NCBI GenBank assembly: GCA_039919545.1
Contig: JBDSFL010000567.1
Span: 1 to 32,412 of the forward strand
Direction of reading: 5' to 3'
From: Thermoanaerobaculia bacterium
Lineage (GTDB): Bacteria > Acidobacteriota > Thermoanaerobaculia > UBA5066
DNA: 32,412 nt
Shown here: piece by piece, positions 1 through 32,412 of the stretch
How the letters are laid out: every line of letters starts with the position of its first letter
How positions within the stretch are numbered: position 1 is the first letter of the stretch
Program-made: the position numbers and the translations under genes
Notes under the pieces: model-generated
Database searches by the model: none
The model's input: only the letters and a program-made list of their open reading frames with translations
What the model was told of the DNA's origin: nothing

Positions 1-517
1 CGTTGGTCGTGTCGTTGAGCGAGATCCGAAAAAGGATGCGAACGAAGAGGTTCACCAGCCGATTCAGCCGGAGCTTCAGCCAGGGGTAGTCGATGACACC
101 GCCGCCGGCCACGAATCGGCTCCCGAAAACGCATTCCCAGCCCTGATTCAGCACCTGCCAGTAGCGCACCGCATCACGACAATCGTCACTCTCGTCCGCC
201 ATGACGATCACCACGGCATCTCCGGTGGCCGCTTCGAGCCCCACGATCACCGTACGACCAAAGCCGTGCGCCCCCGTGTTCCTGACAGGACGAAGCTGGG
301 GCAGACGTTTCTGAACTTCTTCGAGAATGGCCCAGGTGCCGTCGGTGCTCCCGTCGTCGACCACCACGATCTCGTGGTCGATGCGGTGTAAACGAAGCTC
401 GAGGTGGAAATGCTCGATCGTCGACTCGATGCAGCCCGCCTCGTCACGGGCCGGAATGATGACCGACAATTTCGTGAGCGGCGGCAGGGAGGGGTCCGGG
501 CCTCGGCCTTTTCTCAT
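1..517 (-). CDS. Glycosyltransferase family 2 (GT-A fold), partial; the 3' end lies left of the window
   Basis: Not in the ORF track because it runs off the edge. My reverse-complement translation from the ATG (comp. 515-517) reads MRKGRGPDPSLPPLTKLSVIIPARDEAGCIESTIEHFHLELRLHRIDHEIVVVDDGSTDGTWAILEEVQKRLPQLRPVRNTGAHGFGRTVIVGLEAATGDAVVIVMADESDD... This has the SVIIP...VDDGSTD...acidic-motif layout of GT2/DPM1-like enzymes. It lies 43 nt downstream of the epimerase gene on the same strand. Confidence 0.8.
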   Translation of the reverse strand, partial: MRKGRGPDPSLPPLTKLSVIIPARDEAGCIESTIEHFHLELRLHRIDHEIVVVDDGSTDGTWAILEEVQKRLPQLRPVRNTGAHGFGRTVIVGLEAATGDAVVIVMADESDDCRDAVRYWQVLNQGWECVFGSRFVAGGGVIDYPWLKLRLNRLVNLFVRILFRISLNDTTN

Positions 518-560
518 ATGTTCGCCGTCGCCCACGACTGGAGGTGGACGGTCATCACGG

Positions 561-1616
561 TCACGACGGGACTCGGTGCCGCCATGCCTCTACGATCTGG
601 CGAATCGTCTCGTCGAGCGAGATCGTGATGTCCCACGAGGGATAGTGGCTCTTCATCTTGCGCAGATCACTGTAGTAGCAAATGTGGTCGCCCAGGCGGT
701 TCTGCTCCGCGTAGGCATGGATCTGGGTGATGCCCGTATACGTCTCGGCGAGCCGGAAGGCTTCGAGCACGCTGCAGGAGTTCGCCTTTCCGCCCCCGAG
801 GTTGTACACCTCGCCGCGGCGCGGGTCGCGGATGAACGCGTCGATGAACCGTGCGACGTCGACCGCGTGGATGTTGTCGCGCACCTGCTTCCCGAGATAC
901 CCGAACACCTTGTACTCGCGCCTCTCGAGGTTGCATTTCACGAGGTAGCTCAGGAACCCGTGCAGCTCGACACCGCTGTGGTTCGGGCCGGTCAGGCAGC
1001 CTCCCCGAAGGCAGCAGGTGGGCATGCCGAAGTAGCGTCCGTATTCCTGAACCATGACGTCTGCCGCGACCTTGCTGGCACCGAACAGGCTGTGCATGCT
1101 CTGGTCGATCGGAAACGTCTCCGGAATTCCCTCGCTGAACCCGGGATCGGCGTAGTCCCAGCGCGTTTCGAGCTCCACGAGCGGAATCCGGTTGGGCGCA
1201 TCCCCATAGACCTTGTTCGTACTGAGGTAGACGAACGGAGAGTCCGGGCAGGAACGCCGGGCGCCCTCGAGCAGGTTCAGCGTTCCGACGGCATTCGTGT
1301 CGAAGTCCTCGAAGGGAATCGCGGCGGCACGATCATGCGAGGGTTGCGCGGCAGCATGAACGATGGCGCCGGGCCGGAGCTCCGCGAGGAGGCTCGCGAC
1401 GCCTTGCCGGTCGCGAATGTCGAGCTCGTGGTGAACGAACCCTGGAACGGATCGGAGAAGCCGCTCCTGGTTCCAGCGCGTATCACCTGCGGGCCCGAAG
1501 AATGCCGCCCGCTGGTTGTTGTCCAGGCCGTGAACGAGAAAGCCATTCGCCCCCAGAAAGCTCACGACCTCGCTCCCGACGAGTCCGGAGGAGCCGGTGA
1601 CCAAGGCGACCTTCAC
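561..1616 (-). CDS. NAD-dependent epimerase/dehydratase (extended SDR, CDP-paratose 2-epimerase-like)
   Basis: 351-aa ORF with a GTG start. It has the N-terminal Rossmann motif [18 protein letters not shown], the catalytic YxxxK context [21 protein letters not shown] and [14 protein letters not shown]. This matches my memory of the RfbE-type epimerase layout. Confidence 0.88.
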
Positions 1617-1664
1617 GGCTTCGCTCCACGGCCACGACCCGGATTCTCAATCATGAGCCGGAGC

Positions 1665-1700
1665 GCTTCCAGAGAGGAAGCTCAACGAAGCCGTTTCGTT
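1665..1700 (-). terminator. Two adjacent 6-bp hairpins between the GT-C-like gene and the epimerase gene (possible terminator or attenuator)
   Basis: The hairpins are gcttcc-agaga-ggaagc (1665-1681) and aacgaa-gccgt-ttcgtt (1684-1700), inside the 154-nt gap 1617-1770. The stems are short and no U-tract follows. Confidence 0.2.
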
Positions 1701-1770
1701 CCATCAAGGCTGGCGAGGATACTTCAAAGTGAAGGAATCCCCATGACGCAGACCTGCCGCGATCAGCCCT

Positions 1771-3504
1771 TCAGGGAAGCAAACCGTTCGCGAAGCCGTT
1801 GAACGCCAGACCCAGGTCGCGCCCGGCGAGGAGAGCCCCTCCCTGCCGAGTGATCTGGCTCGAGTACACGGGAAAGCTCATGGCACGCGGTGCGCCGGCG
1901 CCAGTCGCCGAGTCCGACGAGACGCGTACGACCAGCAGATCACCTCGGCGGACGGCGAGCCCCGCCGACAACCGCACAGGGACCCATGTGCTGCCGCGCA
2001 TTGCCCGCAGCTCCACGACAGCACCCACGATCTTTCGATCGTTCGCGTCGATGTCGATATTCAGAACACCCTGGCCGCCGGCGGCGGCCGGAGTGATCAG
2101 GACGCCGACGTCCCGAAGAGTGTCGACGGGGCAGAGGATCTTCGACACCAGCTCCGATCCTCGAACGATGGCTTTCGTGGGTAGGCCTTCGAGCGGTCGC
2201 GCCACGAGAAGCGCATCGACTCTCTTTCGGCATGGGCCGAGCTTCGCCGCTTGAAGGCAAGCGGCGATCCGCCGAACCTCGGACAGGTGATAGACATCCC
2301 GCAGATTTTCGTCTGGCTGAGTCTGGATGTTCTGGATCTCGTACCTGTGCAACCTCCTCGTCCTGCCCCACGCCTCCATGCGCGGATAGGCCGTGACCGC
2401 AGCGACCACCCAACCCACGCCGACGAGCCAGCCACAAGCCAGGAGCAGCGTGCGCCCGAACTGGCTGTTTCGTTGCCCTGCAAGACTCAAGACAATGCCA
2501 ATCATGGCGAATATCGTGTACGTCACGTACTTGGATTCGGCGGCTCCCTCGAGGCCGAAGCGGTAGCGGCCGAGTCCGATCACCGCGGCGCTCCCGACGC
2601 CGATCAGCGTGAGACCGATCAAGCCCGCGTGCGCCGTCCATTTCGCTGTCGCAAGAGTCCCGAACAGCGCCATGACGATGAGCAATGTCATCGCAACACC
2701 CACCACGATCGACCACCGAATGGAGCTCCCGGCGAAGGGAGAGCCCAGGCTGGTCAGCGCCGCCAGAGCAATTCGTACGGCTGCATCCAGCGTCCATTCC
2801 GTTGGCTGGTGCGGCGCCGGGACTTGATACTTGCTGAAGTAAGCGGCCACCAGTGTCGCCGAGGCCAGGAGCCACGCCCGACGACGGGCGACGGATTGGC
2901 GATTCAGGCACAGAACGACGAATCCGATTGGAAACACGATGATTCCGTTCAGGGTCGAGAACAGCGCGACGAACGACGCTGCGATGGCTGCCACGAACGA
3001 GCGTCGCGTCTTCCGCAAGAGAAAAACGAGAGTCCACACCATGCCGGCAACCGTGAAGTAATGGCACGTCATCAGACCGTACAGCATGTTCATGTGCTGC
3101 GCGGGAATGCACAAAAGAAGCGGGACAGGCCAGAAACGCCACGCCGGCTCGTCGACCGCGGTCCGATAGAGGTTCCAGATTCCGAACGCGACCAAGCCGA
3201 CGAGGACGGCGCTCACGTACATCTCGGCCACGGGATTCCAGTCCGTGAAGTATCCGAGCCCCAGCATGGCCATCTTCGTCCAGACGATCCGATGCTCGTT
3301 GTGCTGACGGAACATCCACCAGAGCCAGGGGCGTCCGTGGCCGATGTCGACGAAGAGATCGGCGTAATAGTATTCGTCCCAGGCCTGCACGGCCTGGCCA
3401 AAAACCGCGACGATGGCCGCTTGGACCGCGACCGGCGCGACAACGAACAAGGGCAGGAGCCGTGATCGGGAGGGTCGCGAGCCGTCCGGCTGGGGCCCGG
3501 TCAT
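1771..3504 (-). CDS. Polytopic membrane protein, GT-C-like glycosyltransferase candidate, with a soluble C-terminal domain of about 150 aa
   Basis: This is the ORF 1771..3555. I place the start at the internal ATG 3504 (MTGPQPDG...), which forms an ATGA overlap with the stop of the upstream lipoprotein gene (tcat at 3501-3504). Many hydrophobic segments are present. An acidic motif follows the first helix (QAWDEYYYADLF), as in GT-C first periplasmic loops. The C-terminal part (VDTLRDVGVLITP...VRVSSDSATG...) is non-hydrophobic. The function is inferred, not a recognised family match. Confidence 0.65.
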   Translation of the reverse strand: MTGPQPDGSRPSRSRLLPLFVVAPVAVQAAIVAVFGQAVQAWDEYYYADLFVDIGHGRPWLWWMFRQHNEHRIVWTKMAMLGLGYFTDWNPVAEMYVSAVLVGLVAFGIWNLYRTAVDEPAWRFWPVPLLLCIPAQHMNMLYGLMTCHYFTVAGMVWTLVFLLRKTRRSFVAAIAASFVALFSTLNGIIVFPIGFVVLCLNRQSVARRRAWLLASATLVAAYFSKYQVPAPHQPTEWTLDAAVRIALAALTSLGSPFAGSSIRWSIVVGVAMTLLIVMALFGTLATAKWTAHAGLIGLTLIGVGSAAVIGLGRYRFGLEGAAESKYVTYTIFAMIGIVLSLAGQRNSQFGRTLLLACGWLVGVGWVVAAVTAYPRMEAWGRTRRLHRYEIQNIQTQPDENLRDVYHLSEVRRIAACLQAAKLGPCRKRVDALLVARPLEGLPTKAIVRGSELVSKILCPVDTLRDVGVLITPAAAGGQGVLNIDIDANDRKIVGAVVELRAMRGSTWVPVRLSAGLAVRRGDLLVVRVSSDSATGAGAPRAMSFPVYSSQITRQGGALLAGRDLGLAFNGFANGLLP

Positions 3505-4022
3505 CGGACTCTCACGGGAATCACGAGATCTGCCGCGCCCCTGGTGTCGAACCACGAAACGAGCTCCTGCAAGAGCTCGAATCGCAGCAGGTATTCCCCT
3601 GGGTCCCGCGGACCCCTGACGTTGACGAGCAAGGTCACCGTTTCGCCTGGCGCGAGCGATCGAGGGAGATCGACCCGGTTACCGGTTCGTCCTGCTTCTT
3701 CGGCTGGAGTCTGAATCCACTGGTGACTGAGCCGGACTGCAAACCCGCCATTGCGTTTCGCTGGATCCCCGGCGAGCACATCGGGCCAGACCTTGTCCGA
3801 CCGATTCGTGAACGTGATACGGACATCGAGATCGGCATTCACCGGAATGGCAGCCGGGACGTCGTGCGGCCCCCACTGAACGTTGAATCCCGAGCTGGCG
3901 AGCGGTTCCCTCGCGGCCGGCATCACGACGATCGTTTCCCTTTCGGCGAAGGGTCTCTCCCTCGGATTGCAGGCGCAGACAAGCAGAGTCACGCAAAAGC
4001 ACCAGCAAGGGAGCGACCGCAT
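3501..4022 (-). CDS. Secreted protein or lipoprotein with an Ig-like domain (LVxExVxWF family, copy A)
   Basis: This is the ORF 3501..4127. The likely start is ATG 4022 (MRSLPCWCFCVTLLVCAC..., a signal or lipobox-like N-terminus). The C-terminal domain ...VRITFTNRSDKVWP...FAVRLSHQWI...LPRSLAPGETVTLLVNVRGPRDPGEYLLRFELLQELVSWFDTRG is paralogous to 5322..5858 and to the C-terminus of 22583..24613. Confidence 0.7.
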   Translation of the reverse strand: MRSLPCWCFCVTLLVCACNPRERPFAERETIVVMPAAREPLASSGFNVQWGPHDVPAAIPVNADLDVRITFTNRSDKVWPDVLAGDPAKRNGGFAVRLSHQWIQTPAEEAGRTGNRVDLPRSLAPGETVTLLVNVRGPRDPGEYLLRFELLQELVSWFDTRGAADLVIPVRVR

Positions 4023-4319
4023 CCCTTGATCGTGGCATGCGCACCCGGGAGGGTCAATTGGATCGGCCGTGACCACGAAAAATGACGAAGCTCTCTGTCG
4101 ACTTCCGCTGGAATCCTTCCAGGGCACCCCTCCTCAGCGATCTCCACCTCAAGTCGTCACGATTCCGTGTCCGATCTCCCCGAGGAAGCACGAGGGGGGG
4201 ACAAGGGGGCTGACCACGTTCGTCCCACGAGGATTCTCCACGAGCGGAGTGACTGCTACGGAATCATCATTTCGGGCGGATTCGATCCGGCCGACCCGTC
4301 GGTGACGAAGGAGGCACGC

Positions 4320-5132
4320 TCAGTCGCGCCCGAGCCTGTGGGCATCAACGGGAGAGAGAGGAGGCCTCTTGAGACCGAGCGGTGCCACATCGGCCGGAAA
4401 TTCCGCATGAACGGTACCTGGCTGCCATTTCTTCATCTGGATTTGCCATTGAAAGCCACGAAGCGTGGGGGCGACGATCGAGGAGAGACTCAGCCCCGCG
4501 TTCTCCGCCGTCCTGCGAAGCCAGGCTTTGTCGAAAATGACCGCGTTCGTCGGGTCGGTATCATTGATGAAGAGAGCATTCTGAAATTCTTGCATCATCG
4601 GAAACTCTGATTTTTCAAAAAGAAACCAAGTCGTGATTGCAATTCCATCCTCGTGAAGAACCCGGCCGAGCTCCCGCAGGTAGAACGCAGCCGCAGCCTC
4701 ATTCACATGGGTGAACACGGACCAGGCTACAAAAAGAGTCACCGAAGAATCTTCTACAGGGAATGGAAGCATCCCGACCATTCCCTCGGGATTGAATCCG
4801 CGGTTCCATACGTCGTGGTGACGAAACTCGAAATTGGAAGCGACACGCGACAAGTTCCGTCGACACCAGTCGACCATTCCCGAATGGAGATCGATCCCGA
4901 GGTAGCGGCCCGGTGCCGGATGCTGCTGAATCAGTTTGCGCGCCACCCTCCCGCATCCGCATCCGAAGTCGAACACGACGTCGTAGGCCGCGGGGGGAAT
5001 TCCGGGAAACACGAGATCCCCAGTCGGGTTGTCGTAGAAACTCTCTTCCAGAGGTCCCACGAGGGCCATGAGTTCGAGCGGTGGAAACGGGATGGGGAGA
5101 CCTGTCGGGGAGACCGCGTCTGGTCCCTGCAT
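4320..5132 (-). CDS. Class I SAM-dependent methyltransferase
   Basis: This is the ORF 4320..5540. The upstream 136 codons overlap the divergent lipoprotein gene and its promoter, so I start at ATG 5132 (MQGPDAVSP...). Motif I is DVVFDFGCGCGRVARKL, followed by YLGIDL and VTLFVAWSVFTHV. Confidence 0.82.
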   Translation of the reverse strand: MQGPDAVSPTGLPIPFPPLELMALVGPLEESFYDNPTGDLVFPGIPPAAYDVVFDFGCGCGRVARKLIQQHPAPGRYLGIDLHSGMVDWCRRNLSRVASNFEFRHHDVWNRGFNPEGMVGMLPFPVEDSSVTLFVAWSVFTHVNEAAAAFYLRELGRVLHEDGIAITTWFLFEKSEFPMMQEFQNALFINDTDPTNAVIFDKAWLRRTAENAGLSLSSIVAPTLRGFQWQIQMKKWQPGTVHAEFPADVAPLGLKRPPLSPVDAHRLGRD

Positions 5133-5286
5133 CACGCGAGTCCCGAGCAATGACCGCAACGATCGACAGGCGGTACGAGTTTGTTGGTGGTCAAGAGCAT
5201 GTCCCTTTCTCCTTGCGGGAGATGTTGATCTTAAGGCAGCTCGACGCGCGGGCGGAACCGCATCGGAGATCTTCGATCGGCAGGAA

Positions 5287-5314
5287 TCGACAGATGAAAT
5301 CGTTCGGTTAGAAT
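5287..5314 (+). promoter_or_regulatory. Sigma70-like promoter candidate for the lipoprotein/C25 peptidase unit, probably leaderless
   Basis: The -35 is TCGACA (5287-5292), followed by a 16-nt spacer and the -10 TAGAAT (5309-5314). Only 7 nt (cggcggc) separate the -10 from ATG 5322, and there is no Shine-Dalgarno sequence. Confidence 0.35.
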
Positions 5315-5321
5315 CGGCGGC

Positions 5322-5858
5322 ATGACATCCTTCCATCGTCACGGCCATGCGATCGCTCTGAACGCGGCTCGCGCGCTCAGCCTCGTTTTCGGCTTCTCGC
5401 TCCTCGTGAGCTGCGGTCGTCCATCCGGTCCCGCCGCCCCCGCCGCCCCCGCCGCTCCGGTTCATGGCAAATATCTCCTGCTCTGGGAAAGCAACGATTC
5501 GCCGAGCTCGATGCGCCATGACTCGGAGGCGCTTGTGCATGTTTCGGCCAAGAACTCAGGCGATTGGCCTTGGCCGAACCCGGCCGCCGCGAGCCCGACC
5601 AACCCGACGGGGATGTACGCCGTGCGGCTGGCCTACCGCTGGCTGCGTGAAGACGGCAGCCTCGCCGGAGAGTATCCGACGCGCGCCGACCTTCCGGTCA
5701 GCGTGCCTCCGGGCGGAACGGCCACCTTCACGATCAAGGTGATCGCCCCTCCTTCGCCCGGGAAGTATCAGCTCCAGTTCGATCTCGTCGAGGAGCTGGT
5801 GACCTGGTTCGAAGGGAAGGGAAATCCGAAGCTCCTGGTTCCGGTCACGGTCGAGTAG
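5322..5858 (+). CDS. Lipoprotein with an Ig-like domain (LVxExVxWF family, copy B)
   Basis: 178 aa. The signal has a canonical lipobox (FGFSLLVSC|G), followed by a PAAPAAPAAP linker. The domain reads ...VHVSAKNSGDWPWP...YAVRLAYRWL...LPVSVPPGGTATFTIKVIAPPSPGKYQLQFDLVEELVTWFEGKG. Confidence 0.82.
   Translation: MTSFHRHGHAIALNAARALSLVFGFSLLVSCGRPSGPAAPAAPAAPVHGKYLLLWESNDSPSSMRHDSEALVHVSAKNSGDWPWPNPAAASPTNPTGMYAVRLAYRWLREDGSLAGEYPTRADLPVSVPPGGTATFTIKVIAPPSPGKYQLQFDLVEELVTWFEGKGNPKLLVPVTVE
5431..5457 (+). repeat. 9-bp tandem repeat x3 (ccgccgccc ccgccgccc ccgccgctc) encoding the (PAA)n lipoprotein linker
   Basis: Read directly from the sequence. It lies immediately after the lipobox cysteine codon. 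Confidence 0.8.
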
Positions 5859-5900
5859 CGCTCTCCGCGCTCCAGGCGCGATCCGGCTATCATTCCGATC

Positions 5901-8246
5901 ATGGAAAACTTTCCCTTCCGGGGTCTGCGAAATCTGTCCGGGATCCTCCTGCTCGCGGTTTCAGGAACGGCCTGGACGGCGCCGATCACGAATATCCTGA
6001 TCGACCAGGACGGCGTCTGTCGCGTCTCCGACCGGGCTTTGATCGACTCCGGTCGGCGTTTCCAGGATAACGAGATCGCCCGGCTTGCCCTCCACCTTCG
6101 AGGGGCCGAAATCCCGCTTCTCGTCACGAAGCTTCCCGCCGGTTCTCCGGAGGGGCGGTTTTCACTGGAATTCACGGGGGAATTCGCCCGGGGTGAGAAG
6201 ACTTACCTGAACGAGTACACCTCCTCCAACGTCTATCGGCTGGATCCGCTGCCCGACGGCCAAAGCCCCAAGCGGATTCGTTCTGCGACCTCGACCCTGG
6301 CGTCCCGAAACGTATCTGCCGCGGAGGCTTCCGTCTTCACGGCCCATCACGAGCTGAACAAGAAGCTCATCCGCTTCAGCGGAAGCGAGATTCACGACGA
6401 GAGCTGGTTCTGGACCGTCGTCAGCGGCACGGATGAGGGTCCGACCTCCGTCGACATCCAGGCCGACAGCGTGGCCCCGCAGGGATCTTTCACGCTGAGA
6501 GTCGGCCTCTTCGGCTACTCGCACCTGCCCGCGAATCCGGATCACGGCATCGATGTCTCTTTCAACGGCAAGGCTCTGGGCAAGGCCGTCTGGGACGGCG
6601 AAGTCGCCTACGTTTTCGAGCGAACCCTGGACCAAGCGCTGTTGCACGAGGGGGGAAATTCCTTGACGCTCCGGGCCAAGGGAGAGGCCACGGCCGGAAT
6701 CGACCTCGCCCTCCTGGATTGGGTGGAGCTTTCGTATTCGCGCCGTCACGACCTCAGCCAGCGCGGACAGGTCTCCGTTTCCGCGCTTCCCGGCAGCACG
6801 GTCAAGATCCGCAGCGCTCAGCCGGTCACCCTGTTCGACGTCTCGGGCGCCTCGGCTCTCAGCGCTCCCTCCCGGAACGGCTTCGCCGAAGTTCAGCTGC
6901 CGAGTCTCGAGAGCAACAGGGCTCCCGCAACGCCGGTCCGCTGGACCGCCGTGAGGGATGGCAGCGCGCTTCCTCCCCGGGCGATCTCGACATCGGAAGG
7001 GCGAGACCTGAAGAACGCCTCGCTCGGCGCGGATCTCATCATCGTTTCCCACGAGCGCTTCCTGAAGGCTTCGGAGCGTCTGGCGCTCGCGCGGCGGGCG
7101 GAGGGGCTCAAGGTGGCGGTGGTCGCCGTTCAGGACGTCTACGACAATTTCCGCCACGGCTTCATCCATCCTGAGGCCCTCCGTGACTTTCTTCTGTACG
7201 CAAATCGCAGCTGGAAGGTCAAGCCGCGTTACGTTCTCTTCGTGGGCGACGCGAGCTGGGACTACAACAACACCGTCGTTTCCGATGCCGACTACACCGA
7301 CTGGAACTGGTGGCCGGAGAACCCCTGGGGGAAAAACGGCAGCAACGTCGCCGGCAAGACGAATCTGAGGAACGACCGACTCTTCATTCCGACGCACCAG
7401 TACCAGTCGCCGTGGGGACACGCGGCGTGCGACAACTACTTCGTATCGGAGGGGGGAGATGCTGGATCGGCTCTCATGGCCATCGGCCGGCTCCCTGTCG
7501 CCACGGAGGCCGAGGCGGACGCGACGATCGACAAGATCCTCGCCTACGACCGGCTGGCCCCCGGCTCTCTGAAGAACGCGCTCTTCATCACGAACGACGA
7601 GCAGGGTTTTCAGCTGCAGACCGATTCGCTGGTCGAGCTGGCCAAGCGGGAGGGCTACACGACCCACAAGGTGTATCCCAAGCACGAGCAGATGGACAAC
7701 GTCGAGAACACCAAGGCGCTCCTCGAGCAGTTCGATGCGGGCCAGGCGGTCGCGATTTTTTACGGGCACGGAGGCCGCTACATCTGGCGCACGGGTCCGC
7801 CGGATCTCAAGAAAAATCACGACCTCTTCACTCTCGAGCACCTCGATCAGCTCCAGGCGACGACCGGCATGCCCGTCGTCGTGAGCCTCACCTGCTACTC
7901 GGCTCCGTTCGATCATCCCGTGGCCGACTCGATCGGCGAGAAGTTTCTCCGCATCTCGGGGCGAGGCGCCATCGCGGTGATCGCGTCCACCTGGAGGAAC
8001 TCTCCGCCCATCCAGCTCGGCCAGAAGCTGCTCGAGCTGCTCGGAACGAACGATCACCCTCGCATCGGCGACGCCTACCTGGCGTCCAAGCGCGGAACCG
8101 ATCCGATCACGGCGGCGACCTATGTCCTGCTCGGCGATCCCTCGACGCCTTTCAAGGGACTTCGACAGTCCGACCGCCCCGCCTCCTCGACCCAGAAAGC
8201 TACGGCTGCGGTTCCGGAGGCCGGGAAGACCGAGAGCACGAAGTAG
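5901..8246 (+). CDS. Secreted peptidase family C25 (gingipain-like, clan CD cysteine peptidase)
   Basis: 781 aa with an N-terminal signal (LSGILLLAVSGTAWTAP). The C25-type core reads ADLIIVSHERF...LKVAVVAVQDVYD...RYVLFVGDASWDY. The catalytic His context is AIFYGHGGRYIW (His codon 7767-7769) and the Cys context is PVVVSLTCYSAPFD (Cys codon 7893-7895). It starts 42 nt after the lipoprotein gene. Confidence 0.82.
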   Translation: MENFPFRGLRNLSGILLLAVSGTAWTAPITNILIDQDGVCRVSDRALIDSGRRFQDNEIARLALHLRGAEIPLLVTKLPAGSPEGRFSLEFTGEFARGEKTYLNEYTSSNVYRLDPLPDGQSPKRIRSATSTLASRNVSAAEASVFTAHHELNKKLIRFSGSEIHDESWFWTVVSGTDEGPTSVDIQADSVAPQGSFTLRVGLFGYSHLPANPDHGIDVSFNGKALGKAVWDGEVAYVFERTLDQALLHEGGNSLTLRAKGEATAGIDLALLDWVELSYSRRHDLSQRGQVSVSALPGSTVKIRSAQPVTLFDVSGASALSAPSRNGFAEVQLPSLESNRAPATPVRWTAVRDGSALPPRAISTSEGRDLKNASLGADLIIVSHERFLKASERLALARRAEGLKVAVVAVQDVYDNFRHGFIHPEALRDFLLYANRSWKVKPRYVLFVGDASWDYNNTVVSDADYTDWNWWPENPWGKNGSNVAGKTNLRNDRLFIPTHQYQSPWGHAACDNYFVSEGGDAGSALMAIGRLPVATEAEADATIDKILAYDRLAPGSLKNALFITNDEQGFQLQTDSLVELAKREGYTTHKVYPKHEQMDNVENTKALLEQFDAGQAVAIFYGHGGRYIWRTGPPDLKKNHDLFTLEHLDQLQATTGMPVVVSLTCYSAPFDHPVADSIGEKFLRISGRGAIAVIASTWRNSPPIQLGQKLLELLGTNDHPRIGDAYLASKRGTDPITAATYVLLGDPSTPFKGLRQSDRPASSTQKATAAVPEAGKTESTK

Positions 8247-8275
8247 GAAGCAAGCCGACGAACCTGGGCCCCGGG

Positions 8276-9649
8276 TCAGGGGCCGAACGAGAGCCAGAGC
8301 AGAAGCGTCGAGAGCGCCGTGCCCGCCAGCAGGCGGCGCCATTTCGAAGCGCTCGACGTCGCATCCTCCGGGAGGAGCGCCTTCCGGGGCGCCACCAGCC
8401 ACGCAACGGCACAGCCCGCGAAGAGGTCCACGCACGGCAGGAAGGCGACGCGGTAGCGCGTCTTCACGTGCAGCAGGAGCAGGATGCCGACGCAGTAACC
8501 AAGGTAGGTGAGCGGCAGCCAAAGTTTCTTTCGGACGGCCGCGGGTGGCAGCAGGAAGAGTCCGAAACTCGCGAGCGTCAGCGTGAGCGCGTGCATTCCC
8601 CAGGCCCAGCGGCGCGCCAGGAACGCGGGCGTCGTCTCCGGCTCGGAGCGGCGGAAACGGCCCCCCGCGAGCTGGTCGGTGAAGAAGCTGTTCTTGTCGA
8701 AGAGCCGCGTGTACTGCTTTCCGAGCTGGCCGCGCAGCGTTCCGAGAAGGCCGCGCTGGGCCACCCGCTCCCGCACGCGCGCGAGGGCAGCCCGGTCTCG
8801 ATCCCCGGGCGTGATCCCCGCGTTCTGATATTCGGCGTAGATCCTTCCCGCCGTCGCGTCGTAGTCGGTCCGGCTGTCCGGATCCTCGAGACCGATCCAG
8901 AGATTGAAGGCGCCGCTGCTTCCCACACCCCAGACACCGTGGTGAAGCCCGTTCCAGACGATCAAGGGAACGAGAACAGCGGCCAGCCCCGCGGCCAGGA
9001 GCACGATCCGCAGCCCCCGTGACGCCGCCTTCACCGCCTCGCCGTGCAGGACGGCTGCCAGCGCAATCACCGGCAGGAACGGACCGATCACCGACTTGGT
9101 GAGGAGCGTGAGGCCGAGCGATACGCCTCCGAGAAAATAGGCCGGGCGCGACTTCAGAAAAATGAGGGCGAGCGCCGAGCCGAGGAGAAAGAGGTACGTG
9201 ATCTCGGGCCAGAGCGAGAACGCAAACGAGCCGACCTGCGGATCCAGGAGCAGAAGAGCGAGAGCGGCGTCCGCTGCGGGGGCGCCGACGCCCGCGAGGA
9301 TCGCGAGCCGCCAGAACAGCAGCGCCGCGGCGGCGAGCAGGAGAGTCTGCAGCACCGCGAGCGGAATCGGTCCCGAGCCGGCCACGCGGAAGACTCCGCC
9401 CAGGAACCATTTCTGGAAGGGCGGCCAGAGGAATTCGGGCGCCGGGGCGACCCCGGAGGCGATCGAGAGCGCCTCACGCTGGTAGCGCGGTTCGTCTCCT
9501 TGCAGAACACGGGGCCCGGGCGAGCTCAGGAGCGCGAACCAGAGCGCCTGAAAAACCAGGAAGAGACCGAGGATGACGATCGTCCGTCGCCCGAAGCGGC
9601 CTTCACCCGGGGCGTTCAGACGACGATCTCCCCTCCGTGAATCGACCAT
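8276..9649 (-). CDS. GT-C glycosyltransferase, ArnT/PMT (GT39/GT83)-like membrane protein
   Basis: This is the ORF 8276..9730. The ATG at 9649 (MVDSRRGD...) reduces the overlap with wzt to 34 nt, but the start is uncertain. The protein is hydrophobic throughout. The first-loop motif is VLQGDEPRYQREALSIASG (DExRY as in ArnT-like enzymes), and LGLTLLTKSVIGPFLP is present. It is the last gene of the wzm-wzt operon. Confidence 0.75.
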   Translation of the reverse strand: MVDSRRGDRRLNAPGEGRFGRRTIVILGLFLVFQALWFALLSSPGPRVLQGDEPRYQREALSIASGVAPAPEFLWPPFQKWFLGGVFRVAGSGPIPLAVLQTLLLAAAALLFWRLAILAGVGAPAADAALALLLLDPQVGSFAFSLWPEITYLFLLGSALALIFLKSRPAYFLGGVSLGLTLLTKSVIGPFLPVIALAAVLHGEAVKAASRGLRIVLLAAGLAAVLVPLIVWNGLHHGVWGVGSSGAFNLWIGLEDPDSRTDYDATAGRIYAEYQNAGITPGDRDRAALARVRERVAQRGLLGTLRGQLGKQYTRLFDKNSFFTDQLAGGRFRRSEPETTPAFLARRWAWGMHALTLTLASFGLFLLPPAAVRKKLWLPLTYLGYCVGILLLLHVKTRYRVAFLPCVDLFAGCAVAWLVAPRKALLPEDATSSASKWRRLLAGTALSTLLLWLSFGP

Positions 9650-10401
9650 TCGTGATACGCGTCGCACACCGCATCCGCAGGGCCGTCCTTGATGACCCGC
9701 CCGTCGGAGATCCAGATGGCGCGTTGGCACGAATCCCGGATATCGGCCAGAGAATGCGAGACGAGGAGGATCGTCTTGCCCCGGTCACGAAAGTTGGCCA
9801 TTCGCTTCTTGCACTTGGCGGCGAACCGCTCGTCGCCGACCGAGAGGGTCTCATCCACGAGGAGGATGTCGGGATCGACGTCGGTGGCCACCGAGAAGGC
9901 GAGACGAGCCGACATCCCGGTGGAATAGGTGCGGATGGCCGAGTCGAGAAAAGGATCCAGCTCCGAGAACGCCGCGATGCCGGGAATGCGCGCGAGCATC
10001 TCCTTTCGCGAGAACCCCATCAGGGTGCCGAGCAGGATGATGTTCTCCCGGCCCGAGAGCTCGCCGTGGAAGCCGAAGCCCAGCTCGAGCAGCGGGGCCA
10101 CCTTGCCCCGCACCACGATGCGGCCCGAGGAGGGCTTCCGAACGCGCGCGATGACCTTGAACAAAGTGCTCTTGCCGGCCCCGTTGGGTCCGATGACTCC
10201 CACCCTCTCGCCGCGCCGGATGCTCAGGCTCACGTCGTCGAGCGCCATGAGCTCGTTCTGCGCGATGCGGCGCTGCACCGCCCGGATCGCGTATTCCTTC
10301 AGCGAGGAGATGACCTCGCTCGAGACGCGGTAGCGCACCGAGAGATTCTGGATCTCGACCGCCGGCGTCGGAAGAGCCTGGGCGATCGGCTCAGCTGACA
10401 T
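9616..10401 (-). CDS. wzt: Polysaccharide/O-antigen ABC exporter ATP-binding protein (Wzt/TagH type), short form without a C-terminal extension
   Basis: 261 aa. It has Walker A GPNGAGKSTLFK, the signature YSTGMSARLAFS, Walker B ILLVDETLSVGD and the H-loop LVSHS. The start overlaps the wzm stop by 11 nt. Confidence 0.9.
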   Translation of the reverse strand: MSAEPIAQALPTPAVEIQNLSVRYRVSSEVISSLKEYAIRAVQRRIAQNELMALDDVSLSIRRGERVGVIGPNGAGKSTLFKVIARVRKPSSGRIVVRGKVAPLLELGFGFHGELSGRENIILLGTLMGFSRKEMLARIPGIAAFSELDPFLDSAIRTYSTGMSARLAFSVATDVDPDILLVDETLSVGDERFAAKCKKRMANFRDRGKTILLVSHSLADIRDSCQRAIWISDGRVIKDGPADAVCDAYHEWSIHGGEIVV

Positions 10402-11239
10402 TGCCGTACTCGTCGTTTTTCGCCGCGTAGAAGGCCCAGCCCAGGATCAAGCTGCACACCGCCGCCAGCAGCGAGAAGGCGAAGGTCTTCGATCCCGGCA
10501 GCCACCCGTTGTAGAGCGGGGCTCGAAAGATCTCCACGAGATACGTCATCGGGTTGTAGCGAACCAGGAACTGGAAATGCGCAGGCACGATCGAGGGCGC
10601 GTAGACGATGGGCGTGATGAAGAACCAGGGAGAGAGCAGGACCATGTACGTCTCGCGCACGTCCACGAAGCGCGACGCGAGAGTGAAGAGGATGAGCCCG
10701 ACTCCGGTGGTGAAGCTCGCGCCGATCAGCATCGCGACCGGCAGGAAGAGCCAGGAGAGGTGGATGGGATAGCCCGTGACGGCGATGATCAGGAGGAGGG
10801 GGACGAGGCTGAAGGCGAAATTGACCGTTCCCACTCCGATCGCCGAGATCACGAAGACCGAGCGCGGCACGAACACGCGGCGCGTGATCTCGGTGCACTC
10901 GACGGTCAGAGAGGCCGCATGCGACGTGGCCTGCGCGAAGAAATTCCAGAAAATGGCCCCGGTGAGGTAGTACACCGGGAAGTTCTTGATGCCCTGCTTG
11001 AGGATCACCGAGAAGACGACGGTGAGGGCGAGCATGTTCAGCAGCGGGCTCAGCATCGTCCAGGCGACGCCCAGCACCGACCGCTTGTACCTGACCTTGA
11101 TATCGCGCGAGACGAGCTCGGCCACGAGGTGCCGGAAATCCCACAGAGCCCACGCCTCCGAGAAGAACGGGATCGTCTTGCGGGACGAGTCGTAGACGGC
11201 TTCAGGGGGCTCGCCCAGCGGGCCGATCCTGGCGCTCAC
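10391..11239 (-). CDS. wzm: ABC-2 type polysaccharide exporter permease (Wzm/TagG type)
   Basis: 282 aa. The N-terminus ...FRHLVAELVSRDIKVRYKRSVLGVAWTMLSPLLNM is typical of ABC-2 permeases. Six hydrophobic segments are present, and it lies directly upstream of wzt. Confidence 0.88.
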   Translation of the reverse strand: MSARIGPLGEPPEAVYDSSRKTIPFFSEAWALWDFRHLVAELVSRDIKVRYKRSVLGVAWTMLSPLLNMLALTVVFSVILKQGIKNFPVYYLTGAIFWNFFAQATSHAASLTVECTEITRRVFVPRSVFVISAIGVGTVNFAFSLVPLLLIIAVTGYPIHLSWLFLPVAMLIGASFTTGVGLILFTLASRFVDVRETYMVLLSPWFFITPIVYAPSIVPAHFQFLVRYNPMTYLVEIFRAPLYNGWLPGSKTFAFSLLAAVCSLILGWAFYAAKNDEYGNVS

Positions 11240-11352
11240 AACGGGCCTCTGGAGAACGGGCGGGAAGGAGAAAGGGGAAGCGAAACGACTCTGATGACTG
11301 ACGACTCCATCATTCGATGATCTGCGCCCCCCTTATACTAAACTCTCACGCC

Positions 11353-11673
11353 ATGCGCTCTCATCCGGTGGAAAACCGAGCCGTCACCGAGGCTCCCGAT
11401 GCCCTTGCCATCCCGTTCGAAGAGGAGAGCCGGGCTCGCCTCGCGGTGAGGCTGGAAGGCCTCAAATTCGACCTCGAGCTCGCGGGCAGGGTGCGCATCC
11501 GCCTCGAAGCCGAGCTGAGACGCCAGGAGCAGCAGTACGCCAACCTGGAAGTCGAGCGCGACTCGCTTCGCCATCGCCTCGACGAGCGCCAGCGCTACGT
11601 GGCCGCCATCCATGCCTCGGGCGCCTGGAAGCTCGTGCAGGGGGTTCGCGGGCTCTTCGGGCGCCGCTGGTAG
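11353..11673 (+). CDS. Small coiled-coil protein (hypothetical)
   Basis: The track ORF is 11317..11673. I prefer ATG 11353 because a -10-like TATACT (11334-11339) lies inside the longer version. A heptad-rich segment reads RIRLEAELRRQEQQYANLEVERDSLRHRLDERQRY and ends ...SGAWKLVQGVRGLFGRRW. It is divergent from wzm, and its stop lies 2 nt before the next ORF. Confidence 0.45.
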   Translation: MRSHPVENRAVTEAPDALAIPFEEESRARLAVRLEGLKFDLELAGRVRIRLEAELRRQEQQYANLEVERDSLRHRLDERQRYVAAIHASGAWKLVQGVRGLFGRRW

Positions 11674-11675
11674 GC

Positions 11676-11957
11676 ATGGCCGCGGTTCCGGAAACCCGAA
11701 GGGACTGGAAGGCCGAGGCCGACGAGCTGCGCACGGTCGTCTTCCACCTCCGCAGAAAGCTCCTGGCGCTCGCGATGGTGCTCCCCATCGAATCCCTCCC
11801 GCTGCTCGAGGCCGATCCCGAGACCATCGAATCGGCCGTGGACCTGGGCGACCTCCACCTGCTGGATTTCGATGACGGCCTCCGGATGGTGGAGAGCGAC
11901 GTCGCCACCGAGCTGCGCTTGCTGTGGGCGCGTCTGGCCGTTCGGGGAGGAGCGTGA
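11676..11957 (+). CDS. Small helical hypothetical protein
   Basis: 93 aa. The ATG lies 2 nt after the previous stop. Its TGA overlaps the GTG of the downstream glycosyltransferase (GTGA at 11954-11957). No recognisable motif. Confidence 0.4.
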   Translation: MAAVPETRRDWKAEADELRTVVFHLRRKLLALAMVLPIESLPLLEADPETIESAVDLGDLHLLDFDDGLRMVESDVATELRLLWARLAVRGGA

Positions 11958-13801
11958 GCCCGCGGCGCGTCAGCATCATCGTCCTGTGCTGGAACCGCTG
12001 GCAGCTGACGGCGAGATGCCTGGAGACGCTGCGGCAGCACACCGATCTCACGGATGCCGAGGTCCTGGTGGTGGACAACGGCAGCACGGATGAATCCCCG
12101 CAGCGCCTGGCCGCGCTCGACTGGGTACGCACCGTGCGAAACGAGACGAACCTCGGCTTCGTGCGCGGGAACAACGTGGGCATCGAGGCGACAGATTCGA
12201 GCCACGACGTGCTCCTGCTCAACAACGACGTGGAGATCCTCAGCGACGGCTGGCTCGACGAGCTGCGCAGGGCGGCGCACGAGGCCCCCGACATCGGCGT
12301 CGTGGGCTGCCGGCTGCAGCTGCCCGATGGAAGGCTGCTGCACGCGGGCACCTTCATCCTTCCCGACACGATGTGGGGCCAGCAGATCGGGGCGCTGGAG
12401 GCCGATGTCGGCCAGTACGCGGCCAACCGGGACGTCCAGGGCATCGTCTTCGCGTGCGCCTACCTGAAGCGCGAGATGGTGACCGCAGTCGGCGGCCTTT
12501 CGCTCGACTACGAGTCGTACTTCGAGGATACGGACTATTGCCTTCGCGCCCAGCGGGCGGGCTTTCGCACGATCTGCTGCGGCAAAGTCACGATCCTGCA
12601 CCACGAGCACGGCTCCACGAGCGACGACCCGAAGATGTTCGAGCGCGTCTTCTCCCGCAGCCGCGCCACTTTCCGCAAGTCCTGGCAGGCGGAGCTCGAC
12701 AGCCGCTATTCCCGCTCCATCGACTGGCAATCGATCCTGAACTTCTCCACCGGCTACGCCATGAGCTCGCGCGAGATCCTGCGCGCTCTCGAGGCGGCGG
12801 GCGTGAAGGCCAGCTACTCGTACGTCTACGGCAAGGGAACCCCGTTTCCCCTCGAAGAGCCGGAGAACTCAGGCGACTACCTGCTGAACGTCATCTCGGG
12901 TCGGAAGGCCACGGCCGCGGCGTCCGTGGTGTACGGGCAGGGGGACGTGTTCATCAAGAACCGCGGATCCCGACGCATCGGCTACACCATGCTCGAGGTG
13001 GATGGGTTCCCCGCGGAGTGGGTGCGCCAGGCCAACCAGATGGACGAGATCTGGGTGCCCACGGCTTTCAACCGGGACGGCTTCCTCGAATCGGGGCTGA
13101 AGCGGCCGATCCACGTCATACCACTCGGCGTGGATATCGATCACTTCCATCCCGGCATCAAGAGCCACCCGAACCCGCACGGCGATTACGTCTTCCTGAC
13201 GAACTTCGAATGGGGCGAGCGGAAGCAGCCGGAGCTGATCCTCAAGACGTTCAACCAGACCTTCCGGAGAGACGAGCCCGTGGTGCTGGTCTGCAAGGTG
13301 ATCAACCGCAACGGCTCGCTGCAGATCAAGAAGCTCATCCAGGCGCTCCACCTCAGAGCCTCGGGCGGGCGAATCGCGTTCATCTTCAATCGCGAATTTC
13401 CCTACGCGCAGCTCGGCTCGCTGTACCGCTCGGCGGATTGCTACGTGTCGGCGGGACGAGGCGAGGGGTGGGACATGCCGCTGATGGAGGCGATGGCCTG
13501 CGGCCTGCCGTCGATCGCAACGAACTGGGGCGCGCACACCGAATTCGTGCATGCGGGTACGTCGTATCCCCTCGAGACGCGCGGCACCATTCCCGCCAAG
13601 GCTCTCTGCCCGTACTACGACGGCTTCTCGTGGGCCGATCCTGATCCAGAGCATCTCCGCTTCCTGCTGAGATACATCTACGAGAATCGCGAGGAGGCCT
13701 CGGCGCTCGGCCTTCGTGCCGCCGCAGAGATGGCCGCCGAGTGGACGTGGGATCACGCGGCTCGGCGCATCGTCGCGCGGCTCGACGCGATCGGGGCTTG
13801 A
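11954..13801 (+). CDS. Bifunctional glycosyltransferase: N-terminal GT2 fused to C-terminal GT4 (GT-B)
   Basis: The track ORF is 11924..13801, and the in-frame GTG 11954 gives GTGA coupling. The GT2 half reads RVSIIVLCWNRWQLTARCLETL...VVDNGSTDES...NLGFVRGNNVG...LLLNNDVEI...FEDTDYCLRA. The GT4 half reads ...RSADCYVSAGRGEGWDMPLMEAMACGLPSIATNWGAHTEFV (an EX7E motif). Confidence 0.88.
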   Translation: MSPRRVSIIVLCWNRWQLTARCLETLRQHTDLTDAEVLVVDNGSTDESPQRLAALDWVRTVRNETNLGFVRGNNVGIEATDSSHDVLLLNNDVEILSDGWLDELRRAAHEAPDIGVVGCRLQLPDGRLLHAGTFILPDTMWGQQIGALEADVGQYAANRDVQGIVFACAYLKREMVTAVGGLSLDYESYFEDTDYCLRAQRAGFRTICCGKVTILHHEHGSTSDDPKMFERVFSRSRATFRKSWQAELDSRYSRSIDWQSILNFSTGYAMSSREILRALEAAGVKASYSYVYGKGTPFPLEEPENSGDYLLNVISGRKATAAASVVYGQGDVFIKNRGSRRIGYTMLEVDGFPAEWVRQANQMDEIWVPTAFNRDGFLESGLKRPIHVIPLGVDIDHFHPGIKSHPNPHGDYVFLTNFEWGERKQPELILKTFNQTFRRDEPVVLVCKVINRNGSLQIKKLIQALHLRASGGRIAFIFNREFPYAQLGSLYRSADCYVSAGRGEGWDMPLMEAMACGLPSIATNWGAHTEFVHAGTSYPLETRGTIPAKALCPYYDGFSWADPDPEHLRFLLRYIYENREEASALGLRAAAEMAAEWTWDHAARRIVARLDAIGA

Positions 13802-15237
13802 GGCTTCTCCGCCCATCGGAGTCGCCCGTGCGTGGGATCTCGGAGCGACCCGGAGGACAGGCTTCGAGCCGAGTCGTTCGAGACCGTCGTCTCGACTCCG
13901 ATCTGGCGCTCAGCCACGGTGCCATCGACGCTTCGGAATCGAACGGAGAGCTGGTAGCGCCCCGCCGGAATCGTGCTCTTGGCGACCTCGATCACGAATC
14001 CTACGTCGTCGTGCTCGAGCCCGTGCGCGCTTGCCACGTCGGACCGCGACATTCTTCCGCAGCGACGGGATGTGCTGCCGCCCCGCTCTCCGCGAAACAC
14101 GAGCTCGATCTGGTCCGTCGCGTTCCCGTTGTCTGAAACGTAGCCCCACCCGACGACCCGGATTCGATCGGCCCAGTCGGACACTTCATCGAGGAAGGTC
14201 ACGAGGCGCAGCGAGTCAGGAGGCGGGGCCCCGTCCGCCGGCGGTTCGAGCCCGGCGCCGGAAGATTCACGTTCGTCACCGCGACGCGCAACCACGTAGA
14301 TGTTGTCGCCGCGGTTGTCCGGAGTTCCTCCAGCCATTCTGATCCAATCGAGCAATTCCTTTCTCTTGAAGGGGAGCACGCTCGGCGGGCCCGAGTAATC
14401 GATTGCCTCCATGGGGATTCGATCGTAGTCGAAGCGGTCGCGCGTCTCGGACCGAACGACCTCATACCCGTCCGATCTCAGGAGGGCGACGACTTCCTCC
14501 ACGGTGAACTCCCGGTTGTGGCGGCCGTGCACTCCGTTGTCGACCCAGTAAAGGTCGAAGAAGTTCCGCCCTCCCAGCATCGCAGCGACGTTCGCGAGCC
14601 GCAGCGCGTTCGGAAGGGTGATCACGAGAAGCCCCCCGGGGCGGAGGATGCGGCGGAACTCCCGGAACACTCTGAGGGGATTGAGAACGAGGTGCTCGAG
14701 GGTCTCGCAGAAAAGAATGACGTCGAATGTTTGCGCGGCGTACGGATACGGGTGAGCGACTTCGAGATTGAAGGTGGGAAAATTGAAGCAATAGGACTCG
14801 CCCGTCACCTCGCTCGCGATCGTCTGCTCCGAAGTCCCGATCTTGCGGGAGTAGATATCGTGCTCGAAGAAGTTCATCCCTCGTATGTCTGTCGCGGGAA
14901 ATATTTTTTTCAGCAAGAGATGAAAGAGATAGGGGTTCGCCCCGACCTCGAGAACTTGGCCGACGAGTGGAATGGGCAGCAGCTCGAGCGTATGCAGGAA
15001 GCGCCCGAAGGCATCGTCCACGTAGCTTCGGGTCAGATTTGCCGGAGCGCCCACGAGAGAAAAGCTCTTCAGGTACTGCGCCAGGGCGGGGGCGGCTTCC
15101 CTCAGCTGCGCCGTGTATTTTTGCTGGTTTGTGAGAGCGGCCCGGGCCAAGGAAGCGACGGTGTCGCGGACCGTTCGAGCGGGCAACGGGTCGCCCGCAA
15201 ATCGTGCCGCCATTGCCGCCTGTAACGTCTCATCCAT
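13753..15237 (-). CDS. Class I SAM-dependent methyltransferase with an extra beta-rich C-terminal domain of about 150 aa
   Basis: 494 aa. The methyltransferase core reads GQVLEVGANPY...FDVILFCETLEHLVLNPLRVFREFRRILRPGGLLVITLPN. The C-terminal part reads LRLVTFLDEVSDWADRIRVVGWGYVSDNGNATDQIELVFRG...GFVIEVAKSTIPAGRYQLSVRF. Its 3' end overlaps the convergent GT2-GT4 gene by 49 nt. Confidence 0.82.
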   Translation of the reverse strand: MDETLQAAMAARFAGDPLPARTVRDTVASLARAALTNQQKYTAQLREAAPALAQYLKSFSLVGAPANLTRSYVDDAFGRFLHTLELLPIPLVGQVLEVGANPYLFHLLLKKIFPATDIRGMNFFEHDIYSRKIGTSEQTIASEVTGESYCFNFPTFNLEVAHPYPYAAQTFDVILFCETLEHLVLNPLRVFREFRRILRPGGLLVITLPNALRLANVAAMLGGRNFFDLYWVDNGVHGRHNREFTVEEVVALLRSDGYEVVRSETRDRFDYDRIPMEAIDYSGPPSVLPFKRKELLDWIRMAGGTPDNRGDNIYVVARRGDERESSGAGLEPPADGAPPPDSLRLVTFLDEVSDWADRIRVVGWGYVSDNGNATDQIELVFRGERGGSTSRRCGRMSRSDVASAHGLEHDDVGFVIEVAKSTIPAGRYQLSVRFRSVDGTVAERQIGVETTVSNDSARSLSSGSLRDPTHGRLRWAEKPQAPIASSRATMRRAA

Positions 15238-15353
15238 GGGATTCGAAGTCTACTGCATGGGAGTGCCCACTCCGCCGCCGCAGCGGGACGGTCCGGTGCT
15301 GGAGAGACCCCTCCCGAGCAGGGTGCCGGCGTCCCGAGCATCCTCCGTGTGGT

Positions 15354-16346
15354 TCAGGTTCTAAGGGACCGCAGCTGCCGGTACTCTTCGTAGTCGCGGA
15401 CGTAGTCCGCCGGATCGTACGGTGCGGAGGCAAGGACGAGAAGGACCGCATCCTTCGAGAACCGATACTGAATTCCCCAGACCATGGGCGGCAGGTGGAT
15501 ACCGACTTCAGGACCACGAAGTCTGACTTCCTGGCGATGGACGCTGTCATCCACCACGACGGAGAGCTCACCGCTCACGCACACCAGAAACTGGTGGAGA
15601 GTCCGGTGCGCGTGTTCGCCCCGCACATGGCGGCTCGGGACATCATGGACGACGAAGAGCCGCACGGGTTCGAACGGGAGCTCTTTTCCGAGCTCTGCCA
15701 CGGCCAGGCTTCCCCTCAGGTCGCGAAAGCTCGCGAGACGGTGAACCGTCACGCCATCGACCACGAGCTTCTCCACGGGTGCGCCCTCGGGCTGGTATGT
15801 CTCGATGGGGTGCATCTCTGTTCCGACGTAACCCGTGATGCGCGCTGGATTCCCGACCACGATCGCGTGCGGAGGAACGTCCCGTGTCACGACGGCGCCG
15901 GCGCCGACCATGGCTCCGGCTCCGATCGTCAGACCGCACAAGATCGTCGCATTGGCTCCGATCGAAGCTCCCTTATTCACATGGGTCGTGGCGAAGGTCT
16001 CGGGACGCTTTCGGCTGCGGGGATAGAGGTCGTTCGTGAACGTCGCGTTCGGGCCCACGAAAACGTCGTCTTCGATCCTCACGCCGTCCCAGAGCTGAAC
16101 CCCGCACTTCACGGTGACCCGGTCCCCGACGACGACATCGTTCTCGATGAAGACGTGATCGCAGATATTGCAATCCTGGCCCACCACGGCATTCGGGAGA
16201 ATGTGGGCAAACGCCCAGACTCTGGTCCCGCTCCCGATCCGTTCCGACTCCACCAGCGCGGCGGGGTGGCGAAAAAACGAACTGTCACCCGCGGCGGGAT
16301 GAGACACCGGCGGCTCCGGAGAATTCGTCGCTTGAGATGACGACAT
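15354..16346 (-). CDS. WxcM-like bifunctional enzyme: N-terminal left-handed beta-helix N-acetyltransferase (FdtC/QdtC-like) fused to a C-terminal cupin dTDP-4-keto-6-deoxyhexose 3,4-ketoisomerase (FdtA/QdtA-like)
   Basis: This is the ORF 15354..16496. The start is ATG 16346 (MSSSQATN...), preceded by AAGGGAGA 7 nt upstream. Hexapeptide repeats read IGSGTRVWAFAHILPNAVVGQDCNICDHVFIENDVVVGDRVTVKCGVQLWDGVRIEDDVFVGPNATF...IGANATILCGLTIGAGAMVGAGAVV. The cupin part reads FRDLRGSLAVAE...FVVHDVPSRHVRGEHAHRTLHQFLVCVSGELSVVVDD. Confidence 0.85.
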   Translation of the reverse strand: MSSSQATNSPEPPVSHPAAGDSSFFRHPAALVESERIGSGTRVWAFAHILPNAVVGQDCNICDHVFIENDVVVGDRVTVKCGVQLWDGVRIEDDVFVGPNATFTNDLYPRSRKRPETFATTHVNKGASIGANATILCGLTIGAGAMVGAGAVVTRDVPPHAIVVGNPARITGYVGTEMHPIETYQPEGAPVEKLVVDGVTVHRLASFRDLRGSLAVAELGKELPFEPVRLFVVHDVPSRHVRGEHAHRTLHQFLVCVSGELSVVVDDSVHRQEVRLRGPEVGIHLPPMVWGIQYRFSKDAVLLVLASAPYDPADYVRDYEEYRQLRSLRT

Positions 16347-17253
16347 GATCAGGTCTCCCTTTTGTGTTCTCGAACGTGCGCCACAGGTATTCCCCCAGGA
16401 TTCCGATTCCAAGCGAGTTGAGGCCGCCGAAGAACATGACCGTGAGGACCGTCGCGGTGTAACCAGGCACCTGGATCCGGCCGTCGATGCGCGCAATCAG
16501 GACGACGGCTCCGAAGATGAGCGAGAGCGTGATCCCCGAGAACCCGAAAAAGCTGAGAAGCCGGATGGGAAGATCCGAGAACGCGAAACAGCTATCCAGC
16601 AGGTAGCGAACTTTCCTTCGGAACGACCACCCGCTCTCGCCGTGCTTCCTGGGCCGCCGGGAATAGGGAATCTCGAGCCGGCGAAAGCCCAGCCAAAATA
16701 TCAATCCCACGAGCGTGGAGTTTCTTTCGCTCAGGGCGAGAAGCTGGTCTCTGAACCGGAGGGTACAGCCGAAGACGTCCACTCCCCCCCGCGGGACGTC
16801 GCGCTGCACGAACGCCCGGTACAGCCCCCAGAACGCACGCGAGAACAGACGGTCGAAAAGCGGATCGGAGCGAGAGTCCCGTCGTCCCACGGCGACGTCA
16901 CAGAGCCCCCCCTGGAGAGCATCGAAGAAAGCGACGATGAGCTCAGGCGGCTCCTGGAGATCGGCCGCCATGACGGCGAAGTGTTCGCCGCGTCCCGCCG
17001 CCAAGCCGGCGCGAATCGCCGAGAAGGAGCCGAAATTGCGGCTCAGAACGAGGAGCCTCGAACGGAATGCCGCGTCAGGCAGCACCCTTCGAAGGCATTC
17101 GAGGCTTCGATCGGGGCTCCCGTCCACCACGAACACCACCTCGAAGGCCTTTCCGAGCGCGGTATTCAGCTCCTCGAGCGCCTGGACCAGATCCGGTATG
17201 GAAGCCTCGTTCCGGTAGACGGGGATCACCAGGGAGAGGGTCAACCCCGCCAC
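16285..17253 (-). CDS. Polyprenyl-phosphate glycosyltransferase, GT2 (GtrB/ArnC/DPM1-like) with C-terminal TM helices
   Basis: This is the ORF 16285..17487. No ATG lies near the domain start. The start is either GTG 17253 or TTG 17244 (a TTGA overlap with the aminotransferase stop). The sequence reads LSLVIPVYRNEASIPDLV...VVFVVDGSPDRS...RNFGSFSAIRAGL...MAADLQEPPE. Two C-terminal TM helices follow, ending GILGEYLWRTFENTKGRP, which is a hallmark of the GtrB/ArnC family. Confidence 0.8.
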   Translation of the reverse strand: MAGLTLSLVIPVYRNEASIPDLVQALEELNTALGKAFEVVFVVDGSPDRSLECLRRVLPDAAFRSRLLVLSRNFGSFSAIRAGLAAGRGEHFAVMAADLQEPPELIVAFFDALQGGLCDVAVGRRDSRSDPLFDRLFSRAFWGLYRAFVQRDVPRGGVDVFGCTLRFRDQLLALSERNSTLVGLIFWLGFRRLEIPYSRRPRKHGESGWSFRRKVRYLLDSCFAFSDLPIRLLSFFGFSGITLSLIFGAVVLIARIDGRIQVPGYTATVLTVMFFGGLNSLGIGILGEYLWRTFENTKGRPDHVVISSDEFSGAAGVSSRRG

Positions 17254-18356
17254 TCGTTTGCCGCCTGCACGACCCTTTCCACATCCTCCTCCGACAGGAA
17301 AGGATGAATCGGCAGAGAGACTTCCCCGTCGGCGAAGGATGTCGCGTTCTCGAGCGCTCCATGAATCTCCTTCGCGGCGCCACCGAGCGCCTTCTGTGCC
17401 GGGATGAGCCGCGGATAGTGGATGCCCGTCAGGATCTCGGCTCCCGCCAGATGCGTCCGGAAGGCTTCCCGCCGCGCCGGCTCGCAAAGGACTGGGAAAA
17501 GGTGCCAGGTCGAATCGGAGCCTGCCGGAGCTCCGATCACATTCAGCGCCCCTTTACGAATGCTGGAGCTGTAACGCGCCGCGATCTCACGTCTCCGGGC
17601 GATCCAGCGATCGAGGCGAGGCAGCAACACATCGGTGAGAATGGCCGCCTGCACCTCGTCGAGCCGGCTATTCAGGCCCTCGACATCATGAACATACGTC
17701 GCCGACTGACCGTAGTTCCTGAGCGCGCGGGCCCGCTGCGCGAGAGATGAGTCAGCGGTCAGAAGAGCGCCTCCATCTCCGAGCGCGCCGAGATTCTTCG
17801 TTGGATAGAAGCTCGTTGCCGCGACCTGGCCGACGCTTCCCACAGTGCGGCCGCCGAAGCGGGCTCCGATGGCCTGAGCGCAGTCCTCCACGATCGAGAG
17901 ACCAAATTCGAGCCTCAGGGTTTCGAGCTGCTGAAGGTCCATGGCGTGCCCGAAGAGATGCACGGGCACCAGAAAGCGAATCGTGCGATCCAGGGTCAAG
18001 ACCTCTCGACAGGCGGACAGATCCAGCAAGCCGAATCGGTCGGTATCGACGAAGACGGGAATACCGCCACACCGGCAGATCGCCAGCGTGGTGGCGAAGG
18101 CGCTGAGCGGCGTCGTGAGCACCTTGTCCCCGGGACGCAGGCCGAGGCAACGGAGCCCGATCTCGATGGCATCGAGGCCGTTCCCGACACCGACGGCGTG
18201 CGGGATGCCCCACCAACCGGCGAGGGTTGTTTCCAGTCGTTCGACCTCGCGACCCAGGATGTACCAGCCGCTCGCGCCAACGCGCCCGAAAGCGGCCGCG
18301 GCTTCCTCGCCGATCTCCGCCCACTGGGAGCGAAAGTCATTCAACAGAACGGTCAC
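17241..18356 (-). CDS. DegT/DnrJ/EryC1/StrS-family PLP-dependent sugar aminotransferase (FdtB/QdtB-like)
   Basis: This is the ORF 17241..18575. I start at GTG 18356 (VTVLLNDFRSQWAEIGEE...), preceded by AGAGGGA, which gives a protein of typical length (371 aa). The sequence reads ASGWYILGREVERLE...HAVGVGNGLDAIEIGL, with the PLP-Lys context ATSFYPTKNLGALGDGGALLT. Confidence 0.88.
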   Translation of the reverse strand: MTVLLNDFRSQWAEIGEEAAAAFGRVGASGWYILGREVERLETTLAGWWGIPHAVGVGNGLDAIEIGLRCLGLRPGDKVLTTPLSAFATTLAICRCGGIPVFVDTDRFGLLDLSACREVLTLDRTIRFLVPVHLFGHAMDLQQLETLRLEFGLSIVEDCAQAIGARFGGRTVGSVGQVAATSFYPTKNLGALGDGGALLTADSSLAQRARALRNYGQSATYVHDVEGLNSRLDEVQAAILTDVLLPRLDRWIARRREIAARYSSSIRKGALNVIGAPAGSDSTWHLFPVLCEPARREAFRTHLAGAEILTGIHYPRLIPAQKALGGAAKEIHGALENATSFADGEVSLPIHPFLSEEDVERVVQAANEWRG

Positions 18357-18566
18357 GATTTCCCTCTGACATTCCTCATCGATGCTCTGGATGTTAGCCC
18401 GTGCTGCGGTGTGGTTCGAAAAGCCGAGGAACCTATCCGGGTGATCGCGGGAAAGCGCGCATGGGCGCGCGCGAGACGTAAGGCGTGATAGCGCCTGCAT
18501 GGCTCGAGGCCCGGCGAGTTCTCCGCGTGGTAATTTCGAGCCACCCTCATGGTGATCGGAGAGTCC

Positions 18567-20618
18567 ATGGCCCAAGCGCGACCCTCAAAGCTGAAAAAGT
18601 TGCAGCCCGATGCCCCTCCCGAGACAAAGAGTTCCGCGCCGCATCTTGGCTGGATTGCATTTTCCGCCGTTGCCCTGGGATTGCTTCTCTACTACCGGAC
18701 GTTCGGGGCGTCGTACGCTTACGACGACATCGATTACCTGAACGAGGCGGCCGAAACGCTCTCGGGACGCCCGGGGTTCTGGTCCTCTCTTTTTCGCCCG
18801 CACCAGGGCCACATCGTGCCCGCGCTCCGAGCGCTCTTCACGCTCAACACGTGGCTGTTCGGCACCAATGCGCTTGCGTTCAGGCTCCTCATCTTCGCGT
18901 CTCATATCGGCACGGCGTTTCTTCTCGCCCTGATTGCGCGAAAGCTGTGTCCCTCTCGATGGGCCGCACCAGCGGCTGCCCTCGCCTACGTGCTCCCCGC
19001 AGGGCTGTCCTCGATGTATCTCTGGTTCCCGACCGCAGGCGGACCGCCCCTCGGGCTCGTCTGCTTCTCGGGCGCCCTGGCTGCCGTGGTCTTTCGACGA
19101 GAGCTCGGGCCCCGGCTGTCCCGTGCGCTCGCGATCCTCGGCATCCTTCTCACGCTTTCCTTCGAGAGCGCCCTCTTGCCCATGATCTTCCCCATTGCCT
19201 TCGTGGACGAGGTGGAACGCCGACGCGAGGTAAAGCCCCGGAGTCCTGCTGGCCTCATCAGTCTCTTCTGTCTCATCCTGGGAGTGTTGACGGTCGCAAT
19301 CGCTTCCGGCGCCTACACGCAATCCACAAGTCTCGGTGTGACGTTTCATCCCCTCGCCGCCGTCGAAAGAGCCGTGTTCCTCGTGCTCGTGGCCCCTTTC
19401 CGGCTCGTCTTCCCTGGCCTGCTTCTCGTGCGTCCCGCCGGAGCGAGCGAGCTTTTTCCGTTTCGCGCGTGCCTCTTCGGCCTGTTCCTGACCTTGCTGG
19501 GGTCGGCATTCGCCGCCGCGGTCTTGCGGAAAAAGGCGCTTCCCCTCGCCGTTCTCTCCGGCATCACCCTCACCGGCCCCCTGGGTTTCATCCTGCTGGT
19601 CGCCATCGGGCGCTGGGACGTGCGCTACCAGGATCTGTACGACGCGGACCGCTATTTCTTTCCACTCCTGATTCCGCTTTCGCTCCTTGCTGGTGCGGTG
19701 ACGGGCAGCATTCCAGAGGCACTGAAAACCTGGTCGACCACGCGCCAGCGCGTCGTCGTCATCCTCGCTCTCGCTGCTGTTCTCGTCGAGCTGCGCTTTC
19801 ACCAGCGGGCCCTGATCGAACGGGTCCCGTTCGAGGTCTATCAACAGCACGCACGGCGCTTCCAGCAGCTTTCGGAACTCGGGCGGCTCCTCTCGGAAGC
19901 AGCGGATCAGCTGCCCGAGGGAGCGCCGCCGCTCCGTGTTCCCGATGCCTCGCTGTTCTTCGAGGAAGTACACAACCACCGGATCTCGACCCGCTTGCTG
20001 CTCTTCCTGTCGACCCGGCCTCGGTCTCCCCGGCTGCAGCTCGGAGCCCTTCACGTGGACGCTCGCGATCAGAGCCTTCTGAACCCGGTGCTGGACCGGT
20101 GGGCGTCGGGGATCGGCGAACCTACGCCATACTTTTCGGTGATCGACGGCGAGCTGCGGAACGCACGCGAACAAGGCACGGTGAGGTTCGGGCTCGGGCC
20201 CGCCGACGCTTCCGTGAACAACGGCTTCTACGGCTGGGAGAATGAGTACCGCTGGATGGCAGGCGAGGGAGACCTGAATGTGGTCGCGACCTCCGAGCGC
20301 CTGACCCTGGTGCTCGGCACGCCGCTCTCTTCGATCCTCAAGGCGAGGCCCGAATGGACCTCGATTCCCGTCACGGTGACCGTGATCAACAAAACCAGCG
20401 GAGAGGTGAACGCCGTCGGCACCATCCAGGTGCGACAGGATGGGATTCACCCCTACGAGCTGAAGCTGCCGGAGGGGCTTGCGTCGTCGTTGAAGAATCG
20501 TCCCGTGCGTCTGATCCTCAGGGCGGAGCACACCTGGCGTCCAGTGGATGTAATACCCGGCTCACGGGACGACCGAACCCTGAGCGTTCAGGTCTATGAG
20601 GCCGGTTTCAGACCCTGA
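18567..20618 (+). CDS. GT-C-like membrane glycosyltransferase candidate with a soluble C-terminal domain of about 230 aa
   Basis: The track ORF is 18549..20618. ATG 18567 has GGAGAG 3 nt upstream. The first-loop acidic motif is GASYAYDDIDYLNEAAE, and many hydrophobic segments are present. The C-terminal domain reads FYGWENEYRWMAGEGDLNVV...RPVDVIPGSRDDRTLSVQVYEAGF. It is divergent from the aminotransferase operon. Confidence 0.72.
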   Translation: MAQARPSKLKKLQPDAPPETKSSAPHLGWIAFSAVALGLLLYYRTFGASYAYDDIDYLNEAAETLSGRPGFWSSLFRPHQGHIVPALRALFTLNTWLFGTNALAFRLLIFASHIGTAFLLALIARKLCPSRWAAPAAALAYVLPAGLSSMYLWFPTAGGPPLGLVCFSGALAAVVFRRELGPRLSRALAILGILLTLSFESALLPMIFPIAFVDEVERRREVKPRSPAGLISLFCLILGVLTVAIASGAYTQSTSLGVTFHPLAAVERAVFLVLVAPFRLVFPGLLLVRPAGASELFPFRACLFGLFLTLLGSAFAAAVLRKKALPLAVLSGITLTGPLGFILLVAIGRWDVRYQDLYDADRYFFPLLIPLSLLAGAVTGSIPEALKTWSTTRQRVVVILALAAVLVELRFHQRALIERVPFEVYQQHARRFQQLSELGRLLSEAADQLPEGAPPLRVPDASLFFEEVHNHRISTRLLLFLSTRPRSPRLQLGALHVDARDQSLLNPVLDRWASGIGEPTPYFSVIDGELRNAREQGTVRFGLGPADASVNNGFYGWENEYRWMAGEGDLNVVATSERLTLVLGTPLSSILKARPEWTSIPVTVTVINKTSGEVNAVGTIQVRQDGIHPYELKLPEGLASSLKNRPVRLILRAEHTWRPVDVIPGSRDDRTLSVQVYEAGFRP

Positions 20619-20630
20619 CCACGACATCTC

Positions 20631-22544
20631 TCATTGGAAATACCCGTTCACGTCCAGGATGAGGTGTACCGCGGCGGGTGAGACGTTTGCGAACGTAACG
20701 GCGCCCGACCCGTCGAGGGGAAGCGCCGTCAATCCGTTGTTCGCGCGCGTGATGCCTGCCGAGAAGCTCAACGAGCTGGCCGTGGGACGCAGAGTGCCCA
20801 GATAGATGCTGATGAAACCGGCTCCACCGGGGCCGGTGACGGCCGCGTTGAAGCTGACGCCTCGAGCAGTCGCCGGCACGCTGCACCGGTTGGTGAGCGT
20901 GAAGGCTCGAGCTTCGTTCGCTGAGAGCGCTGGGCCGCCGATGGCGCCGGGGCTGATTCCCCGGGTATCGATCAGCCGACACGGCGTCAACGCATAGAAC
21001 CGCGTCGCCGTCGCACAGTTCGGAGTTCCGGGGACGACGCCACGATGGAGCTCATCGTGCTGGAACATTCCCCAGGGCACGGGGAGTGTGGGTGCTTTCG
21101 GGTTCCAGACCCAGACGCCGGTCGCGCCTGCCGTGGCCGAGGGTGCGATGGCCACCACGTCGATGCTGGTGGCGGAATTATCCAGAGTGCCTACGGCGAT
21201 GTTGTAGAGCGAGCCCGAGACCCCGAACGTGAATCCCCCAACGGGGTGAGAGCCGTTGTCGGTGAGCTGCACTCCCGTGCTCGAAATCACGCAGATTTCC
21301 CCGTTCGTCGGAATGAGGATTTCCGGCGAGGAATTCCCGAGGACGTCGCCCACCATGGGGTCCCCCGCGCTCAGATTCGCAGCGAAGTAATCCCTGATCA
21401 CCACCGGAGCGAACAGCGGAGCGCCGCTCCCACGGATCGCGTAGCAGCGCCGCAGCTGGTCAGGACCCGAGTTGTCGTCCGTGACGACGACTTCCGGCAC
21501 GCCGTCTCCATTCAGGTCTGCGAGCGCGGGTGCCATCACCACCTGGCCGAGGACGCTCACGGGCCAGCCGGAAACGGCCGTGCCGTCGCAATGAAAGGCG
21601 TAGACGGCATGCACCCGGCTTGGCCAGAAGCCTCCCGTTCCGACCACGATCTCCGGCTTCCCGTCGCCGTCGATGTCTCCGACCGCCGGTGAGCTGGTGA
21701 TTACTTGATCGAGGAACTTCGGAAAGCCGCCGAAGTTCGTCCCGTCGGCACGAACGACGTAGAGGCCTCCGCCGTCAGGTGTACTGATCGGAGCCGCCTG
21801 GAAGTGCTGATCGGAGCCGACGATGATTTCCAGTCTGCCATCGCCGTCGAGGTCGAAGAGGGCTGGTGACGACCAGATCGTGTCGTAGGTTCTGTAGGGA
21901 AAGCCCGGCTTTTCGGCGCCGGTTCCGGCGTCCGAAACATGAATGAATTCATCGAAACCGGTCCAGACGACTTCGTTCTTGCCGTCCCCGTCGAGATCGC
22001 CGATCGCGGGCGCCGTGACGATCGGGGCTGTCGCCCCGACAAAGGTGCCGGAAAGCCTCTCCCAGAGGAGATTTCCCGCAGTGTCGTAGGCGCGGAGACC
22101 GCCCCCGTTGACGTTAGAGCCGTTGTTCGAGCCATACCCGATGATGATCGCCGTCACGACAGAGCCTCCGGCCAGAGTGACCGGACCGACGGCGGGCGTG
22201 CTGACGACCTCTCGCGGAAGGGTCTTGGGGAAGCTAGCCGCAGCGGTTCCGTCGTATTTCACGACATACAGTCGACCGGCGGTTCCGGATGGCCCCGACG
22301 TGCCGAAGACGAGGGATTTGTGGCCAGGAGTGAGGCCGAGCTCCGCAAACACGACGTGTCCGAAGGAAGTGCCTCCCCCCGGGAGGACCAGACCGGTCGA
22401 GGGAAAACCCGCTCGGTACGTGCCGGGAGGAGGGCAGGGCTGACCGATCGGGACACATTGCGCGCCCGCATCGGATTCGATGCCGGCCATGAAAACCAAG
22501 AGGAGGAAAGATGAAAATCGACTTCTTGGACCAAGATGATTCAT
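20631..22544 (-). CDS. Secreted FG-GAP/VCBS-repeat beta-propeller protein carrying the shared C-terminal module
   Basis: This is the ORF 20631..23447, but its 5' part overlaps the upstream GT-C gene. The real start is ATG 22544 (MNHLGPRSRFSSFLLLVFMAG...GAQ signal), with GGGAGAG 6 nt upstream. The repeats are IGDLDGDGKNEVV, LFDLDGDGRLEIIVG, VGDIDGDGKPEIVVG and LADLNGDGVPEVVV. The protein ends ...HLILDVNGYFQ-stop. Confidence 0.85.
   Translation of the reverse strand: MNHLGPRSRFSSFLLLVFMAGIESDAGAQCVPIGQPCPPPGTYRAGFPSTGLVLPGGGTSFGHVVFAELGLTPGHKSLVFGTSGPSGTAGRLYVVKYDGTAAASFPKTLPREVVSTPAVGPVTLAGGSVVTAIIIGYGSNNGSNVNGGGLRAYDTAGNLLWERLSGTFVGATAPIVTAPAIGDLDGDGKNEVVWTGFDEFIHVSDAGTGAEKPGFPYRTYDTIWSSPALFDLDGDGRLEIIVGSDQHFQAAPISTPDGGGLYVVRADGTNFGGFPKFLDQVITSSPAVGDIDGDGKPEIVVGTGGFWPSRVHAVYAFHCDGTAVSGWPVSVLGQVVMAPALADLNGDGVPEVVVTDDNSGPDQLRRCYAIRGSGAPLFAPVVIRDYFAANLSAGDPMVGDVLGNSSPEILIPTNGEICVISSTGVQLTDNGSHPVGGFTFGVSGSLYNIAVGTLDNSATSIDVVAIAPSATAGATGVWVWNPKAPTLPVPWGMFQHDELHRGVVPGTPNCATATRFYALTPCRLIDTRGISPGAIGGPALSANEARAFTLTNRCSVPATARGVSFNAAVTGPGGAGFISIYLGTLRPTASSLSFSAGITRANNGLTALPLDGSGAVTFANVSPAAVHLILDVNGYFQ
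20634..21002 (-). other. Shared C-terminal two-Cys module, copy 1 (123 aa)
   Basis: RFYALTPCRLIDTRG...GGPALSANEARAFTLTNRCSVPATARGVSFNAAVT...SAGITRANNG...HLILDVNGYFQ-stop. Confidence 0.8.
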
Positions 22545-22582
22545 ATGAAGCTCTCCCACCAGCCTAGCAGGTCCGCCGGCCG

Positions 22583-24613
22583 TTAGCTGCGATTCCCAGG
22601 CCTCACCGACACGCTCATCACGTTCGGTGTCCCCGTTTCGTTTCCGAACCACGCGACCATCTCCTGAACGAGATCGTAGGTGACGACGTAGGTACCGGGC
22701 TCGACGGGCGCTCGGATCGGAAACTCCGCGCGGAAGGACTGACCCGGTTCGATCCGTCCGGGCAGAAAGAATCGCACCGGCGACTCGACCGGAGCTCCGG
22801 CGATATCCGTTCGTGTCCACCGGTGCCCGACGTGAACCGGCGCCATCCAGGAGCAGGGGCTCGCGTTCGTGACCTCGAAGGAAACCTGCACGGTCTCGCC
22901 GCCGGCGACCGTGTGGGGGTGCCGAATGGTCTTCCACCATGCGGCATGGCCTACGGAGGGTAGCGGGATGGATCTCACGTTTCGAAGGAGCGCCAGCGTT
23001 CCCGGCTCGAGATCGCTGAAAATCGAAAATGCTCCCGCGGACGTCATCCGATACCTTTTCCGGTGTTCGACGAGGTAATCCTCGAAACAATTCGAACGAG
23101 GAGAGAGAAGAACCAAGGCGGGGTTCACAGCCCCATCGACCTCGCGTTCGTAGACCTCCTGCCTCACGATGTCCTCTCCCCGGAGCGGTGTCGCGATGAT
23201 CGACTCGAGTGTCTCGAATGACACCCGGTACGCCGTCCAGTAGCTTGCGTAGATTCGATCGATGCGCTCGGCCTTCAGCTTGGAAACCAGCTGATTCAAC
23301 GAGCCTGTCACTTCTCCGTCCGCCACGACGGTCGTGTGCGTACGCGCCCCAGACAGGCCCGCCGCATGGGTTGCCAGAATTCCCACGAATGCGACGCGTG
23401 AGATCGCCGAAAAGCGGTCGTGTGCTGTCGCCCTCCCCAACGCGCATCCGATGAGCGGGGGCAGGATTGCATAGAGCGTCACCAGAAACCGAGGTTCCGT
23501 TGGCGCGAACCGCCTCGACGCCGCACCCGCGACCAGGACGAAGAGCCCCGCCAGAACAAAAAGCAAGATTCTTGGATCACGGCGGAAGGGCCTTGCCGCA
23601 AGGGGGGCGAGGGCAACCAGCAGCAGCAAACCGACGATCGGCCAGGCTCCCGGATACGCCATCAGCCGGTCGCTGAACGGCTGCGAGGCACCCAGCAGAA
23701 CCGCGAGCGATTTCCGGAGCACAAGGCCCAGATTCGACAGGAGCCCCGCCCCGCCGGCGAGCCCCACATCGGGAGACGAAAGGCTCATCCATCGGTGCCC
23801 GGCATTCCAGTACCACCACGGACCCGATCCGACGATCGCGCCACAGCCCAGCGCCAACGCGGAAGCACCAAAGGGTTTCAGGTATCCGCAAAGCAGGAGC
23901 CACAACAAGGCAGCGGCGACCACGGGAGGCGAGATGGGAGTGACCCAGAGTCCGATGCCCGCCAGCAACCCGAACACGCTCAAAGGAAGCACCGAAGCCT
24001 TCACGCGGGACGCCCGGCTCTTCTGCCAGAGCGCAGCCGACAGGAGCCCCAGCGCGATGAGCTGAGCCGAAGCATAGTGGCCATCGGAGGTGGTGCCCTT
24101 GTAAAGGAAGAACGCGGGAGGAAGCGCCAGGTACGCCGTCCCGAAAAACGCGGCTCTGGCCCCGAACGTACGACGCGTCAGCTCCCAGACGCCGAGGACG
24201 ATGAGGAAGACCAGGAACACCATCGCCCCGCGATAGGTCGTCATCGAACCGCCGAATACCCGGAATACGACAGCAAGATAGTGGGCTTCCAGGCTTCCCG
24301 CGTACGTCGATCCGTAATAGAAGATCGGATGTCCCTTCCCGTGAAGAATGTCGAGCGCCATCAATCCGACGATCGCCTGATCCGAGGTCTCGGGGATCCG
24401 GTGCGTCGTGAGCACCCACGTGACACTTCCCGAGAACATCAGGATCAAGGCGAGGGCAGCCGCGGTCATCCAGCGACGGCTCGGAGATGGCACCAGGGAA
24501 TCAACCGCTGGTCGTGTTCCTGATTTTGTCTCGATGAGCTCGGTCGCGAGGGGGTGGGGTTTTCTCGTCAACATGGGAACCGTGAGTCGCAGAGCCTCGA
24601 CGGGCTGCAGCAC
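22583..24613 (-). CDS. GT-C glycosyltransferase (GT39/ArnT-like) fused to a C-terminal Ig-like domain (LVxExVxWF family, copy C)
   Basis: 676 aa. The start is GTG 24613, with ATG 24574 as an alternative. The first loop reads RIPETSDQAIVGLMALDILHGKGHPIFYYGSTYAGSLE, and many TM segments follow. The C-terminus (about 22586-22960) reads ...VQVSFEVTNASPCSWMAPVHVGHRWT...LPGRIEPGQSFRAEFPIRAPVEPGTYVVTYDLVQEMVAWFGNETG. Confidence 0.8.
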   Translation of the reverse strand: MLQPVEALRLTVPMLTRKPHPLATELIETKSGTRPAVDSLVPSPSRRWMTAAALALILMFSGSVTWVLTTHRIPETSDQAIVGLMALDILHGKGHPIFYYGSTYAGSLEAHYLAVVFRVFGGSMTTYRGAMVFLVFLIVLGVWELTRRTFGARAAFFGTAYLALPPAFFLYKGTTSDGHYASAQLIALGLLSAALWQKSRASRVKASVLPLSVFGLLAGIGLWVTPISPPVVAAALLWLLLCGYLKPFGASALALGCGAIVGSGPWWYWNAGHRWMSLSSPDVGLAGGAGLLSNLGLVLRKSLAVLLGASQPFSDRLMAYPGAWPIVGLLLLVALAPLAARPFRRDPRILLFVLAGLFVLVAGAASRRFAPTEPRFLVTLYAILPPLIGCALGRATAHDRFSAISRVAFVGILATHAAGLSGARTHTTVVADGEVTGSLNQLVSKLKAERIDRIYASYWTAYRVSFETLESIIATPLRGEDIVRQEVYEREVDGAVNPALVLLSPRSNCFEDYLVEHRKRYRMTSAGAFSIFSDLEPGTLALLRNVRSIPLPSVGHAAWWKTIRHPHTVAGGETVQVSFEVTNASPCSWMAPVHVGHRWTRTDIAGAPVESPVRFFLPGRIEPGQSFRAEFPIRAPVEPGTYVVTYDLVQEMVAWFGNETGTPNVMSVSVRPGNRS

Positions 24614-24615
24614 CC

Positions 24616-24652
24616 GTCCCGCCGCGCTCGACTCGAACGAACGCAGCGGGAC
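24616..24652 (-). promoter_or_regulatory. Intercistronic stem-loop immediately 5' of the GT-C start codon
   Basis: The minus-strand RNA is GUCCCGC-U-GCG [15-nt loop] CGC-G-GCGGGAC. This gives an 11-bp stem that includes one G-U pair. The 3' arm carries the only purine-rich SD-like element (GGGAC) and ends 2 nt before GTG 24613. The stem starts 20 nt after the stop of the upstream gene. No U-tract follows. Confidence 0.35.
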
Positions 24653-24672
24653 GACTGATTACTGACCTTGAT

Positions 24673-25215
24673 TTACTGGAAGTAGCCGGTGACGTCGATC
24701 AGGAGATCGAACGTGAACGTATTCGTACACTGAAACACGCCCCCGATCGTTCCGCAGCCGGCCCCAAGCACCTGGAAGTCCTGGCCGGTGAAGTTCCCGC
24801 CGCCCGCCGCGGTGCCGCCGAGCGGAACGATGGCGCCGTTGGCGATCGTCTCGTTCTGGTAGTAGTTCGTGGTGGAGACGTTCGGGAATGAGCCGGGAAA
24901 GGGCGCGATGCGAAGGTCTCCGCCGCCCGCATTTGGATTCACGATCGTTAGGTTGAGCGAAACGGCGGCGGCATTGGCCGGCACTCCGCAGAACCCGCGC
25001 ACCGTGAATGCGCGCGTGGTGGCCGAGCTGATGGTTCCACCGCCCGTGCCGGCGGCCGAAGGCTGCCCGGCTCTCGTGTCGTAGGCGCGACACGGCGACA
25101 CCGCGTAGTAGGAGTACGGCCCCCCCGTCACCTGCGCGAATGCGGCAGAAGAAGAGAGGAGTGCGACGGCTCCCGCGAAGAGGGCAACGACCCTGGGACC
25201 GAGATGATTCTTCAT
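24673..25215 (-). CDS. Small secreted protein consisting of a signal peptide plus the shared C-terminal module only
   Basis: 180 aa. AAGGAGAA lies 3 nt before ATG 25215. The signal is MKNHLGPRVVALFAGAVALLSSSAAFAQ. The module reads YYAVSPCRAYDTR...RAFTVRGFCGVPANAAAVSLNLT...FDLLIDVTGYFQ-stop. Confidence 0.82.
   Translation of the reverse strand: MKNHLGPRVVALFAGAVALLSSSAAFAQVTGGPYSYYAVSPCRAYDTRAGQPSAAGTGGGTISSATTRAFTVRGFCGVPANAAAVSLNLTIVNPNAGGGDLRIAPFPGSFPNVSTTNYYQNETIANGAIVPLGGTAAGGGNFTGQDFQVLGAGCGTIGGVFQCTNTFTFDLLIDVTGYFQ
24676..25113 (-). other. Shared C-terminal two-Cys module, copy 2 (146 aa, with a Gly-rich insertion and one extra Cys pair)
   Basis: SYYAVSPCRAYDTRAG...CGVPANAAAVSLNLTIVN...GGTAAGGGNFTGQDFQVLGAGCGTIGGVFQCTNTFTFDLLIDVTGYFQ-stop. 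Confidence 0.8.
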
Positions 25216-25243
25216 GTGTTCTCCTTTGAGAGCCTTTCCATTC

Positions 25244-26662
25244 TCATGGAAACGCTCCGTTCACGTCAATGATTAGATGGGTGCTCCCGGAAGCCCCCTC
25301 GAAGAGGGCCGTCAGGCCTTGCTCGGGGGACAACCAGATGATGGCGTTGTTGGCGCGCGACTTGCCGGCGGCGAAGCTCACGGCGCTCGCTGCGCTCGGG
25401 CCGGAATGGGTGGCGAAGAGGCGAATGAGGCCCGCAGTGGAAGCATTCACGGCCGTCACGTTCGCCGAGATCGCCCGCGCACCGGGCGGAATGCCGCACT
25501 GGCCGGCTACTGAAAACGTTCGCTCGACGCCGTTTGCAAGCGCTGGCCCTCCCAGGTTTCCCGCGGCGAGCCGCGTATCGAGCAGGCGGCAGGGTGTCAG
25601 TGTCTTGAGCTGAAGCGGGCCGAGCGGGGGACGCCAACCGAGCTGGATCACTTCGAAGTCGCTTGCATGGAGCGCGCCAAAGGCTGGATTCAGGAGGCCG
25701 TTGTCCCACCGCGTGTCGTAGGTGCCCTGGATGTACATGTTCGAGCCGTTGTCCGCGACGATGAGCCCGTACGTCTTCATCGCCTGCACGATGCGCTGCA
25801 CGCCGGCGTCGGCGCTCGCCACCGTGACGCCGGGCTTCAGGCGCATCCGCGTGCCCATCGGGAGCGCCCCCACGGTGGAACCGGCGTCGTGTGAGCCCGG
25901 ATACACGTAGTCAAAGGAGTTCTGCACCGTGAAACGGAACGCGTGCTTGATCGGAGACGCACCGTACGCCTCGTCGTAGCGAACGAGCCCGGGCAGGATC
26001 GCGAGGCCCGCCGCATCGGCGCTCGTCCACGTGTCGGGCCTGCGCGCGTTCGAATCCAGCGAAAAAATGGCTCCCGAGCCGGCGCTCCAAGTGCAATTCG
26101 CGTCATCTGCCGGAAGGCACCGCGTGTTGAAGGTCTCGAAAAGCAGCCGATTATCGGTATCGACGATCAGCATGTGGTTGTCGCCCGCACACGGCGACGT
26201 CTGAGGGGTGGGGAGCGTTCGGTCGCAGTTGCCCGGATAGCCCCCCTCGATCCAGTGCGGCAGCGTTTTCGCCTGGTTGGGGATCGGATAACCCAAGGGG
26301 CGCCCCGGCGCACCGTAGTCGCTCTCGGTCGGGTAGTCGAAGGTCATCTCCACGAGCGGCTGGGTGCCGGGAACCGTGATGTAGACCATCCCGTAGATCG
26401 CGGTCGGACCCGCATCGCCGCCGAAATCGGGATGCAGCGCTCGCGTGCCGCCGATGTGCGCGATCAGCGCGGCGCTCTTGAGGTCCACGGGCGCGCTCGT
26501 GACGTCGACGTTCCACCAGTTGTCCGCTGGAAAGAGCGGGTTTGGCCCGGGCAGAGGGCCGCCGGGAACGGCCTGAGCAACCGCGAAGGCGGACGTCATC
26601 GCACTCGCCGCGCCGAGGGCGAGCACGAGCAGGGCGGATCGGGCGCTACTGGAAGTAACCAT
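25244..26662 (-). CDS. Secreted protein of unknown function (N-terminal domain of about 340 aa) carrying the shared C-terminal module
   Basis: 472 aa. The signal is MVTSSSARSALLVLALGAASAMTSAFAVAQA. The N-domain has conserved-looking blocks DNWWNVDV, HPDFGG, RPDTWTSADAAGLAILPGLVRYDE, IKHAFRFTV, LPMGTRMRLK and YGLIVADNGSNMYIQG. I recognise this as a recurrent uncharacterised family but cannot name it. The protein ends ...HLIIDVNGAFP-stop. Confidence 0.8.
   Translation of the reverse strand: MVTSSSARSALLVLALGAASAMTSAFAVAQAVPGGPLPGPNPLFPADNWWNVDVTSAPVDLKSAALIAHIGGTRALHPDFGGDAGPTAIYGMVYITVPGTQPLVEMTFDYPTESDYGAPGRPLGYPIPNQAKTLPHWIEGGYPGNCDRTLPTPQTSPCAGDNHMLIVDTDNRLLFETFNTRCLPADDANCTWSAGSGAIFSLDSNARRPDTWTSADAAGLAILPGLVRYDEAYGASPIKHAFRFTVQNSFDYVYPGSHDAGSTVGALPMGTRMRLKPGVTVASADAGVQRIVQAMKTYGLIVADNGSNMYIQGTYDTRWDNGLLNPAFGALHASDFEVIQLGWRPPLGPLQLKTLTPCRLLDTRLAAGNLGGPALANGVERTFSVAGQCGIPPGARAISANVTAVNASTAGLIRLFATHSGPSAASAVSFAAGKSRANNAIIWLSPEQGLTALFEGASGSTHLIIDVNGAFP
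25247..25612 (-). other. Shared C-terminal two-Cys module, copy 3 (about 122 aa)
   Basis: QLKTLTPCRLLDTRLAAGNLGGPALANGVERTFSVAGQCGIPPGARAISANVTAV...AAGKSRANNA...HLIIDVNGAFP-stop. Confidence 0.8.
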
Positions 26663-28403
26663 TCACGTCGAGGATGAAGTGGATCGTACTCGCAGATTCG
26701 TTCTGAACGGCCAGAGTTCCGGCGGAATTCGTCGCGAGGCGAAGCTGGGCGCTGTTGGCGCGCGTCAGACCGGGCGCGAAGGTGATGGACGTGGACGAAG
26801 GAGGGCCGAGATCAGCCGGGTAGATCTTCAGGTCTCCGGCGGCGGCTACCTGAGTCACCGTGATGTTCCCGGAGATCGACTTCGCGCTGGCCGGAACGCC
26901 GCACGAGCCCACGATGGGGAACACCCGGAGTCCGTTGGCGGCCAGCGCAGGCCCTCCGAGGGAGCCGGCCGCGTTGCGCGTATCCACCACGCGGCAGGGC
27001 GGAACGGAATAGAACTTGATGGGGCCCGCCGCGGCGACCGTGAACGGGAAGATGCATGTTCCGACGGCGGCGACTATCTTCGGCTGGAGCAGCGCCACCG
27101 AGGTGGGATGAAAGACGTTCTTGGCGCTGCAGCCGGCGATCCCCGACACGTGGCAGTAGCTCATGAGCGTGCCCGTCACGCTCGGAACGCCGTTGTAGGT
27201 GGCGGCTGCGGGGCAGCTCGTCCCGGGACCCGGCCAGCAGGTTGGGCCGGACTGGATGTAGCAGGTGTCGATCGGCGGGTTGTAGCAGTGGGTGTGCGGA
27301 GAGCCGAAATTGTGGCCGACCTCGTGCCCCACCACGTAGGTGTCGCCGGTCAAGTTTCCCGGCTTGAAGACCTGGCTGTAGCTGTAGCCGGTCGAGGAGC
27401 TGTTGCAGAGTCCGTCGAGCCAGGCGATGCCCGAGGCCGAGAAGCCGCTCGACTGCTTCCCCGAGAGCATCATCGCGAGCGCCCGAGTGATGCCGCCGTT
27501 GTTCGTGGCCCAATAGTTCGTGAATTCGTTGAGGTTGGCGATGCCGGCGCCGCCGTTCGTTCCCAGCGCATACGGGTCCGGCGTCGTGGTGACCCGCAGG
27601 AACGTCGTGCCCTGGACGAGCCGGACGAGCAGGTCGCGCTCGTACATCAGGCTCATCGAGGCGAACAGGCTGGCGATGTAGTTCGTGGCGTTCGTGGTGT
27701 TGTCGCCGTAGAACGCCATCAGCTCGTTGTCGGTGTCGACCGCGATCACGGCGGTGTGGAGCGAGGTGATGGCCAGCGGCGCGACGCCGGCGAGCGTCTG
27801 GCGCGGCGCGGCGTCGACGGCGGGATCGTAGGGAACCTGGTCCTCGCCGCACGACCACCGGCGCTCGGCCTGCTGCTCGGGCGACAGGAAAGACTGCGCT
27901 TCCCCGAGCACGTGCCGCGCGCCCTCGTCCCCGGTCTCGGCACGCAGCTCCTGCAAGCCGGCCTCCGTCTCGGCGAGGCCATGAAAGGTCTTGCGATCCG
28001 GATCGAGGATGACGACGACGCGCGTGGCCTCGTCGCCCGCCACCGTGCCCCAGAAAAAATGCAGGCGCGATTTCGGCAGCTCCGTGAGCGTGCCGCCATC
28101 GACGCGGAAGATGCGGGCGTCCGCCGCATAGACGTCGTGGCGGGTGAGAGACACCTCGGCGCGTCGTCCGGGAGAGAGCGGCCAGCCGGCGATCGAGACC
28201 TCGCTCTCCATTGGGATCTCCTCCAGGAAACCAGGGAGCGCTGCATCGAACGACAGGCGCTCCATCCGGCTCACGCCGTCGCGCGCCAGGTCGAAAGTGC
28301 CCGCCGTGGCCGCACGGCCTTCGAATCGCCGCACCGGCGCCGCTTGCGCGAATCGCGCCGAGACGACGACACCGAGGAGCAGCAGACGCAGGACCCGTTG
28401 CAT
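26646..28403 (-). CDS. Secreted zinc metalloprotease (reprolysin/M12B-like zincin) carrying the shared C-terminal module
   Basis: 585 aa. The signal is MQRVLRLLLLGVVVSARFAQA. The zinc motif YVVGHEVGHNFGSPHTHC (HExxHxxGxxH) lies at nt 27294-27326 on the minus strand, and the catalytic domain is Cys-rich. The protein ends ...HFILDVNGYFQ-stop. The 3' end overlaps the next gene by 17 nt. Confidence 0.85.
   Translation of the reverse strand: MQRVLRLLLLGVVVSARFAQAAPVRRFEGRAATAGTFDLARDGVSRMERLSFDAALPGFLEEIPMESEVSIAGWPLSPGRRAEVSLTRHDVYAADARIFRVDGGTLTELPKSRLHFFWGTVAGDEATRVVVILDPDRKTFHGLAETEAGLQELRAETGDEGARHVLGEAQSFLSPEQQAERRWSCGEDQVPYDPAVDAAPRQTLAGVAPLAITSLHTAVIAVDTDNELMAFYGDNTTNATNYIASLFASMSLMYERDLLVRLVQGTTFLRVTTTPDPYALGTNGGAGIANLNEFTNYWATNNGGITRALAMMLSGKQSSGFSASGIAWLDGLCNSSSTGYSYSQVFKPGNLTGDTYVVGHEVGHNFGSPHTHCYNPPIDTCYIQSGPTCWPGPGTSCPAAATYNGVPSVTGTLMSYCHVSGIAGCSAKNVFHPTSVALLQPKIVAAVGTCIFPFTVAAAGPIKFYSVPPCRVVDTRNAAGSLGGPALAANGLRVFPIVGSCGVPASAKSISGNITVTQVAAAGDLKIYPADLGPPSSTSITFAPGLTRANSAQLRLATNSAGTLAVQNESASTIHFILDVNGYFQ
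26649..27017 (-). other. Shared C-terminal two-Cys module, copy 4 (123 aa)
   Basis: KFYSVPPCRVVDTRNAAGSLGGPALAANGLRVFPIVGSCGVPASAKSISGNITVT...APGLTRANSA...HFILDVNGYFQ-stop. Confidence 0.8.
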
Positions 28404-28448
28404 GGTGCACCTTCACTTTCACCCTTGCAGTGAAAAAATCTGCTCGAA

Positions 28449-28478
28449 TCTTACAAACGTGTTTTGTGTCACAGCAAG
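28449..28478 (-). promoter_or_regulatory. Sigma70-like promoter candidate for the 28403->20631 operon
   Basis: On the minus strand the -35 is TTGCTG (comp. 28473-28478), followed by an 18-nt spacer and the -10 TAAGAT (comp. 28449-28454). It lies about 45 nt upstream of ATG 28403, which has a GAAGGTG SD. It sits in the most AT-rich stretch of the window (28404-28470). Confidence 0.4.
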
Positions 28479-28566
28479 TCCAGAGCCGCTCCTGGCCCGG
28501 GTGCCAGTGCTGACTCGACCTGCGGCCAGTGCGCTCCTGGAGTCGGGCGCGAACGTCAAACGCGGT

Positions 28567-29082
28567 TCAGCGCTTGTAGGTCTTCACGGCGCTGCGCGTC
28601 TCGCGGTCGATCTCGCGCTTCTTGATGGTCTCGCGCTTGTCGTACTGCTTCTTGCCGGTGACGACCGCGATCTGCGCCTTCACGTGCTTGCCCTTGAAAT
28701 AGAGCGAGAGGGGAACGCACGTGGCGCCCGATTTCTGGATCCTCGCGGCCAGCCGGGTGATCTCGCGCCGGTGCAGGAGCAGCTTGCGCCGCCGTTTCGA
28801 ATCGGGGTTGTTGTAGCTCCCGGCGCCGTACGGAGCGATGTGGACGTTCCAGAGCCACACCTCGGTGCCGTCGATGGCCACGTAGCCGTCCGTCAGGTTG
28901 GCTTGCCCGTCGCGCAGCGACTTGACCTCGGTGCCCGTGAGCGCCAGGCCCGCCTCGAGCTTGTCTTCGATGAAGTAGTCGTGAAGCGCGCGCCGGTTCG
29001 TCGCGATGGGCCGCACGCCCGCGTTCTTGTCGGCGTTCCGGTCCGACGTGCGCTTCTCGTTGCGCTCGATGCGCGACTTCAT
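28567..29082 (-). CDS. smpB: SsrA-binding protein SmpB
   Basis: 171 aa. The sequence ...NRRALHDYFIEDKLEAGLALTGTEVKSLRDGQANLTDGYV...RRRKLLLHRREI...VPLSLYFKGKHVKAQIAVVTGKKQYDKRETIKKRE is collinear with E. coli SmpB as I remember it. Confidence 0.95.
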   Translation of the reverse strand: MKSRIERNEKRTSDRNADKNAGVRPIATNRRALHDYFIEDKLEAGLALTGTEVKSLRDGQANLTDGYVAIDGTEVWLWNVHIAPYGAGSYNNPDSKRRRKLLLHRREITRLAARIQKSGATCVPLSLYFKGKHVKAQIAVVTGKKQYDKRETIKKREIDRETRSAVKTYKR

Positions 29083-29092
29083 GACGGGGGCT

Positions 29093-30820
29093 TCATTGAG
29101 CGGGCTTCATCGTCTCGACCATGGCGCGGAAGGCGGGCAACAGCTCCGGGTCGAACTGCGTGCCGCCTTTCGACGAGAGGATCTCGAGCGCCTGCCCCGC
29201 AGAGATGACCGCGCGGTAGGAGGTGGGCGACGTCATCGCGTCGAAGGCCTCGCAGAGATGGATGATTCGCGACCCGAGCGGAATCTGCTCGCCGCGCAAG
29301 CCGTCCGGATAGCCGGCGCCGTCCCAGCGCTCGTGATGGTGCTTCACCAGCGGCGCGACGGGATAGGGCCAGGGCACCTCGTCGAGCAGGTAGGCGCCGA
29401 CCCGCGCGTGTTCGCGCAGGAGCCGCAGCTCCTCCTCGTTCAGGTTTCGCTTGGCATAGAGCTCGTCGTAGCTGAGGTCTTTCATCCCGATGTCGTGCAG
29501 GATGGCCGCGACCGTGATCTGCTCGATCTCGATCGCGGGCAGCCGCAGGGCGCTCGCGATCTTGCGCGCCATCCGGCCCACGTTGAACGAGTGCGTCTTC
29601 AGCGCCGCGTACTTCTTCAGCCCCGGCTCGAGCAGCTTGTTGACCAGGTTCTTGTAAGCCTCTCGGTAGAGGCCCGCCCCACGAACCTCCTCGAGCGAGG
29701 TCTTGATGAGGAGGTGGACGTCTTTGAGGCCCTCACGCGTGTCCGCGCCGGGCCCGTGGCGGAAGACGAAGGACAGGATCGAGACCTCGTCGGACGAGAC
29801 CTGAAGCACCGACGACTGGATCGCCGCGAACTCCCCACGTCCGAGCGGCGAAGCGCCTTCGGCGGGGGCGCGGAGGCTCGTCAGGCGACGGGTGGGGGCC
29901 AGCGGGAAGCCCGCGCCTGAACGCGCGAAGACCTTCTCGACGTTTTCCAGCACGGCAGGCTCCACGTCGGCCGAAATGGGCCGGCGCGCGGCAAATACGA
30001 TCTCGACCTCTCGACGGCCGCACAGGGTGATTGCCGCCAGCTCCAGGTCGGGAAGGTGAAGGCAGGCCTCCAGATGCAGGCGATGGAACGCGGTCTCACG
30101 CGCCCGCACGGATGCGGGAATTGCGGGGCGGGGCGCCGGGGTGCGCGCGAGCGTTTCCTCCACGAGCTTGAGCAGGCGCGCCGCGCCGCTGGGGAGGTGC
30201 GAGACCGGCAGCTCGTCCAGGCTCTGCGGTGCCGCGGGGGCGGGACGCGGAGGGGCCTCGGCTCGCGGAGCCGGACCGGGAGCCACGGCGGGCGGAGGCG
30301 CGGGCGGAGCGTTGCCTGAGGACCTGCTGTCGCGGAACCCGCGTTCGAGCTGGAACTCCTCTTCCTCCACACCGACCGAGCGGTAGCGGGGCAAGGCCGC
30401 GGCGTGCACGGAAAGACGTTCCAGGATCTCGTTCACCCGCTCGATGTCGGCGGGAAGGAAGGGTTCACGCCCGGCCTTGTCCCGCACGTCGAGGATGCCG
30501 ATCATCCGGCCGTCCAGGTACAGCGGCGCCGTGAGGATGCGAGTGGACGAGGCGGCATCCATCAGGTTGGCCAGGGCTCCGGCGCTCTTGAAATCGTTGG
30601 CGTAGCGCGGGACGCGAGCCTCGTTGACGGCCTGGGCCATCGCATCGCCCCGATGGATCACGGTGGCGAAACGGTCGGTGCGCCCGAAGCCATAGCTGGC
30701 GGCCAGCGCATAGCTTCCGTTGGGCTCCGAGAGGTAGAAGGCCGCTTTCGTGGCCCGGACCTTCTCCATCAGCTGATAGAGAGTTTCCTTGAAGGGCCTC
30801 TCTTCATCGGAAGTCAACAC
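29093..30820 (-). CDS. GAF domain / HD-GYP domain protein (putative c-di-GMP phosphodiesterase or signalling protein)
   Basis: This is the C-terminal 575 codons of ORF 29093..32185. The start is placed at GTG 30820, with ATG 30769 as an alternative, because everything upstream is antisense to lpxC. The GAF-like N-terminus reads AAFYLSEPNGSYALAASYGFG...LYLDGRMIGILDVRDK, followed by a Pro/Ala-rich linker. The HD-GYP part reads AAILHDIGM...VKHHHERWDGAGYPDGL. Confidence 0.82.
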   Translation of the reverse strand: MLTSDEERPFKETLYQLMEKVRATKAAFYLSEPNGSYALAASYGFGRTDRFATVIHRGDAMAQAVNEARVPRYANDFKSAGALANLMDAASSTRILTAPLYLDGRMIGILDVRDKAGREPFLPADIERVNEILERLSVHAAALPRYRSVGVEEEEFQLERGFRDSRSSGNAPPAPPPAVAPGPAPRAEAPPRPAPAAPQSLDELPVSHLPSGAARLLKLVEETLARTPAPRPAIPASVRARETAFHRLHLEACLHLPDLELAAITLCGRREVEIVFAARRPISADVEPAVLENVEKVFARSGAGFPLAPTRRLTSLRAPAEGASPLGRGEFAAIQSSVLQVSSDEVSILSFVFRHGPGADTREGLKDVHLLIKTSLEEVRGAGLYREAYKNLVNKLLEPGLKKYAALKTHSFNVGRMARKIASALRLPAIEIEQITVAAILHDIGMKDLSYDELYAKRNLNEEELRLLREHARVGAYLLDEVPWPYPVAPLVKHHHERWDGAGYPDGLRGEQIPLGSRIIHLCEAFDAMTSPTSYRAVISAGQALEILSSKGGTQFDPELLPAFRAMVETMKPAQ

Positions 30821-31018
30821 GCCATTCCAAGCATAGCAGCCGAACGCGCCAGGTTGATCTCGGTGAGGCCGCGCGTGCGGACGCAAGGTGTGGCTTCCGC
30901 GCCGCACGGTGAGGGGAGGGCGCCACATGTGTGGGGCGCGCAAGTGCCGTGCACGCAATGAAATCAAGCACTTTCGCGAGTGATCTCCCTGGCATCCCCC
31001 ATGCGTAGGCTCGGCATC

Positions 31019-31897
31019 ATGCGTATGCAGGCGACGCTCGCCCGCCCGTGCCGGATCGCCGGGGTCGGGCTCCATTCGGGCCGGCACGTCGAAGTGACTC
31101 TCCATCCCGCCGAGGCTGGACACGGCATCGTGTTCTATCGCAGCGACATCGACGCGTTCATCCCGGCTCTCGCCGAGGAAGCGGGTCGCTTCGAGCACGC
31201 GACCTCGCTGGGCGCCAAGGGGCGCGACGTGAGCACGGTCGAGCACCTCCTGGCCGCCGCCTTCGGCTTCGGTGTCGACAACCTGCTGGTCGAGGTGAAC
31301 GGTCCCGAGATCCCCATCCTCGACGGCAGCTCCGCCCCCTGGCTCGAAATCTTCCGGCAGGCCGGCGTCGTTCGGCAAGGCATGCTCATCCACCCTTACA
31401 CCCCGAAGCACACGCTCTCCGTCTCGGGTCCCAACGGCAAACGGCTGGAGATCCGGCCCGCACGTGAGCTGCGCATCACCTATTCGATCGATTTTCCTCA
31501 CGCCATCATCGGCAAGCAGTCGATCACCGTGGTGATCACTCCCGACAGCTTCACGCGCCACCTGGCCCCCGCCCGCACCTTCGGATTCCTGGCCGAGTAC
31601 GAGACGCTGAAGGCGCACGGGCTGGCCCGCGGCGCCGACGCGCACAACTGCATCGTGATCGGCGAAGACCGCATCGAGAACGGCGCGCTCCGCTTTCCGG
31701 ACGAGTTCGTTCGTCACAAGGCGCTCGACCTCCTGGGCGATCTGGCCCTGCTCGGGCGCCCGGTGCTGGGCCATGTCATCGCGCATCGCGCCGGTCATGC
31801 CATGCACGCGGCGCTCGCGGGCCTGCTGCGCGAGCAGCTCCTTTCCGGCAGCGACGCGCCGGCCCAGCAGTCCACCAGCCTGGCCGCTGGAAAGTAG
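31019..31897 (+). CDS. lpxC: UDP-3-O-acyl-N-acetylglucosamine deacetylase
   Basis: The track ORF is 30980..31897. The start is chosen at MRMQATLARPCRIAGVGLHSGRHVEVTLHPA by analogy with the E. coli N-terminus. The motifs are STVEHLLAAAFGFGVDNLLVEVNGPEIPILDGSSAPW, FVRHKALDLLGDLALLG and AGHAMHA. Confidence 0.93.
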   Translation: MRMQATLARPCRIAGVGLHSGRHVEVTLHPAEAGHGIVFYRSDIDAFIPALAEEAGRFEHATSLGAKGRDVSTVEHLLAAAFGFGVDNLLVEVNGPEIPILDGSSAPWLEIFRQAGVVRQGMLIHPYTPKHTLSVSGPNGKRLEIRPARELRITYSIDFPHAIIGKQSITVVITPDSFTRHLAPARTFGFLAEYETLKAHGLARGADAHNCIVIGEDRIENGALRFPDEFVRHKALDLLGDLALLGRPVLGHVIAHRAGHAMHAALAGLLREQLLSGSDAPAQQSTSLAAGK

Positions 31898-31952
31898 GCC
31901 CCCCCGGAGTCCCGCAGCACCTGGTGCGGCCGCCGAGCGTAAAGTTCGGGTC

Positions 31953-32412
31953 GTGTCGTCGCGCTTCCTCGTGCTCGCGTTCGTTCTCTCGGCAGGGCTA
32001 CCCCCCCGAGTCGCGCACGCCCAATCCCCCCCGAGCGTTCCGGGCGTCTCCACATTCTTCACCGGACGCGAGCTGCGCGTGACGGCCCACCTCGAGCCGG
32101 GCCTTCCGCCCGAGATCCGAGCGCGCCTTTCCTCAGGCCTGGCCACGACGACGGTGTGGAGCATCGGGCTCTTCGTCTTCCGCAATCTCTGGTTCGACGG
32201 AAAAAAGGACGAGCGGCTCTACCAGGTGACCGCCACGTATCGTCCCGCTAGCGGCGACTACATCCTCGAGCGCCGCATGGACGGCCGGCTCCTGGAATCG
32301 CAGGTCCTCCCGACGAAGGACGAGGCCGAGCGGGCGCTGTCGAAAGTCTCGGCGCTGCCGTGCTTCCTGATGGGAGGACACCTCACCGGAAAGAAGCTCG
32401 TGGTGAAGGTGC
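31953..32412 (+). CDS. DUF4390-like exported protein, partial (runs off the right edge)
   Basis: Not in the ORF track. My translation from GTG 31953 reads VSSRFLVLAFVLSAGLPPRVAHAQSPPSVPGVSTFFTGRELRVTAHLEPGLPPEIRARLSSGLATTTVWSIGLFVFRNLWFDGKKDERLYQVTATYRPASGDYILERRMDG... This shows a signal-like N-terminus and a pattern I associate with DUF4390. The start is uncertain. Confidence 0.5.
   Translation, partial: MSSRFLVLAFVLSAGLPPRVAHAQSPPSVPGVSTFFTGRELRVTAHLEPGLPPEIRARLSSGLATTTVWSIGLFVFRNLWFDGKKDERLYQVTATYRPASGDYILERRMDGRLLESQVLPTKDEAERALSKVSALPCFLMGGHLTGKKLVVKV

Follow-up and report, generated by a model that had tools for sequence, protein, structure and literature searches.

Four secreted proteins encoded side by side in a Thermoanaerobaculia bacterium carry the same module at their extreme C-termini, which raises the question of what such a shared tail does. 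An earlier note on this DNA likened the module to known sorting or anchoring tags, in a terminal use that seemed undescribed and with possible links to a C25 peptidase, to GT-C proteins or to the wzm/wzt genes. In the window, i.e., the whole stretch of 32,412 nucleotides that was analysed, the genes and module copies bearing on this question are the following:

5901-8246: PorU-like C25 peptidase, 12 kb from the operon
18549-20618, plus strand: polytopic membrane protein, 689 aa, convergent with the operon; syntenic partner, GT-C-like by context only
20631-22544, minus strand: FG-GAP beta-propeller protein, 637 aa from MNHLGPRS; signal peptide, propeller and module
20634-21002, minus strand: module copy 4, C-terminal 123 aa of the propeller protein
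22583-24613, minus strand: GT-C/PMT_2-like polytopic membrane protein with a C-terminal Ig-like domain, without module
24673-25215, minus strand: module-only protein, 180 aa; signal peptide and module, nothing else
24676-25113, minus strand: module copy 3, 146 aa, the entire mature part of the 180-aa protein
25244-26662, minus strand: secreted protein, 472 aa; N-terminal 345 aa of no assigned family, then module
25247-25612, minus strand: module copy 2, C-terminal 122 aa of the 472-aa protein, ending IDVNGAFP-stop
26646-28403, minus strand: reprolysin/M12B-like secreted metalloprotease, 585 aa; signal peptide, protease domain and module
26649-27017, minus strand: module copy 1, C-terminal 123 aa of the metalloprotease, KFYSVPPCRVVDTR...LDVNGYFQ-stop (HMM E = 7e-61)

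The five minus-strand genes are separated by one 17-nt overlap and then by gaps of 28, 59 and 38 nt, an operon-like spacing. The longest open reading frame for the FG-GAP gene, which extends to 23447 and overlaps the GT-C gene, was rejected in favour of the 637-aa frame. As the earlier note had read them, four of the five consecutive genes share the C-terminal module, with all coordinates exact, two copies of exactly 123 aa, and the motifs PCRxxDTR, GGPAL and GxxRAN (the last two in 3/4 copies) before a GYFQ-stop in three copies and a GAFP-stop in the remaining one. Judged by eye, all four proteins begin with a basic n-region that leads into a hydrophobic stretch, a build fitting the Sec-type signal peptides that had been assigned to them.

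Among the cargo, the metalloprotease matches Pfam Reprolysin_5 (E = 2e-17) and has orthologues in loci L001-L039 and L161-L164, and the propeller matches FG-GAP_3 (E = 1e-18) and FG-GAP (E = 2e-16). The N-terminal 345 aa of the 472-aa protein found no match in Pfam, NCBIfam or the PDB, and its gene is kept across the syntenic loci. The family of the 180-aa protein (orthologues of 169-188 aa) keeps its gene order in all four loci examined, L161-L164. The GT-C-like protein at 22583-24613, whose matches to PMT_2 (E = 7e-5) and N_BRCA1_IG (E = 3e-4) both fall below the Pfam gathering cut-offs, has a homologue in the same four loci as a conserved operon member, and the 689-aa membrane protein, without any match in family searches, has one adjoining the operon in L162-L164. 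The synteny of the operon with these two GT-C-like membrane proteins is real and conserved.

The alignment of the four modules holds 23 invariant columns, with 37-44% identity to copy 1, and BLASTP between the modules of the 472-aa and 180-aa proteins, the only pair tested, gave E = 3e-13, so their likeness reflects homology, not chance. A search of the six-frame translation of the whole window with the module HMM returned exactly four copies, all in the operon. Copy 3 differs by an insertion of ~20 aa with an extra Cys pair upstream of the last strands, also kept in its orthologues P0003, P0010, P0025 and P0068. To the earlier note, two invariant Cys suggested a disulfide. Over 1,333 family modules, 903 have both residues, 401 neither and 29 one, a paired presence compatible with a disulfide. 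All 349 actinobacterial modules lack both Cys, and a disulfide is therefore not essential to the fold; the comparison is also confounded by phylogeny.

Family, predicted fold and copy number

Counted at the 50% identity level, 37,407 protein clusters match the module profile with E <= 1e-3, and 13,960 do so with E <= 1e-30. As claimed from its motifs, it belongs to no family in Pfam-A, NCBIfam or PHROGs and has no sequence relative in the PDB, and its tandem and actinobacterial members are likewise without match in these collections; RefSeq labels those of Streptomyces 'hypothetical' or 'PKD domain-containing'. The family spans diderm Acidobacteriota and monoderm Actinobacteria, where the RxLDTR...DxxGY repeats mentioned in the earlier note were indeed found, and it has only three relatives in 2.9 million viral contigs. 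The module is thus not peculiar to the operon but part of a huge uncatalogued extracellular domain family.

AlphaFold2 modelling of copy 1 from a 118-sequence alignment (pLDDT 96.2, pTM 0.89) predicts eight beta-strands arranged as a jelly-roll beta-sandwich. Among PDB structures it comes closest to the tip of the Bdellovibrio Bd2133 fibre, a trimeric C-terminal beta-sandwich (8ok3/8ond; E = 1e-4, TM 0.58-0.60) that has been described as trimerising the fibre from its extreme C-terminus (PMC10769870). This match is followed by jelly-roll coat proteins, a phage cement protein that is also trimeric, the TNF-like lectin BC2L-C and CBM22/CBM4. Tail-fibre and tail-collar fibre proteins of phages are among the best viral structure matches, which reach a TM of 0.67.

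Copy numbers follow a rule of three. The 149 best-scoring relatives in the search of representatives, ranked by the summed scores of all copies, which favours multi-copy proteins and does not give the single-to-triplet ratio of the family, all carry tandem repeats: three copies in 132 proteins, six in 13, nine in one and five in three, with none holding 4, 7 or 8. Several of the six-copy proteins consist of three copies, a spacer of ~90 aa and three more, others being six contiguous copies, and 109 of the 119 homologues of P0002 have three copies. Actinobacterial members are also triplets, including those of the Gram-positive Streptomyces, Curtobacterium and Arthrobacter. The nearest neighbour of a repeat sits at the same position in another protein in 129/138 cases for repeat 1, 120/138 for repeat 2 and 116/138 for repeat 3, which marks the triplet as old and inherited as a unit; block duplication of an ancestral triplet could be a partial source of the multiples of three.

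From these copy-number statistics, together with the fold matches of moderate TM (0.58-0.67), we infer a threefold assembly as the probable working unit of the family. Three tandem copies, or two or three triplets, would form one pseudo-trimeric knob. The four tails of the operon belong to the single-copy branch (Thermoanaerobaculia/Holophagae-type), and since such proteins have one C-terminal copy, three chains would be needed to associate into the same knob. The latter would be a non-catalytic head that binds a putative polymer beyond the cytoplasmic membrane, for which a glycan of the cell envelope or matrix is the most plausible candidate, and may thereby retain Sec-exported enzymes and adhesin-like proteins at the surface. 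Parallels would be the SLH/CWB2 triplets that hold cargo on Gram-positive walls and the trimeric fibre-tip domains that bind receptors. We regard it as about equally probable that the module is or is not such a binding or anchoring knob, acting as a trimer or three-repeat pseudo-trimer and not as a cleaved sorting signal.

The same trimeric C-terminal structure matches, C-terminal bias and multiples of three would also be expected of a mere oligomerisation or folding nucleus, in which the jelly-roll trimerises or stabilises its cargo, as C-terminal knobs do in fibres and collagen-like proteins, without any ligand of its own. This we consider distinctly unlikely: three-copy proteins would already be intramolecular pseudo-trimers with nothing to gain from oligomerisation, the cargo consists of globular enzymes instead of fibres, module-only proteins would have no partner to assemble, and the polar character of the residues invariant over the family (R, D, T, R, N, T, N, D) points to a site for binding or for an ion, more than a hydrophobic interface alone.

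Chain ends and cargo

The terminal position read in the operon extends to other genomes, where GYF is followed by no more than 1-2 residues in 104 of 108 single-copy modules. Of 120 database matches, 116 end within three residues. Multi-copy proteins end within three residues of the last copy in 135/149 and run more than 30 residues beyond it in 8/149, several of these eight carrying the triplet immediately after the signal peptide, e.g., before GH113; in a Curtobacterium protein the triplet precedes a cutinase domain. Binding alone leaves the C-terminal placement of ~96% of single copies without a reason.

Cargo proved as heterogeneous as the earlier note had supposed. In Acidobacteriota the single-copy form closes highly varied secreted proteins, and the domains found over the family comprise reprolysin, matrixin, trypsin and M14 peptidases, FG-GAP, TIG, DUF11, glucose/sorbosone dehydrogenase, BNR, beta-helix and cupredoxin, with GH44 in related loci. 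Module-only proteins exist besides the cargo-bearing ones. By these domain assignments, the cargo is rich in proteases and adhesins and not dominated by CAZymes.

This composition bears on whether the module could be a carbohydrate-binding module that binds environmental polysaccharide and concentrates enzymes there, without serving to keep proteins on the producer cell. Xylan-binding CBM22, CBM4, the modular xylanase Xyn30D and a pectate-lyase binding domain are among its fold matches, and some cargo hydrolyses polysaccharide or polyester (GH44, GH113, cutinase). Such a role is nevertheless unlikely, since the cargo that could be identified consists mostly of proteases, propellers, dehydrogenases, Ig-like adhesin repeats and a cupredoxin, and the CBM matches (E about 1e-2, TM 0.3-0.48) are weaker than those to fibre tips. 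Moreover, classical CBMs are not known to follow a strict 3/6/9 copy-number rule.

Neighbouring peptidase and glycan genes

The sorting tag of the earlier note would operate like a T9SS CTD, being recognised at the outer membrane and cut by the C25 peptidase, with the cargo joined to a glycan made by the Wzm/Wzt and GT-C genes. The terminal bias of single copies, on Sec cargo as diverse as that of the T9SS, is what such a tag would show; the peptidase of the window is PorU-like (NCBIfam PorU model, E = 6e-55; sole PDB sequence relative, PorU 6za2), and a Wzm/Wzt-type glycan export cluster adjoins the operon. On the other hand, the peptidase reaches 186 bits where the PorU cut-off is 420, a module gene lies within 10 kb of a C25 homologue in 1 of 80 loci, and the syntenic loci L161-L164 hold no C25 gene. 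Just two assemblies are common to the best 80 module and best 80 C25 matches, which argues weakly in the same direction. Away from this operon, no recurrent link of module genes to glycan genes was found and no family recurs in more than four of 125 neighbours, while module genes themselves cluster, 2-4 per locus, in 25 of 80 loci.

The same domain is also found as tandem triplets, at N-termini and in Actinobacteria, monoderms that lack an outer membrane to be crossed. The predicted fold is an eight-strand jelly-roll, with no T9SS CTD among the best 50 PDB structure matches, and the module has no match to Por_Secre_tail. Conserved module-only proteins would be odd for a cleaved signal, and a survey found the T9SS only in Bacteroidetes (PMC4793230). 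Homologues that are repeated and lack linkage to glycan or peptidase genes, which the earlier note had itself named as evidence against its proposal, are largely what was found, and we consider the tag very unlikely.

A further possibility is that the two co-operonic GT-C-like proteins glycosylate the module at a near-invariant N-x-T of strand 3. Its N55 and T57 show conservation of at least 90%, and in this operon family the synteny of module genes with the GT-C-like genes is conserved. However, the actinobacterial copies keep the N-x-T just as well, and it maps within a beta-strand of the model, so that a structural or ligand-binding part seems more likely for it. In the FG-GAP copy the position reads N-A-A, GT-C neighbours are absent from most module genes elsewhere, and the GT-C assignments themselves are sub-threshold, so that an acceptor role seems extremely improbable.

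Comparison with known systems

The T9SS CTD (type A, Por_Secre_tail; type B) resembles the module as a C-terminal beta-sandwich on diverse Sec cargo, here with a PorU-like peptidase nearby, but it is a seven-strand Ig-like sandwich, and the module differs in its strand number, its triplets, its N-terminal and Gram-positive occurrences and its missing C25 linkage elsewhere. CBM22, CBM4 and the TNF/C1q-like N-terminal domain of BC2L-C share the fold class and a non-catalytic, extracellular and often terminal role, and TNF-like lectins are trimers with binding sites at protomer interfaces; the matches to them are weak, the cargo of the module is mostly non-CAZyme and its ligand is putative.

The Bd2133 MAT fibre tip of Bdellovibrio bacteriovorus is, like the module, a domain of ~120 aa at the extreme C-terminus, forming a trimeric adhesive head. 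It differs in its low identity (13-14%) and moderate TM, and in its long beta-helical fibres against the globular enzymes of the module.

In SLH and CWB2 proteins, three tandem copies form a pseudo-trimer that binds a wall glycopolymer. The module has no SLH or CWB2 Pfam match and no sequence relationship to them, is a jelly-roll of ~123 aa unlike the helical SLH or the CWB2 fold, is found in both monoderms and diderm Acidobacteriota, and its binding of an envelope glycan is putative. Both are non-catalytic, are appended at either end of many unrelated secreted proteins with many paralogous cargo per genome, and come in three copies or in a single copy that would have to oligomerise. In this loose form, the analogy to non-covalent anchoring, for which the earlier note had named SLH, survives.

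The module and its operon

Five consecutive genes on the minus strand, spanning 20631-28403 of the window, make up the operon, and all but one of them encode secreted proteins that end in the same two-cysteine module:

26646-28403, minus strand: reprolysin-like metalloprotease, module at the C-terminus
25244-26662, minus strand: 472-aa protein of unknown family, module at the C-terminus
24673-25215, minus strand: 180-aa module-only protein, module at the C-terminus
22583-24613, minus strand: GT-C/PMT_2-like membrane protein, the sole operon member without the module
20631-22544, minus strand: FG-GAP propeller with its true start at MNHLGPRS, module at the C-terminus

The genes follow each other closely, with one 17-nt overlap and then gaps of 28, 59 and 38 nt. 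The earlier note had read a module shared by four of the five genes from the sequence alone, and this reading held down to the exact coordinates of the copies, the quoted motifs and the GYFQ-stop endings, all of which were found. Two copies are 123 aa long, one is 122 aa and the fourth reaches 146 aa because of an insertion; their alignment contains 23 invariant columns, with 37-44% identity to the first copy, and the modules of the 472-aa and 180-aa proteins, the sole pair tested by BLASTP, match with E = 3e-13. The insertion, of ~20 aa and carrying an extra cysteine pair (GAGCGTIGGVFQC), lies in the module of the 180-aa protein (24676-25113, minus strand) and is kept by four orthologues (P0003, P0010, P0025 and P0068).

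The Sec signal peptides proposed for all four proteins look plausible at the N-termini, a resemblance judged by eye. At the other end, no C-terminal hydrophobic helix was found in the module proteins, the 19-aa Kyte-Doolittle maximum within the modules being 1.06-1.38. A PEP-CTERM, LPXTG or transmembrane-helix sorting signal was rejected on these grounds, together with the ...DVNGYFQ ending and the lack of any Pfam or NCBIfam signal match. For the first 345 aa of the 472-aa protein (25628-26662, minus strand) no counterpart was found in Pfam, NCBIfam or the PDB sequences; this N-terminal part belongs to a conserved family that includes the homologues P0040 and P0092 and the 464-aa genes of four syntenic operon loci (L161-L164). 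The C-terminal part of the GT-C-like protein (22583-24613, minus strand) has a weak match to N_BRCA1_IG, an NBR1-type Ig-like domain (E = 3e-4, under the Pfam cut-off).

Family size, terminal position and copy number

That the module fits no catalogued family, as first suspected, was borne out by searches of Pfam-A (2025), NCBIfam (2026), PHROGs and PDB sequence profiles, which gave no match for it or for its tandem and actinobacterial relatives; the Pfam-A and NCBIfam scans of the four window proteins were run at E <= 0.1. The only named match among the relatives was the sub-threshold 'bluetail' NF041519, which scored 14-15 bits where the cut-off is 21, at residues 400-410 of a protein of locus L166 and at residues 273-301 of the three-copy homologue P0128, where it straddles a repeat junction (DxNGYF, linker, FYxxxPCR). 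RefSeq labels the module-bearing Streptomyces proteins 'hypothetical' or 'PKD domain-containing', and the module is not described in the literature covered by a full-text search on C-terminal sorting in Thermoanaerobaculia/Acidobacteriota, on T9SS/PorU in Acidobacteria and on the motif strings. The HMM search proposed in the earlier note recovered four copies in the window, with no fifth in its 32 kb, and a very large uncatalogued family beyond it: a profile built from 118 sequences matched 37,407 cluster representatives at E <= 1e-3, of which 13,960 remain at E <= 1e-30.

The terminal position is kept almost throughout. In the 80 best-matching loci, the chain stops 1-2 residues past GYF for 104 of 108 modules, with Q, E, R or K as the final residue, and the module occupies the C-terminal end in 116 of 120 database matches as well as in all four window copies. 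The cargo in front of it is diverse; among 52 single-copy proteins, the N-terminal part was a reprolysin in 10, TIG in 9, FG-GAP in 6, DUF11 in 5, a glucose/sorbosone dehydrogenase in 4, BNR in 3 and a matrixin in 3, followed by trypsin, beta-helix, M14 and others. A position-locked tag on heterogeneous cargo thus describes the module well, on a scale far beyond one operon. Two to four module genes stand in 25 of the 80 loci.

Copy number follows a threefold rule. Among the 149 best-scoring representatives, a list sorted by the summed score of the copies and therefore favouring multi-copy proteins, 132 carry three copies, 13 six, one nine and three five, with none at four, seven or eight. Several of the six-copy proteins consist of three copies, a ~90-aa spacer and three more, and others of six contiguous copies. 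In 135 of these 149 proteins the chain runs on for no more than 3 residues after the last copy, and in 8 for more than 30; in several of these 8 the triplet stands directly behind the signal peptide (for instance ahead of GH113). The nearest relative of repeats 1, 2 and 3 occupies the same position elsewhere in 129, 120 and 116 of 138 cases, a pairing by position which marks the triplet as an old unit rather than a recent local duplication. The window copies are equidistant (36-39%) from all three repeat positions. From these comparisons, the triplet would appear to be the normal state of the family, and the window proteins a single-copy branch of it.

The single-copy form occurs in Acidobacteriota (Thermoanaerobaculia, Holophagales and Vicinamibacteria), and one narrow peptide pattern gave 542 confirmed matches in species-representative genomes. 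Triplets are carried by Streptomyces, Curtobacterium and Arthrobacter, as detected by tblastn against plasmids, with two actinobacterial plasmid examples:

546-aa PKD protein, triplet at the C-terminus
1069-aa cutinase-family protein, triplet at the N-terminus

A homology search with an actinobacterial triplet, meant to reveal fusions to cell-wall hydrolases, yielded nothing but closely related PKD-plus-triplet orthologues that carry the label hypothetical. A further three-copy protein from Streptomyces is WP_327286206.1. Viral contigs (IMG/VR) yielded only three relatives, and a phage origin was rejected at the level of sequence for this reason; one of the three (L168:3923-5137) is a 405-aa protein consisting of a single triplet. 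Both cysteines are present in 903 of 1,333 family modules, neither in 401 and one in 29, and actinobacterial copies lack both. This joint presence or absence speaks for a disulfide in the acidobacterial branch; with the cysteines missing in Actinobacteria, it also shows that such a bond is dispensable for the fold.

Genomic context and the C25 peptidase

Upstream, the window holds a glycan cluster in which a Wzm/Wzt ABC-transporter is accompanied by glycosyltransferases, methyltransferases, an FdtA-acyltransferase fusion and a DegT aminotransferase. A C25 peptidase and a further GT-C gene are encoded there as well:

5901-8246, plus strand: PorU-like C25 peptidase
8276-9730, minus strand: GT-C/PMT_2 gene
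9616-11239, 15354-16496 and 17241-18575, minus strand: Wzt/Wzm genes with a hexapeptide acyltransferase-FdtA-type isomerase fusion and a DegT aminotransferase

The Wzm/Wzt, FdtA and DegT set presumably makes an ABC-transporter-dependent glycan with a 3-acetamido-3,6-dideoxyhexose. That the module might be a substrate glycosylated by the GT-C proteins is highly improbable, the N-x-T motif that would be its sequon being conserved in Actinobacteria and placed within a strand. Two further observations concern the region around the peptidase gene: a 178-aa ORF just upstream of it (5322-5858, plus strand) weakly matches N_BRCA1_IG (E = 6e-4, under the Pfam cut-off), and long overlapping ORFs of 594, 404, 207 and 208 aa occupy both strands of 1771-4127, with no Pfam or NCBIfam match.

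The module operon is conserved: L161-L164 share the gene order SmpB, GH44-module, reprolysin-TIG-module, 464-aa-module, 176-aa module-only, two large membrane proteins and FG-GAP-module, and the C25 gene is absent from all four. Among 125 neighbours of module genes elsewhere that were scanned with Pfam, no family recurs more than four times, nor did a conserved partner for processing or transport come to light. In another locus (L088:7086-12913, JACQZW010000039.1), C25, GT2, SmpB and HD-GYP genes are adjacent, and both the glycan cluster and the module operon are missing; with C25 directly beside SmpB/HD-GYP there, the ~19 kb of the window that hold cluster and operon (~9700-28500) therefore behave as a variable surface island.

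The C25 peptidase itself resembles PorU (E = 6e-55 with the NCBIfam model, but 186 bits where the cut-off is 420), with PorU 6za2 as its sole PDB sequence relative. Of the 80 loci that carry a homologue of it (L081-L160), 38 have a counterpart of the GT-C/PMT_2 gene next to it; the hosts are Acidobacteriota, Lysobacterales, Deltaproteobacteria, Methylomirabilota and Binatia. The pairing of the two genes is conserved outside Bacteroidota and independent of the module. The T9SS itself was confined to Bacteroidetes in a survey (PMC4793230). A module gene lies within 10 kb of a C25 homologue in only one of the 80 loci (L148), and the peptidase was rejected as a dedicated partner. Neither Por_Secre_tail (PF18962/TIGR04183) nor the type-B CTD (TIGR04131) matched the module region of the four proteins at E <= 0.1. 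That the module is a T9SS-like sorting tag which this peptidase cleaves off, the novel role first considered, is very unlikely, since the family also occurs in tandem and at N-termini, has Gram-positive members and another fold, and lacks linkage to C25. More probably the module forms an uncatalogued family within a familiar type of domain, a jelly-roll appended to extracellular proteins for binding or oligomerisation, and is not a new sorting system.

Predicted fold, proposed role and known systems

AlphaFold2, run on an alignment of 118 sequences, predicts a jelly-roll sandwich of eight strands over ~123 aa (pLDDT 96.2, pTM 0.89). The top Foldseek match in the PDB is the tip of the Bdellovibrio fibre protein Bd2133 (8ok3/8ond, E = 1e-4, TM 0.58-0.60), followed by plant-virus coat proteins, a trimeric phage cement protein, Ena spore-appendage subunits, the TNF-like lectin BC2L-C, CBM22/CBM4 and Cry1Ac; no T9SS CTD appears among the top 50. 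Among viral structure models, tail-fibre and tail-collar fibre proteins are some of the best (TM up to 0.67). On the modelled fold, the nearest structural relatives would be trimeric C-terminal binding heads. A CBM that targets its enzyme to the substrate, a fold type present among these matches, is an unlikely reading.

The functional unit is proposed to be threefold, non-catalytic and extracellular: three-repeat relatives would build a pseudo-trimer from tandem copies, and the single-copy branch of the window an inter-chain trimer. We infer trimerisation from the 3/6/9 rule and the position-specific repeats, and likewise infer the ligand and the surface retention. By analogy with known anchoring modules, there is an even chance that the module binds, and hence is retained on, an extracellular polymer, probably a glycan of the envelope or matrix; a domain for oligomerisation only is decidedly less probable. 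A more speculative extension, for which the chances are low, is that three chains with one jelly-roll each form a shared knob and dock mixed enzyme complexes on the cell's own GT-C/Wzm/Wzt glycan. The chains could then differ within the operon (protease, GH44, propeller and 472-aa protein), with the 180-aa module-only protein as a filler. Consistent with such docking are the clustering of module genes, the conservation of the module-only gene and the need of the relatives for exactly three copies; if true, it would amount to a cellulosome- or SLH-like surface display so far undescribed in diderm Acidobacteriota.

No new class of secretion or sorting machinery is opened by these findings. Their interest lies in a family of at least 37,000 clusters (50% identity) across two major soil phyla, Acidobacteriota and Actinomycetota, which decorates proteases, glycosidases, propellers and adhesin-like proteins without a Pfam/NCBIfam name or a solved structure, and whose naming and modelling would sharpen the annotation of much of the exoproteome predicted for poorly cultured Acidobacteriota. 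A high-confidence fold, strict multiples of three and a near-absolute terminal position are the features for such a model to capture, and together they lead to the testable hypothesis of a trimeric binding knob that keeps enzymes at the cell surface.

Among known systems, the T9SS CTD is a 7-stranded Ig-like sandwich of ~70-100 aa, present as a single terminal copy in diderm hosts with T9SS. The module likewise stands at the extreme C-terminus of Sec-type cargo, but it has eight strands, ~123 aa and jelly-roll matches, and occurs in tandem (3/6/9), in N-terminal triplets and in monoderm Streptomyces, Curtobacterium and Arthrobacter. The Bd2133 tip, which likewise stands at the extreme C-terminus, is a beta-sandwich of ~120 aa; it forms trimers with a binding pocket where the protomers meet (PMC10769870). 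This C-terminal head of jelly-roll type is the best PDB match, although TM is moderate and identity only 13-14%. Neither SLH (PF00395) nor CWB2 (PF04122) matched the window proteins or the three-copy relatives, and the resemblance to these systems is one of analogy, not of membership. SLH and CWB2 anchoring modules come in three copies at either terminus of many unrelated cargo proteins, with many paralogues per genome; at the level of the family, module triplets similarly recur as a unit, at both termini and on heterogeneous cargo, whereas the window proteins carry one copy each. Taken together, this SLH/CWB2-like architecture and the trimeric binding-head relatives point to polymer binding as the most likely role.

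Follow-up and report, generated by a model that had tools for sequence, protein, structure and literature searches.

In Pseudomonas aeruginosa (group IV), the GT-C enzyme TfpW is encoded directly downstream of pilA and glycosylates the pilin (bioRxiv 10.1101/2020.04.19.049825). In the slg cluster of Geobacillus, a methyl-capped glycan is exported by Wzm/Wzt, and this export is coupled to an oligosaccharyltransferase that acts on the S-layer protein (sgsE) (PMC2943079). The Pgf system of streptococci consists of the GtrB-like PgfS and the GT-C enzyme PgfM1, which glycosylate adhesins whose genes share their cluster (PMC12041528). Three-component systems use a polyprenyl-phosphate-sugar synthase and a GT-C enzyme with an accessory binding domain to act on ABC-exported polysaccharides (PMC11127046). 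Here, we compare with these systems a stretch of 32,412 nucleotides from a Thermoanaerobaculia bacterium (the window), in which the gene for a predicted GT-C enzyme comes directly after that of a small secreted protein with a jelly-roll fold.

The ORF at 22583–24613 (minus strand) is a real gene, as the initial annotation had it; its product is polytopic and its codon-position GC (GC3 0.75, GC2 0.51) is that of a true gene. The start codon is uncertain. A product of 676 aa begins at GTG 24613, ATG 24574 (M14) is a further possible start, and the collection's gene call (P0001) starts at ATG 24469 (M49) and gives 628 aa; the length thus lies between 628 and 676 aa. Residues 1–40 have a pLDDT below 50 and are not conserved among homologues. 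The 38-nt gap described downstream of the gene stands, and the FG-GAP gene on that side starts at ATG 22544 with GGGAGAG (Shine-Dalgarno) ahead of the start codon. Since the GT-C start is uncertain, the 59-nt gap described on the upstream side is valid for the GTG start only; it becomes about 98 or about 203 nt with the alternative starts. A terminator and promoter scan from the module gene to the GT-C gene found no convincing terminator and was uninformative because the counts were near shuffle expectation. The tRNA and Rfam scans of the window gave no matches.

Judged by its structural model, the product is a membrane glycosyltransferase of the GT-C(A) fold. Profile matches, the AF2 model (pLDDT 88.6, pTM 0.86) and Foldseek all bear out this original assignment. 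The top Foldseek match is ArnT (5F15; E 6e-8; TM 0.57 normalised to ArnT), followed by AglB, ALG12, STT3, PglB, AftB and AftA, with probability 1.0. Because the E values against solved GT-C enzymes range from 6e-8 to 1e-4, the match is not due to chance. A profile of the GT-C searched against PDB sequences also found AglB (6e-4) and ArnT (5.6e-3); phmmer against the PDB gave nothing useful. Of the features that define the GT-C superfamily, 7–13 TM helices with an extracytoplasmic domain after TM1, an acidic residue in loop 1, and the fold are present. A further one, the use of a polyprenyl-phosphate- or polyprenyl-diphosphate-linked donor, is putative here, with a GtrB-like GT2 in the window and a Wzm/Wzt exporter in the locus as its context.

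The N-terminus of the protein is cytoplasmic, Asp78 lies in the first periplasmic loop, and the C-terminal part is periplasmic. The acidic first-loop motif that had been pointed out, RIPETSDQAIVGLMALDILHG, is present at residues 72–92 (nt 24281–24400). The first periplasmic loop and juxtamembrane helix, RIPETSDQAIVGLMALDILHGKGHPIFYYGSTYAGSLEAH (24281–24400, minus strand, from the translation), follow TM1 (helix 44–69), after which the model has helices 77–90 and 108–120. All eight aligned family members have D78 (codon 24380–24382), whose conservation across 20 sequences is at least 90%; it is a candidate for the catalytic base. In the alignment of the eight members, E75 of the same motif is not conserved; the invariant columns are R72, D78, Q79, H95, P96, G101, S102, Y104, E109 and H111. 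The TM domain, defined from AF2 secondary structure and the family alignment, spans residues ~44–422 (23348–24484, minus strand) with about 12–13 helices, and contains an invariant YKGxTSDGxY loop (K172, T175–G178) and a PWWxWN motif (265–270). The large periplasmic part noted at the C-terminus (residues ~425–676) resolves into an alpha/beta domain (residues ~425–556; 22946–23341, minus strand; AF2 elements H440–556 and E453–533) and an Ig-like domain (residues 558–671; 22601–22942, minus strand), which was delimited with Pfam, Foldseek and tblastn. The Ig-like domain matches Pfam N_BRCA1_IG below threshold (E 3e-4) and 4OLE, 2KL6 and 4ZOD in Foldseek; it resembles NBR1-FW, CARDB and the GH3 C-terminal domain. 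It is paralogous to a stand-alone protein encoded at 5322–5858, and tblastn with p178 finds the 3' ends of the GT-C genes in many loci.

Pfam PMT_2 (PF13231) matches residues 113–269 with 23.5 bits (E 7e-5), which does not reach the gathering threshold of 26.1; since several homologues have a precomputed PF13231 match, the relationship is real but marginal. The protein is not an ArnT (GT83) equivalog, as the NCBIfam search, including ArnT, gave no match, ArnA and ArnD are absent from the window genes, and the sugar genes are of the FdtA/DegT type. It is not a protein O-mannosyltransferase (GT39, PMT) either, given that PF02366 and MIR do not match and the loop-1 motif is S-D-Q and not D-E. A regular-expression search agreed with the initial annotation that none of the four polytopic proteins of the window contains WWDxG. 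WW occurs in the GT-C only at residues 266 (membrane domain) and 559, and the lack of WWDxG argues against membership of STT3/PglB/AglB (GT66). The GT-C belongs to a rare family that had not been described before and is restricted to Acidobacteriota; its members are seen only in Thermoanaerobaculia/Holophagales MAGs.

The gene directly upstream (24673–25215, minus strand) encodes a stand-alone secreted module protein of 180 aa, with a signal peptide and one jelly-roll module that AF2 models as a beta-sandwich (pLDDT 86.7). It is 72–79% identical to its syntenic homologues and is better conserved than the GT-C. The module is also found at the C-terminus of a 472-aa secreted protein (25244–26662, minus strand; module 25250–25621, by hmmsearch with the module profile), a reprolysin-like M12 metalloprotease (26646–28403, minus strand; Pfam Reprolysin_5 2e-17; module 26649–27077), and an FG-GAP beta-propeller protein (20631–22544, minus strand; Pfam FG-GAP_3 and FG-GAP; module 20634–21002). 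The N-terminal domain of the 472-aa protein is 59–72% identical across loci and has no match in Pfam or the PDB. All module proteins carry Sec signal peptides, so that their route takes them past the periplasmic side of the membrane, on which GT-C enzymes are active. In these loci, the partners of the module are reprolysin, FG-GAP, GH44 and Kelch; elsewhere they are PKD, BACON, GH10, GH16 and S8 proteins.

The module family is very large, with 33,456 representative clusters, mostly outside this lineage. It matched no model in the versions of Pfam and NCBIfam that were searched; the module profile against the PDB, PHROGs, and NCBIfam against the module proteins likewise gave nothing useful. R43, D46, R48, N88, T90, N126 and D174 are polar residues invariant throughout the family. 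The fold weakly resembles phage tail-fibre tips, TNF-like lectins, the trimeric BC2L-C N-terminal lectin and CBM36. Where the module is in tandem, its copies number a multiple of three, and this points to a trimeric binding unit. The idea that the stand-alone protein has a conserved Ser/Thr-rich loop for O-glycosylation was rejected, as its PSAGGTGGG loop is limited to the closest clade of the window and is missing from most GT-C-paired homologues. Ser/Thr-rich disordered segments are absent from the module proteins.

The initial annotation tied the GT-C to the shared module from local adjacency. This link now extends to 22 of the 32 assessable species genomes, in which the distance from the end of a same-strand module gene to the GT-C gene downstream of it is less than 400 nt, and to the metagenomic relatives. 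In 21 of these 22 cases, the adjacent module gene is of the stand-alone type. The same order is seen in the window, in L001–L004, the P0002 contig and L045, and in every close metagenomic relative. We also looked at whether GT-C orthologues occur mainly in genomes that lack the module, and in the loci compared this is not the case. What does not extend beyond the window is the position of the GT-C inside the cargo operon; in other loci, the FG-GAP gene lies ahead of the module-only gene, with the GT-C in last place. Same-strand adjacency is kept from ~59% down to 30% GT-C identity, and at 30–32% identity the pair persists with no other module gene nearby. The minimal cassette consists of the module, the GT-C, a methyltransferase, a soluble GT2, a TPR protein, Wzm and Wzt. 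It may be read as a self-contained set that builds, exports and transfers, with the candidate acceptor encoded first. In about 10 of the 32 loci, the two genes are not adjacent. In a neighbor-joining tree, the GT-Cs that do not adjoin a module gene form one derived clade (L013–L015 and L037). The two-gene cassette is ancestral to the GT-C family. Stand-alone module genes also occur in glycan loci without this GT-C (L008, L044 and L046). Since the adjacency persists to 30% identity and in the minimal cassette, functional coupling is strongly supported, and the GT-C and the stand-alone jelly-roll protein very probably work together.

The pair is located in an ABC-transporter-dependent surface-glycan locus with a GT2/GT4 polymerase-type GT, methyltransferases and Wzm/Wzt. 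In the window, the ABC-2 (Wzm/Wzt-type) glycan exporter is encoded at 9616–11239 (minus strand; permease 10391–11239, ATPase 9616–10401; Pfam ABC2_membrane and ABC_tran), and in the minimal cassettes (L027, L030, L031, L033 and L035) an orthologous pair follows the GT-C on its downstream side, at a distance of ~3.5 kb. The GtrB/ArnC-type GT2 and amino-sugar genes described near the GT-C are indeed present, at 15354–18575. The GT2 (16285–17250, minus strand) has two C-terminal TM helices and matches NCBIfam PgfS (1.6e-53) and ArnC (8.6e-35), both below the equivalog cut-offs; it is a candidate polyprenyl-phosphate-sugar synthase supplying the donor. Its homologues are found 3–5 kb from the GT-C in L012, L017, L024, L029 and L038. 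A hexapeptide N-acetyltransferase fused to an FdtA/WxcM-type isomerase (15354–16496, minus strand; Pfam FdtA 7.6e-47, Hexapep; NCBIfam) and a DegT aminotransferase (17241–18575; Pfam DegT 2e-89) make up a pathway to a sugar of the 3-acetamido-3,6-dideoxyhexose type. No GtrA-, MATE- or ArnE/F-type flippase was recognised in the window. The protein p118 (11317–11673), which is conserved near the GT2/GT4 gene, was rejected as a GtrA-type flippase; it is soluble and coiled-coil, and Pfam gave no match. In the minimal cassette, neither a GtrB-like GT2 nor a WaaL-type ligase was called.

Three more polytopic proteins in the window have acidic motifs after TM1. One of them is a 689-aa protein (18549–20618, plus strand) with YDDIDY after TM1, a candidate second GT-C from the motif scan and locus comparison; its gene is translationally coupled to the GT-C orthologue in L002–L004, L010 and L018. 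In hhalign comparisons, the GT-C profile scored probabilities of 0.7–27% against the three polytopic proteins and a 465-aa Holophagales protein; these matches are weak at best, with 27% for the 689-aa protein. A PorU-like role for the Peptidase_C25 gene (5901–8246), whose product would cleave the module and fix the cargo to the glycan as in type IX secretion, was rejected. Because the region within 10 kb of the GT-C is free of C25 homologues in all other loci, this gene falls outside the conserved system.

We tentatively propose, from the comparative analysis, that the GT-C may be a dedicated periplasmic protein glycosyltransferase whose acceptor is the stand-alone module protein. The donor would be a sugar or glycan that the locus makes and that is linked to polyprenyl phosphate or polyprenyl diphosphate. 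In the periplasm, the GT-C would attach this sugar or glycan to the stand-alone module protein, and perhaps also to the enzymes that bear a module, following the working logic of pilA with tfpW/tfpO or of an S-layer gene with its slg cluster. The linkage would most likely be O-linked or otherwise non-sequon, and not of the PglB type at N-x-T. In favor of this reading are the fold and invariant loop residues of the GT-C, its coupling to the module gene, the Sec export of the module proteins and the precedents of TfpW, slg and Pgf. A module that stands alone, without cargo, would also be hard to understand if it were nothing but an anchor tag. Several observations argue against it. The module proteins lack the Ser/Thr-rich disordered segments usual for PMT-, Pgf- and PgtC-type targets, and the module family is enormous and mostly outside this lineage, with invariant polar residues that look ligand-binding or structural. 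Its weak likeness to phage tail-fibre tips and TNF-like lectins, the stand-alone modules in loci without the GT-C, the lipid acceptor of the closest solved structure (ArnT) and the ~10 of 32 loci without adjacency point in the same direction. A broader version is doubtful. In it, the module would be a folded glycan-acceptor or attachment domain, and the GT-C, being neither STT3 nor Wzy_C, would move the ABC-exported methyl-capped polysaccharide onto the stand-alone module and all module-tagged enzymes.

The weak lectin likeness of the module, its polar residues invariant across the family and its tandem copies in threes speak for a lectin-ligand coupling. The GT-C could add a sugar or side chain to an envelope glycan or glycolipid, such as the Wzm/Wzt-exported polysaccharide, and the module could bind the resulting epitope. 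The module-bearing enzymes would then be anchored non-covalently to the surface glycan. SLH domains and the CsaB-pyruvylated cell-wall polymer follow the same anchoring logic. Unrelated secreted enzymes carry the module at their C-terminus, and module genes are always in or beside glycan loci, even those without this GT-C. The decoration of ABC-exported polysaccharides by GT-C enzymes with additional binding domains is also well documented (PMC11127046). We nevertheless consider this explanation somewhat unlikely. It does not explain why the gene of a cargo-less module is the best conserved of the block, nor why this gene lies directly 5' of the GT-C, and the carbohydrate-binding families give no significant match to the module. 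If the module adjacency is put down to a mere shared cell-surface locus, the GT-C becomes an ordinary Gtr/ArnT-like enzyme using the product of the GtrB-like GT2 on an O-antigen-like polysaccharide or on lipid A/core. The best structural match (ArnT), the gene content of the window (the GtrB/ArnC-like GT2, amino-sugar genes, Wzm/Wzt and three more polytopic proteins), the derived clade without a module neighbor, and the commonness of three-component systems (PMC11127046) speak for such decoration, but it is improbable. The adjacency is kept over the whole range from ~59% to 30% identity, even where all other cargo genes are absent, and since there are only a handful of module genes per genome, the pairing is far above loose co-location. 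Furthermore, no GtrA-type flippase was found (p118 being a coiled-coil protein), and the minimal cassette lacks a GtrB-like GT2.

N-glycosylation was considered separately, as the initial annotation had noted N-x-T at one aligned module position. The motif is there (SLNLT, SANVT and SGNIT, with SFNAA in the FG-GAP copy), and it is found in 92 of 102 distinct module copies of these loci. The GT-C, acting as a non-STT3 oligosaccharyltransferase, could N-glycosylate this site (Asn88); AglB, STT3 and PglB folds rank directly behind ArnT, and the minimal cassette has a lipid-linked-glycan exporter without a WaaL-type ligase call. However, N-x-T is a weak clue to glycosylation, being near-invariant in every repeat across the 33,456 clusters, including the triple-tandem module proteins of other lineages. 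It is a fold signature of the module family. The motif is located mid-strand in a predicted beta-strand, its middle residue is always hydrophobic, and D/E never occurs at −2. Its Thr is replaced by Ala in seven copies and by Ser in one, and is missing from the FG-GAP copy of the same operon. The other sequons pointed out (NVS, NET and NFT) are not conserved even in close stand-alone homologues. Together with the missing WWDxG, the absence of D/E at −2 and the family-wide signature speak against PglB-type N-glycosylation, which was rejected, and make N-glycosylation by the GT-C as a non-STT3 enzyme very unlikely.

The acceptors of GT-C enzymes are hard to assign from sequence, and the two-gene cassette names a concrete candidate partner. 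If this partner is the acceptor, the GT-C would represent a novel kind of protein glycosylation enzyme in bacteria, and it would come from a phylum with none characterised. If it binds the product instead, the module would be a new surface-anchoring lectin domain. Either outcome would offer a first clue to the function of a very large family of extracellular domains that matches nothing in the versions of Pfam and NCBIfam searched, as well as a handle on the surface-glycan biology of uncultured Thermoanaerobaculia/Holophagales. Transfer of the polysaccharide to the modules, if true, would mean a proteoglycan-like surface display in Acidobacteriota and a first function for the domain family of ~33,000 clusters.

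Among the known systems, ArnT (GT83; PDB 5F15/5EZM), the undecaprenyl-phosphate-L-Ara4N:lipid A transferase, is the best structural match and a weak profile match. In both proteins, the N-terminus is cytoplasmic, the first periplasmic juxtamembrane helix begins with an acidic residue, and the C-terminal domain is periplasmic, and the ArnC-like GT2 and ArnB-like aminotransferase near the GT-C recall the ArnT context. However, the two are only 13% identical, the GT-C has an extra Ig-like C-terminal domain, and the sugar genes lead to a 3-amino-3,6-dideoxyhexose (FdtA) and not to Ara4N. A conserved secreted-protein gene partner accompanies the GT-C but not ArnT. The three-component systems (GtrA/GtrB/Gtr*, GT136 ORF12 and the GacI/L type) likewise lack such a partner. 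They share the GtrB-like GT2 with the window, whereas here no flippase was recognised and the minimal cassette has no GtrB-like enzyme. In the Pgf and GtrB-PgtC2 O-glycosylation systems of streptococci, the resemblance is again in the GT2, which scores best against PgfS (1.6e-53). PgfM1 and PgtC2 are YfhO-family enzymes, and they act on long disordered stretches rich in Ser and Thr; the module proteins have none. The slg clusters of Geobacillus and Paenibacillus are similar in gene content, with a multidomain GT, a methyltransferase, Wzm/Wzt, a TPR protein and a membrane transferase beside a surface-protein gene. FdtA/QdtB-type sugar genes are typical of them, and the FdtA type is also present in the window. 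Their transferases, WsaB/WsfB, have a Wzy_C (O-antigen-ligase) domain and not an ArnT-like GT-C fold, their hosts are Gram-positive, and their acceptor is a large S-layer protein. TfpW differs in its C-terminal domain, which is TPR instead of alpha/beta plus Ig-like, and in its partner, a type IV pilin instead of a jelly-roll candidate acceptor. Both TfpW and the GT-C are encoded directly 3' of a small exported protein gene, and this arrangement, a transferase directly 3' of an exported candidate acceptor as in pilA-tfpW/tfpO, is found in 22 of the 32 genome loci and in the metagenomic relatives.

The protein encoded by the minus-strand ORF 22583-24613 represents a new family within the known GT-C superfamily. 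Its Pfam match to PMT_2 reaches 23.5 bits, below the cut-off of 26.1. N_BRCA1_IG is also sub-threshold, and searches of NCBIfam and, by phmmer, of the PDB sequences gave no match. Among the PDB sequences, a 20-sequence profile of the protein picks up AglB at E 6e-4 and ArnT at E 5.6e-3. The AlphaFold model built on the 20-sequence alignment is confident (pLDDT 88.6, pTM 0.86), and Foldseek matches it best to ArnT (E 6e-8), followed by AglB, ALG12, STT3, PglB, AftB, and AftA. The GT-C identity proposed in the initial annotation is thus confirmed by the model and its placement among solved GT-C enzymes. Assignment to ArnT, PMT, or STT3/PglB proper finds no such confirmation, and a motif search of the polytopic proteins of the window found no WWDxG, as had been stated.

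In the model, a cytoplasmic N-terminal tail precedes TM1 (residues 44-69), and a periplasmic juxtamembrane helix starts at the invariant Asp78 (S-D-Q), the catalytic-type residue of this loop. About 11 more membrane helices follow. The acidic first-loop motif described earlier is present, but in ETSDQ only Asp78 is conserved and Glu75 is not. Two further loops, YKGxTSDGxY (172-180) and PWWxWN (265-270), are invariant. The protein also carries a periplasmic alpha/beta domain (approximately 425-556) and an Ig-like domain (558-671) that resembles the NBR1-FW and CARDB domains. A paralogue of this Ig-like domain is encoded as a stand-alone 178-aa protein at 5322-5858 (plus strand), directly 5' of a Peptidase_C25 (gingipain/PorU-type) gene at 5901-8246 (plus strand) within the glycan locus.

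The GC content of the window is 62-68%, so that long spurious ORFs are frequent, and codon-position GC was used to tell real genes from them. By this measure the GT-C ORF behaves like a genuine gene (GC3 0.75, GC2 0.51). Its reported length of 676 aa presupposes a GTG start at 24613; the public gene call, P0001, starts at M49 and gives 628 aa, and the ATG at M14 is a further possible start. Residues 1-40 are neither conserved in the family alignment nor confidently modelled. Since the start is uncertain, the upstream 180-aa gene is the reported 59 nt away only with GTG; the distance is 98 nt with M14 and 203 nt with M49. The 38-nt gap to the FG-GAP gene stands; the true start of the latter is the ATG at 22544, preceded by GGGAGAG. 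A 938-aa ORF at 20631-23447 (minus strand), which overlaps the 3' end of the GT-C gene, was rejected as a high-GC artefact in which the FG-GAP frame reads through upstream of its true start.

The 180-aa protein (24673-25215, minus strand) consists of a signal peptide and one module, modelled as a jelly-roll beta-sandwich (pLDDT 86.7). Module copies of approximately 125 aa are found on the minus strand at 24676-25200, 25250-25621, 26649-27077, and 20634-21002, all in Sec-exported proteins. The module has no match in Pfam, NCBIfam, PHROG, or the PDB sequences, and its signature is PCRxxDTR...CGxP...SLNxT...VSTxN...ANGAIVP...DxxGYF. Its matches to PDB structures are weak (best E 3e-3) and include satellite-virus and ilarvirus coats, the TNF-like C-terminal domain of Pgp3, Ena fibres, the N-terminal lectin of BC2L-C, and CBM36. 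Those to predicted viral structures, also weak, are phage tail-fibre tips (E 1.6e-4 to 1e-3). Against 1.84 billion representatives, 33,456 clusters match the module profile at E<=1e-3, and 23,385 still do so at E<=1e-10. The top matches are large extracellular proteins with 3, 6, or 9 tandem copies, accompanied by PKD, BACON, reprolysin, GH10, GH16, S8, and FG-GAP domains; judged from the sequences, these copy numbers in threes suggest a (pseudo)trimeric unit.

The module is therefore very widespread, far more so than the GT-C family. Only 7 clear relatives of the GT-C protein were found among 5.8 billion clustered proteins (28-58% identity over full-length alignment); beyond them, GT39-like proteins form a thin tail. 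When one genome per species was scanned, 34 GT-C loci emerged. L042, a partial match (residues 67-309), carries the label Enterobacteriaceae; all the others lie in MAGs assigned to Acidobacteriota, for the most part to Thermoanaerobaculia or Holophagales. Both the module family and the conserved pairing of this GT-C with a stand-alone module protein appear to be undescribed in Pfam, NCBIfam, and PDB.

The gene neighbours are alike in every close metagenomic relative: a protein of approximately 470 aa with a module, the stand-alone module, and the GT-C follow one another in this order, with an FG-GAP protein with a module nearby. Across these contigs the stand-alone module protein is 72-79% identical, whereas the GT-C is 42-58% identical. 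In the species genomes, 22 of the 32 assessable loci have a same-strand module gene whose end is within 400 nt 5' of the GT-C match, and 21 of these 22 genes are of the stand-alone type. The canonical order is reprolysin, p470 (the 470/472-aa protein), and FG-GAP, each with a module, then the stand-alone module and the GT-C. The FG-GAP gene has shifted 3' of the GT-C in the window, so the earlier description of a GT-C embedded in the cargo operon holds here as a local variant; elsewhere the FG-GAP gene is 5' and the GT-C is last. In a divergent subgroup (L027, L028, L030, L031, L033, L035, and L041 of the comparison loci), the pair is kept and other module genes are absent nearby; GT-C identity is approximately 30-32% where the match is full-length. 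The operon of L031 (7008-16993) encodes DUF4349, PDZ-Sel1, the stand-alone module, the GT-C, a methyltransferase, a soluble GT2, a TPR protein, Wzm, and Wzt, and this minimal cassette is a compact candidate for heterologous reconstitution. In L045 (6679-8489), the stand-alone homologue is followed by a GT-C-family gene split into two ORFs (367 and 182 aa), because of a frameshift or assembly error or because it is a pseudogene. The non-adjacent GT-Cs of L013-L015 and L037 adjoin a Trm112-like methyltransferase instead of a module gene, and form one derived clade in a simple NJ tree built without bootstrap. Pairing across the relatives, together with the tree, indicates that adjacency is ancestral and strongly maintained. 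It cannot be put down to two rare gene types lying together by chance, and the proposed functional link between GT-C and module is borne out, on evidence much stronger than before.

The reverse coupling is incomplete, since the stand-alone module and p470 are found together in glycan loci lacking this GT-C as well. A YfhO-like protein takes its place in L008/L009, and in L044 and L046 the pair is found in Wzx-type clusters. In the Holophagales loci L005-L007, the position is occupied by a 146-aa Ig-like lipoprotein and a 465-aa polytopic protein of unknown family, which may be a split or a non-orthologous replacement of the GT-C. These genes directly follow the stand-alone module gene in L005/L006 (10614-12448). 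In L007 (13522-15353) they lie approximately 3 kb after it, with a methyltransferase and a minus-strand GT-C homologue between. What is constant across loci is module proteins beside surface-glycan synthesis, and the GT-C family is one of their partners, frequent and ancient. The 472-aa protein has an N-terminal domain (25622-26662, minus strand) that is 59-72% identical across loci and always lies immediately 5' of the stand-alone module gene. Searches of Pfam, NCBIfam, and the PDB sequences gave no match for this conserved secreted domain of unknown function.

The glycan pathway encoded in the window is ABC-transporter-dependent and comprises an epimerase, a two-domain GT2+GT4 transferase, two to three methyltransferases, Wzm/Wzt, and a coiled-coil protein. 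The GT2 and amino-sugar block noted initially is present at 15354-18575, where long ORFs overlap, so that the true starts are shorter than listed. Within it, a GtrB/ArnC/PgfS-like GT2 with C-terminal TM helices lies between DegT and an acetyltransferase-FdtA fusion. This gene content would imply a polyprenyl-phosphate-linked 3-acetamido-3,6-dideoxyhexose, an unusual lipid-linked donor if so. Five other loci also have the GtrB-like GT2, 3-5 kb away from the GT-C; the C25 peptidase, DegT, and FdtA genes do not recur near the GT-C in other loci. Three polytopic proteins with a DE/DD motif after TM1 are probably further GT-C-type enzymes: 1771-3555 (minus strand, WDEYYY), 8276-9730 (minus strand, GDEPRY), and 18549-20618 (plus strand, YDDIDY). 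Only that at 8276-9730 matches PMT_2, sub-threshold, and in L002-L004, L010, and L018 the 689-aa protein at 18549-20618 and the GT-C orthologue are translationally coupled. SmpB, a GAF and HD-GYP protein, and LpxC (28567-31897) border the cargo block. SmpB does so also in L007, L008, L018, and L024, and LpxC in L007 and L024, which helps to define the island edge. Scans of the window for tmRNA, tRNA, and Rfam families gave no hits.

The initial interpretation is partly supported: unlike the GT-C identity and the module link, the argument from N-x-T sequons is not supported. SLNLT, SANVT, SGNIT, and SFNAA are present in the four copies as listed, as are the additional sequons, of which NVS, NET, and NFT vary even between close homologues. 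N88 and T90 show no variation across 36 stand-alone homologues, nor do P41, C42, R43, D46, R48, C76, N126, D174, G177, and F179, and N-x-T is near-invariant in every repeat of 54 triple-tandem proteins. Among 102 distinct module copies from Acidobacteriota loci, 92 have N-x-T, 7 N-x-A, and 1 N-x-S. The residue after the Asn is hydrophobic without exception, and at -2 only S, A, V, or T are seen, with D/E absent. In the model, the motif falls within the predicted strand 84-92, at mid-strand. A sequon selected for glycosylation is expected to be lineage-specific and to tolerate Ser better than Ala, but the opposite is observed. From sequence, the pattern looks like a fold or binding-site signature, and N-glycosylation at this position is highly improbable.

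We tentatively favour the reading that the GT-C is a periplasmic protein glycosyltransferase dedicated to the stand-alone module protein, and perhaps also to the fused modules. Transfer would occur on the periplasmic side, with a polyprenyl-phosphate sugar from the GtrB-like GT2 or a lipid-linked glycan exported by Wzm/Wzt as the donor. Several observations speak against the module as acceptor. Disordered acceptor regions rich in Ser/Thr are absent from the module proteins, and the family-wide polar invariants and the lectin- or tail-fibre-like fold hints point elsewhere. The nearest solved structure, ArnT, acts on lipid, and some module loci lack this GT-C. In the main rival explanation, lectin-ligand coupling, which we regard as somewhat unlikely, the GT-C would make a glycan epitope that the module binds. 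An ordinary three-component decoration of polysaccharide or lipid (PMC11127046), with an adjacency of no specific meaning, is doubtful, being disfavoured by the depth and tightness of the module-GT-C pairing.

The proposed transfer to the module protein has precedents. The GT-C gene tfpW lies directly downstream of pilA (bioRxiv 10.1101/2020.04.19.049825). In the slg system of Geobacillus, a methyl-capped glycan exported by Wzm/Wzt goes onto the S-layer protein (PMC2943079). In the Pgf system, adhesins encoded in the same cluster receive their glycans through a GtrB-like enzyme together with GT-C enzymes (PMC12041528).
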